From Eledone cirrhosa (lineage: Eukaryota), in NCBI GenBank assembly GCA_964016885.1, contig OZ024743.1, forward strand, positions 185,752,001 through 185,816,000: a stretch of DNA of 64,000 nucleotides. Direction: 5' to 3'. A program made the translations under genes and the position numbers. Within the stretch, counting starts at the first letter, position 1. Every line of letters begins with the position of its first letter. Under the pieces are notes generated by a model. The model worked only from the letters and a program-made list of their open reading frames with translations, ran no database searches and was not told the DNA's origin. This document shows positions 1 through 64,000 of the stretch, piece by piece.

Positions 1-120
1 TCGTGTGTCATTGCCTTTGAGAGGTGTAATTGGGTAAGGTCGGCTTTTATCACCTCATCCCAGGTCATCTTGGGTCTCCCCGCTCCATGGTTTCCATTCT
101 TGGGCCTCCCCACTCCGCGG
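1..120 (-). mobile_element. RTE-clade LINE fragment, C-terminal coding end, truncated by the window edge
   Basis: Minus strand reads GRPKMTWDEVIKADLTQLHLSKAMTR, matching the C-terminus of the RTE at 28859-29737 (GRPRKTWDDLLNSDLTHLHLSKTM). Confidence 0.75.
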
Positions 121-159
121 TATATATATATATATATATATATCAGTCGATGTGACCAG

Positions 160-219
160 ATTTCAACACAACAACAACAACTACAGCAACAACACCATTG
201 TCTGTGTTGAATGTGTATG

Positions 220-250
<31 letters not shown>

Positions 251-535
251 GTATGTGTATATATCACACATGCGAAACGACCAAATTTCAACCCAGCGAC
301 TACAACAACAGCAACAACACCATTGTTTGCAGCAGCAGCATCAGTGAAATGAACAACAACGGCAACAACAACAACGACAATAATAACAACTGCCATCACC
401 ATCACTGACACTATCCACCACCACCACCACCATTACCATCACTGACACCATCCACCACCACCATCACTGACACCATCCACCACAACCACCATCACCTTCA
501 CTGACACCATCCACGACCATCACCATCACCAATGA
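160..535. repeat. Compound microsatellites: (AAC)n, (TA)n, (CAC/CAT)n with a repeated CACTGACACCATCCAC unit
   Basis: Directly visible low-complexity repeats. Confidence 0.85.
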
Positions 536-949
536 TCAGACCTTAAGAAGAAGAAAACAACTATAATAATAGTAATAACTATTCTGTTCTTGGCGTGGGG
601 CAGCGATTGTCCCAGCGCATTGCTGGTGCCTTGTTTTGGGCCTGGAGCATGGAGGGCCGTTGCTCTATGCTGTAAAGCAAACAATTATTATTATTATAAT
701 AATACTGAACTGTAACACTCGGCTTCTATTATATGAGCTCTTTCTAAAGTCAACTGTTGACATGATCTTGTATCAGTACTGACAGTAATATGTATGTGTG
801 TGTGTGAGTGGCGTGTGTGTGTTTGTATGCATGAGTGTTGGTGTGTGAGTGGCGTGTGTATTTGCATGCATGAGTGTTGGTGTGTGAGTGAGTGTGTGTG
901 TGTGTGCCGTGAGTGTCAATAAGTGTTTTTTTTTGTTATGACCATGTAG

Positions 950-1768
950 TAAAATGGAGGGGTAGAGAGGGCCTATGAGTCCAGTAAGACAGCCTCTCTA
1001 GTGCTGGTGGCACGAATAAAAGCACCCAGTCTATGCTGTAAAGTAGCACTGGTGTTAGGAAGGGCATCCAACCAGTGTATCAATGCCAAAACAATTATGA
1101 GCACAGCAACAAATATATACCATGTTAGGGCTGCGCACGGTAGTGGGGCGGCTGGTGCAACCATGTGCGAGAACCCCCTGACCGTCTTCAAGCAATCGCA
1201 CTACAGGAAAAGGAACAACAAAAATATGAAGACGTCGCATCTCAGAGTTGCAACACTTAATGTTGGCACTCTCACAGGTAGATCTGGTGAAATAGCAGAG
1301 ATGCTGGAGAGAAGGCATGTGGATGTGTGCTGCGTGCAAGAGGTGAGATGGAGAGGTGCCTCTGCGAGACTAATCACAGGCAAATATCTTAGTTATAAGC
1401 TTTTCTGGGTGGGTAAGGATGATGGGTTAGGGGGAGTAGGCATTTTCCTGGCTGAGAGATAGATCAATAAGACAGTAGAGGTAGTTCGAGTTAATAATCG
1501 AATAATTAAGCTTAGATTAGTTGTAGGCAGGAGACTACTGACAATCATCTCTGCCTATGCTCCCCAAGCAGGCCAAGGTAAAGAAGAGAAAGACTGCTTT
1601 TACGAGCAACTTTTACAAACAGCCGCAATGACAGAGGACGGAGACATCGTTATGCTAGCAGGGGACTTCAATGGTCATGTTGGACAGCTCCAGGATGGTT
1701 ACACTGGGGTACATGGTGGGCACGGTTACGGCTCAAGAAATGAAGAAGGAGTGAGACTTCTTGAGTTT
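950..1768 (+). mobile_element. 5' part of an RTE LINE (APE endonuclease, disrupted), truncated at 1768
   Basis: LRVATLNVGTLTGRS..VDVCCVQEVRW..GVGI, stop at 1460-1462, then SAYAPQ and AGDFNGHVG motifs in the same frame. Confidence 0.85.
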
Positions 1769-1917
1769 AAATAATTACACACAATTATTATTTTTTATAT
1801 TAATGTCAATGATAAAGAATATATAATATATATATCTATATACATATATATATAAAATATTAAAAAAATAATGAATAAAACAATGAAACAGTTCCTTATA
1901 TTAAACAAAAAAAGTTC

Positions 1918-2064
1918 ATTATTTAACGATCGTTTCTAGGACATATATGTGTTAGAATTGGCATGCATATTTAACAGATCTATGTACAAAATTATACAAA
2001 ATTATACAAACTATCAAATTTAATATACATACCAACACATATATATGCCGTCTTCAGAAATAAT
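1918..2064 (-). ncRNA. Type I hammerhead ribozyme candidate (HHR-1) with a long stem II
   Basis: AUUAUUU-CUGAAGA-[long imperfect stem II]-GAAAC-GAUC-GUU-AAAUAAU; perfect 7-bp stem I and palindromic minimal stem III. Confidence 0.65.
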
Positions 2065-2340
2065 ATATATATATATATTTATATATATATTTATATATAT
2101 ACAATATATAGAGAAACACACAGATACATGCGGACACATACATACACATGAATATATCCACATATATTCCTGAGTTAGTGGTACCAACCTCAACCGATGT
2201 TGCTCTATGAATAACTGGGACAGAACTACCCGAATGGATTAGATTGATTCAGTATCAGAGCTATAAAGTACATTATGAAGAGAGAAGAAACATTAGATAT
2301 AATTAGTAATAAGATATATCATACCTAGCTGGTTCTTCAG

Positions 2341-2434
2341 TCCCCGACTACGTAGTTTCGTGGCATATTGTGCAAAAACACTACATCAAAGAGATATAGG
2401 GTTTTTGTGAGGTTCTGCCGACTTATCAAGGGGA
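2341..2434 (-). ncRNA. Type I hammerhead ribozyme candidate (HHR-2), U3-A8 core variant
   Basis: UCCCC-UUGAUAA-GU(C)GGCA..CAAAAAC-C-CUAUAUC-ucuuu-GAUGUAG-U-GUUUUUG..UGCCAC-GAAAC-UACGUA-GUC-GGGGA. Confidence 0.7.
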
Positions 2435-2948
2435 TGCCTCATTAAGGATTTCAAAACACGTCTGTGATGCGTGAGATAGAATCTCGAAAAGGCGGAGAGG
2501 GAGTCAATCACGTGATACAGCGGTCAAGAGCTAAGCCCCTTATAACCCTGAAAAAAATACCACGGAGACGGAGGGGGTATTTATATCAAAGCCGTAGAAG
2601 AGGTGGTTTGAGGAGGCGAGAAGTATGAGTAATGGTAGCTATCCAGCAGTCACTACACTTCAAAGGTTACTCGACCAAAGGGAGTTATAAACAATATTTA
2701 TAGAGAAACACACAGATACATGCGGACACATACATATACATGAATATATCTACAGATATCCCTGTGTTAGTGGTACCAACCTCAACCGATGTTGCTCTAT
2801 GAATAACTGGGACAGAACTACCCGAATGGATTAGACTGATTCAGTATCAGAGCTATATAATACTATGTAGTCGAGGACTATAGAAGCAGTTTAGGTATGA
2901 TATATCTTATTACTAATTATATCTAATGTTTCTTCTCTCTTCATAATG

Positions 2949-3004
<56 letters not shown>

Positions 3005-4051
3005 GTATGTATGTATATATGTCTATATATATATTATATATTCTTTATCATTGACATTAATATAAAAAATAATAATTGTGTATAATTCATATAGCTTAGG
3101 ACAGAGGTGGCGTTGAGAAGGTTCGGCGAGGTCTGGGCCTAAAAAGGTTTTGGGAGGAGGATAATAGAGAAAAGGAGCATTGGTAGGAATGGAGAGGCTG
3201 TAAGTGTCTTTCTGCCTGTGAAAACTTGTTCTTTCCCCAACTTAATCAAACACTCTTCCCAGGGCTGGGTTCATCAAATATTTGCAGCTTTAGAGACAAC
3301 AGATTGCTATCAGAACAAAAGGTATCTCATATCACTTACATGGAGATCATCAACCATCAGATGGTTGTGGCATTTGTTTGTGTGTGTGTATGTGCCCACT
3401 TTCACTCTATATATATATGTATATCTACCCACACACACCCATCAGTGGTTAAGGAGAGTGAAGAGAGTACCACTGAGCTGCTGTTAAATTTCACTGTGTG
3501 TGTGTGATTTTATATATATATATATAACAAAGAGGGTGTGGTAAGATACCAGGTGGATCATACATAACACACCAGAGTACTCGATACTTGGGGTAGTTGT
3601 AGAGTGGGTAATATGAAAAGATTCAGGACCCTGACGGCTGAGCTCCAGCCGTTTCGACAGCTAGATCCGAACTGAGTTCAGATCTAGCTGCCAAAAGTGA
3701 CTGAATACTACCATTCTCAACATCTGCTACTGCTTATATATATATATGTGTCAGAGTTATTCTTAGTAAAATTCAGCCCGAGATTGAGCGGCTACTTTTA
3801 CTTCACCAAACTCATCCTTCTCATTGAAGCCCGTCCTGGATGGGCTGTTTTAGTGGTATAGTATTGACTTCTCCAATATGCATTGTAAATTTGTGCATCA
3901 TTTTATTGAGTAAGAATATATTTGCATATGTAAAAAGGTCTCTTTTTTTTCGGTGGTGGCTTGAGGGACACTATGAATTTATTATTTATAATATCATTAT
4001 AGTATTGTATATATATATGATATAATAGTATATTAACTATCAAATGATACA

Positions 4052-5122
4052 TCTCGATATATATAAAACAGAGGATGTCTGTCTGTTTGTCTGTGTAAAT
4101 CCCTAAAACTCGAGCAGTACCCGACCGATTTTTTCAAACTTTACACATGCGTTACTTATATTTCTTGAAGTACAATGGGCTAAAAAATTTCACTTTTTCA
4201 GCCCTAGTGCATTAGGCAAAAAAACGCATTTAGGCTTTTTTGAGGCGTAACTTAAAAATAATCCAGACGATTTCCTCGAAATTTACAGCACACATTAGTT
4301 AGTCCCCTCGCATTGCTGTGGACAATTTCCGAATCCATTAATGGTTTCTAGGAAATTTACGAATTAGCATAGGCATTACATGTCATTTTCATTTTCAATA
4401 TAAACGCTACTTAAACATCGTAAGTAGCGTATAATATTTCGTTAAAAATTTGGTTTATTTAACAGAGGACACAACACTTACTTACTTTTAAGCAGGCCAT
4501 TTTCGGGGGATTGAGGAAATGAGGAGGAACTTAGGATTTTTGTCGGTGTCCTGTTGACGCTTCATGCTTTCATCACACGCAAATCTGTCACGTCTGTGCT
4601 ACTTCTATTAAGACCCCATTTGTTGCACCTACACCGCAGTATGAACACCCTGCGCAAGTACGCCGAACAGCCGTTGTGCTAATTCCGCGGTGACTCTTTT
4701 TGTCGCACCTTTGTTGCTGTGTAAACGCAGTGCCACCCAGCGTTTGTGCTAATTGCACTATGACCCCCTTTTGCTGCAGCTGCGTTGCAATATCCCTACT
4801 TAAACGTACATCCCTACGTGGTTTTCACACAATTGACTACGGCGTTCCTTCACACTGACGTGTGTTCCCCATCCGTGACATAATTTGTGAACAGACCTAC
4901 GACATACATCGCCCCACAACACTTACTTACTCCTTTTGCATTCAGGATTTCCGCAATCAACACACTAACACTGCTACTACTGGATTCGGCCTGCTGGTGT
5001 TCTACGTTTCCAGTAGATGAACAATATTCCCTGAAAAAAAGGGAATTCAAAAAGTACAATCTTTGCATATGCGTGTTGCTATTTCACTGGGTCAGACCAT
5101 GAACGCTGGGTCCTGCTGCTAG
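4052..5122 (+). mobile_element. Non-autonomous Helitron-like element
   Basis: 5' TC..TATATATAAAACAGAG start, 3' CGCTGGGTC..GCTAG|T end; the first ~150 bp resemble the element at 31598-32195 in opposite orientation. Confidence 0.6.
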
Positions 5123-7266
5123 TATTATATATAAAATAATGATTTTATTTATTATACATTATTTATAATTTGTCTTTAGGCAGGTCTCTCTGGAAGAAAA
5201 AAAAAGGGGGGGGTGCAGGTATTACGTGGCCACGAGGGGGAGCAGTGGCCCCAAAAGTTTGAGAACCTCTGGCTTAGGGCTTCAGCAGGTGAAAGTTTGG
5301 CCCTGACAAAGACTATCATTTGCTTTAACTAAAATGTAAACAAATCTAAACCAAATCCATGCTGTCCATGAACTTAACCAAATGCGAATTTGCAACTAGA
5401 ACCTGCCTCTAAATAACAACCACTAACCTATTAGCCAACTGCACCCTATCCATAATAACACTCAAGTGAGCAAAAGCAATAACAAGCAATCCCACCAAAG
5501 GACCTACATGTCAGAGGTCTTTTCTTTCATTTGAAGCAGTATGTAATATCAACGAGTATGATAATATTTGTTTGTAATTAGAAAGGAATGGTTTGTTATT
5601 TCAATAAATGTAAGTTGAATTGAGGTTCGGCTGTAAGTCTCAGGTTCTGTTGCTGCTGTGATAATAACTCCGGAAAGAATCTTTCCGTACCACATTTAAA
5701 GACTATGGCTGTGGTAATAGCATCACAAGACTTTACAATGTTTTTACATAATTTATTTACAAAGGTTGAGTTGGATTGAACCGACATGCCAAAACAAATG
5801 AAACAAACAAATTAAGAGTCCAGAAGGCACAGTCCACTGGGTGAGGTGTTGGCCAGGCCCATGGTTACATTGTTGTGTTACATATTGGTGTTACATTTCA
5901 CGGTGAAAGAAAAATGGTTGTTTACCTTTCCACAGTCAAAGCTGCAAGAGATCGAGTTTATTGAAAGTTGCGGGGAAAATCTCAGTTTGGGCGGAAGTTG
6001 AAAATACATATCCGTGCATGACTCACGATTGGCCTGACTTAGCCAAATCGCGCACGGACAGCCTATCAATGCGCCAAGGAAAGTAGCTTGCTACACATTT
6101 ATCTAATAACCAGCTAACAGAATTGCAAGTTTATAACATTAAATCTGTAAATGATTATGCTTGTGTTATATATTCCTTGATTCAACTACAGAATATTTTC
6201 CTGCCAGTTCCAGATGATAGCAAGTTGGCAGAAATGGTTGAGATTAGAATAGATGCTTTGTAATATTTAGTTTCATCCTTCAATCTGAGTTCAAATCTAA
6301 TTACTGAATGCTGAACCTGGCGCAATACTGCAACAGCTCCTGTTCATTATTTTCATGAACAGGATTGATGTGCACAGCTAGGTTGGAAGTAGTATTATGA
6401 GTGGTGGGTGTAAAATCAGTTGGTTGGAATTTGCAGACGACATGGTTTTACTTAACTCGACAGAAGGTGATCTCCAACTTGTACTTGATAGGTTTGATGC
6501 CGAGTGCTGCATGCCATAGAAACCATGCTATATATATAAAATGTATGAGCAAGATGAGGGCTCTCCAATTCATCTTATCTCAGACCATGAACAACCTGTC
6601 AAACTCATGCAAGCATGGAGAGTAGACATTAAACAGTGATGATGATTATGATAATGATCCTGGAATGATGGAAAACAAAATAACCCTAGTGGGATTATAT
6701 TTATATTTCAACCATGCAGCACTAGGCATCAAACCTAGTGGGATTATATTTATTTTCCAGAACAAAGCACTTTGGTTCTGCCAAAAAAAGGATACCTCTT
6801 CCACATATTTCCATCTTTCTTCAGCAGGCTGTTAATGAAGCTAGTAACCAAAGATTTGAGTGGCTTTATGCACACAAGTGATTCAGTTGGGACATGGTTT
6901 AATCACTGGAAAAAAGATTTTGTTCATATTAAGATTTCTGCGTGCAGTGATTGCTAGAAATGACAGAACTTTCATACTGATCCAATATATACAGTTCAAT
7001 AGTGGTCATATAAAACAAGAAGTGAACAGATTGACAGTCCAGATTATATCGATTCTGTGAGATAACTGTAGACCTTTCTATAAGGCAGGTTCATAAATAG
7101 TATCAGATTTTACATTTTGATGAGTGCCTTCATTGTTGTTGGGTGTTCTGAAATGTCAGGACCCATTAATCAGTGATCAATCTTGTTTTGATTGATCTCA
7201 TTGTCACTGGAAAGAGAAATGGAGGGGAGGGAGAAAGATTGATTTGAATGAAATAAGATTTATAAT

Positions 7267-7550
7267 TAATGTCCATTTCCACGCTAGCATGGATTGGACG
7301 GTTTTACCCCACTTGAGGCGAGATTGGTTGGGAGACTGTGTACAGAACTGTCTCGCTTGTACAGAACTGTTACTGGCAGGTTTTCTATGGTTGGATGCCA
7401 GGTTTTCTACGGCTGGATGCCCTAGAAAACCTGCCAGAAACAGCTCCGTTCGAGCGAGACACGGTCTCCCAACCAATCTCACTTCAAATGGGACAAAACG
7501 TCTAACCCATGCTAGCATGGAAGATGGACATTAAACGATGATGATGATGA
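7267..7550. repeat. Two inverted copies of an RTE-tail repeat forming a ~270-bp palindrome
   Basis: 7267-7390 is the imperfect reverse complement of 7422-7535; the same 3' sequence and (GAT)n tail occur at 30030-30158 and 11075-11235. Confidence 0.75.
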
Positions 7551-7568
7551 ATTGTTTCCATTATTGCA

Positions 7569-7760
7569 GGTGGATTGGCAGTATTGGTAGAGGGTCGGAC
7601 GCCATGCTTTGACGCATTGAGTTACGGCCCTTGCCATTCTGAGTTCAAATCCTACCGAGGTTAACTTTGCCTTTCATCCTTACGGGGTCAATAAAATAAA
7701 GTACCAATAATACACTGGGGTAATAGCTGGCCTTGTGCCAAAAGTAGAAACAATTATTGT
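7569..7760 (+). mobile_element. tRNA-derived SINE (dominant family in the window)
   Basis: A-box-like TGGCAGTATTGG, B-box GAGTTCAAATCC, conserved core CTTTGCCTTTCATCCTT..GGGGTC.ATAAAATAAAGTACCA; more than 12 copies in the window. Confidence 0.85.
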
Positions 7761-9139
7761 AGAAAGTTTATAAAGCTCATACCAAGATACAGTTAAGTGA
7801 GAACTAACATATAAATTACAAAGAACCACAATTTTTTTGATAATTAAAATTACACCCACAAAGTAGAGAAAAATCAACTTATCAAAAAATACAGCTTGAA
7901 AATCCAGAATAAACATTTGATAGAGAAATGAACTGAAAAGTAAGTCTAATCTTCAGCCTATATGGGGACCACTCTGGATATGTTTTGGTCTTATTAAACA
8001 TTGGTAGCTAAGCATTGTCTTGGTGGTATTTACTAGATCATAGAGTGACTGAGAAAATATCAATTATTTTCAGTGAAAAAAATTCACTGATTTGGAAATT
8101 TAAAATACTGTTGGGGTTAAATTTCCCAGTGTCGCTTTCTGCATCAAGATCATATAGTGGTAAATAATTTAACACACACATTCATACATTATAAGTGGGA
8201 AAAAATGATAATTTCATTGGATTTTTTTTTGTGGATTTACATTTGTGTTTCTTAATAGAAAATAAAATAAAATTGTGGTCTATTGTTATAGTAAAAATGA
8301 TATGGATCAGATAGCATGGAACCATTTTCCAACATACATAATTTGATCTAAGAGATCCTGTTAGATTTATTGAGTTGCCCACTCCATGTCTATTAGAATG
8401 AAAGACGAAGCAACAAAGCCACCCAAAACTGTCTCTCTTACAGTGTTCAAATTTAAATTTGAATCTCATTATTACATGAATAGATTTCAATAGTTAAATG
8501 TGTCTTTTACTATTAATTTAAGACAGAGTGGTAGATTGGTAGAGCATTGGATAAAATATTTTGTGATATTATAATACTTGAAGTACGTGAACATAAAGTG
8601 AAACTTGTGACTCTCATACTCATACAAGACTGCATGTTAATAACACATATTGTTTTCTTTATGTGGAAGTGCATGGCCAAGTAGTAAGGGTGTTGGACTT
8701 ATGATCATAATATTGTGGGTTTGATTCCTGGACAGTATACTTAACTGAAAATGAGTACCAGCAGTGGCTGGGGGTTTAACCCTGTGATGGACTGGCATCT
8801 TGTCCAAGGAGGAGTATTGTACTCAATTGCTTAACGCTACAGAAACTGGGATAAGCACTGGCCTGAGCTTCAGAGAGACTTTAGACATTTAAAAAAAAAT
8901 ATTCTTTATGTATAAAGGTGAAAGAAGATACTTGCTTAAAAGGGTCTACTTAGTAGGTTTACTTGATGTATATCAAGTGTACTATTCCACCCAGTTGTTG
9001 AAAATGAATTATATGTGTTTATATGTGTTTCTCAATTATAGCATGTTACTATACTTTTACACATGACATTGACTTATATTCTATGGTCTTTCTAATCTCA
9101 GTGCTGTACAGAATTAATCAAATAAGAACATCTTGTAAA

Positions 9140-10132
9140 AATTGTTTCTACTTTTGGCACAAGGCCAGCAATTACCCAGTGCATTAATGGTATTTTATTT
9201 TATTGACCTCGTAAGGATGAAAGGCAAAGTTAACCTTGGCAGGATCAGAACTCAGAACGTAAAGGGCCATGACTCTATGCTGCAAAGCATGGCATCTGAC
9301 CCTCTACCGATACTACCAATCCACCACACATATTGTAATAATAATTGTTTCTACTTTTTGGCACAAAGTCAGTAATTATCCCAGTGCATTACTGGTACTT
9401 TATTTTATCGACCCCGCAAGGATGAAAGGCAAAGTTAACCATAGCGGGATTTGAACTCAGACCGTAAAGGGCCGTAATTCTATGCTGCAAAGCATGGCAT
9501 CCGACCCTCTACCGATACTGCCAATCCACCACAATGATTACAAAGTTGATGGATTGGTAGAGTTGGTAGTCAGATAAAATGCCATTGTGATAATAGCTCT
9601 GGCTTGCTACATTCTTAATTCAAATCCTACTGAAGTCAACTTTGCCTTTCATCCTTCAAAGGTTGATAAAATAAAGTACAAGGCAAGTACTATAGTCAAT
9701 TCAATTAATCACACTCCCCAAATTTGCTAGTCTTGTGCCTAAAATAGAAATCAATAATAATGATTTTTAATATTGATGCAAGGTCTGAAAGTTTTATGGA
9801 AAGGTGTAGATGACTATGTTACTTGACACTTTATTTTATCAACTTTGTAAGAATGAAAAGCAAAAGCAAAGTTGACCATGTCTGGACCATAACTGATTTA
9901 CCAATCCATCATGCTATTCTAGTCAAATATAGATATCCAATATTGGCACATTAGTTATGGGTATAGCCAATTAAATCAACTCCAGCATTTGATTGGTACT
10001 TTGTTTTATCAATTTTGTAAGGATGAAAGGCAACGTTGACCTTGGCAGGATTTGAACTCAGAATATAAAGAGCTAGAAAAAATACTGCAATGGCATTTTA
10101 TCCCCCAGTCCACCAATTCTGCCAATCCACAA
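9140..10132. mobile_element. Cluster of SINE copies of the same family in mixed orientation
   Basis: Copies at ~9140-9325 (-), 9345-9530 (-), 9547-9755 (+), ~9765-9910 (-), ~9940-10132 (-). Confidence 0.8.
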
Positions 10133-10189
10133 CCTTGTTTCTGTGTCACAGGTTTTTTTCAGAGTTTTATGGTGGAAAAAATATGAGAG

Positions 10190-10880
10190 TTAAATCTTAG
10201 GTGCTGTGAAGACTGAGGCATTTGTCATCTCAAGGAAGCCTGTGAAATGCACTCTACATGTGAGTGGAGTTACACAGAAGCAAGTGGAGAAGTTCAAGTA
10301 TCTCGTGGCCATTTACACAAGTGATGGAAAGTAGGTGGTTGAATTAAATTCAAGAATTGCAGGTGCTGGTGCAGTAATGCTCCAGCTTCAGCATTGTCAT
10401 CAGAAGAAAAGAGGTAGGCATAAAAGTCAAACTTGCTATCTTCAATTTCGGATTTAATGCCAATCCTTACCTAAGGTCATGAATGTTGTGTAATGGCTAA
10501 AAGAATACAACCACAAATATAAGTTGCCAAAAAGGAGTTCCTCCAAAGCGTCTTTGGAGTAATGTTACTCAAGTGTAGCTCGAAAATCAAGCAGTCACTC
10601 CAGATAGAGCTGCTACTTATTCGAATTGAGAGATCACATCTCTGATACTATGGACATATGGTTAGAATGTCTAAGGAAAGAATTGTTGGATAGATTTTAT
10701 GGACAAAACCAACCGGCAAGATAGTTGGATAGCATCCATGAGCATGGCTGGTCTCGCATGGTAATCCAGCCAGATCAATTGGTGATGGTTGCTTTTATTA
10801 AGACTGTCTGGAAGGCATGTTTAAGGATCTGCCTCAATGACCCTCCCAAAGAAGGGGAGGAAGAGAAGGAGAAAAGAGAA
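10190..10880 (+). mobile_element. Degenerate 3' fragment of an RTE-like LINE (second family; related piece at ~26250-26590)
   Basis: Remnant QVEKFKYL and IERSHL*YYGHMVRMSKERI motifs with many stops; purine-rich (GAA/GAG)n tail. Confidence 0.6.
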
Positions 10881-11560
10881 GAAAAAGTCATCATCATTTT
10901 ATTTTGGATTTCAGCAGTATTTTTTGCAGATAACTTTCCCTGACATTTTTGACTTGGGGCAATGTAAAATTACATTTTCTGCTCCCTTAAAATGCAATAA
11001 ATTGCCAATAGCAATTTTAAACAAACGACACTTGCTTGAAAAGAAAGTGCAGTATTTTATCAGCTCAGTAACTTCATCATCATCATCGTCATCGTTTAAC
11101 GTCTATCTTCCATGCTAGCATGGGTTTAGACGGGAATTGTCCCACGTGAGGCAAGATTGGTTGTCTTACTCGTATAGGACTGTCTGGCAGGTTTTCTACG
11201 GCTGGATGCCCTTCCTAACACCAACCACGTTTACATCACTATTCTAATGATGTATACCTGAATGTAATTAATATTTTAAAATTTCATATACTTAGGGTAG
11301 TTTATGGGCAGAATTGGTAGAGGGTTGGATAAAATGCTCCTGCAGCATTTGTTTTAGCCCTTTACAATCCGAGTTAAAATCTTGCTGAGGTCAACTTTGT
11401 CTTTCATCCTTCCGGTGTATAAAGTATCAGTTAATTACTGGATCAGTTTGCCCTACCCCAAATTTGCTGGCTTTGTAGCCTAAATTAGTAATCTATATTT
11501 CATATATTTTTCTTTGTAGGTAACTTGAAATAAATAAAACAAAGAACTTTTCTTGACACA

Positions 11561-11626
11561 ATGGGTGATGTTGAGGAGTCAAAAAATTGTAAGCTCTTGT
11601 GGCTGGCCTGGTCATTTGGCATTGTG
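11561..11626 (+). CDS. MFSD4-like MFS transporter, coding exon 1
   Basis: ATG at 11561, MGDVEESKNCKLLWLAWSFGIV, donor GTGAGT at 11627 (phase 0); upstream acceptor TTTGTAG ending at 11519 implies a 5' non-coding exon. Confidence 0.8.
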
Positions 11627-11722
11627 GTGAGTTATTACAGCTGTTTCATCATTTGTTGATAATTTTGCTCCATTATCCAAAATGAGAGAAAACACTCATT
11701 TATATCATTATATCTTTTGCAG

Positions 11723-12008
11723 GGTATTGACAATGGAATTTTAGGACCAAGCCTTCTTGATCTTGGCTCTCTAATCCAGGCGCAGTTATACCAGATGAAT
11801 TGGCTATTTATAATTTCTGGTGTTGGCTTCATTTTGGGCTGTATTTTGGTTGGCTGGTTATCATCAAAGATAAACATGAATCTAATTCTTGCTGTGTCCA
11901 TGCTATTTGGATCAGCCACTTTTATCTTTATTCCTTTAGCTCGTCATTTGTCTGTAATGGCAACTTTATTCTTCATTCAAGGACTCACCAAAGGGTTAGT
12001 TGATGTAG
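11723..12008 (+). CDS. MFSD4-like (sodium-dependent glucose transporter 1-like) MFS transporter, coding exon 2
   Basis: Acceptor TTTTGCAG; GIDNGILGPSLLDL (GP[TS]LLDL is typical of the MFSD4 family), hydrophobic helices, QGLTKGLVDVG; donor GTTAGT, phase 1. Confidence 0.88.
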
Positions 12009-12554
12009 GTTAGTATATTTATTTATTAATTCATGCCATTTTGTCAGTTATTTATTAATTCATGCCATGTTGTCAGTCTTTTAAGCATCTTAATTCTGAA
12101 GCCAGCTAAAACTTAACTAAAGATTAATATGTGACTATTCCTTCTGCAATTGTTAACAGACTGCTTGTGTAAAAATGTCAAGACATGAGAATTTTTTGCC
12201 CTGAATTCTTGAATGCATGTACTATAGTTAATTGCTTGACCTTCCATGATTGTAGACATCTATTAACAGCAGAACACTCCATACATACATATGCATGCAT
12301 GTAGTAGCATAGCTACAGCTGAGGTGTGCAAGCTGTTCTGGGTGGCAGTTGATTTGTATTGTATTGTGTTGAATGGGGTTTACAGACTATAGCTATGCCA
12401 TTTCATATATATTCTTTCTCTCTCCCACATCTCCTCCTTTCTCATTCCCCTTCTCTCTCTCCTCCCCTCTCCCATCCTCTCCCTTTTCTCATTTTTATTT
12501 CTATTACCTTTAACCCAACAATCCAATTTCCTTTATTAATTAACCCTTTCGTTA

Positions 12555-12635
12555 ACACACGTGAAACCACTCCTAGTTTGATAACACGCGTGAAACCACT
12601 CCTAGTTTGATAACTCACCTGAAACCACTCCTAGT
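12555..12635. repeat. Tandem repeat, ~3 x 29-30 bp (CACGTGAAACCACTCCTAGTTTGATAA)
   Basis: Directly visible in the second intron of the MFS gene. Confidence 0.8.
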
Positions 12636-13316
12636 ATTAAGCTGTTTATTTTAAAACGCTTAATGTATCATCATTTAAAACCAAATGTATCATCATTTTC
12701 AACACTATCATCACCGTTTAATGTCTATTTTACATGTTTGCATGTGTTAGACAAACTGTCATGTTATAGTCAACTGACCTGTCTGGCCTTATGTCTCATT
12801 TGTACACTTCGTTTTTTGGCTTGGTTTTCTATAACTGGATACTTTTCCTAAAGCCAACTTTATAGTGTGTCCTGAAAGCATTTTTACATAACCTCATTAT
12901 ATAAAATGCTCAAACTTTATAAGAACCAGGGTGCTTACATTTATATGTATGAGTATATAAATATAAACATGCAAACACTTACAAAAATACACACTCACAG
13001 ACATACTTTCACACAAATACACATACATTCACACAAACACACATACTCGCACACAGCATAGCAAATGGAATGCCAGCCACTGTTTTGCTATTGTTTTTTC
13101 ACCATCCCCTTCCTTCCTCTTACATACACATACATTCCCAAACACACACACACATTGTGTGACGGACTGAAGTCACTCAAATTTATATATAGATGTAAAA
13201 TGGGCAAAAAATTATTTTAGAATATTATGAATGCTTGCACATTTTAATAATATTCTTTTGTGATAAGATGTGAAATCAAAAAAGTGATTTTATCTTGTTT
13301 ATCCTTTTATTTTTAG

Positions 13317-14278
13317 GTTGTCTGATCACATGCAACTGGCTATTTCCAACCAAACAAAACTGGGAGATGCAGCTTATTACAGTTGTTGCCTCTTTTACTG
13401 CATTTGTCATTCCATTTATTGTCTTACCATTTCAAAGCAACAAACTTCACATGCTCTCTGAAGCTGACTCTCTACATAACTCAACCCACACCAACGCACA
13501 ATTTCAGAATGATACCATAAATGATGATCCTGCCAATATACAGTATGCTTATGTGATCGCTGCTATCATTACATCTCCACCAATAATAGCTTTTTTTTAT
13601 TATTTCATACATTCTGGATGCAACATTCACTCTAACCATAGTGACTATGAAGACATAACGGGAAAGATTTTAGCAGAAAAATATCCATTGGCTAAAAAGT
13701 CAAAAATGTTGATATTACTCTTCCTGTTTCATATTCCAATTTTTGGTATTACAATTGCCTATAGTAATTTACTAACTACATATGGACTATCAACAAATAG
13801 AAACTTTACAAAAGCTGACTTGGCATTTATGACATCTGTAATGTGGGGGTCATTTTTAATGGGTCGAATACTCACTACAGTTTTTTCCAAAATTTTTGAC
13901 ATTGGAATTCTCTTAACACTAAATTTTGGTGGGTTGTTTTTGTTTGTGGCGCTATTGGTCATACAGATCTATATTCCAAATGAAGCTTTACTCTGGATTG
14001 GGACAAGTGGGTTTGGTCTTTTCCAGTCTTCTTTTCTACCATCAGTGATTTCGTGGGCAGGTAGTTTCCTGAAAATTGATGCTGTTATCCTAACAATTGC
14101 CCTTGTTGCAAGTGGAATTGGAGAAATGTTGATTCCATTCATTGCTGGTTTATGTTTTCATTCGTTAGGACCTTCAAGCTTTATTTACTTAGTATTGGCT
14201 AATTGTTGTTTAGAATTTACAATGTTTGTAATGATGGCATTTTTAAAAAATCATTATAAACAAAATTATTTAATTTGA
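13317..14278 (+). CDS. MFSD4-like MFS transporter, coding exon 3 (spliced product ~437 aa)
   Basis: Acceptor TTTTTAG, phase-compatible; multiple TM helices, MTSVMWGSFLMGR, LWIGTSGFGLFQSSFLP, ASGIGEMLIP; stop TGA ends at 14278. Confidence 0.88.
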
Positions 14279-15553
14279 AATCAGCCATATTGTTTTCCTC
14301 AAATCTCCTAACTCGAGCGATATATATATATATATATTTTAAAAGACGTATTATTTGCAAGCTCCCTGTAAATAAGATGTTTTATGAGACCATTAGTGGT
14401 AGTGAAACTAAACTACAATGGAATGATGAAAATAATTTGTGTGCATTTATATAGAAATTCCTTAAAGCTTTTATGAGAATATATGTGGATTTCTTTTGAC
14501 TAGGTACATGGCATATATTTTGATTGATATATAAAGTTGACTGAATGATACTTGGTTTACTAATCTGGAAAGATGACAGGTAAAGTTGAACTGAAACTGT
14601 GATGAAATATGTTCGGTAAATATAGGATCAACTTAGTTGATTATGTGATGAGAAGTCAAATATTATTTTTGGTAAATATAGGATCAACTTAATTAAGTAG
14701 ACAGATAAATAATAATGTTTACCATCCTTAGTATGCCTACAGTGAAATTTTAATGCATTCCTTCTGTGGATTGCTCAAATACCATTGACAATCAATAAGT
14801 CAAGATATATCTTGAAAATAAATAAAAAAAAAGATTTTTATAAATTCCTTGACAAATCAATACACAATCTAACTTTCTGAGAAACTATGAGATATTTCTT
14901 CTTTCAATGTTTTACAATCTTTTTTAATACAACTAACTCAATGAAAAGTGAAACCTTTCTTCAACTTATAACAAAGAGACACCTTCCCTTTGGCTATTCC
15001 ACTTGCTGGAAACAGAAACTAAATCTTACCATCTTTGAAAGGATTAACTTATTAGATAATGTATCATGGGATGTCAAGGATTAAACATCTTTTATCAGTG
15101 GTCTGCTAGTTCAGAACTGACTTGGATAAAAAGAAAAAAAAGAGTGAGAAATGATTTTAAATACTTGTACAGTTTGAAAAATGTTATTAATTCAGAGTTT
15201 ATATATTCTAATATATTGAGATGGCATACAATTTGACATTTATTGATTTTGTTTACCCAGTTTTGTTATTGTTTTTTATTTACAGCAATAAATTTATTTG
15301 TTCTCTCAGACTTGTTTTTCTTCTTTATATCTTTCAAGTGGTCAGTTGAGCAGAGAAAATGTAAAATTGAGAGGACTTTGACAGAGGCCATAACAATTCT
15401 CTAGTGATAGTGTTATGATAAAATAAACCAAATGCAGACTGTAAGGCGGTTGGCATCAAGAAGGGCATCCAGCCATGCTAAAAATGGGATGTGTGTAGGA
15501 GCGTATCAACTCTGTATAAGAACTGACTTGGACCATAGTGACATATTATTATT

Positions 15554-16085
15554 GGTGGATTGGCAGTATCGGTAGAGGGTCGGACACATGCTTTGACACG
15601 CATAGAGTTACGGTCCTTGCCATTCTGAGTTCGAATCCCGCCGAGGTTAACTTTGCCTTTCATCCTTACGGGGTCAATAAAATAAAGTACCAGTAATGCA
15701 CTGGGTAATTGTTGGCCTTGTGCCAAAAAGTAGAAACAATTATTATTGGATTGGTAGAATCGGTAGAGCGCCAGACACCGTGCTTCACGGCATAGTTACG
15801 TTCCTTTACATTCTGAGTTCAAATCCCGCCAAGGTTAGCTTTGCCTTTCATCCTTACGGGGTTGATAAAATAAAGTACCAGTAATGCACTGGAGTCGATT
15901 TAATCAACTTTCCCATCCCCTTCAAATTGCTGGCCTTGTGCCTAAAGTAGAAATAATTATATTGTTATTATTTGCCTTTCATCCTTCAGGGGACGACAAA
16001 GAAAGTACCAGTTAAGTACTGGTGTTGATATAATTGACTTTCCACTTCCTCTAAATTGCTGGCCTTGTGCCAATGTTAGAAATTA
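15554..16085 (+). mobile_element. Three tandem SINE copies (third is 5'-truncated)
   Basis: Same A/B boxes and core as 7569-7760. Confidence 0.85.
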
Positions 16086-17239
16086 TCAGTTATAATATTA
16101 TTAAAAAAAAAAAAAAAGAACCCATAAACATCTCTTGTAGAGAGCTCAGCTTATACAGTTGCTAAGACACACAAGCTATACTCTTACACCATCTACAGTC
16201 CTCTATACAGTTAGCTGATGTTTAATTCAAGTTTGTCAAAGCATAAAATGTATTAAGGATACAATCTCAGTCCAGTCTTTACTAGCTAAATATACAGAAC
16301 TTATGATTATTAAGAGTACTGTATCTTATCTGCAGTATGACATTAACTCACAACACTTAAGCCAATTGTCTAATAATTTAATCATTTCATTTTGATGGTG
16401 AGTGGAGAGACACTGTGCTGAGAAGGACTTGTCCAACCCATGCAAGCATGGAAAAACAGACGTAAAACAATGATGATGATGATATTTGAAGAGTAAATAA
16501 GTTAAAGACTTCTTGAGAGAACAAGGTTTTTCCCCTGGATAGGATGCCAGTCCATTGCAAGGCTAACCCCCATCTGCTGCTGGTACAAGTACTAATTTTG
16601 CTCAAGGACACAATGCATCACCTGATCTAGGAATTAGTACCATGACCTTATGATTATGAACCCTACACCCTTATCAGTAATTTCATTATCAACACCCTGG
16701 AATGGAATAATTAGTTAATTAATTACTATCCCTCATAGGCAAATACTTTCCTATTAAATATGTAGAAAGATTTTTTTAATAAAAGACATGTAAAGGTCAG
16801 CTAGTCCTGTGTTAAAAAAATGAAGGTAGATATGACCAACTGACCTACCTTAATTTCGTCTCCCTCACAGACACCTAGGTATTCCTAACTGCCTTTTGGT
16901 TCTAATTCTGTTAATGCGATATCCTTATTTAATATTATTGGTAGTTAATAATTTCCCTTTCACATATGTAGCCTTGGCACAATTATTGAGCCTGTATTTT
17001 GATGTCATTAAATTATTTTACACTCTGAAGGAGTCCTTGTAGTTGTTGATCGTTTATTTACAAAAAGATTCAAATAATTCATATAGAAAAGATGATTGAT
17101 GTTTGTTTCATAGATCTTATATCTATATTCAGTTCCATTTAGTAACTTGCTTAAGGAAATCAGTGTCAAGCAGAACAGTAAAGGTGAGTGTCCTTGGAAG
17201 AACCTAGAGTTAATGGTGATGGTTTCTGTGTTGGCTCTT

Positions 17240-18640
17240 TTCTTCTCTTTACTCAATATTTTGTTGTTCCTTTGCCAGATACCATGCTGTCTCCTTTCAT
17301 AAGGTGCTTGCTGAGCCAAGGAATTCATCTCTATATCTGATATCTTCAACCAGCCAGTCTCATTTCTAGCCACTGTCCCTAAGGCTCCTAATACAATTGG
17401 AATGATAACTTTATGGTTATTCTAGATTCTCTCATTATTGTCTCTGTATTTCATATTTTAACCCTTTAGCATTTAAACCGGTTGTATCCGGCCAGAATTC
17501 TCTCCCCTCTTTTTGTTCAAACCAGCTATAATCGGCCACTAATAGTGATGTTAAGGTACGATTCTCAAAATAAATAACATTAAAATCTCATAGATTCGAT
17601 ACTATGTGAGATAAAGTGTTTAGCATGAAAATACAATAGTAAATATAGAGTAATGTAAATGTTAAAGGGTTAAAATCATTACTTTTCTATTATTCTTTGT
17701 CCACCACACTAGTTTCAAATGGGCAACACATCTTTCTTTATTCAATATAACAATATCTGAATGTGAATGTTCCTTTTCTTTATCCATTTGAATCATGTCC
17801 CATAATACTTATACATTGTTGTTTTCAAGAACATGGTTTGGTTGGTGGTCGTACCAGTTGTTCAAATTCAAACTTTTTACACATTTGCCAAAGTAAGATT
17901 GTGGCAACTTTATCATGTTTCCAGTTCTTATCATACTGTTGAAAGCATCTTATATTCAGAGACCACATGCACCACTGTCTCTTCTCTTTCAACACACATT
18001 CTACATGTAACCAGAATATCTTTATTTATATTCTTTCTGATATACCCCATTCTCAAAGCCTGATCCTACACAGCTAAGATTAAACACTGTCTCTCTCTTC
18101 ATATCTTTTTTAGTCACTGGAATGATTTTTCATCTAGTTGCCCTTTGGTATTTTGGCTAAAACTTCTCGTGTAATCTTTTCTGCTCATATCATTGCTCTC
18201 TAGTTTCGAAGAATACATTTTGATATCCATTCCTTCACTCTGTATTTCTTCTCTTTGTTCTATCAGTAATATTCTCCCTCAGGCACTGTATCTCTTATTT
18301 CTATCCTCCATTAGCCCTCATCCTCTCTCTTTTCTGTTGAAATATTACCTGTCAACATCTGCCTGTGGTTATAAGATTCTGTATATTGTTATCCCCTTCC
18401 TTATGTTTTCAAGTTCTTTTTGTCCATTTTATTATTCTGGCATTACATCTAATCTTGGATTCATGGTACTGATTGTATTTATGCTGGGTGTGAATTTTAA
18501 TATCTTCTTTACCTTATGCAGATATCCTCTCCTGATTTTGTTTTTCCTTAACCCATCTTATATACCATCAGCTTCCAAAATCCTCAAGATATTTATATCC
18601 ATAACCTGTGTAATGTCTCATATTTGCTGAAATTATTAAA
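17240..18640 (-). mobile_element. Degenerate R4/Dong-like LINE fragment (restriction-like endonuclease type)
   Basis: Minus-strand remnants CRMCVEREETVVHVVS (CCHC-knuckle region) and VIIPIVLGALGTV, with many stops; interrupted by a TTAA MITE. Confidence 0.65.
17462..17669. mobile_element. piggyBac-like MITE
   Basis: TTAA|CCCTTTAGCATTTA...TAAATGTTAAAGGG|TTAA: ~14-bp TIRs with a TTAA duplication. Confidence 0.8.
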
Positions 18641-18970
18641 ATAACATTATTCATCGACTATTATTGTTTTTTTCCTCAATGCATACTTATTTTTAAGGCT
18701 TACTAAAGTATTAAATATGCTAACATTAACTTGACTCATGTTTTTCATGAGGATGGCATCTTTTGAATACCATATATATTCAAATATAAGCTGATCCAAA
18801 TATTTTTATGTGTGAGAAATAGGCAAAAATCCAAACCCTGTTTATAATCTGAGACAGCTAATCAACACATTATGTTTAGATGGTGCAGTTTTGAAATTCT
18901 CATGAGTAGAGAATATATTTATGAAGTTTTCATATTTTGATATTTAAAATGCTTTAAGTGTTATATAAAG

Positions 18971-19139
18971 CAGGCATGTCAAACATGTGGTCTGCAGCCC
19001 ACACAAAGGTTTTTACAGCATAAGCATGTTTTATGTTCATAAAATTAGTTGTAATGTGTGCAATTAGTTGTATGTGACCCTCAAACAACACATATGTGAC
19101 CTATGTGGCCCTTGGGGGACCCTCAGTTTGACATGCCTG
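18971..19139. mobile_element. hAT (Charlie-like) MITE
   Basis: Perfect 14-bp TIR CAGGCATGTCAAAC / GTTTGACATGCCTG; flanks ATATAAAG / ATATAGAT (6/8 match). Confidence 0.8.
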
Positions 19140-19442
19140 ATATAGATTATAGTTTTTGTTTCACAACTCCATTACATAATGATTTTTTTACCAATTTCTG
19201 ACCATATTCCTTCAAAACATCAAAATCAATAGGAAATATGAATTTCATGACAAAAGTGAAACTGGTGTAATATCCACCTCCATAGTGAAAATATTTTAGC
19301 ACCTCATTTATGTAGAATTTTGAAGTTGGTGAAAATTGGCAAAATATTAACCTTGAATATTAGTCAACCCCCTATTTTTTTTTTGTCAAATATTTCTTGG
19401 CTTAAATACGAGTAATTTATATAGTAATTTATTTTCATCATA

Positions 19443-20389
19443 TCTCTCTATATATAAAATTCTTTGTCTCTCTTTATGCATTCCCAAATCAAATCAAATT
19501 TTAAAGGTAATAGTATTAGACCCCGGGAGTGACAACATGTATTGTTTTAGTCCAAATGAAAATAAAAATGATAACTTTATCTAAAATAATCTACTATAGA
19601 CAACTATAAATGGATATTTTAGAACAACGTCGCATTTTGTATACGAGTGTATGTGCCTATGTGTGCTTGCGCGTTCATGACGTATGTTATGCCTTAGTAA
19701 GTTACATACACACACATCTTCATGTAAATACTTAATCAGATACACAGAGAATTAAACATGATTCGAATGCTGGTTTACACATGCACACACATATATTCAA
19801 TTATCAATATAATTATCTATATTTACATATAATATAAAAGATTTGAACTTCCATCATCCTTTTGAGAAACATGGAACCGCTACTTCTACGCAATGGCACA
19901 CACTTTACAGCGAGGATGATGATGAACCATTTCCTAGAGGTCACTATTCTTGGAGGCAACCATCAGGGAGAAAATGCATTTAGTCCCAAGATTCCTCTTA
20001 TCCTTTCCTCTACCGAGCTGCCATTCAAATTCTCAAGACTTATATTTCCCTGTTAGAGCCAATTTTGCTATAGCCGCACATAAAGCTCAGGTTCAGAGTT
20101 TCAAAGTTGTAGAATTGAATATGAGAGAATCGGTTTCTACCCATGGACAGTTATATGTCGGTTGTTCACAAGTGGAAACACCTAGGACTCTTCATATACT
20201 ATGCACGAACGGTAAAATGAAGAATTTGGTGCATCTGGAAGATTTTCTTTTACTGCTTATTTGTTTGTAACACATACACCACGGTCTCACCTCATACTGT
20301 AAACCAGACAAATATCCAATACAGTCATTTTCTCTTCTACCTGATTTCTCTTATCTGTTTACCCAGGTGAAGCTGGGTACGTCAGCTAG
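19443..20389 (+). mobile_element. Internally deleted Helitron with a PIF1-type helicase C-terminal remnant
   Basis: PKIPLI..ELPFKFSRLIFP / FAIAAHKAQVQS..THGQLYVGCSQV (helicase motifs V-VI, frameshifted); 3' hairpin ACCCAG-gtgaag-CTGGGT followed by CTAG|T. Confidence 0.85.
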
Positions 20390-21789
20390 TTATTTTATAT
20401 TTGCTTTCCATATTGGCATGGAATGGATAGGTTGTTACAATCTAAATCAGATTTTATTTGGAGTTACTGCCCTCTTAGATGGGTCAGGGAACCAGGTCTT
20501 ATTTGTGTGGTCCATTTTTCGCCAGATACCCTTTATAACACCAACAATTTCACATGACACTAACACTTGAAAGGTTATTTCATTCACAGCAAAACTAAAG
20601 AGTCCTCTTCATACTATGCAGTCTTCACTCTTTGAAGCCAAACATGATCAAGAGTGTGATTATAAGGGGAATGATGACCAGGAGTTGAAAAAGGAAAGAT
20701 TATGATTATGGGGACATAGTAATAGGATAGTAGGGGAGGAAGGAGGAAAAGGAATAATGGTAGCTGCATGCTGGTTGATCAAAAAACAGCATGGATAATG
20801 TAAAGGGATAGCATCTAGCACCTCATTGCCATTTTATAATTAGGAGCTTCCACATGCCAAAATCCAGCTTCTGTTTTCAACTGGTCTTTGATAACGAAAT
20901 ACCTTGATCCAATGGCAAATAATCCAAGACAATTTGAGGTAACAAACTACTGCAGCCATCATCCACCATCACAACCATCATTCTGCCTGTTCTATGGGAC
21001 TTCACTGTACCACTGGCATTAGAGACAAGAGAGGTTGCTATCACTTGTTGAAGTTACTGCTTCAAGTTCTTAATGTGAAAGGGTAGCAATGGACTATAAA
21101 ACATTAGAGCAAAAAGCAAAGTGAAATGTTTGTAGACAAATTGAAGGATCCATATTATTTCAGGGATAACAACAACAGATTCATTGAAAAAATAATTTTA
21201 TTCAATCAATATTCCAAATCAAGTGTTTTGCTTGTAAAAAATAAATTAGGAGGAAAAAAAAAGCTTCAAAATGAATAATTAAAAATCAGTAACATAAAAT
21301 GGAAGGAAATACACAGAAAGGAACTTAGTTGTAAAAATTTGTATTTGTTGAAAACTATATTTTTGTGAGCAATAATGCTTTTAATATTCAACTGTTCATT
21401 ATATCCAGAAAGTGATTAATGAACCAACTTGTTTAATACTTTATTTTTATATTCAATGCTGTATGGGTAAATACTGAAAATTCTGAAAAATCTAATAGAA
21501 TTTTTCGTTGAAGAGAAAAAGTAGAGTATGAGAATTCCTTTAGAATATTTTTTTCAGTGTTTAAAAAAAAACAACAAATTCGTCTTGTATGTTCTTTAAT
21601 ATCTAGTAGAGATATCTCCTGCCAAATTTCTTCTCATGGAATATGTACAAGACCGAATAAAAAACAAACATTTGTTGCAGTAGTCTTATGTTGCTGAGTG
21701 AAAGGTTGCTAATCTATCAGCTAACACTTTGACCAACCAAATTAACATTACTACAAAGTGACAGCTTTTAAAGGAGCCCACTTTTAGAA

Positions 21790-22072
21790 ATGTTTAGCCT
21801 AGATCCACAATAACTGTCTATATGTTACAAAGGCTGTTGTTAAGCCAGTGTTTAGCATTAGATCCACAATAACAGTATGTGTTACAACAGCTGTTGTTTG
21901 GTTAGTGTTTAGCATTAGATCCACAATAACAGTATGTGTTACAACAGCTGTTGTTTAGTTAGTGTTTAGCTTTAGATCCACAATAACTATCTGTGTCACA
22001 ATAGCTTTTGTTAAGCCAGTGTTTAGCTTTAGATCCACAATAACTGTTTTATGTGGCATACAGTTCTGTTGT
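21790..22072. repeat. Minisatellite, 5 x ~57 bp
   Basis: Unit GTGTTTAGCATTAGATCCACAATAACAGTATGTGTTACAACAGCTGTTGT.. recurring at ~21790, 21848, 21905, 21962, 22019. Confidence 0.9.
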
Positions 22073-23258
22073 ATAAAGCAATTGTTGAGAAGAGTAACTG
22101 AAGAGTAACTCTAGCTTTTGGGATGCAGTCTTGCCAGCAATATTGTGTGTTTGTGATAGTCTTAAAAGGTCACCAGAGATTGTGAGGTCTAGTGTTGTGC
22201 AAATGTTTTCTTGATATGTGTACTAATTGTGTTTTAGTGTTTTTGAATGGGACTGGTTTTGTGAATTTTAAATTTACTTTCTTGAAAAAGAAAAAAAAAA
22301 AAGCACGAATGGTTTTCCCAATGAAGGATGTAATCATAAATTAATCAAATTATAAGATGTTTTCATTCAAAAAATTTTTTTTCAGTGCAACATCATCTTT
22401 GCTGACAAACTTTTGTTGAAGACAGATGGTATGTATTGACCAAAATCTAGATGCTAAAAACAAACTATAGAATGAATGCTCTAACTAATCACTGAATTAT
22501 AATTACACTGCTTGTCACAAATATTTTACCTTGGTAACAAAAGTATTTTACTTTTGAAACAAAATATCTGTTTTTAAAAATCAATTTTTTTAAATCATCA
22601 TCATCATTATTGTTTAAAATGTATATTAAATACATGATGATGATGATTGTTGAAAAAATTATTTTAAGAGTAACTGAATTTTTCAAATAATGTGACTAAT
22701 ATTTTTTGTGAGAAAGCTGAAAGTTTCAAAAGACCGTTTAAATAAAACAGTCTATAGTTCTGTTATATTCAATGGAACCATTACAAAAATATATTTTTTC
22801 TTTATATAAACAAAAAGGAAAATAGATGAGAAAACAAATTTGAAAAAAACAAAACAAGAATTAAATTGGAAAATGATTGGAGAAACATTGAAGAAAGTTG
22901 TGTTACAGAAAGCAAAATAATTCCTGCAAGCGTTGTATAAGAAGGTGAAAATCATGTGTTTATTAATAATTTATTTAATTTTTTAAAATTTTTATGGGAA
23001 AACAATCCTGCAAATTAAATATAGTAATAGTAGCGGTGATGTTTCTTTTTTTTTTAGAATTTAAAGCATTAAAATTTAGAAACAAATGAAAAGAAAAAAA
23101 AAAAATTATCAAATCTGTCTCCAATTTTTTTCTTTAAAATAATTACACAGCAACTATTGTAATGATACCTACTTTATGTTATTTTTGTTTATTGGCTTTA
23201 CACTATTTCTTTAAACACAAGAATGGTGGTGTTTCATTGAACAGTATAAGTCTAGCAC

Positions 23259-23359
23259 TCATAGTTTCTGATATCTGTCTGTAGTGTTGCTATCACTTAT
23301 TTCTTTTTTATTGTTAATTTCTTCAATGTCAAAATTACATGCATTTCTCTTGGGTGGAC
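23259..23359 (-). CDS. NPC1: NPC1 terminal coding exon
   Basis: Acceptor TTTGTACAG, phase 1 G|GT: GPPKRNACNFDIEEINNKKEISDSNTTDRYQKL*. Confidence 0.85.
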
Positions 23360-23647
23360 CTGTACAAATGAAAAAGTAAATAAACAAATAAATAACTGAA
23401 TAAATAAATAAAGAGGAAAGAAAGCAAGAGAAACTCAAATTATAAATATTTGACAAGGGATTTTTGTAAAGAAATTGTGATAATCATGTTTTTTTTCTAA
23501 GAATATTAAGCAATATAAGGAAATGATATAATTATAAACAGGAATAAAAAACAAATTACGAAATTGATATTCCAAGAACTTAATCTGACTATGGAATTTG
23601 TCATAGCGATATAATTACAGAGTGCAGCCTAGCTGTATACACAGTAT

Positions 23648-24075
23648 ATAGCATTGGCCTTGCAATCGAAAGGTTGCCAGTTCAATTCTCAGACCGGGTG
23701 ATGTGTTGTTTCCTTGAGCAAGACACTTTATTTCACATTGCTCCAGCTTACTCAGCTGTAGAAATGAGATGTTAGGGACCCCAGTCCCTATCATCTCATT
23801 TCTACAGACCGGGTGATGTGTTGTTTCCTTGAGCAAGACACTTTATTTCACATTGCTCCAGCTTACTCAGCTGTAGAAATGAGATGATAGGGACTGGGGT
23901 CCCTATCATTCCACTGTAAAGTGGTCGTGGAGGTGCCACAGCAAAAAAGTACCCAGCACGCACTGTAAATGAGGTTGGTGTTAGGAAGGGCATCTAGCTG
24001 TAGAAATCAAGCCAGAATCAGTTCCCATCCCACCCTTGCAAGCAGGGAAAAGCGGACGTAAGATGAAATGAAAAA
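23648..24075 (+). mobile_element. Second SINE family with an RTE-derived 3' tail (internal ~115-bp duplication)
   Basis: tRNA-like head, CCTTGAGCAAGACACTTTATTTCACATTGCTC core twice, tail CCCACCCTTGCAAGCAGGGAAAAGCGGACGTAA.ATGAAATG; sister copy at 53146-53490. Confidence 0.8.
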
Positions 24076-24904
24076 ATGATAGCAGTTGGAACACAGCCTA
24101 GCTATATAATACAGTATACAGTAGATGGAACACAGCCTAGCTATATAATTCAGTACACAGTAGATGGAACACAACCTAACTATATAATACAGAAAATACT
24201 GATTCAAAGCTTGTAGCTGGGAACTACTGTCCAGTATTGGAATACACAAACAGGATGAAACTCCGACTGAATGCTTCAGAAGTTCACTTTACAATTATGA
24301 GGTTCTAAATCCAATTCCATTGTATGACTGAGTAAATGTCTTCTACAGTAGCCTTGTGAATGCAATTGGGTAGAAAGAAACAGTAAAGACTCATCAAATT
24401 GACGGTAACCATAATTCAGAGGACAAGTCTAGTACACACTGTATCAATCTGATAGTGCTTAGTGATCATGTTAAAGGTAGAAATCATCATTAACATTGTT
24501 CAATATCTATTTCCATGATTGCATGGGTTAGACAGGTTGTCATGTTCTGAGGCTAGGCAAATCAGGAGACCATGTCTTGCTCATACATTCTATTTTTAGA
24601 TTGGTTTCAAAGGTCAGATGCCTTCCTTAACACCAAATACTTTACAATGTACACTGGGTACATTTTATTGTGACACTGACATGGTCACCTTACAGGGTGG
24701 ACTGGGTGATTTTGTTGTAGCACAAGCACGCCTTACAATGTGGATCGAGTGCTCTTGTAATGGCACTGGCACGACTACTTTATAGTGCAGACTGGAAGGG
24801 TTTTTTATCATGGCACTAGGACTACCACTTTACAGAGTAGACTAGATGCATTTTTAATGTGGAATACTCAGCCACTTTCTGTGAAAAATACATGAAATAC
24901 TTAC

Positions 24905-25067
24905 CAACATAACTCAGCAAAACAGGTAAAAACATTAGTCCATGAGTAGCCCCAAATAATACAATGCCAAGATACATTCGGAAATAGAAAACTCTGAATA
25001 TCTGGGACTTTGAAAAGGCAAGAATAATAATGCCAAAAAGTTTAGTAAGTGTTATTCCACTCATTAC
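24905..25067 (-). CDS. NPC1: NPC1 exon (163 bp; TM12-13)
   Basis: [55 protein letters not shown]; AG/GT boundaries. Confidence 0.96.
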
Positions 25068-25262
25068 CTGGAAAATAAAATAATAGTTATGATATTATAT
25101 TGGTTTCAAAGAGAATCCAGTCATAAAAATATATAGTCTTGAACACATTTAAATGACTAATATTACAGATTCATTAAATGATTCAGAATATGGACAAACA
25201 GATGGAAATAAACAAAGAATTAATCTTGAAACACTAATTCTTCTGAACAAATATAACATTAA

Positions 25263-25374
25263 CTAGACCACCCGTGACCCATTGGGTCACATTCACTTAA
25301 AAATAGTTTTTAAATAATTAAAATATACACAGACATCTATCTTATGTAAAATGAAATTGGAAGGCCCATATATA

Positions 25375-25436
<62 letters not shown>

Positions 25437-25494
25437 TGTGGGTGTCTGTGACCGCTATACATTGGTCACAGACATACACACATATATATATATT

Positions 25495-25526
<32 letters not shown>

Positions 25527-26056
25527 CACACTTCCTATTTAACAGGAAATATGATACATATGACTTAATATTCAGTCACCAAATTTGAGTTAGATACAGT
25601 AATGCTGTATTTGATTCTTTGAAGTCACCTGTTATAATTTCATTCAATAACACCACCAGCTCTCTCTCTCTCTTCCATTTTCCTTCTCTCTCTCCTCTTT
25701 CTCTCTCTATGTCTCTCTATGTCTCTCTATGTCTCTCTATGTCTCTCTATGTCTCTCTATGTCTCTCTATGTCTCTCTATGTCTCTCTATGTCTCTCTAT
25801 GTCTCTCTATGTCTCTCTATGTCTCTCTATGTCTCTCACAACCACTATCTCTTTCTCTCTTGTTATGAAGGTACCTGGAAAAACCCCATATCTCAGGAAG
25901 CTGTGCTCCAATTTAAGCAAAACTTGTTTTATCCCATTAGTATTCCCATTTAAGGGGTAACTTCCTTTAAAATAAAGTATTTTCCCATTATGTGCTGTTT
26001 TGGCTGTATTAAATTACAGTCAAGCACACAATCACAGCGTTTTAGTTGTATATAGA
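25263..26056 (-). mobile_element. Non-autonomous Helitron-like element carrying (TA)n and (GTCTCTCTAT)n repeats
   Basis: Minus strand starts TCTATATACAAC and ends with hairpin GTGACCC-aat-GGGTCAC shortly before CTAG|T. Confidence 0.65.
25700..25837. repeat. (GTCTCTCTAT)n decamer tandem repeat, ~13 copies
   Basis: Directly visible. Confidence 0.95.
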
Positions 26057-26819
26057 TAGCAAGGGAAAAGCCGCCACTGCTTTGTTAGAATTTTTGACAA
26101 AAGTCTTTAATTCTGCATTATCCTTATTCTACTTTTCTGTTTTGAGCAGAATAACTTTTCTATGGCTCACAACTGGCAATCTTCTAAGCGGAGTAGCAGT
26201 TGCAGTTCATACAGGACCAAGATAGGCTAAGGTATGTTTGTCATGTATGAATAAAGTTTATAGAGCATATCTCAGTATGTAGCTGAGAGATCAGGGAGCT
26301 ACTCCAAGTAGAGCTGCTCCATCTCCACATTGAAAGATCACAGCTCCAGTACTAAGGACATGTGGTTAGAATGTCAAAAGAAAGAATCACAGGACAGATT
26401 TTATGGGCAAAGTCAACTGGCAAGAGACCTAGATGTAGATCATGAGCAAGATGATAGTATAACATCTAGTAGGGATCCAGCTTCATCATTTGTAGATAGT
26501 TGCTTTTGATAGGACCCTTTCGATGTTCTGTCTGAGATCTCTGCCCCAACAACCCTTCTAGGAAGAAAAAGAAGAAAAAGAGGAGGAGCCTAATAGCCAG
26601 TCTTCCAAATTCACAGCCCCAGTAGTTCCTGTATTGCTGCAGACACTGTGGTAAACCATTTAAAAAAAAACAACAAAATGTCCACTTTAATGTTTGCAAG
26701 CACCATTCCACCCATTCTCTCAATACATTTATCAATAGACATAAATTGAATACGTAATTGCTGTGAGATTATTGTACAGAAAAATGGATTAAATAATAGT
26801 ATAAAAACATAATACTTAC

Positions 26820-26933
26820 TGAACTTCCTGTATGAGCAACTGCATATTGGGCCCTTGCCACCTTGTTTCCCTCCTTAGCAACAGCAAATGCTCGAGCAAT
26901 ATGGGAACAGAATTCAACAGATATTCCAATAGC
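26820..26933 (-). CDS. NPC1: NPC1 exon (114 bp)
   Basis: [38 protein letters not shown]; AG/GT boundaries, phase 0. Confidence 0.96.
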
Positions 26934-27604
26934 CTGTAATAATAAATTGTGTAGTAAGAAACTGAAACCACAATGGTTCCTAAAGTTAGTGCTTAGTTCT
27001 GGATATGCTAGCATTGACTATCAACTTGATTTGCTGACGACCCTTTCTAGCAGGAAAAACTGATGATGATGATGTTTGGATAATAGATGTATCTATCCTG
27101 CTCTCGATTTTCTAGCATTGAATCGATTGGAGATATATCTCTCCTGTTGCAGGTGACATTCTCAGATAATCTATTATCTATTCAGACAGTTGAAGTACTG
27201 GCAAAGGTTGGATGGGAACTGCCTTTGGTTATATGAAACAAAACCACCCATTTGAAACGGTTCCTATTTAAATTAAAATCTTCCAACACAATTTTATAAA
27301 AGAGCCATATGTGAAGTTACTATCTTAGTAATAAATTATTAAATAATTTTGGTAAATCTCTGAAAATTCTTCATTAATTAATTGAAATAGAGAGCATTTT
27401 ATTAGAAATAGTCATGAAAGGGCTAACAAATGTAATATTTTGTTTGTTCCAGTATCACATGAATTTAGAAACAAGGTTTTAAGCAAAACAGTTAACTACG
27501 AGATAATTAATTCTATTATTATTATTCATCAGATAATTCTGTTTCTGTGAGAAAAAACAAATGTCAGAGTAGAAAATAACTTTCTGATTTTGATTTCTGA
27601 GTCA

Positions 27605-30158
27605 TACAGTATAGAGGAACAGTGGGAATTCCTGAAAGCTAATCTGCTAAAGGCGGCAGATGATGTCTGTGGCTGGAGCAGGCCTATAGGCAGGAGGAGA
27701 GTAACGTGGTGGTGGAACAGTGAGGTGGAGGAGTCAATTAAGGCCAAAAAGCAGTCTTAGAAAGTATAGTGGGATGGGGGAAGTAGAGAAGACTATCAAG
27801 TGGCCAGGAGGGAAGCTAGGAGACAAGTGTACTTCGCAAGAAGGGAAGCAGAGGAAAGAAAGTTCAAGCATGTTCTACAACGCGAGGACCAAAAACGTGA
27901 GGTGTTCAGGATTGCTAGGCAATGTGTCAAGGAAAACCGTGATATTGTCGGGGAGAAGTGTGTCCTTAATGATAATGGTGTACTTGCCATCACTGATACT
28001 GATAAGAAGGTAGCTTGGAAGTGTCACTACGAAAGGCTACTAAATGAGGAGAATAAATGGGAGAAAGACAGTCTCCCCCACATCGATCCAATAGAAGGAC
28101 CAGCAGTGCTAGTTGAAGGTAGTATAATAAATAAGGCAATCAAAGATATGAAGACGGATAAGGCGGCTGGGCCTTCGGAAATAGTTGCTGATATGCTGAA
28201 AAATCTGGAACGGTGGGACACACTATGGTCACCCAGATAGTAAACCAAGTCATACAGAATGGGGTCGTTCCGAACGACTGGCGTAGCAGCATCATCATTA
28301 ACTGCTACAAGGGTAAAGGAGATGCCCTAGATTGGGGTAACTATAGAGGCATTAAATTAATCGACCAGGTCATGAAGGTCACAAGGTCATGAAGGTCACA
28401 GAAAAAGTAATAGCTCAACTAATCAGAGAGCGAATTGATCTAGGTGAAATGCAGTTTGGGTTTGTGTCAGGTAAAAGTACCACAGACGCTCTTTTCATTG
28501 TACGACAACTACAGGAGAAGTACCTAGCTAAAAGTAAACCCCTATACCTAGCTTTTGTTGACTTGAAGAAAGCCTTTGACAGAGTCCCCCACTCCATTAT
28601 CTAGTGGGCTCTTAGAAAACTAGGTGTTGATGAATGGCTTGTGAGAGCTATACAAGCCATGTGTAAAGAAACAGTCAGCAAGGTTAGATTAACAACGAAT
28701 ATAGTGAAGAGTTTAGTGTAAAGGTTGGTGTTCATCAGGACTCCGTCCTTAGCCTCCTCCTATTTATTATTGCCCTTCAGGCTATAACAGAGGAGTTTAA
28801 GACTGGCTGCCCATGGGAACTCCTATACGCAGATGATCTAACGCTCATAGCTGAATCAATGGCCGAACTAGAAAAGAAATTCCAAATATGGAAGCATGGC
28901 CTAGAATCAAAAGGCCTTAAAATTAACCTGTCTAAGACTAAAGTTCTAGTTTGTAGGAAGGAAAATAGGGCACCAGTCCTATCTGGGAAATGGCCATGCT
29001 CAGTGTGTAGGAAAGGAGTAGGCAGAAACTCCATTTTATGTCCCAAATGCAAAGTATGGGTGCATAAAAGATGTAGTGGGATCACAGGTAAGCTAACTAA
29101 GAATATAGATTTTATATGTGGCCAGTGCTCTGGTGCAATAAGTAGCAGCAAGTACCCACAGAATACTAGCTCATTCCATTGCACAGATGGTTCTATAGAA
29201 ATAGTAGACACCTTCCATTACCTGGGTGACAAAATCAGCAGTGGTGGAGGGTGCTCCGAAAGTACAGTAGCTAGAGTCAGAACGGGATGGAAAAAGTTCA
29301 GAGAGCTTATACCACTATTGGCCGTTAAAGGGTTCTCACTAAAAATGAAAGGCAGGCTGTATGATGCCTGCATACGAACAGCAATGTTGCATTGCAGTGA
29401 GACCTGGGCATTGTGTGCAGAGGATATACACAGACTGGAGAGGAACGAAGCTTGCATGCTCCGCTGGATGTGTAATAGTAATATACGTGAATGGCAAAGC
29501 ATAAACGAACTAAGGGAGAAATTAGGAATAAGAGGGATCAGATGCTGTTTACTCGAGAGAAGACTATGTTGGTACGGTCATGTGATGCGCATGAAAGATG
29601 ACAGCTGTATAAAAAAGTGCAGGGCGATAAAAATAGATGGTAGCCACGGAGTAGGCAGACCCAGAAAAACCTGGGACGACTTGCTAAACTCCGACCTCAC
29701 ACACTTACACCTCTCCAAGACAATGTCACTCGACTGAGATCTTTGGCGATACACAGTAATACAGAAGACTCGCCTTGCCTAAGTACAAAGCGAAACCTAC
29801 AGTTAGTAGGCACCTCTAACAAAAATACACCCCGGCCCCACCCCATCCACACCACCCCTTCCAATGTAAAGTTATGTTGGTACCACAGCATCCAGTCCGA
29901 AACAAATGAGGGCGTGTAGGTGTCACGACAAAAAATACACAGTCCACGCTGTAATGTGGCCGTGTAGGTAACACGGTAAAAACCTCCCAGTCCACACTGT
30001 AAACGTGGTTGGTGTTAGGAAGGGCATCCAGCCGTAGAAAACCCGCCAAACAGTTCTATACGAGCAAGACAACCAATCTTGCCTCAAGTGGGAAAATTCC
30101 CGTCCAAACCCATGCTAGCGTGGAAGATGGACGTTAAACGATGATGATGATGATGATG
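27605..30158 (+). mobile_element. 5'-truncated, disrupted RTE LINE with 3' UTR and (GAT)n tail
   Basis: RT motifs QFGF..STTDALF, AFVDLKKAFDRVP, LLYADD; PHD-like Cys cluster; stops, frameshifts and a 17-bp duplication near 28370-28400. Confidence 0.92.
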
Positions 30159-30538
30159 TTTCAAGTCCCATTTTCTTTCTGATGTAATTTCTATGCCTGA
30201 TTACAAATCATCTTCATCATCATTTATATGAGTTAAGATGTGTCCTCTCCAATACAGCATCCTTTCATTTGTCTATCATTTTGTCTCCTTTCTGAGGTTC
30301 AGCATCCTGAGATCAGCTCTCACCATTTCTGCTCATGTACTTAGGGTTATCTATTATATTGATAAGTTAGTGAAACTCCTTAGAATTTATGAAAATCTGA
30401 CCCTTTAACAGCTCATTAAAGAAAAGCAGTGGAAGTCAACCAAGGAGGGGTTCCTCCAACAGGTGTGAGAAGACCCTGGATTAATGGATTAGATTGAATT
30501 GAATTAGGTAAATATTAGGAAGAATGTATTGAACTTAC

Positions 30539-30770
30539 CATAACAAGGTTAACAAGTGAGAGAGCGTTGAGTTGTATATCCCAAAGATACATCATCCCCA
30601 ACATATCAACCAATATCATAAGAATAGTAAAAACTACTAGGAATCCAGAATGGATATCAAATCCCATGAGAATTACAGTCATAATAAAGATAGCTGCAGA
30701 ACACATTCCAATGTTGAAAATCGAGTCCTTCACAATGCTCAGGTATTGTTCATAGAATACATAGAACACA
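30539..30770 (-). CDS. NPC1: NPC1 exon (232 bp)
   Basis: SVFYVFYEQYLSIVKDSIFNIG...MMYLWDIQLNALSLVNLVM; AG/GT boundaries. Confidence 0.96.
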
Positions 30771-31117
30771 CTGGAAATAAAATGAAATGTTTTTGGTAAA
30801 CACAAATTTAACGACAACAACAATTCTTTCTAGAATTGGCACAAGGCCAGTAAATTGGAAGAAGGGAGAAAGTCAATAATATCAACCCATGTACCTTATT
30901 TTAATGACCTAGGAAGGATTAAAGGTAAAGCTTACTCTGACAGGATTTGAACCCAGAAAATAAAGAACCAGAAGAAATGTTACAAAACACTTTTTGTGAT
31001 GCTCTACTGATTCTGATGATTTCTATGTGCCATAAGAACAATAATTTCTAAAATTGGCACAAAGCCACAAATTTGGAAAGAGGTATAAAATTGGTCTGAT
31101 TGATTACTATAGTGTCA

Positions 31118-31597
31118 TGACTGGTACACTGAGTAATAACAGCTGATGGTTTAGATGTAAAGAATATAATTGAGTAATAATAGCTGATGGTTTAGATGTA
31201 GAGTATGTAATATGACTGGTAGATTTAGTAATAATAGCTGATGGTTTAGATATAGAGTGTGTAATATGACTGGTAGATTTAGTAATAATAGCTGATGGTT
31301 TAGATATAGAGTGTGTAATATGACTGGTAGATTTAGTAATAGTAACTGATGGTTTAGATGTAGAGTGTAATATGACTGGTAGATTTAGTAATAGTAGCTG
31401 ATGGTTTAGATGTAAAGACTGTAATTGAGTAATAATAGCTGATGGTTTAGATGTGGAGAGTGTAATATGACTGGTATATTGGGTAATAATAGCTGATGGT
31501 TTAGATGTGGAGAGTGTAATATGACAAGTAGATTTAGTAATAATAACTGATGGTTTAGATGTAAAGTGTGTAATATGACAGGTAGATTTAGTAATAA
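31118..31597. repeat. 54-bp minisatellite (AGTAATAATAGCTGATGGTTTAGATGTA.AGTGTGTAATATGACTGGTAGATTT)
   Basis: About 9 full or partial units; resumes at 32196-32236 after a Helitron insertion. Confidence 0.92.
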
Positions 31598-31841
31598 TTA
31601 GCAGAATGGCCCGGCGTTGCTCGGGATTTGCTCTAGGGTTCTTATATATTTGATATATACTTATCCTTATCGAGCCTCGTGAAATAAATACTTTTGTTTA
31701 TATTTTGTTATTGTGTATGCAAAAATATCTGTACACGAATATTAACAGATTAAAGTTTAAACAAAGACGGGATCTTCTGAAACTAAAAAAAAAAATCAAT
31801 CTGTGAACGCAGAAGTAAATATTTTGAAAAATGTTACACAC

Positions 31842-31883
<42 letters not shown>

Positions 31884-32195
31884 ATATAGATATATACACA
31901 CAGCGTCATAATGTCGTAATGCAGACAGCCAGACATACAGACAGATATTATAAGGGCGCAACGTTATATCTATGTATCTATCTAAAAAGAAAGACTAAGA
32001 ATTATAGAGAGAGAGATCGCTAAATCGCCTAATGTGGTCCCTAGGGCATTAAAAATCTGAAATTTTTTCCCCCAAAAAACACTCACAGGACCATAAGTAT
32101 TACATGTGTAAAATTTGAAAACAATCGGTTGGGTGGTTCTCGAGTTTTAGGGAGCTGACAGACAGACAGACATTCTCTGTTTTAGATATATAGAT
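31598..32195 (-). mobile_element. Non-autonomous Helitron-like element inserted in the 54-bp array
   Basis: Minus strand starts TCTATATATCTAAAACAGAG and ends CCCGAGCAACGCCGGGCCATTCTGCTAA; the array continues on both sides. Confidence 0.75.
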
Positions 32196-32649
32196 AACTA
32201 ATGGTTTAGATGTGGAGTGTGTAATATGACTGGTATATGAGAGTGTAAGCCACTTTATCTTAGATTGTAATTTTACACAAATTAACATCTGGTAATAATT
32301 AAAAAAGACTGGATGGTCACAACTAGACCTTTGGTCTACACACTTAAGGCAGATCTAGAAAGAAATAACACTACCTCCACTACAAAACAACCCCCCCACC
32401 TCCATCCTTTAATTGATATGCTGTCAAATAATTTGATTATAATTTGTATCTAATCCATTTTACTACTTTCTTACATTTGTTGTTTATTGCTTGTTGATAT
32501 TGTTTTTATTTTGTGGTTTCTTTTGTCTTAAAAAAAATCTTACATGTCCTAATTTGTTATAATAATAATTGTTTCTACTTTAGGCACAAGGCCAGCAATT
32601 ACCCAGTACATTACTGGTACTTTATTTTATCGACCCCATAAGGATGATA

Positions 32650-33156
32650 ATAATAATAAACTTTAACATCCAAACAGACCGAAAAATAGATGCAAATAGA
32701 CCTGATATAATACTGAAGGACTTTAAAAAGAGGGTATGCCTGCTAATTGATATGTCCGTTCCAATAGACAAGAATGTCTCTATAAAAACATTTGAGAAAT
32801 TTAGTAAGTATAAAGACCTGGAGATAGAGATTGGAAAAATGTGGAAATTGAGAACTAAGACAATACCAGTGGTTGTAGGCACTCTAGGAATGATACCTAA
32901 GAGGTCTAATGATTACTTATCCCAAATCCCAAGAAACCTGCGTATAGAAGAAACACAAAAGATAGTACTAATGGGAACTGCCCATATACTAAGGAAGATT
33001 CTGTCAATATAAGTACATCGCAAGTCTAAACACCTAAAGATGCATGTGTGTGTATGTATGTTCTTTCTTGAACATGGCGAACCTTGTTGTCTCTCGAGGT
33101 CACTGGTTGTGATAACTCGTATGAACATAAAGCAAGATAAATGAAATAATAATAAT
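32650..33156 (+). mobile_element. 3' end of an R4/Dong-like LINE (PD-(D/E)xK endonuclease) with a (TAA)n tail
   Basis: ANRPDIILKD..CLLIDMSVP.D.N..EK.SKYKDLEIEI.KMW..IPVVVGTLG; flanked by (TAA)n on both sides. Confidence 0.85.
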
Positions 33157-33760
33157 GTTCATGATAATAAAAACAATATATCAGTCTATTATTTCATTAA
33201 AAACAAAAACACTATACAACTAAGATTTGATAAGTGTGTATAATCAAATGTTTAATTTGTTTTTAATCACCCAGTACATTCTGTAAAGTGGTTGACAATA
33301 GAAATGGCATCAAGCCATAGAAAACCTACCAAACAAAGGGTTGGGAGGACTCTTCAGCTATGCCAAAGACATGACTACTTCCTTAGTGTTGGTGCCATGT
33401 TAAAATGCACCTAGTAGAGTGTGGGTTTGTATGTCGGGCCCTTAGCCCAACTGGAGGTCAGAAGCTCCGTTTGAGTACTGACCAGTCTGTAAGAACAGAT
33501 TCGACCATTGCTAGCAGGGAAAACGGTGGTATGATAATGATGATGACAATCTAAGGAGAGGCAATGCCTATAGCTCTTTTAAACTCTCAAAATTAAGGGC
33601 AAGGTTGGTTAGGTAGATACAGATGAAGTTCAATTTAAATTGCTGTAAATAAGTTGTTGACAAGGAAATCATAGAAAAATATCTCAATATCTGATAGAAA
33701 TATTCAAATGAAAAGAAAAAAAATGTCATCCTTTATTCCTCACATTAAAATTGAACTTAC

Positions 33761-33899
33761 CTGTAAGGGTAAACTTTGTACTTTCCTTCAGAATTCAATG
33801 AGCTTGTGATATTTTCAGCAATTATTCGTGCATGTTTATAAGCCTCGATATAATCACTGGAATTCTTCAACACAGTATGATAAGACATAAAGTAAGAAG
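33761..33899 (-). CDS. NPC1: NPC1 exon (139 bp)
   Basis: SSYFMSYHTVLKNSSDYIEAYKHARIIAENITSSLNSEGKYKVYPYS; AG/GT boundaries, phases 1 and 2. Confidence 0.95.
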
Positions 33900-34816
33900 C
33901 TGAAAAATATTTAAAAACAAATTATATTTTAAAAGGTGAAATATAAAAGGAAATAAATGTAAGAAGGTTTATGAGAATGAGTGCTATGAAATCCCAGTGG
34001 AAGGAAGCTGTAGTAGAGGTAGAGAAGAATCTGTCCAACCCATGCAAGCGTGGAAAAATTAATGTAAAAATGATGATGATGATTTGAATCAATTTCAAAT
34101 ATTGGTTAACTCTTTAAAAGAGATAACAAAATATACACTCCTGCTAGATGAAGAATAAGAATTAAGAAGTAAACAACTAAATATATTAACTCACCCCACA
34201 TTATGCTTCCCCCTCATACATCCCCAATTCACCTTCCTTGTCGAACCCATGTCAGCATGGAAGAAACTAGTCCCACCCACATTCCTGTTCCAACCTATGC
34301 CAGCATGGAAACCTCACAATATACCACCAGACACAACTCAATATTTCCTCTCCCAAGATTGTGTGACCTCTCTCCCCACCAATTCCTTCAATGCCTCCCC
34401 AGTGTTGGTTCCTCAATAAAAAAAAGCATCCTGTCCACCCTGTAAAGTGGTAGTGTCAGAGTTATGATAAAATGCACCCAGTACAAGCTGACATTAAGGA
34501 GGGCTTCCAGCCATAAAAACCAAGCCCCAAAAAAGAGTGTACAATCAAGAAGTGGTCACTCAACCTGTCTGGTCTCAGTATGCAAGCATGGAAAATTAAT
34601 GTTAAATGGTTATGATGATAGTGATGGTTTCCTTTATTACGCCCATTAATTTGTTCATCACAATGCTAGAGTTAAGAAATCCGAAATGATTTAAAAGCAA
34701 CTATTATACCCAAGTAAATTTGAAGCATTTGTCCAGAAAGGTATAAAATGATTTCAGATATTGTCCTGTTTCTTCCTGCACCTCAGACTAATGGAAACGA
34801 AAATACTACAATATCA

Positions 34817-35101
34817 CAATAATAATAGCTGATGGTTTAGATGTAAAGTCTGTAATATGACTGGTATACTGAGTAATAGTAGCTGATGGTTTAGATGTAA
34901 AGTGTGTAATATGACTGGTATACTGAGTAATAGTAGCTGATGGTTTAGATGTAAAGTGTGTAATATGACTGGTATACTGAGTAATAGTAGCTGATGGTTT
35001 AGATGAAGCGTGTGTAATATGACAGGTAGATTTAGTAATAATAGCTGATGGTTTAGATGTAAAGTGTGTAATATGACTAGTATATTATATATGGTTTAGA
35101 T
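34817..35101. repeat. Second array of the same 54-bp minisatellite (~5 units)
   Basis: Same unit as 31118-31597. Confidence 0.92.
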
Positions 35102-35127
35102 TAAAGGTTCTCAACAGGGGGGGGGGC

Positions 35128-35570
35128 ATTGTTTCCTCCCGTTGCATTGTATTTTCTACACCATCTTTATTTAGTCTGTTTATATATTTATTTATTTGTT
35201 TATTTATTATTTATTTTTTTGTCTTGTTTGCGCGTGTGTATAGTGTTTTGTTTGATGTGTGTTCGTGATTCGGTGACTGTGTATTAGTTAATGTATTTTA
35301 TCTTTACTAAATAAATAAATAGATAAATAAATAAATAAATAAAGACATACACAAGCACAATAACAACAAACACATAAACACACACTAGTAAAGATAGAAT
35401 ACATTAACCAATACACAGTCACCCAATCACGAACACACATCAAACAAAACACTATACACACACGCAAACGCATGCGCAAAGAAGGCAAAATAAAATAAAC
35501 AAATAAATAAATATATAAACAGACTAAATAAAGATGGCGTAGAAAATACAATGCAACGGGAGGAAACAAT
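35128..35570. repeat. Long inverted repeat (~180-bp arms, ~75-bp spacer)
   Basis: 35128-35309 is the reverse complement of 35386-35570 with scattered mismatches. Confidence 0.9.
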
Positions 35571-35818
35571 AGCACCACTGACGATGTTGCAGATGTGCAA
35601 CGAAAGAACTTTGATAAACTATATATATGTGTTTGTGTCTATATTGTATCTGTATTTTTGATCGTTGGTCAGTCAATGGCAACATTGAGGACCGAATAAG
35701 TTAGATTACCGATATAAAAGACACAGAAGCGAAAAGCGAAAAACCAACCAAACAGTGAGTGTGTTCTGTTATTAATTCTGGCAATATTACACAAATATGA
35801 CCCTCCCCAAGTATAACA

Positions 35819-35855
<37 letters not shown>

Positions 35856-35860
35856 AAATC

Positions 35861-35954
<94 letters not shown>

Positions 35955-35955
35955 C

Positions 35956-36019
<64 letters not shown>

Positions 36020-36020
36020 C

Positions 36021-36058
<38 letters not shown>

Positions 36059-36059
36059 C

Positions 36060-36103
<44 letters not shown>

Positions 36104-36104
36104 C

Positions 36105-36152
<48 letters not shown>

Positions 36153-36195
36153 CTACATACACATATATATATATATATATATATAAAATCTACAT

Positions 36196-36227
<32 letters not shown>

Positions 36228-36262
36228 ATCTACATACATATATATATATATATTTATAAATC

Positions 36263-36294
<32 letters not shown>

Positions 36295-36391
36295 AAATCT
36301 ACATACATACATATATATATATATTTATATATATATATAAAATCTACATACATACATATATATATATATTTATATATATATATATAAAATC

Positions 36392-36425
<34 letters not shown>

Positions 36426-36429
36426 AATC

Positions 36430-36469
<40 letters not shown>

Positions 36470-36515
36470 CTACATACATACATATATATATATATTTATA
36501 TATATATATAAAATC

Positions 36516-36557
<42 letters not shown>

Positions 36558-36609
36558 CATATATATATATATATATAAATCTACATACATATATATATAT
36601 ATATAAATC

Positions 36610-36654
<45 letters not shown>

Positions 36655-36671
36655 ACATACATATATATATC

Positions 36672-36720
<49 letters not shown>

Positions 36721-36721
36721 C

Positions 36722-36768
<47 letters not shown>

Positions 36769-36816
36769 CTACATACATATATATATATATATAAATCTAC
36801 ATACATATATATATAT

Positions 36817-37285
36817 AACTTTGAATAACTTTGAAATGTTTTGGCCAGTATTGGCCCAGGCCATGTCTAACTTAATAGCACCACCTGGCGAAGTCTTTAT
36901 ATTCAGGATTTGGGCACCATGGCCCATTCGAGAAGAGAATTACTGTTTGCGGAGACATATCCGGGTGTGGGTGGTTTGTCCGGGATTACCTGGAGGAATT
37001 TGTCCAAAGGCTTCTTGAATTTTGTGTGGTCAGTTTCTGTTTTGACGTGTCCTGGTGTGATGTTGAAGAGAGCAGGGCCGATTGAGGTGAAATAATTGTG
37101 CCGTATTGTTGTTATGAGTTGCGATTTAGATTTTTGAATGGGACGGATAGCACGGGGCCCAAGCCTTGGGTGTATCTTGAAGGCGATGCCAACATCATTT
37201 GGGCAGTGATGATGGAACATTTTCCACATCATGCAAATAATATAACGCTCACGGCGACGTTGGAGTGAGTAAAGTTTCAGGTTTT
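36817..37285 (-). mobile_element. 5'-truncated copy of the LINE at 40269-44940
   Basis: Nearly identical to 40280-40748 with scattered substitutions; same TTCAAAGTTA tail (2 units). Confidence 0.95.
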
Positions 37286-37298
37286 TTATATATAAATC

Positions 37299-37330
<32 letters not shown>

Positions 37331-37860
37331 AATCTACATACATATATATATAAATCTACATACATATATATATATATATAAATCTACATACATATATATA
37401 TATATATAAATCTACATACATATATATATATATAAATCTACATACATATATATATATATAAATCTACATACATATATATATAAATCTACATACATATATA
37501 TATATAAATCTACATACATATATATATATAAATCTACATACATATATATATATAAATCTACATACATATATATATATAAATCTACATACATATATATATA
37601 AATCTACATACATATATATATAAATCTACATACATATATATATAAATCTACATACATATATATATAAATCTACATACATATATATATATATATAAATCTA
37701 CATATATATATATAAATCTACATATATATATATAAATCTACATATATATATATATAAATCTACATACATATATATATAAATCTACATACATATATATATA
37801 AATCTACATACATATATATATAAATCTACATACATATATATAAATCTACATACATATATC

Positions 37861-37913
<53 letters not shown>

Positions 37914-37940
37914 CTACATACATATATATATATATAAATC

Positions 37941-37974
<34 letters not shown>

Positions 37975-38998
37975 AATCTACATACATACATATATATATA
38001 TATAAATCTACATACATATATATATATATATATAAATCTACATACATATATATATATATATATATAAATCTACATACATATATATATATATATATAAATC
38101 TACATACATATATATATATAAATCTACATACATATATATATATAAATCTACATACATATATATATATAAATCTACATACATATATATATATAAATCTACA
38201 TACATATATATATATAAATCTACATACATATATATATATAAATCTACATACATATATATAAATCTACATACATATATATAAATCTACATACATATATATA
38301 TATATATAAATCTACATACATATATATATAAATCTACATACATATATATATAAATCTACATACATATATATATAAATCTACATACATATATATATAAATC
38401 TACATACATATATATATAAATCTACATACATATATATATAAATCTACATACATATATATATAAATCTACATACATATATATATAAATCTACATACATATA
38501 TATATAAATCTACATACATATATATATAAATCTACATACATATATATATAAATCTACATACATATATATATAAATCTACATACATATATATATAAATCTA
38601 CATACATATATATATAAATCTACATACATATATATATAAATCTACATACATATATATATAAATCTACATACATATATATATATAAATCTACATACACATA
38701 TATATATAAATCTACATACATATATATATAAATCTACATACATATATATATAAATCTACATACATACATACATACATACATATATAAATATGCATATATA
38801 TAAATCTACATACATTCACTTTTCTCCAATTTCTCACTCACTTCCTACCTCGAGATTTCCCATCTGCATTGTTGTGGCTTTCTAAACTACATATATATAT
38901 ATATATAAATCTACATAATATATATATATATAAATCTACATACATATATATATATATATATATATAAATCTACATACATATATATATATATATAAATC

Positions 38999-39033
<35 letters not shown>

Positions 39034-39068
39034 CTACATATATATATATATATATATATATATAAATC

Positions 39069-39111
<43 letters not shown>

Positions 39112-39114
39112 CTC

Positions 39115-39151
<37 letters not shown>

Positions 39152-39238
39152 CTCTACATACATATATATATATATATAACTCTACATACATATATATATA
39201 TATATAAATCTACATACATATATATATATATATAAATC

Positions 39239-39270
<32 letters not shown>

Positions 39271-39274
39271 AATC

Positions 39275-39306
<32 letters not shown>

Positions 39307-39310
39307 AATC

Positions 39311-39342
<32 letters not shown>

Positions 39343-39346
39343 AATC

Positions 39347-39378
<32 letters not shown>

Positions 39379-39382
39379 AATC

Positions 39383-39416
<34 letters not shown>

Positions 39417-40329
39417 AATCTACATACATATATATATATATAAATCTACATACATATATATATATATAAATCTACATATATATATATATATAAATCTACA
39501 TACATATATATATATAAATCTACATACATATATATATATAAATCTACATACATATATATATATAAATCTACATACATATATATATATAAATCTACATACA
39601 TATATATATAAATCTACATACATATATATATAAATCTACATACATATATATATAAATCTACATACATATATATATAAATCTACATACATATATATATAAA
39701 TCTACATACATATATATATATAAACCTACATATATATAAACCTACATACATATATATAAACCTACATACATATATATATAAATCTACATACATATATATA
39801 TAAATCTACATACATATATATATAAATCTACATACATATATATATAAATCTACATACATATATATATAAATCTACATACATATATATATATAAATCTACA
39901 TACATATATATATATAAATCTACATACATATATATATATAAATCTACATACATATATATATATAAATCTACATACATATATATAAATCTACATACATATA
40001 TATAAATCTACATACATATATATAAATCTACATACATATATATATATAAATCTACATACATATATATATATAAATCTACATACATATATATATAAATCTA
40101 CATACATATATATATAAATCTACATACATATATATATATAAATCTACATACATATATATATATAAATCTACATACATATATATATATAAATCTACATACA
40201 TATATATATATAAATCTACATACATATATATATATAAATCTACATACATATATATATATAAATCTACATAACTTTGAATAACTTTGAATAACTTTGAAAT
40301 GTTTTGGCCAGTATTGGCCCAGGCCATGT

Positions 40330-43300
40330 CTAACTTAATAGCACCACCTGGCGAAGTCTTTCAATCCAGGATTTGGGCACCATGGCCCATTCGAGAAGAG
40401 AATTACTGTTTGCGGAGACATATCCGGGTGTGGGTGGTTTGTCCGGGATTACTTGGAGGAATTTGTCCAAAGACTTCTTGAATTTTGAGTGGTCAGTTTC
40501 TCTTTTGACGTGTCCTGGTGTGATGTTGAAGAGAGCAGGGCCGATTGAGGTGAAATAATTGTGCCGTATTGTTGTTATGAGTTGCGATTTAGATTTTTGA
40601 ATGGGACGGATAGCACGGGGCCCAAGCCTTGGGTGTATCTTGAAGGCGATGCAAACATCATTTGGGCAGTGATGATGGAACATTTTCCACATCATGCAGA
40701 TAATATAACGCTCACGGCGACGTTGGAGTGAGTAAAGTTTCAGGTTTTCCAATCGACCCCAGTAGTCAAGGTCTGACATGCCATCTATCTTTTTCGTGAT
40801 TGCCCTTTGAGGAGCTTCAAGTTTCATGATACTTTGTTTCGTGTGGGGAGACCACAGTGGACAACAGTATTCAAGGTGTGGTCGGGCGAAAGTAGAGAAG
40901 AGAAGGATAATGGTGCGGGAATCTCTCGACTGGAAGGTTCTGAGGATCCAGGAACACATTCTGCGGGCCATGTCAACTTTGCTGCTTATATGCGTGGTCC
41001 AGCTTATGTTGCTGTCCACGGTTACTCCCAAGTCTCTGATGTTGTTAGATGCCACGAGAGTTTCCCCGGAGGGAAGGGAGTACGGGAGTTTCAGAGCATC
41101 CTCTTTTCCAAAGTGGATCAGTTCGAATTTGTCCTCGTTCAGTAACATGTTGTTCTTTTCTGCCCATTGGGTAACAGCCAGTAGGTCTGACTGAAGGCTT
41201 ATCCGGTCATCCACGCCATTGATGACCTTTTGGAGCTTGGAATCATCAGCGAAAATTTTAATGTTGCTGTGTTTGATGATGTCAGTGATGTCATTAATAT
41301 AGATGATGAAGAGAAGTGGGCCCAACACAGTGCCTTGTGGGACTCCACTACTGACTTTGGCTGGGCTTGATTTGACTCCCTCAACTACAACATGTTGGGT
41401 TCTGTTTGACAGGAAGCTCTTGATCCACTGCAGCAGCTTTCCAGTGACACCAATATTGGACAGCTTTCTCAGTAGAATGTTATGATCAACCCTGTCAAAG
41501 GCCTTGCTGAAATCAAGGTAGATAACATCAGTGTTGGAACCCTCTCCCAAGGCTCTCAAAATGTCATCAAAGTGATGCAGTAGTTGCGTCAGGCAATCCC
41601 TTCCATTACGGAATCCATGCTGGTTGGAGTTCAGCATATTGTTACTCTCAAGGAAGTGGGTCATTCGCGATCTCACCACTCGCTCAAATACCTTAATGAT
41701 ATGAGAGGTGAGTGAGATTGGACGGTAATTCACGGCAAGGGATTTGTTTCCCTTTTTGAAAACTGGGACAACAGACTGGGATAGAAGGTTTTCTGGCACA
41801 TATCCAGCATCCAGTGAGTTCCGCCACAGATTGGCAAGAGGAGAAGCAAGTTGGTGTTGACACGCCTTCAGGACACAAGCAGGGAACCTATCGGGACCTA
41901 CTGCTGAATTATGCTTGATTTCCTTTATTGCCGCCAAGACATCAGGGGCGCCAAACGTTATGTCCGATAAGGTGTAATGGGGAGTAACATCGCCGATACA
42001 GCCCAGATCGGCCATATCAGGATTGCTGAAAACAGAGCAGTATTGTTTCTGCAGTATCTCACCCATGGTTTTAGCATTGTCTTGAAGAGTGCCATTTTCA
42101 TCAATTAGAGGGCCAACAGTAGAGCCAGTGATTTTGTGTTTTTTTGCAAATGAAAAGAACACTTTGGGATTGAGTTTGATCTTCTCAATGGCCCAGGCCT
42201 CTTCAGCTCTTCTCTGATTGTTGATGAGGGACATTATGTTGTTTTGGAGGTTATGTTTTTTAATCTCTAGTGATGAAATGGCAGTCAAGTTGATGTGTTG
42301 CTGCTGACAGTATTTCAGCTTGTTGATTTTTTTGTTCGTTCTCTTAATTTTTCTGATGAGCGTTTTTCTATTTCTAGGGATTCTGCTCTTAGATTTGTTT
42401 ATAGTTCTTAATGGGGTGTGTTTAGCACATATGTTTGTAACAGTGTCCACAAATGTCTGCCAGGACTTTTTGATGTTAGTGGGTGTATGAGTGTGCGTGA
42501 AGGACCAGTCGACATGTGCAAGATCATGACTGATCGCTTCCCAGTTTGCATTGTGGAAATCCATAGCGTCAAACGGATGGACAGGAGAGATGACATTGGG
42601 TTTGTATATTGGACGGTGGAATCTCAGATCACAGAGAACCATGTCATGATCAGAGAGTAGAGTTTTCTCCACTGCAATATTGTGGATATTGTCAGTGTGA
42701 TTGCTGAAAATTAAGTCTAGGACGTTTTTGTGGCACCTCGTTGGTTCGAGCACTAGTTGGGATAGGAAGAAATCATCCATGAAGTCAAGAAGTGATTCCA
42801 CAGCTTCCCTGTCAGAGGTTGAGGCAGAAGAACCTGGTGGCAGGGTGTTTGTGGACCAGTCAACTCCGGGGAGGTTGAAGTCCCCCATCATTAAGATGTT
42901 GTCAGGGTGACACTCTTGGATGAAACACTTTATGCTGTTGAGGCATTCCTTGAAGCATGGTACAGGCGTTTGGGGTGGCCTATAGAGCCCAACTACTAAT
43001 AGGTTGTTGGTTTGACTGAATACAGTGACTGCCTCACAGTATCCATTAGTGAATATGTTCATAGCCTCTGTTGAGAAAGAATTATGGACATAAATGGCAG
43101 TTCCGCCCTTTCTTCTGCCAGCGCGATCAGCACGGATGGCTTTGAAATTTTTCACTTTCACCTCGGCTTCCAAGTGGAGGTTACTGAGATGGGTTTCAGT
43201 GAGGACGAAGAAAGGGATGTGGTTTGGATGGACATCAATCCAGTCCTCCAGGAATTTGATCTTCCATTTTTGAGTATTGGTGGAAGGGCTGATGCCTTGG

Positions 43301-43386
43301 GCGTTAAGCAAAAATGTAGAGGCGAGAGTGGATGGTTTTAATTGTTTTGGTGTGTTGTTAATTTGTTTGTTTGTTAATGGCAGCAA
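40330..43386 (-). CDS. LINE ORF2: APE endonuclease and reverse transcriptase (open, ~1018 codons; annotated start is TTG)
   Basis: LNAQGI, LTETHL, GLYRPP, GDFNLP, LDLIFS, SDHD; NYRPISLTS, YLDFSKAFDRV, GVPQGTVLGP, FADD. Confidence 0.95.
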   Translation of the reverse strand: MLPLTNKQINNTPKQLKPSTLASTFLLNAQGISPSTNTQKWKIKFLEDWIDVHPNHIPFFVLTETHLSNLHLEAEVKVKNFKAIRADRAGRRKGGTAIYVHNSFSTEAMNIFTNGYCEAVTVFSQTNNLLVVGLYRPPQTPVPCFKECLNSIKCFIQECHPDNILMMGDFNLPGVDWSTNTLPPGSSASTSDREAVESLLDFMDDFFLSQLVLEPTRCHKNVLDLIFSNHTDNIHNIAVEKTLLSDHDMVLCDLRFHRPIYKPNVISPVHPFDAMDFHNANWEAISHDLAHVDWSFTHTHTPTNIKKSWQTFVDTVTNICAKHTPLRTINKSKSRIPRNRKTLIRKIKRTNKKINKLKYCQQQHINLTAISSLEIKKHNLQNNIMSLINNQRRAEEAWAIEKIKLNPKVFFSFAKKHKITGSTVGPLIDENGTLQDNAKTMGEILQKQYCSVFSNPDMADLGCIGDVTPHYTLSDITFGAPDVLAAIKEIKHNSAVGPDRFPACVLKACQHQLASPLANLWRNSLDAGYVPENLLSQSVVPVFKKGNKSLAVNYRPISLTSHIIKVFERVVRSRMTHFLESNNMLNSNQHGFRNGRDCLTQLLHHFDDILRALGEGSNTDVIYLDFSKAFDRVDHNILLRKLSNIGVTGKLLQWIKSFLSNRTQHVVVEGVKSSPAKVSSGVPQGTVLGPLLFIIYINDITDIIKHSNIKIFADDSKLQKVINGVDDRISLQSDLLAVTQWAEKNNMLLNEDKFELIHFGKEDALKLPYSLPSGETLVASNNIRDLGVTVDSNISWTTHISSKVDMARRMCSWILRTFQSRDSRTIILLFSTFARPHLEYCCPLWSPHTKQSIMKLEAPQRAITKKIDGMSDLDYWGRLENLKLYSLQRRRERYIICMMWKMFHHHCPNDVCIAFKIHPRLGPRAIRPIQKSKSQLITTIRHNYFTSIGPALFNITPGHVKRETDHSKFKKSLDKFLQVIPDKPPTPGYVSANSNSLLEWAMVPKSWIERLRQVVLLS

Positions 43387-44548
43387 TGGGAGTTTGTGCA
43401 GTGGGGTGATAGTGGAGGGTGGTGCTGGGTGATAGCTCGAATGTTTTTTTCCAGTTCTTTTGCCAGATTCATTATGGCTAAAAAAGAGGAAGAAGTTTCC
43501 TGTTTAGAAGACTGTTGGTGACTGTGGTAGTGGTTATTTTTATGTAGGTTATGGTTTTTGTTTTTGCTTTTATTTTTAATTTTATTTTCATTTATCCGAC
43601 GGGTCCCCGGGAGATGGGTAAAGGGACAATCCCGGTCTAAACACAATCTGTCTCGCAGGGAAAAACGGCAGATTTGTGGATTCCTTGTTTGAGTTATTGG
43701 TGGTTGTGTTGGTGTTAAATTAGAGTATGTATTATGGTGGTGGCTGTTTGTGGGGATAGATCGTTTTGTCCTAGGTAAATGGGTGAATTTGCAGCCACTA
43801 TCCGTACATATTCTATAGCGTAGAGAGTAGCGGCAAATGATGGGGTTTCGAGTGGGTGGGTATGTGGGTGTGGGTGTTGTGAGAGGTGTAGATGATTGTT
43901 TGGGTAGGATTTGACGACCTTTGTGGACTGTGGGAGGGAGAGTTCTTGTTCTGGTATTAGAAGGTAAATTCCTTGACATAGCAGTAGACAAAAATGTTGT
44001 AGTAGTAGTAGTAGTAGTAGGCAGAGATGTTGGCAGTGGTGATGATTGGACTGCTGGGCCAGAGAAAGGATGTGGCGTTTCATGCTGTGAGACAGAGGCT
44101 ACTGGGGGGTCAATAGTTTCATTTAGTAGATCGGCCATTGTTGATGAATCAAGGAGTGGTTCACACTGTTGTTGTCGTTGTTGTTGTTGCTGTTGTTGAT
44201 GTTGCTGTTGTAGCTGTTGTTGTTGTAGCTGTTGTTGTTGTAGCTGTTGTTGTTGTTGCTGTTGTAGCTGCTGTTGTTGTTGCTGCTGCTGCTGGACAGC
44301 ATTCGAAGAGAAAACACACCGTAGTTTATCCAAATGTTTATTGATTAATTTAAAAGCAATTTCGATTTGCTTTAATTTATTTTGAATCTGTTGTTCAGAT
44401 TTTTCAAAAATTGAACTGTACGTTTAGCAATGTCGTTCAGAGATGAAGCATCTATATTTTCTGTTTGGGAAAGGCAATGCCATGTGTTTATTAGAATGTC
44501 GATTTCATTATCAGACCAGTTCTGTTTGGATTTTTGCTGGTTAGCCAT
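43374..44548 (-). CDS. LINE ORF1: Myb/SANT-like N-terminus, polyQ, two CCCH zinc fingers; one 1-nt frameshift near 44400-44430
   Basis: ATG at 44548: MANQQKSKQNWSDNEIDILINTW..IAK, then in another frame IFEKSEQQIQNKLKQIEIAF..LDKLR, polyQ, CRYSLRYRICTDSGCKFTH and CRFSLRDRLCLDRDCPFTH. Confidence 0.75.
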
Positions 44549-46010
44549 TCTAGTTTTGAGTGTGTGTGTGTTTTAGTTAAGTATTTCAATATATATATAT
44601 TTTTTTTTTAAATTTATTTTTGATTTATTTTTGTTTTTTTGTTTTTCTTGTGTGTGAGTGAGAAGCGTATATATATAAATATGAGTATATATATATATAT
44701 ATATATGTATATTCTGGTTATTTGAAATTAATTAAGTTAATGAAAAGACGAAAGTATATAATAATAATTTGTAGTTAAAGGAAAATGTACTCACAAGTTC
44801 GTGTGTGTGTGTTTTAGTTAAGTATATCAATATATATATATTTTTTTTTAAATTTATTTTTGATTTATTTTTGTTTTTTGTTTTTCTTGTGTGTGAGTGA
44901 GAAGCGTATATATATAAATATGAGTATATATATATATATATCATACATATATCATACATATATATATATAAATCTACATACATATATATATATATATATA
45001 TAAACCTACATACATATATATATATAAACCTACATACATATATATATATAAACCTACATACATATATATATATAAACCTACATACATATATATATAAATC
45101 TACATATATATATATATAAATCTACATACATATATATATATATAAATCTACATACATATATATATAAATCTACATACATATATATATAAATCTACATACA
45201 TATATATATAAATCTACATACATATATATATAAATCTACATACATATATAAATCTACATACATATATATATAAATCTACATACATATATATATAAATCTA
45301 CATACATATATATATAAATCTACATACATATATATATATATAAATCTACATACATATATATATATAAATCTACATACATATATATATATATAAATCTACA
45401 TACATATATATATATATAAATCTACATACATATATATATATATAAATCTACATACATATATATATATATAAATCTACATACATATATATATATATAAATC
45501 TACATACATATATATATATAAATCTACATACATATATATATATAAATCTACATACATATATATATAAATCTACATACATATATATATAAATCTACATACA
45601 TATATATATATAAATCTACATACATATATATATATAAATCTACATATATATATATAAATCTACATATATATATATAAATCTACATACATATATATATATA
45701 AATCTACATACATATATATATAAATCTACATACATATATATATAAATCTACATACATATATATATAAATCTACATACATATATATATATAAATCTACATA
45801 CATATATATATATAAATCTACATACATATATATATATAAATCTACATACATATATATATATAAATCTACATACATATATATATATAAATCTACATACATA
45901 TATATATATAAATCTACATACATATATATATATAAATCTACATACATATATATATATAAATCTACATACATATATATATATAAATCTACATACATATATA
46001 TATATAAATC

Positions 46011-46043
<33 letters not shown>

Positions 46044-49000
46044 GAATCTACATACATATATATATAAATCTACATACATATATATATAAATCTACATACA
46101 TATATATATATATATATAAATCTACATACATATATATATAAATCTACATACATACATATATATATAAATCTACATACATACATACATACATATATAAATA
46201 TGCATATATATAAATCTACATACATTCACTTTTCTCCAATTTCTCACTCACTTCCTACCTCGAGATTTCCCATCTGCATTGTTGTGGCTTTCCAAACTAC
46301 ATATATATATATATATAAATCTACATAATATACATATATATAAATCTACATACATATATATATATATATATAAATCTACATACATATATATATATATATA
46401 TATAAATCTACATACATATATATATATATATATATAAATCTACATACATATATATATATATATATATAAATCTACATACATATATATATATATAAATCTA
46501 CATACATATATATATATATAAATCTACATACATATATATATATATATAAATCTACATACATATATATATATATATATAAATCTACATACATATATATATA
46601 TAAATCTACATACATATATATATAAATCTACATACATATATATATATAAACCTACATATATATAAACCTACATACATATATATATAAATCTACATACATA
46701 TATATATAAATCTACATACATATATATATAAATCTACATACATATATATATAAATCTACATACATATATATATAAATCTACATACATATATATATAAATC
46801 TACATACATATATATATAAATCTACATACATATATATATAAATCTACATACATATATATATAAATCTACATACATATATATATAAATCTACATACATATA
46901 TATATAAATCTACATACATATATATATAAATCTACATACATATATATATAAATCTACATACATATATATATATAAATCTACATACATATATATATATAAA
47001 TCTACATACATATATATATATAAATCTACATACATATATATATATAAATCTACATACATATATATATATAAATCTACATACATATATATATATATAAATC
47101 TACATACATATATATATATATAAATCTACATACATATATATATATAAATCTACATACATATATATATATATATAAACCTACATATATATATATAAATCTA
47201 CATACATATATATATATAAACCTACATACATATATATATAAATCTACATACATATATATATATAAATCTACATACATATATATATATAAATCTACATACA
47301 TATATATATATAAATCTACATACATATATATATATAAATCTACATACATATATATATATAAATCTACATACATATATATATAAATCTACATACATATATA
47401 TATAAATCTACATACATATATATATAAATCTACATACATATATATATAAATCTACATACATATATATATAAATCTACATACATATATATATAAATCTACA
47501 TACATATATATATAAATCTACATACATATATATATATAAATCTACATACATATATATATATAAATCTACATACATATATATATATAAATCTACATACATA
47601 TATATATATAAATCTACATACATATATATATAAATCTACATACATATATATATATAAACCTACATATATATAAACCTACATATATATAAACCTACATACA
47701 TATATATAAACCTACATACATATATATATAAATCTACATACATATATATATAAATCTACATACATATATATATAAATCTACATACATATATATATAAATC
47801 TACATACATATATATATAAATCTACATACATATATATATAAATCTACATACATATATATATAAATCTACATACATATATATATAAATCTACATACATATA
47901 TATATATAAATCTACATACATATATATAAATCTACATATATATATATAAATCTACATACATATATATATAAATCTACATACATATATATATAAATCTACA
48001 TACATATATATATAAATCTACATACATATATATATAAATCTACATACATATATATATAAATCTACATACATATATATATATAAATCTACATACATATATA
48101 TATATAAATCTACATACATATATATATATAAATCTACATACATATATATATATAAATCTACATACATATATATATATAAATCTACATACATATATATATA
48201 TAAATCTACATATATATATATAAATCTACATACATATATATAAACCTACATACATATATATATATATAAATCTACATACATATATATATATAAATCTACA
48301 TACATATATATATAAATCTACATACATATATATATAAATCTACATACATATATATATAAATCTACATACATATATATATAAATCTACATACATATATATA
48401 TAAATCTACATACATATATATATAAATCTACATACATATATATATAAATCTACATACATATATATATAAATCTACATACATATATATATAAATCTACATA
48501 CATATATATATAAATCTACATACATATATATATATAAATCTACATACATATATATATATAAATCTACATACATATATATATATAAATCTACATACATATA
48601 TATATAAATCTACATACATATATATATAAATCTACATACATATATATATAAATCTACATACATATATATATAAATCTACATACATATATATATATAAATC
48701 TACATACATATATATATATAAATCTACATAAATATATATATATAAATCTACATACATATATATATATAAATCTACATACATATATATATATAAATCTACA
48801 TACATATATATATATAAATCTACATACATATATATATATAAATCTACATACATATATATATATAAATCTACATACATATATATATATAAATCTACATACA
48901 TATATATATATAAATCTACATACATATATATATATAAATCTACATATATATATATAAATCTACATACATATATATAAACCTACATACATATATATATATA

Positions 49001-51432
49001 TAAATCTACATACATATATATATATAAATCTACATACATATATATATAAATCTACATACATATATATATAAATCTACATACATATATATATAAATCTACA
49101 TACATATATATATAAATCTACATACATATATATATAAATCTACATACATATATATATAAATCTACATACATATATATATAAATCTACATACATATATATA
49201 TAAATCTACATACATATATATATAAATCTACATACATATATATATAAATCTACATACATATATATATAAATCTACATACATATATATATAAATCTACATA
49301 CATATATATATAAATCTACATACATATATATATAAATCTACATACATATATATATAAATCTACATACATATATATATAAATCTACATACATATATATATA
49401 AATCTACATACATATATATATATATAAATCTACATATATATATATAAATCTACATACATATATATAAACCTACATACATATATATATATATAAATCTACA
49501 TACATATATATATATATAAATCTACATACATATATATATATATAAATCTACATACATATATATATATAAATCTACATACATATATATATAAATCTACATA
49601 CATATATATATAAATCTACATACATATATATATAAATCTACATACATATATATATAAATCTACATACATATATATATAAATCTACATACATATATATATA
49701 AATCTACATACATATATATATAAATCTACATACATATATATATAAATCTACATACATATATATATAAATCTACATACATATATATATAAATCTACATACA
49801 TATATATATAAATCTACATACATATATATATAAATCTACATACATATATATATAAATCTACATACATATATATATAAATCTACATACATATATATATAAA
49901 TCTACATACATATATATATAAATCTACATACATATATATATAAATCTACATACATATATATATAAATCTACATACATATATATATAAATCTACATACATA
50001 TATATATAAATCTACATACATATATATATATAAATCTACATACATATATATATATAAATGTACATACATATATATATATAAATCTACATACATATATATA
50101 TAAATCTACATACATATATATATATAAATCTACATACATATATATATATATATAAATCTACATACATATATATATATAAATCTACATACATATATATATA
50201 TAAATCTACATACATATATATATATAAATCTACATACATATATATATAATAAATCTACATACATATATATATATAAATCTACATACATATATATATATAT
50301 AAATCTACATACATATATATATATATAAATCTACATACATATATATATATATAAATCTACATACATATATATATATAAATCTACATACATATATATATAT
50401 AAATCTACATACATATATATATATAAATCTACATACATATATATATATAAATCTACATACATATATATATATATAAATCTACATACATATATATATATAA
50501 ATCTACATACATATATATATATAAATCTACATACATATATATATATAAATCTACATACATATATATATATATATAAATCTACATACATATATATATATAT
50601 ATATATAAATCTACATACATATATATATAAATCTACATACATATATATATAAATCTACATACATATATATATATATATATATATAAATCTACATACATAT
50701 ATATATAAATCTACATACATATATATAAATCTACATACATATATATAAATCTACATACATATATATATATAAATCTACATACATATATATATATAAATCT
50801 ACATACATATATATATATAAATCTACATACATATATATATATAAATCTACATACATATATATATAAATCTACATACATATATATATATAAATCTACATAC
50901 ATATATATATATATAAATCTACATACATATATATATATAAATCTACATACATATATATATAAATCTACATACATATATATATATAAATCTACATACATAT
51001 ATATATAAATCTACATACATATATATACATAAATCTACATACATATATATACATAAATCTACATACATATATATATATAAATCTACATACATATATATAT
51101 ATAAATCTACATACATATATATATATAAATCTACATACATATATATATATAAATCTACATACATATATATATAAATCTACATACATATATATATAAATCT
51201 ACATACATATATATATAAATCTACATACATATATATATATAAATGTACATACATATATATATATATAAATCTACATACATATATATATATAAATCTACAT
51301 ACATATATATATATAAATCTACATACATATATATATAAATCTACATACATATATATATAAATCTACATACATATATATATAAATCTACATACATATATAT
51401 ATAAATCTACATACATATATATATAAATCTAC

Positions 51433-51471
<39 letters not shown>

Positions 51472-51478
51472 AATCTAC

Positions 51479-51517
<39 letters not shown>

Positions 51518-51524
51518 AATCTAC

Positions 51525-51572
<48 letters not shown>

Positions 51573-51573
51573 C

Positions 51574-51609
<36 letters not shown>

Positions 51610-51638
51610 TATATAAATCTACATACATACATACATAT

Positions 51639-53040
51639 CATTCATCATCATCATTTCATTTTACGTCCGCTTTTCCCTGCTTACAAGGGTGGGACGGGTC
51701 TTATTCAGCACAGCATCTCTCCACTCGCCACGGTCCCTCGTCATCTCCACCGTGAGCTTCAATGATCTAAGGTCCGTTCTCACCACCTCCGCCCATGTTT
51801 TTCGTGGTCTACCTCTACCATGTCTTCCTTCAACAGGCATTTCCTGGCACTTCTTCACCCATCGGTCATCCTCCATGCGCATCACATGTCCATACCACCT
51901 CAGTCTCCTCTCCCGTACACTACATTCTATCCCTCTCAGACACAGTTTCTCTCTCAACACATTTATGCTGGGTCGTTCATGCACATTTACACTGCACATC
52001 CAACGGAGCATGCTTGCCTCATTTCTCTCCAGCCGTTGCATATCCTCTGCAATTGCTGCCCATGTCTCACTACCATGCAGCATCGCGCTCCTCACACAGG
52101 CATCATACAACCGGCCTTTCGTACGCAGGGAGAAACCCTTCTTCGTCAACAGAGGAAGCAGCTCCCTAAACTTCTTCCAACCCGTCCTTATTCTAGATAC
52201 TATGGCCTCGGAACACCCTCCTCCCATGCTAATCTGATCTCCTAGGTAGCGGAAGCTATCCACCACTTCTATAGCGCCCTCTTGCATTTGAAAAATGTGT
52301 CTATCAGTGCGACTTCTTCCGTCTAATTTCCCTGTACATCTACTGCATACATATTTCTCCCTACCTGTTAGTTTGCCTGCTATCCCGCTACATCTCTTGT
52401 GTACCCAGGATCTGCATTGTGTGCATTTTATAGAATTTATGCCAGTTCCTTTTCTGCATATCGAACATGGCCATTTCCTTGACGGAATCAGGGTTTTGTC
52501 CTCTTTTCTACTCATCAACACTTTTGTCTTAGCTAGATTTACTCTCAGTCCTCTTGCTTCCAACTGCTGTTTCCATAGCCAGAATTTATTCTCTAGCTCC
52601 TCTACTGATTCTGCTATAAGAACCAGATCGTCAGCATAGAGCAGTTCCCATGGACAGCCAGTCTTAAACTCCTCTGTTATGGCTTGGAGGACTATAATGA
52701 ACAAGAGCGGGCTGAGGACCGAACCCTGATGTACTACTTGTATCTGGAATTCCTCACTAAACTCCATTCCTACCCTGACTTTACTGAGAGTACCTCTGTA
52801 CAAAGTTTGCACTGTCCTCACAAGCCATTCCTCAACACCTAGCTTCCTTAGGGACCACCAGATGACAGATCGGGGTACCCTATCAAAGGCCTTCTCTAGG
52901 TCAACAAAGGCTAAGTATAGTGGCTTATTCTTCTCCAAGAACCTCTCTTGCATTTGTCTCACCAAGAAGAGGGCATCTGTTGTACTCTTCCCAGGCACAA
53001 AACCAAACTGCATCTCATCTAGTTTGACCCTTTCTCTAAT
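51639..53040 (-). mobile_element. 5'-truncated RTE LINE (open RT and C-terminus) at the edge of the minisatellite
   Basis: QFGFVPGKSTTDA, AFVDLEKAFDRVP, LLYADD, PHD-like finger, GRPRKTW; tail AAATGAAATGATGATGATG. Confidence 0.95.
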
Positions 53041-53145
53041 ATATATATTTTCTAAATATATATATATATATATAAATCTACATGCATACATACATATATA
53101 TATATATATATAAATCTACATACATACATATATTTATATATATAT

Positions 53146-53489
53146 CATTTCATCATCATCATTTCATTTTACGTCCGCTTTTTCCCTGCTTGCAAGGGTG
53201 GGACGGGAACTGATGCTGGCTTGATTTCTACAGTTGGATGCCCTTCCTAACACCAACCTCATTTACAGTGCGTGCTGGGTACTTTTTTGCCATGGCACCT
53301 CCACGACCACTTTGCAGTGGAATGATAGGGACCCCAATCCTATCATCTCATTTCTACAGCTGAGTAAACTTGAGCAATGTGAAATAAAGTGTCTTGCTCA
53401 ACGAAACAACACATCACCCGGTCTGAGAGTTGAACTCACAACCTTTCGATTGCAAGGCCAATGCTCTAACCACTAAGCCATGTGCCTCC

Positions 53490-53490
<1 letters not shown>
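53146..53490 (-). mobile_element. SINE with a tRNA-like head and RTE-type tail
   Basis: GGCACATGGCTTAGTGGTTAGAGC..GAGTTCAACTCTC; 3' ~55 nt nearly identical to the RTE end at 51640-51700. Confidence 0.85.
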
Positions 53491-53561
<71 letters not shown>

Positions 53562-53571
53562 AATCTACATA

Positions 53572-53607
<36 letters not shown>

Positions 53608-53617
53608 AATCTACATA

Positions 53618-53656
<39 letters not shown>

Positions 53657-53665
53657 ATCTACATA

Positions 53666-53704
<39 letters not shown>

Positions 53705-53877
53705 ATCTACATATATTTATATATATATATACATATAAATCTACATCTACATATATTTATATATATATATATAAATCTACATACATACATATATACATAC
53801 ATATGTATGTATATAGGTATGCATTTATACATTTGTATATATATACATGCATTTATATTTAAGTGTGTAAGGTTATA

Positions 53878-53918
<41 letters not shown>

Positions 53919-54243
53919 ACAATATATATATTATACACACACACATATATAGATATATATATAGATATATATATATATATATATATATATGCAGTGTGAC
54001 AAGAAGCTTGTTTCCCAACCACATATTTCCGGGTTCAGTCCCACTGCCCGAGCCGACCAAAGCCCTGTGAGTGGATGGAAACTAAAAGAAGCCCATCGTA
54101 TATATGTATATATGTCTGTGTGTGTCTTTGCGTTTGTTTGCCCTCCCACCAATGCTTGTTGGTTTGTTGACGTCCCCGTAACTTAGCAAGGTGATGCTCC
54201 AGCATCGGCGTAGTCCAGAGACAGAAAAAAAGTAAAATATATA

Positions 54244-54281
<38 letters not shown>

Positions 54282-54295
54282 TGTGTGTGTAGAAG

Positions 54296-54699
54296 AGGGG
54301 TCTCAAACTCAAGGACACAAAAGGGCTATTACGTCCTGGAGGAGAGGCACAGTGGGCCAAACGTGATGGTGGGAGAAAATTTTCACCAGTTATAATCATT
54401 TCTACTATAGGAACAAGGCATGAAGTTTTCGGTTTAGGGTTCAGTCGATTGCATCGATCCTAGTACACAACTGGTACTTAATTCATCGACCCCAAAAGGA
54501 TGAAAGGCAAAGTTGAGATCGGCGGAATTTGAACTCAGAACGTAAAAACGGAAGAAGTACCATTAAGGATTTCGCCAGATGTGCTAACGATTCCACCAGC
54601 TTGCCGCCTTATTTTCACCAGTTATAATGCGATATGAAATATTGGTTCTACCACGGGCCACAGATAAGTAGTTCGCGGGCCGCATGTGCGAGCCCCCTG
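54296..54699. mobile_element. hAT-type MITE interrupted by a SINE (54397-54610, minus) with an 18-bp target duplication
   Basis: Ends GAGGGGTCTCAAAC / GTGCGAGCCCCCTG; ATTTTCACCAGTTATAAT at both 54379-54396 and 54611-54628. Confidence 0.7.
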
Positions 54700-55589
54700 T
54701 TGGAGATAAATAGATAGATAGACGTGTACCAAACACACACACATTTCTTACTCTCTCTGTCCCTCCCTCTTTCTCTCTTCTTGTGTGTGTGTGTGTGTGT
54801 GTGGAGCGTTGTTATTTGGCGTCGTTGAAAAGAGCAGTGGCCTTTGACCTGGCAATAAAAAAACTGTAGACAAAATTCTTTCTGTACCCAAACCAAAGCA
54901 CACACACACACACGTTTGTGTGTGTGTATGTATATGTGTGTCTGTGTGTGTGTGCATGCGCATCTATGTGTGTTTGTGTGTATCTATCTATGTATATATA
55001 TATAAGGGATACAAATACTACTTTCTCACTGTCCCCAAGCATCATTCGTTGCTAAGTATTTTATTTTGCTACGAGGTATTTTATTTTGCAAGGTACTATT
55101 TTTCCCCCCGAGTTTGTGATTTCAGAGAAAGGTAAGAAATTCTTCATATTTTACATCTTTTGTATTTTGACTTTACAGTTTGAATTGTAGAATTGTTTAT
55201 CCAATCAAAATATTACAAGAGCTAACAGTGAAATATAGAATTTAAAAAAAAAGCTTTTTCAACTGAAATCAAGTCTTTGAGAACATTCAAGTCTATTTTT
55301 CAAAAATATATAATTTGAAATATTTTGCTTTTGTTTTGGACTGAAACTTTTTTTGTATTTAATTCGAATGGGTATTTTTTAAAGATCTTTTTAAAGATTC
55401 TAACATAACTTGATTTGGCCCTGCGGCATTCATATTTCTCAACTTATAAGTAAGTCCGTACAACAAGCTTCACTTATCAAAACTGTTCTAGATTACGTGA
55501 ATGAATTGCGAAAACTATATAGTACATTAGGGAAATTTAAGCAAGCGTATTTATCACAACATGATTAAGAAAATGAAGTATCGTCACCA

Positions 55590-55870
55590 CGCTCCTTAAC
55601 ACCTGTGTGCCCTACTCGATGGCTAACACGACTTTCTGCAGTCAAACCCCTTGACAATTATTTAGATGTCCCTATTTCTTTACAAGAGGCAACAAATGAG
55701 TTTGGCACCAACATTGCATCCAGAGCTAATGTTATTCTTACGTGTCACTCTCCGGGCCAATGTGTTCTTGGATTGCACGTTGTAGTTCCATTACTTCAAT
55801 TCCTTGAAGGATTGAAGAAATCTTTTCAAAGTACCACCTTCAATCTAGGTAGCATGTTGCTTCTTTGAAC
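55590..55870 (+). pseudogene. hAT transposase fragment (ZMYM1/Tip100-like CPTRW motif)
   Basis: LCPTRWLTRLSAV...LLQFLEGLKKSFQS. Confidence 0.55.
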
Positions 55871-55879
55871 TGTTCGACT

Positions 55880-56594
55880 ATCATTGAGTTTCTTCAAGGA
55901 CGCAACACAGAACTGTATAAAAAAAACCCTCGATGTGAGGCAAGACTGCGCCTACCTCGCCAACATCTTCGACAAATGCAATAGCCTCATTATGGCTTTG
56001 CAGGAGGAGAAGATCACCTTGTTTAAAGCAAGGAATGCTGTGAAAATATTCCTGGCCAAATTGAAAGTCATCGAAAGGAATCTTTGTCGACGGGAATTCT
56101 ATAATTTTCCTAGTGTTGCCAATGTTCAAAACATTGTGAGCGATGACCAACTCCAAATTTATACACGAGAACAACATGACAACATGAGAACGGTTTGTCG
56201 ACCTTTTGCAGATGGACATCCCAATGTGGATAGCAGATCTCTTCATAGCTAACGTCGACGATTTCGACGTTAAATTTCAGGAAGAATTAATTGAACTTCA
56301 GACAGATGACATTATCAAAATTAAATTTTCCAAAATAGGTGAACCCCTTTTTTGGATGCAAGAAGAAATTCAGCGTCGATTTCCACTCCTACATGCAGAG
56401 GCTAAGAGATTTGCTTTGCTTTTTCCTAGCTCATACTTAATCGAGAGGGGTTTGGCGTTGTTTCCAGACTGCATAGTAAGGTTCGCAACTGCTACAATGT
56501 GATTGCACGTGGAGATCTCCGGCTACAGCTCACGAAAATCCAGCCCGACGTCAAAGAGTTAGCTAAACTCCATGAAGCTCAAGGGTCCCATTGA
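55880..56594 (+). pseudogene. hAT Charlie/Buster-type transposase C-terminal remnant (frameshifted)
   Basis: AYLANIFDKCNSLIMALQ..F.AKL, W..D.F, FQEELIELQTD, FW....RFPLL, LLFPSSYLIERG, GDLRLQLTKIQPDV..L...HEAQGSH*. Confidence 0.85.
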
Positions 56595-57326
56595 TACGAG
56601 GTCAAAGTAAGTCGATTTTTTATTTGTAGTTGCAGTCTGACTGGACTGGAAACCATCTACCACAATTCACTTACTCATTTGTTGTATATATTTTACCGTT
56701 TACTAATGAATATACCCTCTTACGAGATCATGAAAACCCTCTTGCGTGGTCACAAAGCGGAGGGGACATCAAGTTAGATATCAACATTTATTCTGTCTGT
56801 TTTATTAAAGGGAAAATTGGAAAGCTTTGAAATAATACAATTGCCACTTTCTTCCAGATAAGAGCACTCTTTGGATAGACAGAGTTGCTCTTGTATAAAT
56901 GTTCAAAATAGTTGGTATCGTCTGGTGGGAATATAACAAATTCAACTGGTCCTTATTCATAAAAAAGAACATTTATGCTCCTTTTTTTGAAATTTATATA
57001 CTTCCTTTCAAGGAATGTATTTATACTTTCAACTGCCTGCAATGGTATCTTTGGAATATCGTTAATCAATTTTTTAGTAATCGACTGATATCAAAATCAG
57101 TAGTATATTGAAAAATGGAAAAATAGGGTAGGGGGCGTTTCGTGATTTTGAGGTGCAAAAGGGGGCGTTTGGCCGAAATGGGTTGAGAACTTTTGGTTTA
57201 GATGAAACAGAGAGTGAGAGAGACCTTTGTTGAAATTTGAAGAAACCAAATATATTCCTTATACCATTGATAAAATGATAGGCTATGTAGTAGTGTATAA
57301 AATAGGACAATTGAAATATAACTCAC

Positions 57327-57385
57327 ACAACACTTCAGTCTTATTTTCATTAAACTTCAGAGCAGAAGCATATGCTCCGCGACCA
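57327..57385 (-). CDS. NPC1: NPC1 small exon (59 bp)
   Basis: TTTTGCAG|T GGT CGC GGA GCA TAT..GTG TTG T|GTGAGT = (G)GRGAYASALKFNENKTEVL(S); phases fit both neighbouring exons. Confidence 0.9.
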
Positions 57386-58377
57386 CTGCAAAATAGAATT
57401 AATTTTAAAATAAATTTTAAATTATAAATTTCATAAAAGACATGAAAAATAATCTAATTTTAAATCATCATCATCATACATCCACTTAACGATGATGATT
57501 TAATATTAGATTATTTTTTATATATAATATACACAAAAAAAATATTAATAAAAATTTCTTTTATTTGCCACAAGGGTTAACAATATTCACAATAAAAACT
57601 AAAAATGATAAGGGCAGTGTCCCAGCATGGCCTCAGCTGGATGGCTGGAACAAGTAAAAGAGTAATGATGATGGCTATGGTAATACTAGTGGACCCATGC
57701 CATCAATAATGCCAACAATAGCATTGAATGTATTTCATTTTTAGAGTCTAGGATTAGTATACCATATATACTAGGATTACTGAATATATGCACAATCATA
57801 GAAACTGGGAAATTTGAATTTTTATAAATTAATAATTAGCAGAAGAGAAACCCTATAGTTTATGTTGATTACTGACATGTGACAAAGATTAAAGGAAAAA
57901 ATGATATTTTAATAATTTATTTCAAGGATATAATTACATAAATGTTTAGCATATATGTACAAATGACATACAGGGACACATATAGAGTGAGAAACCAGGA
58001 CCTTGTGACTGGAATGTACATTCCTTATAGTAGCAACATTGGTGGAGATATATATAAATATACAAAACACATATGGCATATTACTATGGTTGATCTTACA
58101 TTTCCATTACACATTTTGTAATTGATCCAGACTTTATTTTATCAACTTGAGTAGGATGAACGGTATAGCTGATCTTGACTTTAAATGGGAATTATGAAAA
58201 GGATGATTTAGGGTGGTGGGGTGGTAGTTTTTGATAGAGTACTGAATCAATTAAATTGAATGTAACCCAACCCTCAAATTAAGCAAATGTTACAAATATA
58301 GAAATAAATGTAAACAAAAAAAAAAAAAAAAAAAAAAAATCAATTATATTCAACAAGTGTTGAACACATTTTGAATT

Positions 58378-58489
58378 TTTGGAAGTATGTTAGTTTAACG
58401 TGAGCTGCTTCAACATAAGTTTTTAGACTATTTTCATAGTCTAAAAACTTATGTTCAAGCAGCTTATTTTAAGCTAATATACTTCTAAA
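58378..58489. other. Near-perfect 54-bp hairpin with a 4-nt loop
   Basis: 58378-58431 pairs with 58436-58489; on the plus strand there are 5 G-U pairs and 2 mismatches. Confidence 0.85.
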
Positions 58490-59009
58490 GAGAAATAGAT
58501 ATTGTTATACTAGCATGGGTTAGACAAGTTGTCCCATTATGAGACAAGCTAAATCAGATTACTGTGTTTTGCTCATACAGAACTGATTCGGACTTGGTTT
58601 CTATGACTGGATGCCCTTTCTAACGATAACCACATTTACAGTGTGGACAGAACTTTTTGCCGTGACGCCTACACAACCACTTTACAGTGTGTGCTGGGTG
58701 CTTTTTGTCATGGCACCAGATATCTTAAATATTAATAATTAACAATAATTAAACATTAATAATTTAAGAGTGAAAATGTGATAACTCTACTGAAACCACA
58801 TGTATGTTGATGATCATTTTCTCCTTCTCTAGAAAAAATTGGCTAGGCTAAGATTTGGAGAAGGAATATGTTCCACTAGGTTTAAAATGCTCAAGATATG
58901 CTGTATGTCATGAAGGCACCCATACAACTTCAGGAGTTACAGGTCCATACATACACACATGTTGAGAATTGTTACAGAGATATTAGAGAGAACTAAAACT
59001 ACAACTAAC

Positions 59010-59133
59010 CCTTTTGGACAATTCACACTGGGTATAGACTTCAAAAACCAAGGTAAATAAGTCATAAAGTCTTTAGGGTCTGGTCGTTTATCTTGCATTT
59101 TTACTTTACATGGAACGCAATCAGGATCGACGA
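59010..59133 (-). CDS. NPC1: NPC1 exon (124 bp; cysteine-rich luminal domain)
   Basis: VVDPDCVPCKVKMQDKRPDPKDFMTYLPWFLKSIPSVNCPKG; AG/GT boundaries. Confidence 0.95.
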
Positions 59134-59474
59134 CTGAAAATAGAAATAAGATAAATCAATGGAACAACATCTGAATCACGATCAATATAGAATAATTTGG
59201 TGCCTTAAAAAAAACCAACAACTGGGTTTTGACAAAGGAAGTTCAAATGAAAGTAAAATAATGATTCTAACATTGGTAGAAGGCCAGCAATTTGGGGGGA
59301 AGGGAAAAGTCAGTTATACTGACCCCAAAAGTCAGAAGAAGGAAAGGCAAAGTTGACCTTGGTGGGATTTGAACTCAGAATATAGAAAGTTATAACTAAA
59401 AAGTGTCAAGCATTTTGTCTGATGCTCTATCGATACTGCCTATCCATCTCCCTACGTAATATAATAATAATAAT

Positions 59475-59716
59475 TACAACTCATCAAATGTGCATGTATA
59501 GTACATAGAATAATGTACAAATGTCAGGGAAGTGAATAGTGTACGAGTCATGATATACATGTGTGCGTGTGTATGGAGGGGGAGTATTAGGTGTAGTGTT
59601 GGCGAATCTCAGGAAGCATGGAGGTTTTAAAGGATGCAGCGTCTGGACAGCTAACAACTGATGCCGGGAGTTTGTTCCATACTTCAGAAACTCTGAGCGT
59701 GAAAAAAATGTTTCAG
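59475..59716 (-). mobile_element. CR1-like LINE 3' fragment
   Basis: Reverse complement of ~62884-63092 with high similarity. Confidence 0.85.
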
Positions 59717-60308
59717 GATCTGTCTACAAGCTTGTTTTCAAAGCTATTCAATGTCTTTGATCTCATTATTTGGTTTGCCAGTTGGTAAATTGAAGTCATA
59801 GATTTGCCTAATTTGAATACATGCCTGCTACCCTCCCTGGATAAAACAAGAGTAAAAGTATGCATTTATGTATTCATCATCACCATCATCATTTTACATC
59901 AGTTTTTCCATGCTGAGGCTAGAAGAATTGGGAAGACCACATCTTGATTATATGTTCCATTTTTGGCCTCATTTCTACAACTGAGTGCCCTTCTTAATGT
60001 AAACCACTTTACAGAATGTACTAAATGTATTTTATCATGACATTATAGAGGTTGTGGTGACCTCAGCAGGGTGGAATGGCAGTAATAAAAGAGAAGGGGT
60101 GAGAGTATGATGGAAGAACATCAACCCTATCACTCTCAACAATCTACAAGAACTTACAAAGTTCATGACAATCCACTTCTTCCTGATTAAATTATTAATT
60201 ATTTTTTTAATTAGGAAAGTACAATAAGTTTATAAAGTTCAAGACTAGTTATGAAAATTAATAGTATTTATCAAACAACAGAAACAAAAGCAAAGTACAA
60301 TACATTAC

Positions 60309-60430
60309 CATCACCATCACAGAACTTTCCAGTGGATTTATAGTAACGGCAACATGGTTTTTGTGTATTAGGATTAATCCAGTCAAAATAGTCATCAAGC
60401 CAGGAAGATGACGGTTTGGCAATTCGAGTG
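60309..60430 (-). CDS. NPC1: NPC1 exon (122 bp)
   Basis: TRIAKPSSSWLDDYFDWINPNTQKPCCRYYKSTGKFCDGD; AG/GT boundaries. Confidence 0.95.
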
Positions 60431-61633
60431 CTTTGGAAAAAATATTGATAAATAATTCAGAAAGTTTATAATAAAGAGTTCTTATATGATGAGCACCTTT
60501 CCCTGCTATCAAAATATATTGACGTTAAATTATATGTACTCCCAAGCAAGAAGACATATCTATAGCTAAGGCATTTAGCTAATAAATGGTATAGTCACCT
60601 AACTGTAAATAGCTAATGTGATGTAGGGATAATTGTTTAGCCCCAGGTCAGCCTTTAGCAAGAAGACAGACTTATGATTAAAGATACTTAACCATCCTGT
60701 GACTATCATTTCAGTTTTCAGACAATCTTATCTAATTTGTTCTTCCTTTTTTAAGCTGCTAGGATGCGATTTGGCTGATAGTTCTAACAAGTTACACAAC
60801 CACATAATAATTCCTTAGTTGATTTGATTTTTGAGTAGTACAAATTATTGCTATAAGCAGCAGTTATTTAAAACTTAAGTGTTTTAATAAGTTGCAGTCT
60901 GTGTACAGCATCTCCCTTCTGTATGACTTGCAGAAGAAACAATGGGTTCCACTAAGCTTAACCCTGCATATACTACACGGAAATAGCATCTTCAAATAGA
61001 ACCTTTACAAACCAAGGGGTTATGGGACTCACTATTTGAAGCTGTTTTCTTCCACCTCAACATAATTGGATGTGTATAGTATGTATGTGCAAACCTGTAA
61101 CTCTTGAAGGAGTCATAGAGGTGCCGTAATGATATACATGTCTTTGGACATTTTAAACCTGATGGAGACTATCACTCTCCAGGTCTGAACACTACCAATT
61201 TCTCCCACAGAAGGGAGAAAAAGATTGAGAGAGAGACTATTGAGGTCCAGAGGTGTGTTTTCACTGCTCAGCTAAGGTGACACTAAGGTGACACTGACTA
61301 ACAGACTGTTGAAGGCCAGAGGTGTATTTTCACTGCTCAGCTAGGGTGCATTTCATTTTCATTTCAGTTTTTTTAACACATTTTTTAGTTGTTTATTTTT
61401 TTATAATCCAGACTATCTTACCCACTGGACATTGCTTAAATGCCTATATGGCCAGACCACTTCTGACTAAAAGTTACATTTAAACAAACCTGACAAATAG
61501 ATACAAGACATGAACTTTGTTAACATTTTCAACAGATGAATTCATTAAAACTTTAGTTCCATTAACGCAGACAATAATATTTAAAATATTCAAGATAATC
61601 ACATTAAATTTCTAAATATTCAATTTTACTTAC

Positions 61634-61824
61634 TAATTTTTCTGCAAAGAAGCTATAAAAACTTGTCCTTCTAAGGAATCAGAGTTGCAAGCAGTGACTG
61701 CACAAAATTTATTTTGGTTTTTTGCCAATGAATAATCAACCTTGTTTTGAACAACAAAGTAAACTGGAGGTCCTATTGAAAGGTATTCTGATAGGTTATG
61801 GAAATATTGTAGAACATATGAATC
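61634..61824 (-). CDS. NPC1: NPC1 exon (191 bp)
   Basis: DSYVLQYFHNLSEYLSIGPPVYFVVQNKVDYSLAKNQNKFCAVTACNSDSLEGQVFIASLQKNY; AG/GT boundaries. Confidence 0.96.
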
Positions 61825-62324
61825 CTGAAAATTAGAAAGAGATTTTTGTTAAACATATAGACAATAAGAAAAAACAAATTTTGATAGTTTAAAAATGTAG
61901 ACAAATCCTACATATTCTTTCATGTGTATGTGTACATGTGTGTTATGCACTGCGTTCCATTTACGTTTTGCAACAATAATTATATATCCCAACTCCAGTG
62001 TTACTCTTTCTCTGCCCAAACTGTCCACAAAATATTTCATATCACAAGAAAGTAGGTTACCATCATCATCTTCATTTAACGTCTGCTTTTCCTACTAGCA
62101 AGAGTTGGACTCGGTCTTTTTATATGCAATGAGAAATAACTTTTTACATTTCCAGAGGTCAAAAATCTATATCCCCATCACCATCATTTAGTGTCCGTTT
62201 TCTCTGCTAGTAAAGGTTGAATGCTTTATACAAAGAATAAAATAAATAAATAATGAAATAACATTTTCCCCCATAAAGTTAATGTGCAGCTAGAGATCTA
62301 TGTTAAATGTCAAATAAAATAAAG

Positions 62325-63092
62325 CTGTGGACAAGTGTACCACCATGCATTTTGGGAGTAAAAATCCAGCGTCCACATACTCCCTCCACAACACTAATAT
62401 CAAGAAGTCTTGTGAACGAGACCTGGGCATTACGGTCAGCAATGATTTGCGTTGGATGAAGCACATCTCTAAAATTGTCAAGAAGGCCGAGGGTGTCTTA
62501 GCATCACTCAGCAAGACCTTTGTCAGCCACTCTCCGGCTATCTATTTAAAGCTGTATATAGCTATGGTGTGGCCACACTTAGAATTTGCATCACCAGTCT
62601 GGAACCCCTATCTTGCTCAGAACATTGACCGCCTGGAAACTGTTCAGAGACGTGCAGCCAAGCGAATACCCTCCATCAGGCATCTACCATACTCTGAACA
62701 CCTTGCTTCCCTGGGCATGGATACATTGAAGCTCTGATGTCTGGCAACTGACTTGGTAAACACCCACAAAATTACTAACCATCTTGCCAACAACAACCCT
62801 GAGTACCTTTTTGATTTCCATGTGTCTAACACACATGGGCATGCCAACAAAGTCAGAAAACAGCACAGCTCCCATGACTTTCGGAAACATTTTTTCACAC
62901 TCAGAGTTGCTGAAGCATGGAACAAACTACCTGCATCAGTTATTAGCTGTTGAAACACTGCATCCTTTAAAACCTCCATGCTTCCTGAGATTCACCAACA
63001 CTACACCTAATATTCCTCCTCCATACACACGCACACATGTATATCATGACTCATACACTATTCACTTCTGACATTTGTATATTATTCTATCT
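62325..63092 (+). mobile_element. CR1-like LINE 3' fragment
   Basis: DKCTTMHFG..ERDLGITV..PHLEFASPVWNPY..LETVQRRA..KHFFTLRVAEAWNKLP, with stops. Confidence 0.9.
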
Positions 63093-63349
63093 GTCCTTGA
63101 GCACGGAGGAAACAATAATAAATTCTATCTTTCACCCAATGTCAAATATTTTAGGAACAGTGGGGTAGACAATTTCTATCTTTGACCCAAGGTAAAATAT
63201 TTTAGAGAAAATGAGTGTAGATGATTTAATCAACTTTAAAATTTAATTGATATTTATTTTATCCACCCTAGAAAGATGAAAGGTAAAGTCAACTCTAATA
63301 GGATTTTGACTTACTAACAAATACTTTTAACATTTTTGCCACTCTTAAT

Positions 63350-63762
63350 AATTGTTTCTACTTTTGGCACAAGGTCAGCAATTTGAAGGGAAGGAGAAAG
63401 TCGATTCAATCAATCTCAGTGCATTACTGGTACTTTATTTTATCGAACACAAGGATGAAAGGCAAAGATAAACTCAGTGGGACTTGAACTCAGAATGTAA
63501 AAGGCTTTAATTATATGTCACAAAGCATTTTGTCTGGCACTCTAGCAATTCTGCCAAAGAAACATTTCTAATATTGGGATAAGGGCAAAAATTTAATGGT
63601 GGGCTTAGTTGATTAAATTGGTCCCCGAACTTGACAGGTACTATCTTTTATCAACCCTGAAAATATGAAATGCAAAGTTGACTTTGGTGGGATTTGAAAT
63701 GAAAATGAAGGTGCCAGAACATATACTGCAAACATTTTGCCTGATGCTGTAATGATTCCACC
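63350..63762 (-). mobile_element. Two SINE copies of the dominant family
   Basis: CTGGTACTTTATTTTATC..GGATGAAAGGCAAAG..TTGAACTCAGAA core. Confidence 0.75.
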
Positions 63763-63818
63763 ACACAGCAAGACAAAAGACAATGTAATGTAATAAAAAA
63801 TAAACTAGGACACTTTAC

Positions 63819-63908
63819 CTTTGGCATTGACAAACTTTGGTCTAAACCAATATCTACACGCATCATCATGGCACCAGAAATGCAAAACCAGAGGGAAAAC
63901 ACAACAAC
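63819..63908 (-). CDS. NPC1: NPC1 exon (90 bp); the gene continues beyond the window
   Basis: VVVFSLWFCISGAMMMRVDIGLDQSLSMPK; AG/GT boundaries, phase 0. Confidence 0.95.
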
Positions 63909-64000
63909 CTGCAGTAAGATATACAAGAAGCTTATTGCAGACTATATTTTATAACTAACTTAATATAATTATAATATTTTTATATAAAAACATTAAGTTT

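Follow-up and report, generated by a model that had tools for sequence, protein, structure and literature searches.

Penelope-like elements (PLEs) leave insertions made of inverted arms with a tail on one side only (PMC8557442), and an Anolis element of this kind has two internal initiation sites in vitro (PMC11167929). Mobilisation of retrozymes by Penelope enzymes has been proposed from co-occurrence and from similarity to Penelope pLTRs, with the mechanism left open (PMC7229834, 10.64898/2026.07.22.740005), and Li et al. 2026 argue that retrozymes derive from Penelope elements (10.64898/2026.07.22.740005). Retrozyme circles are known and have been proposed as templates for copies of more than one unit (PMC4209133, PMC7229834), while Penelope integration with such circles as template is so far a proposal (PMC4209133, PMC7229834, 10.64898/2026.07.22.740005). 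In vitro, the Poseidon element inserted mostly uncleaved RNA and its own ribozyme was dispensable (PMC11167929); among the Xenopus retrozyme dimers tested, 8/9 did not cleave (10.64898/2026.07.22.740005).

Here, we analysed a 64-kb stretch (hereafter the window) of the 3.0-Gb genome of the cephalopod Eledone cirrhosa, in which two different hammerhead ribozymes, HHR-1 and HHR-2, lie close together within TA-rich DNA. We consider it probable that the locus is formed by two separate hammerhead families, F1 and F2, nested in one TA microsatellite, with F2 likely spreading via a Penelope-type enzyme that copies a predicted self-cleaved circular RNA. In the part of the literature searched, there is no description of an octopus or cephalopod retrozyme family, of F2, or of an insertion mode with one start site per arm.

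Architecture of the locus

The features of the locus are collected in Table 1. The LINE fragment on its left has 2,413 first-look candidates genome-wide, with top matches at 97-99%. Its relatives continue beyond the equivalent of position 1768, where the PF03372 ORF ends here, and no adjacent continuation past 1768 exists within the window, in agreement with the original prediction that the LINE, there called an RTE, is broken at this point. The repeated blocks described in that prediction are likewise present: the direct copies of block B (2094-2271 and 2686-2863) are 93% alike, the inverted arms of block C are 97% alike over 66 nt, and those of block A are 91% alike over 82 nt. Block A itself, to judge from its other copies, is a third and older repeat, separate from both ribozyme families. 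Since its two copies here reach 98%, above the similarity to A family members, they are likely to represent a local inverted duplication. This duplicate sits where the LINE is cut, and the A family in other copies reaches ~90 nt further 5'. The F1 part of the window comprises the last 213 nt of F1, and the F2 copy contains one complete HHR-2 and therefore cannot by itself release the family monomer.

Table 1. Features of the locus, in window coordinates
Feature	Position	Strand	Basis or remark
LINE 5' fragment with APE endonuclease	953..1768	+	PF03372, E=7e-6; end at 1768; host sequence, outside the ribozyme elements
Block A, fragment of an interspersed repeat of older date, running into (TA)n	1768..1822	+	at least 247 first-look candidates, 86-96% outside this locus
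F1 pLTR piece: HHR-1 and sequence to E1 at 1852, 5'-truncated 3' end of a Hydra-clade Penelope	1852..2064	-	genome matches
HHR-1	1918..2064	-	motif scans and folding
(TA)n-rich tract separating F1 and F2	2065..2095	.	sequence
F2 direct arm, ~1.3 units, to E2 (~2100)	2096..2863	-	genome matches
F2 direct-arm order: B' 2863-2686, D 2690-2435, HHR-2 2434-2340, C 2339-2272, B tail to E2		-	sequence comparison
HHR-2	2340..2434	-	motif scan, folding, core kept across copies
F2 inverted arm: helix III palindrome, then C, to E1	2862..2947	+	subfamily variants unlike those of the direct arm
(TA)n tract	2948..3037	.	sequence
Block A, inverted copy	3030..3100	-	58-nt match to the left copy at 98%

Two type I hammerheads on the minus strand

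Two type I hammerheads, both on the minus strand, are the sole matches of the motif scan in the whole 64-kb window, at the places where two different ribozymes had been predicted. A stricter scan kept HHR-1, with 0 matches in 20 shuffled windows, and missed HHR-2 because its helix II is bulged. Rfam at its gathering threshold returned 0 matches over the whole window and thus flagged neither HHR-1 nor HHR-2; for the HHR-2 type, this is explained by the U3-A8 core and the helix II of ~57-63 nt. HHR-1 has the core CUGAAGA (2057-2051), a helix I formed by 2064-2058 with 1924-1918, a helix II region of 114 nt, GAAA at 1936-1933 and a palindromic helix III, and its predicted cut lies at 1925/1924. 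HHR-2 has the core UUGAUAA (2429-2423, U3-A8), GAAA at 2359-2356, a helix I formed by UCCCC (2434-2430) with GGGGA (2345-2341), a helix II region of 63 nt and again a palindromic helix III, with a predicted cut at 2346/2345. The two predicted cuts are 421 nt apart.

In constrained folding of an RNA that stops at helix I, each ribozyme fold is 1.1-3.9 kcal/mol off the minimum. In both F1 (1852-1924) and F2 (2270-2345), the 3' strand of helix I can also enter an alternative hairpin that ends just before E1, the nearer of two fixed 3' ends described below; for transcripts extended to E1, this hairpin is predicted to be more stable than the ribozyme fold by 3-9 kcal/mol. On these folding models, the hairpin may possibly act as an off switch or as an enzyme-binding site.

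HHR-1 is part of a Hydra-clade Penelope element

The HHR-1 region has at least 474 first-look candidates in the genome, the best 40 of them at 99-100%. Longer copies of F1 run from an ORF through a ~2.8 kb 3' UTR to HHR-1, 73 nt, E1, an optional 134-nt tail and E2, and HHR-1 is collinear with the RT-GIY ORF and the 2.8-kb 3' UTR in L064, L078, L071 and L076. HHR-1, whole or in part, and the tail also stand 5' of the F1 ORF in 9/19 stretches sampled at the ORF start (two of these overlap), the upstream cut site lying 360 nt before the F1 ATG; occurring both upstream and downstream of the ORF, HHR-1 and the tail constitute a true pLTR. The 3' ends of F1 lie in TA, and F1 has 438 relatives at E<=1e-30.

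The single ORF contains an RT followed by a C-terminal GIY-YIG, read by motif as YRDD and then IVYKC..SYIGAT (L073, L062, L064); a Pfam search of this ORF assigned no family. The genome thus contains long-helix II hammerheads and Hydra proteins that escape Rfam and Pfam thresholds. F1 further displays DKT, the CxCx5C linker as CNCRNKANC, a divergent RT4 (MGSSDSAQ), no CCHH, and RWR, a variant of RWK. Its assignment to the Hydra clade is based on these motif features, as given in PMC8557442; the exact F1 motifs are absent from the searched part of the supplement to that paper. Identity with a Naiad PLE was ruled out, as the F1 endonuclease is C-terminal and the Naiad criterion is an N-terminal one. 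By its sequence, then, HHR-1 marks a clipped pLTR, the 3' end of a Hydra-clade Penelope element that is young, autonomous and equipped with RT and GIY-YIG. The cephalopod host fits the published Octopus Hydra and Naiad families.

A sharp 5' boundary of F1 arms lies 5-7 nt ahead of the HHR-1 core (2058-2064 in the window); it was found in 15 arms at 11 further loci when the less biased set is considered (L022, L023, L029, L031, L034, L037, L039, L040, L041, L044, L076) and in 22/50 arms overall, in a truncation sample that is not wholly unbiased in that AT-rich words were skipped in the short F1 3'-end query. A long hairpin predicted by folding has its base at the same point; as to how the end arises, stalling of an exonuclease or folding back of the cDNA can only be guessed at.

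F2, an ORF-less family carrying HHR-2

The F2 unit is ordered HHR-2, C, B, D and back to HHR-2; it contains no protein-coding ORF (longest stop-to-stop frames 51-72 aa) and no LTR, and its GC content is 39-40%. These features identify F2, as far as its sequence tells, as a non-LTR retrozyme. The HHR-2 region has at least 2,654 first-look candidates, the best 40 at 92-100%, and the exact two-part core pattern matches the genome 6,432 times (3,319 + 3,113), against 0 for the reversed control. Measured from cut to cut, three dimers of the older subfamily have monomers of 595, 596 and 623 nt; a second subfamily, younger and with more members, has a 591-nt monomer and is 78-82% similar to the first. 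Dimers to 5-mers are spaced at 590-596 nt, and arms reach 6.8 units.

The 13-nt HHR-2 core is intact in 74/87 full older copies. Core departures amount to 15/1,131 letters vs 219/5,481 in helix II, a difference of which, the core being AT-rich, part may reflect mutation rate. Helix I occurs in C-G, U-G and U-A forms across copies, and the young subfamily carries the compensatory pair UCCUC/GAGGA. A seeming accumulation of F2 5' ends where D begins was attributed to the length filter and set aside.

Entire F2 insertions were found duplicated along with their flanks, by segmental or tandem duplication, at L267 and L162-L164. About ten more hammerhead types with palindromic helix III and a 14-53-nt helix II occur in the flanks of the loci studied (L063, L065, L040, L033, L051, L050, L066 and others); one of them, whose helix II measures 51 nt, recurs at ~560-nt spacing in L065 and may be a second retrozyme.

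Two fixed 3' ends pair across the arms of an insertion

F2 copies consist of head-to-head arms whose 3' ends are nearly always followed by (TA)n, or by a CT run and then TA. The 3' ends fall at two fixed positions, E1 after C, ~76-80 nt past the cut site, and E2 after B, 165-175 nt further. The two ends are almost invariably paired within a locus: one arm at E1 and the other at E2 were found in 39/41 clean two-armed loci of the older subfamily (the other two being E2+E2) and in 36/36 of the young subfamily, thus in 75/77 clean F2 loci overall (p ~4e-20 vs independent choice), with loci of unclassified ends (ten older, three young two-armed) excluded from the counts. F1 gives the same pairing in 12/12 scorable loci of 17. 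At L003, either arm has sequence that is absent from the other, and hence neither arm is a fold-back copy.

Because the E1/E2 pattern matches the one-sided Penelope tail together with two initiation sites, movement of F2 by a Penelope enzyme is well supported, and an enzyme of the Hydra type is likely.

Circular or linear RNA as the template of F2

Units of one F2 insertion resemble each other far more than units of different insertions. Over 40 loci, units differ by 0.55-0.59% within a locus vs 4.2% between loci, and discord at diagnostic sites in older F2 copies is 0.10-0.12 within vs 0.445 between loci. Among rare variants (seen in at most two loci) from 59 young F2 loci, 40 of which were chosen as multi-unit, 44 occur in every covering unit (26 of these in both arms), 9 in only some of the units, and 179 in a single unit. 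At L262, the variants of the locus are present in all 7-8 covering units, and no other match exceeds 98% among the best 40 scored candidates. The 5' ends of F2 are scattered over the unit, and arms pass through the cut site scarlessly. On a cleaved linear monomer, synthesis from E1 or E2 could extend only 80-250 nt before reaching the cut, yet none of 30 block-C matches starts there and arms of several units exist, which calls for another template. The simplest account of the shared variants, and our best reading of these sequences, would be one circular RNA read repeatedly from two primers. The dispensable Poseidon ribozyme, the non-cleaving Xenopus dimers and the hairpin predicted before E1 all speak against this reading.

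The strongest competitor retains the same nest and the same Penelope-type integration but takes as template the uncleaved linear read-through of multimeric arrays, the ribozyme being unneeded. No copy starts at the cut site (0/30 block-C matches) and there is no excess of 5' ends there; unprocessed RNA was the dominant Poseidon substrate in vitro (PMC11167929, in the part consulted); arrays of 5-7 units exist, and a uniform source array would likewise yield shared variants; and the predicted hairpin before E1 would switch the ribozyme off. Such a template, however, requires a uniform source at least as long as the daughter arm and bearing the same rare variants, and for L262 none is present among the best 40 scored candidates. 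In addition, the HHR-2 core and the compensatory helix I pair are kept between F2 subfamilies only 78-82% alike, at odds with a ribozyme that is not needed. We regard the linear template as unlikely, though it deserves more credit than the other alternatives.

Growth and homogenisation of F2 arrays at the DNA level, by unequal crossover or conversion after insertion of a monomer, has been proposed for retrozyme arrays (10.64898/2026.07.22.740005, in the part consulted) and would spread variants among direct units. Against this, the 26 variants noted above extend over the two inverted arms, few variants are partly shared (9 vs 44), and arms start anywhere in the unit yet finish exactly at E1 or E2, which makes the DNA-level origin very improbable.

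Returning to the circular template, we lean, by a modest degree, to the view that the genome holds a fossil record of rolling-circle retrotransposition, in which a Penelope enzyme, priming from both target strands at two fixed sites, would have copied one circular 591-nt RNA up to seven times and thereby fixed its private changes, some of them A-to-I edits, in each unit of the two arms. The proposed course of events would be as follows. F2 dimer loci would be transcribed; HHR-2 would cut, its palindromic helix III perhaps allowing it to act as a dimer; and a host ligase would close the monomer into a circle. A Hydra-type RT-endonuclease would then nick both (TA)n strands, the two DNA ends would prime at E1 and E2 of the same RNA with synthesis running round the circle, and the two cDNAs would finally be joined head to head.

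The window copy departs from the common pattern. Its units differ at 4/8 and 5/5 diagnostic sites, and the different subfamily variants of its arms indicate two templates, as must hold for at least some insertions; we read this copy, from its sequence variants, as an older, chimeric insertion.

The suggestion of RNA editing derives from an A>G share of 17/43 among shared substitutions vs 10/157 among single-unit ones, counted with L267 excluded as a duplicate; two loci contribute 8 of the 17 shared A>G, and a count per locus gives 9 each for A>G and T>C. At L262 (G000:C1:50.59 Mb) and L275, A>G clusters are common to all units (4/6 and 4/4). The data suggest A-to-I editing of the F2 template RNA and, coming from few loci, serve as a lead only.

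With its thousands of copies, precise ends and variants specific to single molecules, the young F2 family renders the template question testable both by sequence and at the bench. If the rolling-circle record is true, it would be genomic evidence that hammerhead-made circles template the integration of animal retrozymes, and one site per arm would stand as a general rule of Penelope insertion.

Candidate partner enzymes of F2

No ORF-bearing element with F2 ends was found among the Hydra, Neptune-like and Poseidon-like candidates examined, so the enzyme that mobilises F2 is one that we infer. The Hydra RT query has 39,422 first-look candidates in the genome, and intact Hydra ORFs in the same genome provide candidate enzymes. 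A young Hydra family (L073:3539-5683, L192-L210) has intact ORFs, a length of ~5.6 kb and a microsatellite-rich 2.8-kb 3' UTR, with 2,109 candidates for its ORF-start query. Two further Hydra families (L076:1689-3676, L081-L101; L189, L212-L260) possess hammerheads of their own with a 26-27-nt helix II and ATATATAT helix III. Hydra-2 was rejected as the F2 partner, being without similarity to F2, and Neptune-like and Poseidon-like ORFs near F2 copies are not joined to F2. L189, the sole F2-Hydra junction seen, was also rejected as an autonomous F2: it is a chimera, since 0/24 other copies of its Hydra-3 3' UTR lead into F2, running into their own ribozyme instead. At this locus (L189:1505-3078, G000:C3:290.06 Mb), the Hydra-3 ORF end and 3' UTR are fused without TA to the 3' part of F2, by template switch or by insertion with deletion.

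F2 could in principle be merely a pLTR, belonging to an autonomous Penelope family with an ORF that escaped the searches. Its layout resembles a Hydra pLTR (cut to E1 of 73 nt in F1 vs 76 nt in F2, then a tail), Penelope copies are mostly 5'-truncated, and the searches scored the best 40 candidates. D, however, always runs from B back to HHR-2, closing tandem units of 591-596 nt, and the Penelope protein matches near 70 F2 stretches are in no case joined to F2 in register; we therefore give this possibility very little weight, even less than homogenisation at the DNA level.

Separate families in one TA tract

The two ribozymes keep apart elsewhere in the genome. HHR-1 lies within 700 nt downstream of F2 in 0/127 other F2 arms (97 loci), and F2 within 500 nt upstream of F1 in 0/58 other F1 arms (46 stretches, a few overlapping). 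A 77% relative of HHR-1 occurs near F2 at L013, but upstream of it. Among the best 40 scored matches to a query spanning the B-(TA)n-HHR-1 junction, only the window locus matches over the full length, and the top three partial matches by length are plain F1 copies. Neither ribozyme was found at the other block A loci (0/13). Other ribozyme families also adjoin F2 copies and many end in the same TA tracts, which explains the neighbourhood of HHR-1 and HHR-2; F1 and F2 adjoin here because both end in (TA)n.

A single ORF-less element bounded by inverted A, whose two hammerheads release a 421-nt circle, is thus close to untenable and the least credible account of all: both ribozymes do lie on the same strand at that distance and a read-through transcript could be cut twice, but the co-occurrence counts are zero, the junction is spanned by this locus alone among the best 40 scored, F1 and F2 differ in age, A is a separate older repeat, and in such a circle the HHR-1 core would, by sequence complementarity, face a helix I strand of HHR-2 with which it would be unable to pair, leaving multimers unable to recut. 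The 421-nt piece would be at most a one-locus by-product of a read-through transcript. Contigs of one sample (three sets, of unspecified kind) over 1500-3300 are without the 2345-1925 joint, which has no bearing on expression or circles.

With the locus resolved into two families and an older repeat, the original prediction of one ORF-less element carrying both ribozymes falls, as does the role of the inverted A copies as its ends. Its broader expectations fare better. High copy number and conserved cores among copies hold for HHR-2, and the former for HHR-1 as well, with its count as a minimum; the Penelope-type tandem and inverted anatomy recurs in the head-to-head arms with their E1/E2 ends. 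A non-autonomous Penelope/retrozyme-like family is an apt description of F2, whereas HHR-1 is part of an autonomous Hydra-clade element. The RNA unit of ~420 nt matches the cut-to-cut distance in the window, but the family monomer runs from HHR-2 to HHR-2, 591-596 nt. Autonomous Penelope elements with RT and GIY-YIG do occur in the genome, F1 among them; none with F2 ends was found among the candidates examined. What had been flagged resolves into a pile-up of elements in one microsatellite, a caution that ribozymes lying side by side in TA-rich genomes often belong to unrelated elements.

Comparison with known systems

The individual parts of the locus are each of a known kind. F1 shares with the published Hydra-clade PLEs (PMC8557442) a single ORF with RT and C-terminal GIY-YIG, DKT, divergent RT4, CxCx5C and the lack of CCHH, as well as the (TA)n target, a pLTR hammerhead, arms that are inverted and 5'-truncated, and a tail on one side. 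It differs from the Hydra PLEs in the consulted part of that work in having RWR in place of RWK, a length of ~5.6 kb with a 2.8-kb 3' UTR vs <3 kb, a helix II region of 114 nt vs short loops and a tail of 134 vs 30-40 nt, and its ribozyme differs from one listed there for Hydra-1_Obim.

The insertion pattern of F1 and F2 resembles that of Poseidon PAc of Anolis (PMC11167929), in which two internal initiation sites bound the tail; we count as further likeness that both DNA strands are cut and extended, that the target is AT-rich and that the enzyme is predicted to be dimeric. In the reported in vitro assays of PAc, however, the start site showed no strand difference, whereas here each arm uses one site almost without exception. 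HHR-2 itself is similar to the minimal Penelope hammerheads, including the U3-A8 type of Schistosoma Cercyon (PMC4209133), in its palindromic helix III, U3-A8 covariation and G10.1-C11.1 pair. Compared with the examples in the consulted part of that paper, helix II is much longer here, and the helix III stems of 2-3 bp may permit activity as a monomer.

Among known systems, animal non-LTR retrozymes (PMC7229834; 10.64898/2026.07.22.740005) are like F2 in consisting of tandem units that lack an ORF and carry a single type I hammerhead, with ~40% GC, in forming dimers to multimers, in their thousands of copies and in occurring beside Penelope elements. The F2 unit of 591-596 nt exceeds the ~170-400 nt of the tested animals and falls inside the span of 51-972 bp given by Li et al. 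Relative to the retrozymes in the consulted parts of these sources, F2 is set apart by its U3-A8 core, its helix II of ~57-63 nt and its dispersed head-to-head (TA)n insertions with two fixed ends, its circles and cleavage being predictions. What is new in F2 is thus the long unit, the U3-A8 core, the long helix II, together with an overt signature of insertion by the Penelope mode.

Follow-up and report, generated by a model that had tools for sequence, protein, structure and literature searches.

Among the closest described systems are the Buster hAT transposons and the maize Ds elements. hATs make 8-bp target duplications, and the Buster consensus is nnnTAnnn (PMC3517528); ZBED5 has been equated with Buster1 and ZBED7-9 with Buster2-4, and ZBED5, ZBED7, ZBED8 and ZBED9 are described as domesticated (among PMC3517528, PMC12637253 and PMC3606216). 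The copy found in Eledone cirrhosa in an intron of NPC1, a gene of cholesterol transport, resembles the Buster elements AnBT and Mar in its 8-bp nnnTAnnn duplication, 14-bp terminal repeats, transposase of ~600 aa and occurrence of deletion derivatives (PMC3517528, PMC12637253, PMC3606216), but differs from them in being 22 kb long, in being without 60% of the transposase and in having a left end split by ~20 kb. In maize, Ds elements enlarged by inserted DNA are reported to reach 24 kb (Ds1) and 12.7 kb (Ds2-13), and Ds2 to contain filler DNA (PMC3260210). As in maize Ds, both tips and the duplication were kept, later elements swelled the copy to a similar size, and there is internal filler (PMC3260210), whereas the bulk here is minisatellite and LINE/RTE rather than LTR retrotransposons, the family is Buster rather than Ac, and the site is an animal intron. 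In the largely open literature on nested elements, introns and octopus, no report was found of a long animal intron due to one hAT; for maize, hAT shells swollen to such a size have already been published, and the locus, although it shows intron growth clearly, is an ordinary example of it.

The window analyzed, i.e., the whole stretch of DNA, comprised 64 kb, and positions are counted from its first letter. The host intron and the ends of the element were as follows:

33761..33899, minus strand: NPC1 exon downstream of the intron, matching human NPC1 residues 1035-1081 (E 5e-10)
33900..57326, minus strand: NPC1 intron, GT...AG, 23,427 bp
57327..57385, minus strand: NPC1 exon upstream of the intron, 59 bp, with AG/GT borders and frame continuity with the neighbouring exons
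35094..35101, plus strand: left 8-bp copy of the target duplication, GTTTAGAT, with central TA; also a motif of the adjoining 54-bp minisatellite
35102..35127, plus strand: left terminal inverted repeat of the hAT (14 bp) and a run of ten G, the sole contiguous left-end remnant
57182..57195, minus strand: right terminal inverted repeat of the hAT, preceded by GGGGGCG at 57131 and 57161
57196..57203, plus strand: right 8-bp copy of the target duplication, exactly GTTTAGAT

Another exon in the window matched human NPC1 residues 862-927. The span between the hAT ends covers 94% of the intron, and after subtraction of the element and one duplication copy, 1,325 of the 23,427 bp remained, in agreement with the ~1.3 kb given by the first-pass annotation. 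The neighbouring NPC1 introns are similarly short, the other eight measuring 1.2-3.6 kb, and the size of the intron before and after its growth (1.3 and 23.4 kb) can be read from the sequence. At 23,427 bp the intron is long, but the earlier label 'giant' is generous, lungfish introns having a reported mean of 50 kb (PMC7875771). The best explanation, in which we have considerable confidence, is that the span is likely one old Buster-type hAT copy, which entered a short NPC1 intron, probably grew there in place about eightfold and is predicted to be immobile.

The exact 8-bp duplication annotated around 35102-57195 (22,094 bp) was recovered on both sides, and its TA occupies positions 4-5, which fits the Buster consensus. 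The terminal repeats, described earlier as matching over 14 bp, pair at 12 bases of the 14, or at 13 once the family base given below is substituted, rather than at all of them, and of the G-rich subterminal motifs reported at both ends, GGGGGCG is present twice at the right end, but the left end has the ten-G run and no GGGGGCG. Such short terminal inverted repeats fall within the 5-27 bp expected of hATs. The 9-base core of the repeat occurs exactly twice in the 64 kb, once per strand and both times at the ends of the element; in a distant Buster relative (L001:528-550, one locus), the core is likewise followed by a G run at the 5' end. It should be noted that GTTTAGAT is common locally, with 18 copies on the plus strand, most of them within the 54-bp minisatellite, whose array stops 10 bp before the left copy. 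The right flank was also considered as a continuation of the 54-bp unit, but this was not supported, 27% of 5,000 background stretches scoring equally high. Of 40,827 direct-repeat pairs compared in a blind scan of the window, four had inverted matches at 12/14, i.e., three look-alike pairs besides the one described, and seven such pairs were found in 20 simulated windows; the pattern of duplication and inverted match is therefore not proof by itself. With the right end fixed by the transposase and the reads, the probability of a chance pairing was ~17 × 9e-6 = 1.5e-4 by our own arithmetic.

The family to which the right end belongs was studied by comparing reads and contigs over 2.9 kb at the right side of the span. 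Read sets X1-X3 all come from a single sample, and the assembly may have been made from them; X4 is a RAD run whose depth on the unique flank (0-0.07) makes it uninformative on polymorphism. The right side contains the following features:

54702..55072, no strand: simple-repeat-rich stretch, the right part of which may be left-end DNA of the hAT (intermediate depth at 55000-55096)
55073..55421, plus strand: inner left-end DNA of the Buster-type hAT family (depth 11,200-16,600), with an uncertain left border, perhaps further left
55422..55859, plus strand: part of the interior of another hAT transposase, distinct from the first and corresponding at 78% identity to residues 408-554 of a 792-aa relative
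55877..56594, plus strand: 3' part of the Buster-type transposase, residues 353-594 of the 594-aa relative P0001, with frameshifts

Depth was ~19,000-22,000 at the right end and fell to 9-12 just beyond the right terminal repeat, and X1, X2 and X3 each have a single low-depth contig that carries the junction of the repeat with the flank. The right end of the hAT thus belongs to a very abundant family. The family base at 57191 is C (9,942 of 10,161 depth in X1, from 82 contigs, and likewise in X2 and X3; 407 of 411 reads in X4), so that the window's own base departs from ~98% of the family depth, and restoring C restores the pairing with the left end to 13/14. The best loose end in the RAD reads, at 57190 (agreement 0.69), had other terminal letters, which did not improve on the window's own right end in matching the left end. 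In other family copies, the inner left-end DNA is joined directly to the right end (55421>57076, 55189>57086 and 55236>57175), the first of these joints being supported by 5, 3 and 2 contigs and by 120 reads from 15 starts.

Since family left-end DNA (55073-55421) lies inside the span, a left tip is needed, and 35102 is the only candidate site within two mismatches. The right end and the inner left end are tied to the family by the read joints, and the left tip only by 13-14 bases of match and the G run; the tip is probably this copy's own. A different reading would have two separate hATs inserted at two GTTTAGAT sites of a longer intron and trimmed at their inner ends, the interior then being partly old host intron. 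The octamer fits the Buster target and is frequent, the family is abundant, look-alike pairs do arise in the window, 53991-55072 resembles an ordinary mix of intron repeats, and deletions did occur in the span. Two traceless extra end losses would be required, however, and the window holds no third core; 55073-55421 is without an adjacent tip, the orphan tip at 35102 being exactly the missing piece, and the remainder fits the sizes of the other introns. We consider two insertions unlikely and retain the single hAT. The motif CCCTG at 55419-55423 was also considered as an end of a third hAT; this was rejected, as it had no convincing partner within four mismatches in the span and as the reads assign 55073-55421 to the Buster family.

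As annotated earlier, the transposase remnant lies near the right terminal repeat: its homology ends at 56591, ~0.6 kb inside the right end. Residues 1-352 are absent, the rest carries frameshifts, and no match to the N-terminal half was found in the span with 119 relatives or their profile. An intact autonomous unit of 2.5-3 kb with an open transposase is thus not what is found here. P0001, an open 594-aa relative from public assemblies, is 73% identical to the fragment and 47-56% identical to its own best 119 relatives, the named ones of which are mostly SCAND3-, ZBED5- and ZBED8-like. Pfam gave no hAT match for the transposase fragments or P0001; the hAT assignment rests on these named relatives, by similarity to which the transposase appears to fall in the Buster clade; PDB likewise gave no hAT match for P0001. 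No relatives of P0001 were detected in metagenome contigs (85 candidates) or plasmids; an alignment search yielded one locus from 15 candidates in genome contigs, for the left end only and at 34% identity, and none from 37 candidates in viral contigs, and the 20-base right-end motif had no matches in metagenome, genome and viral contigs.

The piece at 55422-55859, a candidate Tip-family sequence by motif likeness, has no ends of its own and a depth of 370-1,200; its 792-aa relative contains DUF4371 and hAT dimerisation domains. Compared with a high-depth contig, the piece shows four letter differences and three gap positions in 319, while most contigs placed on the stretch were 90-99% alike. 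Animal single-copy Pack-TIRs offer a parallel, in that foreign DNA is described as put into a resident element after its insertion, at short microhomologies (PMC8277862). Gap-filling of this kind would suit the 0.44-kb piece, which, unlike the content of Pack-TIRs, is transposase and not host gene sequence and makes up 2% of the span.

The rest of the interior was as follows:

35128..35824, plus strand: fold-back (arms 35128-35309 and 35386-35570), then a hammerhead core motif (35578-35605)
35825..53990, plus strand: TA-rich minisatellite, unit ~22 bp, ~11.3 kb, in five blocks (35825-36815, 37283-40268, 44907-51638, 53039-53147, 53492-53990)
36807..37285, minus strand: LINE, short 3' copy, borders approximate
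40257..44925, minus strand: LINE, near full-length, first frame Gln-rich and frameshifted
51639..53038, minus strand: retrotransposon presumed to be RTE-like, 5'-truncated, RT frame open (RVT_1 7e-26)
53148..53490, no strand: dispersed repeats, presumably SINE-like, with up to 95% matches elsewhere in the window
53991..54294, no strand: sequence presumed to be SINE-like, and a TG repeat array
54295..54699, plus strand: hAT-like MITE from another family, with a SINE inside it that is flanked by an exact 18-bp duplication (54379, 54611)

All the cargo named in the first-pass annotation (fold-back/hammerhead, minisatellite, two LINEs, RTE, SINEs, MITE and second hAT fragment) was found. Its reading of one hAT inflated by nested cargo stands in that one Buster-type hAT brackets the span and leaves a short remainder, but half of the span is tandem-repeat growth, and the hAT has lost internal sequence and carries a patch from another hAT. 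The only cases of strict nesting observed were the SINE inside the MITE and the LINEs and the RTE inside the array, which flanks both the LINE and the RTE copies. About 51% of the span is the one minisatellite, whose 9-base core has 395 occurrences across the five blocks and none on either strand outside the element, and ~8% is the hAT's own DNA. The endonuclease-RT frame of the long LINE is open over 1,057 codons (40330-43503), and the RTE-like element is 69% like another copy at 28440-29675. Given the open LINE frame and the near identity of the second-hAT piece to a high-depth contig, the inner parts look younger than the hAT.

The fold-back arms are alike at 170 of 181 aligned bases, as in the inverted 5' partial copies of Penelope-like elements, and 35128-35824 is likely a Penelope-like remnant. 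Penelope-like elements share with it the inverted 5' copy beside the insertion, the putative hammerhead motif and a TA microsatellite nearby (PMC8557442), whereas no RT or GIY-YIG frame of at least 100 codons was found near 35128-35824, the hammerhead core alone being recognisable. This core, with stem II, occurs once in the window; it had no Rfam match, its fold z was 0.21, and stems I and III were unformed.

The length of the span might also be thought partly an assembly artefact, with real ends and over-expanded or misjoined minisatellite blocks, as ~11 kb consists of near-identical short units and one block extends over 6.7 kb. The window contains no N, however; the two LINE copies (96.4% identity over 496 bases) differ by 14 mismatches and four gaps and are hence not an assembler's duplicate, and ~10.8 kb of the span is non-array regardless, which makes such an artefact very unlikely. 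It is also quite unlikely that a large insert was copied into one hAT from elsewhere, as a block, by gap-filling repair of the Pack-TIR type. The span contains no recognisable host gene sequence, the recognised interior being repeat-derived, and the array is interrupted by elements apparently of differing ages; Penelope-like insertions, moreover, are described as typically having a fold-back right at the junction (PMC8557442). Growth in place thus remains the preferred reading, half of it likely by minisatellite expansion and the rest mostly by retrotransposon insertions.

In the proposed course of events, an element of ~2.8 kb would have entered the 1.3-kb intron at GTTTAGAT, and a Penelope-like fold-back would have landed 26 bp inside the left tip, separating the tip from the inner left end. 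The adjoining TA-rich array would then have expanded to ~11 kb, interrupted by two young LINE copies, the RTE and SINEs. In a separate event, the 5' 60% of the transposase would have been lost and the 0.44-kb piece of a younger hAT placed in its stead, for which break repair with template switching would be the simplest route. A search for target duplications of at least nine bases linking the left insertion point with 53960-54020, 54690-54740 or 54990-55130 gave none, so the outermost insert is unmarked.

Tandem-repeat expansion adds more bases here than any transposon. The Russian-doll route to long introns proposed earlier is more than a single locus can carry, this one being silent on the generality of the route; the locus has its value in teaching and as a place for tests, and would matter more if many family copies showed an array-seeded cascade or if the site proved polymorphic. 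Such a cascade, in which the dead hAT would serve as a neutral landing site, the Penelope-like insert would seed the minisatellite and the array would expand and draw young LINE and RTE copies favouring it, is a tentative and rather doubtful idea. If true, a single transposon family's lifetime would have sufficed for a 1.3-kb intron to grow 18-fold, and the family's roughly thousand copies would form a dated genome-wide ruler, with the duplication marking the start, for asking whether array-seeded cascades make this lineage's long introns.

The further suggestion that the 22-kb unit might be mobilisable in trans, in which case it could take its LINE to new sites, was not borne out, and we regard it as extremely improbable. 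The 26 bp of contiguous left end before the fold-back fall short of the more than ~64 bp indicated by AnBT, another Buster element, in which 24-bp ends are reported as non-functional and left ends of 41-64 bp as very limited (PMC12637253); mobilisation in trans is therefore unlikely. Several hATs are described as requiring ends of 150-200 bp (PMC10368747), and in AnBT a cargo of 8.5 kb lowers activity by ~90% (PMC12637253). In addition, one right-end base departs from the family, and the open relative is only 73% identical to the fragment. Size is no bar in itself, since maize macrotransposons are reported to move 100 kb (PMC3260210); an open 594-aa relative is known from public assemblies, both tips and the duplication are kept, and the right end retains ~600 bp.

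The NPC1 gene lies on the minus strand, where ten exons were placed via AG/GT borders (one acceptor being approximate); by homology, exons 61634-61824 and 33761-33899 correspond to human NPC1 residues 862-927 and 1035-1081. The intron 33900-57326 between exon borders was 23,427 bp in size, and the other eight NPC1 introns, obtained by subtraction of exon borders, were about 1.2, 1.2, 1.5, 1.6, 1.8, 2.0, 3.0 and 3.6 kb. The first-pass annotation attributed this length to one hAT transposon with nested cargo (35102..57195, 22,094 bp) and expected an intron of ~1.3 kb without it; removal indeed leaves 1,325 bp. The feature is real, and it is probably a single element.

The exact 8-bp target duplication with a central TA, GTTTAGAT, was recovered at 35094-35101 and 57196-57203. 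The proposed 14-bp terminal repeats do match in inverted orientation, with an identity of 12/14 in the window rather than in full; the 9-base core they share is found nowhere else in the 64 kb. The 8-mer has 18 copies on the plus strand, the majority of them within a 54-bp minisatellite, the source of the hAT target, whose array stops 10 bp short of the left copy. This minisatellite occupies 31117-31598 and 34820-35084, in neighbouring NPC1 introns, and a single isolated unit lies at 32204 between the two arrays. When the window was repeat-masked and scanned blindly, 4 of its 40,827 direct-repeat pairs showed a 12/14 inverted match, versus 7 in 20 simulated windows; duplication and inverted repeats alone are therefore weaker evidence than they look. 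Apart from the element's own ends, these 4 are exact 8-bp pairs with a 12-13/14 inverted match (4064/32184, 7518/11112 and 9642/63286), which look like inverted dispersed-repeat copies and exemplify false positives. For an independently fixed right end and any of 17 upstream 8-mers, the arithmetic probability of chance pairing is ~1.5e-4.

Reads and contigs were aligned to 55000-57900 (2,901 bases), covering the right side, from three contig sets of one sample (X1-X3) and a RAD run of another (X4). Summed contig depth, which does not equal copy number, was 11,200-16,600 at 55097-55387, 370-1,200 at 55485-55872, 5,700-25,400 at 55873-57036 and 53,000-62,000 at 57037-57133, and 9-12 beyond the right end (57231-57327). 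This thousandfold step marks the right end as the terminus of an abundant family. In other copies, 55421 is joined to 57076 (5, 3 and 2 contigs; 120 reads with 15 starts), 55189 to 57086 and 55236 to 57175. These joints assign 55073-55421 to the inner left end of the hAT family that also provides the right end. Position 57191 is T in the window and C in ~98% of the depth, and the family C lifts the match between the ends to 13/14; the best of the listed RAD loose ends, 57190 (324 reads, agreement 0.69), carries different terminal letters, whose match to the left end does not exceed 12/14, and this counts against the pairing. The right junction was spanned by one low-depth contig in each of X1-X3 (30, 30 and 33 inner-side letters), only the last reaching the 31 letters required of junction contigs. 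An empty allele could be hidden among the loose ends and differences beyond those listed (1,573 and 415, respectively). In the unique flank 57231-57424, summed contig depth exceeded junction-contig depth by 3.4-4.8 in each of X1-X3, representing either a second haplotype or stray pieces.

The closest relative of the transposase fragment was P0001, a 594-aa Buster-type protein (73% over 94 residues), which in turn shares 47-56% identity with proteins annotated as SCAND3-, ZBED5- and ZBED8-like; ZBED5 is Buster1 and ZBED7-9 are Buster2-4 (PMC3606216). Only P0001 residues 353-594 are present in the window, and a search with 119 relatives and their profile gave no match there to the N-terminal half. 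Its place is taken by a piece of another hAT transposase, of 792 aa, corresponding to residues 408-554 (78% identity) and without ends. Over 319 positions, a 418-bp contig (depth 373) shows 4 letter differences and 3 gap positions relative to this piece before diverging from the window, and this near-identity indicates a young donor family. The simplest reading of the gap is a deletion with filler DNA by template switching, as described for Ds2 (PMC3260210) and Pack-TIRs (PMC8277862). The junction to the second-hAT piece at 55421 coincides with the base where other family copies jump to 57076; second-family reads at 55421 carry 11 more letters.

The search with the 119 relatives and their profile yielded one small extra match at 3750-3824, part of a second, different Buster remnant:
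3750-3824 (+), last 25 transposase codons
5258-5271 (-), right terminal repeat with G-rich motifs, then an 8-mer with a central TA
Other repeat DNA fills the ~1.4 kb that separates these parts, and no left end was seen for this remnant. A distant Buster relative on contig L001 has the terminal-repeat core of the NPC1-intron element at its 5' end, then a G run, and is preceded by an 8-mer with a central TA, a comparison with one locus, 34% identical and without a right end. This element (L001:528-3145), which retains its left end and an open frame, seems to be eukaryotic, yet its contig was binned with a bacterial genome and continues into DNA of bacterial appearance, likely through contamination or misassembly.

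Composition of the span 35102..57195 (interior component borders approximate)
Minisatellite, 11.3 kb, 51% of the span
Two LINE copies, 5.1 kb, 23%
Buster's own DNA, 1.7 kb, 8%
RTE-like element, 1.4 kb, 6%
SINE-like pieces and a MITE, 1.1 kb, 5%
Fold-back with hammerhead core, 0.7 kb, 3%
Second hAT, 0.4 kb, 2%
Interior without assignment, 0.4 kb, 2%

Five blocks together contain 395 copies of the minisatellite core, which is absent outside the element; since it is confined to the element, the blocks are one array broken up by later insertions. The long LINE retains an open endonuclease-RT frame of 1,057 codons and shares 96.4% identity with the short copy, and a SINE within the MITE is framed by an exact 18-bp duplication. 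In this young LINE, at 40257-44925 (-), the first frame is Gln-rich and contains two Cys3His-like motifs, the 3' tail consists of 10-bp tandem units, and a 5' segment is duplicated. Dispersed repeats in the window may resemble octopus SINEs. RTE- or LINE-like fragments also lie outside long arrays:
953-1774 (+)
27770-29737 (+)
62318-63071 (+)
Thus, not every retroelement in the window lies in minisatellite. The fold-back arms are alike at 170/181 positions, and the window holds a single hammerhead core; an Rfam search gave no match, and the predicted fold was no better than shuffles. The layout fits a Penelope-like insertion as outlined in PMC8557442, with a pseudo-LTR link in preprint 10.64898/2026.07.22.740005. 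No duplication framing the outermost insert was found.

Mobilisation in trans, raised in the first-pass annotation, is disfavoured: the left tip comprises 26 contiguous bp followed by the fold-back, the remainder of the left end being ~20 kb away, and the 22-kb element is predicted to be immobile. This prediction derives mainly from the split left end, by analogy with another element, AnBT, a Buster element whose 24-bp ends are non-functional, whose 41- and 64-bp left ends have very limited function, and whose activity falls by ~90% with 8.5 kb of cargo (PMC12637253). Tol2 requires ends of 200 and 150 bp (PMC10368747). Size alone is no bar to movement, since maize macrotransposons carry 100 kb (PMC3260210).

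The element belongs to an already known kind of inflated hAT: maize Ds1, at 0.8-24 kb and swollen by retrotransposons, has been published (PMC3260210). Among the papers listed from an incomplete literature collection, none dealt with an animal intron that owes its length to a single hAT. The mean lungfish intron, at 50 kb, exceeds the 23 kb here (PMC7875771); PMC13652810 and PMC3942097 give general context. An array-seeded cascade of intron growth would be the boldest interpretation and has a low probability. Tail to tail with NPC1, at 11663-14278 (+), two open frames of 116 and 334 codons putatively encode a hydrophobic transporter-like protein.
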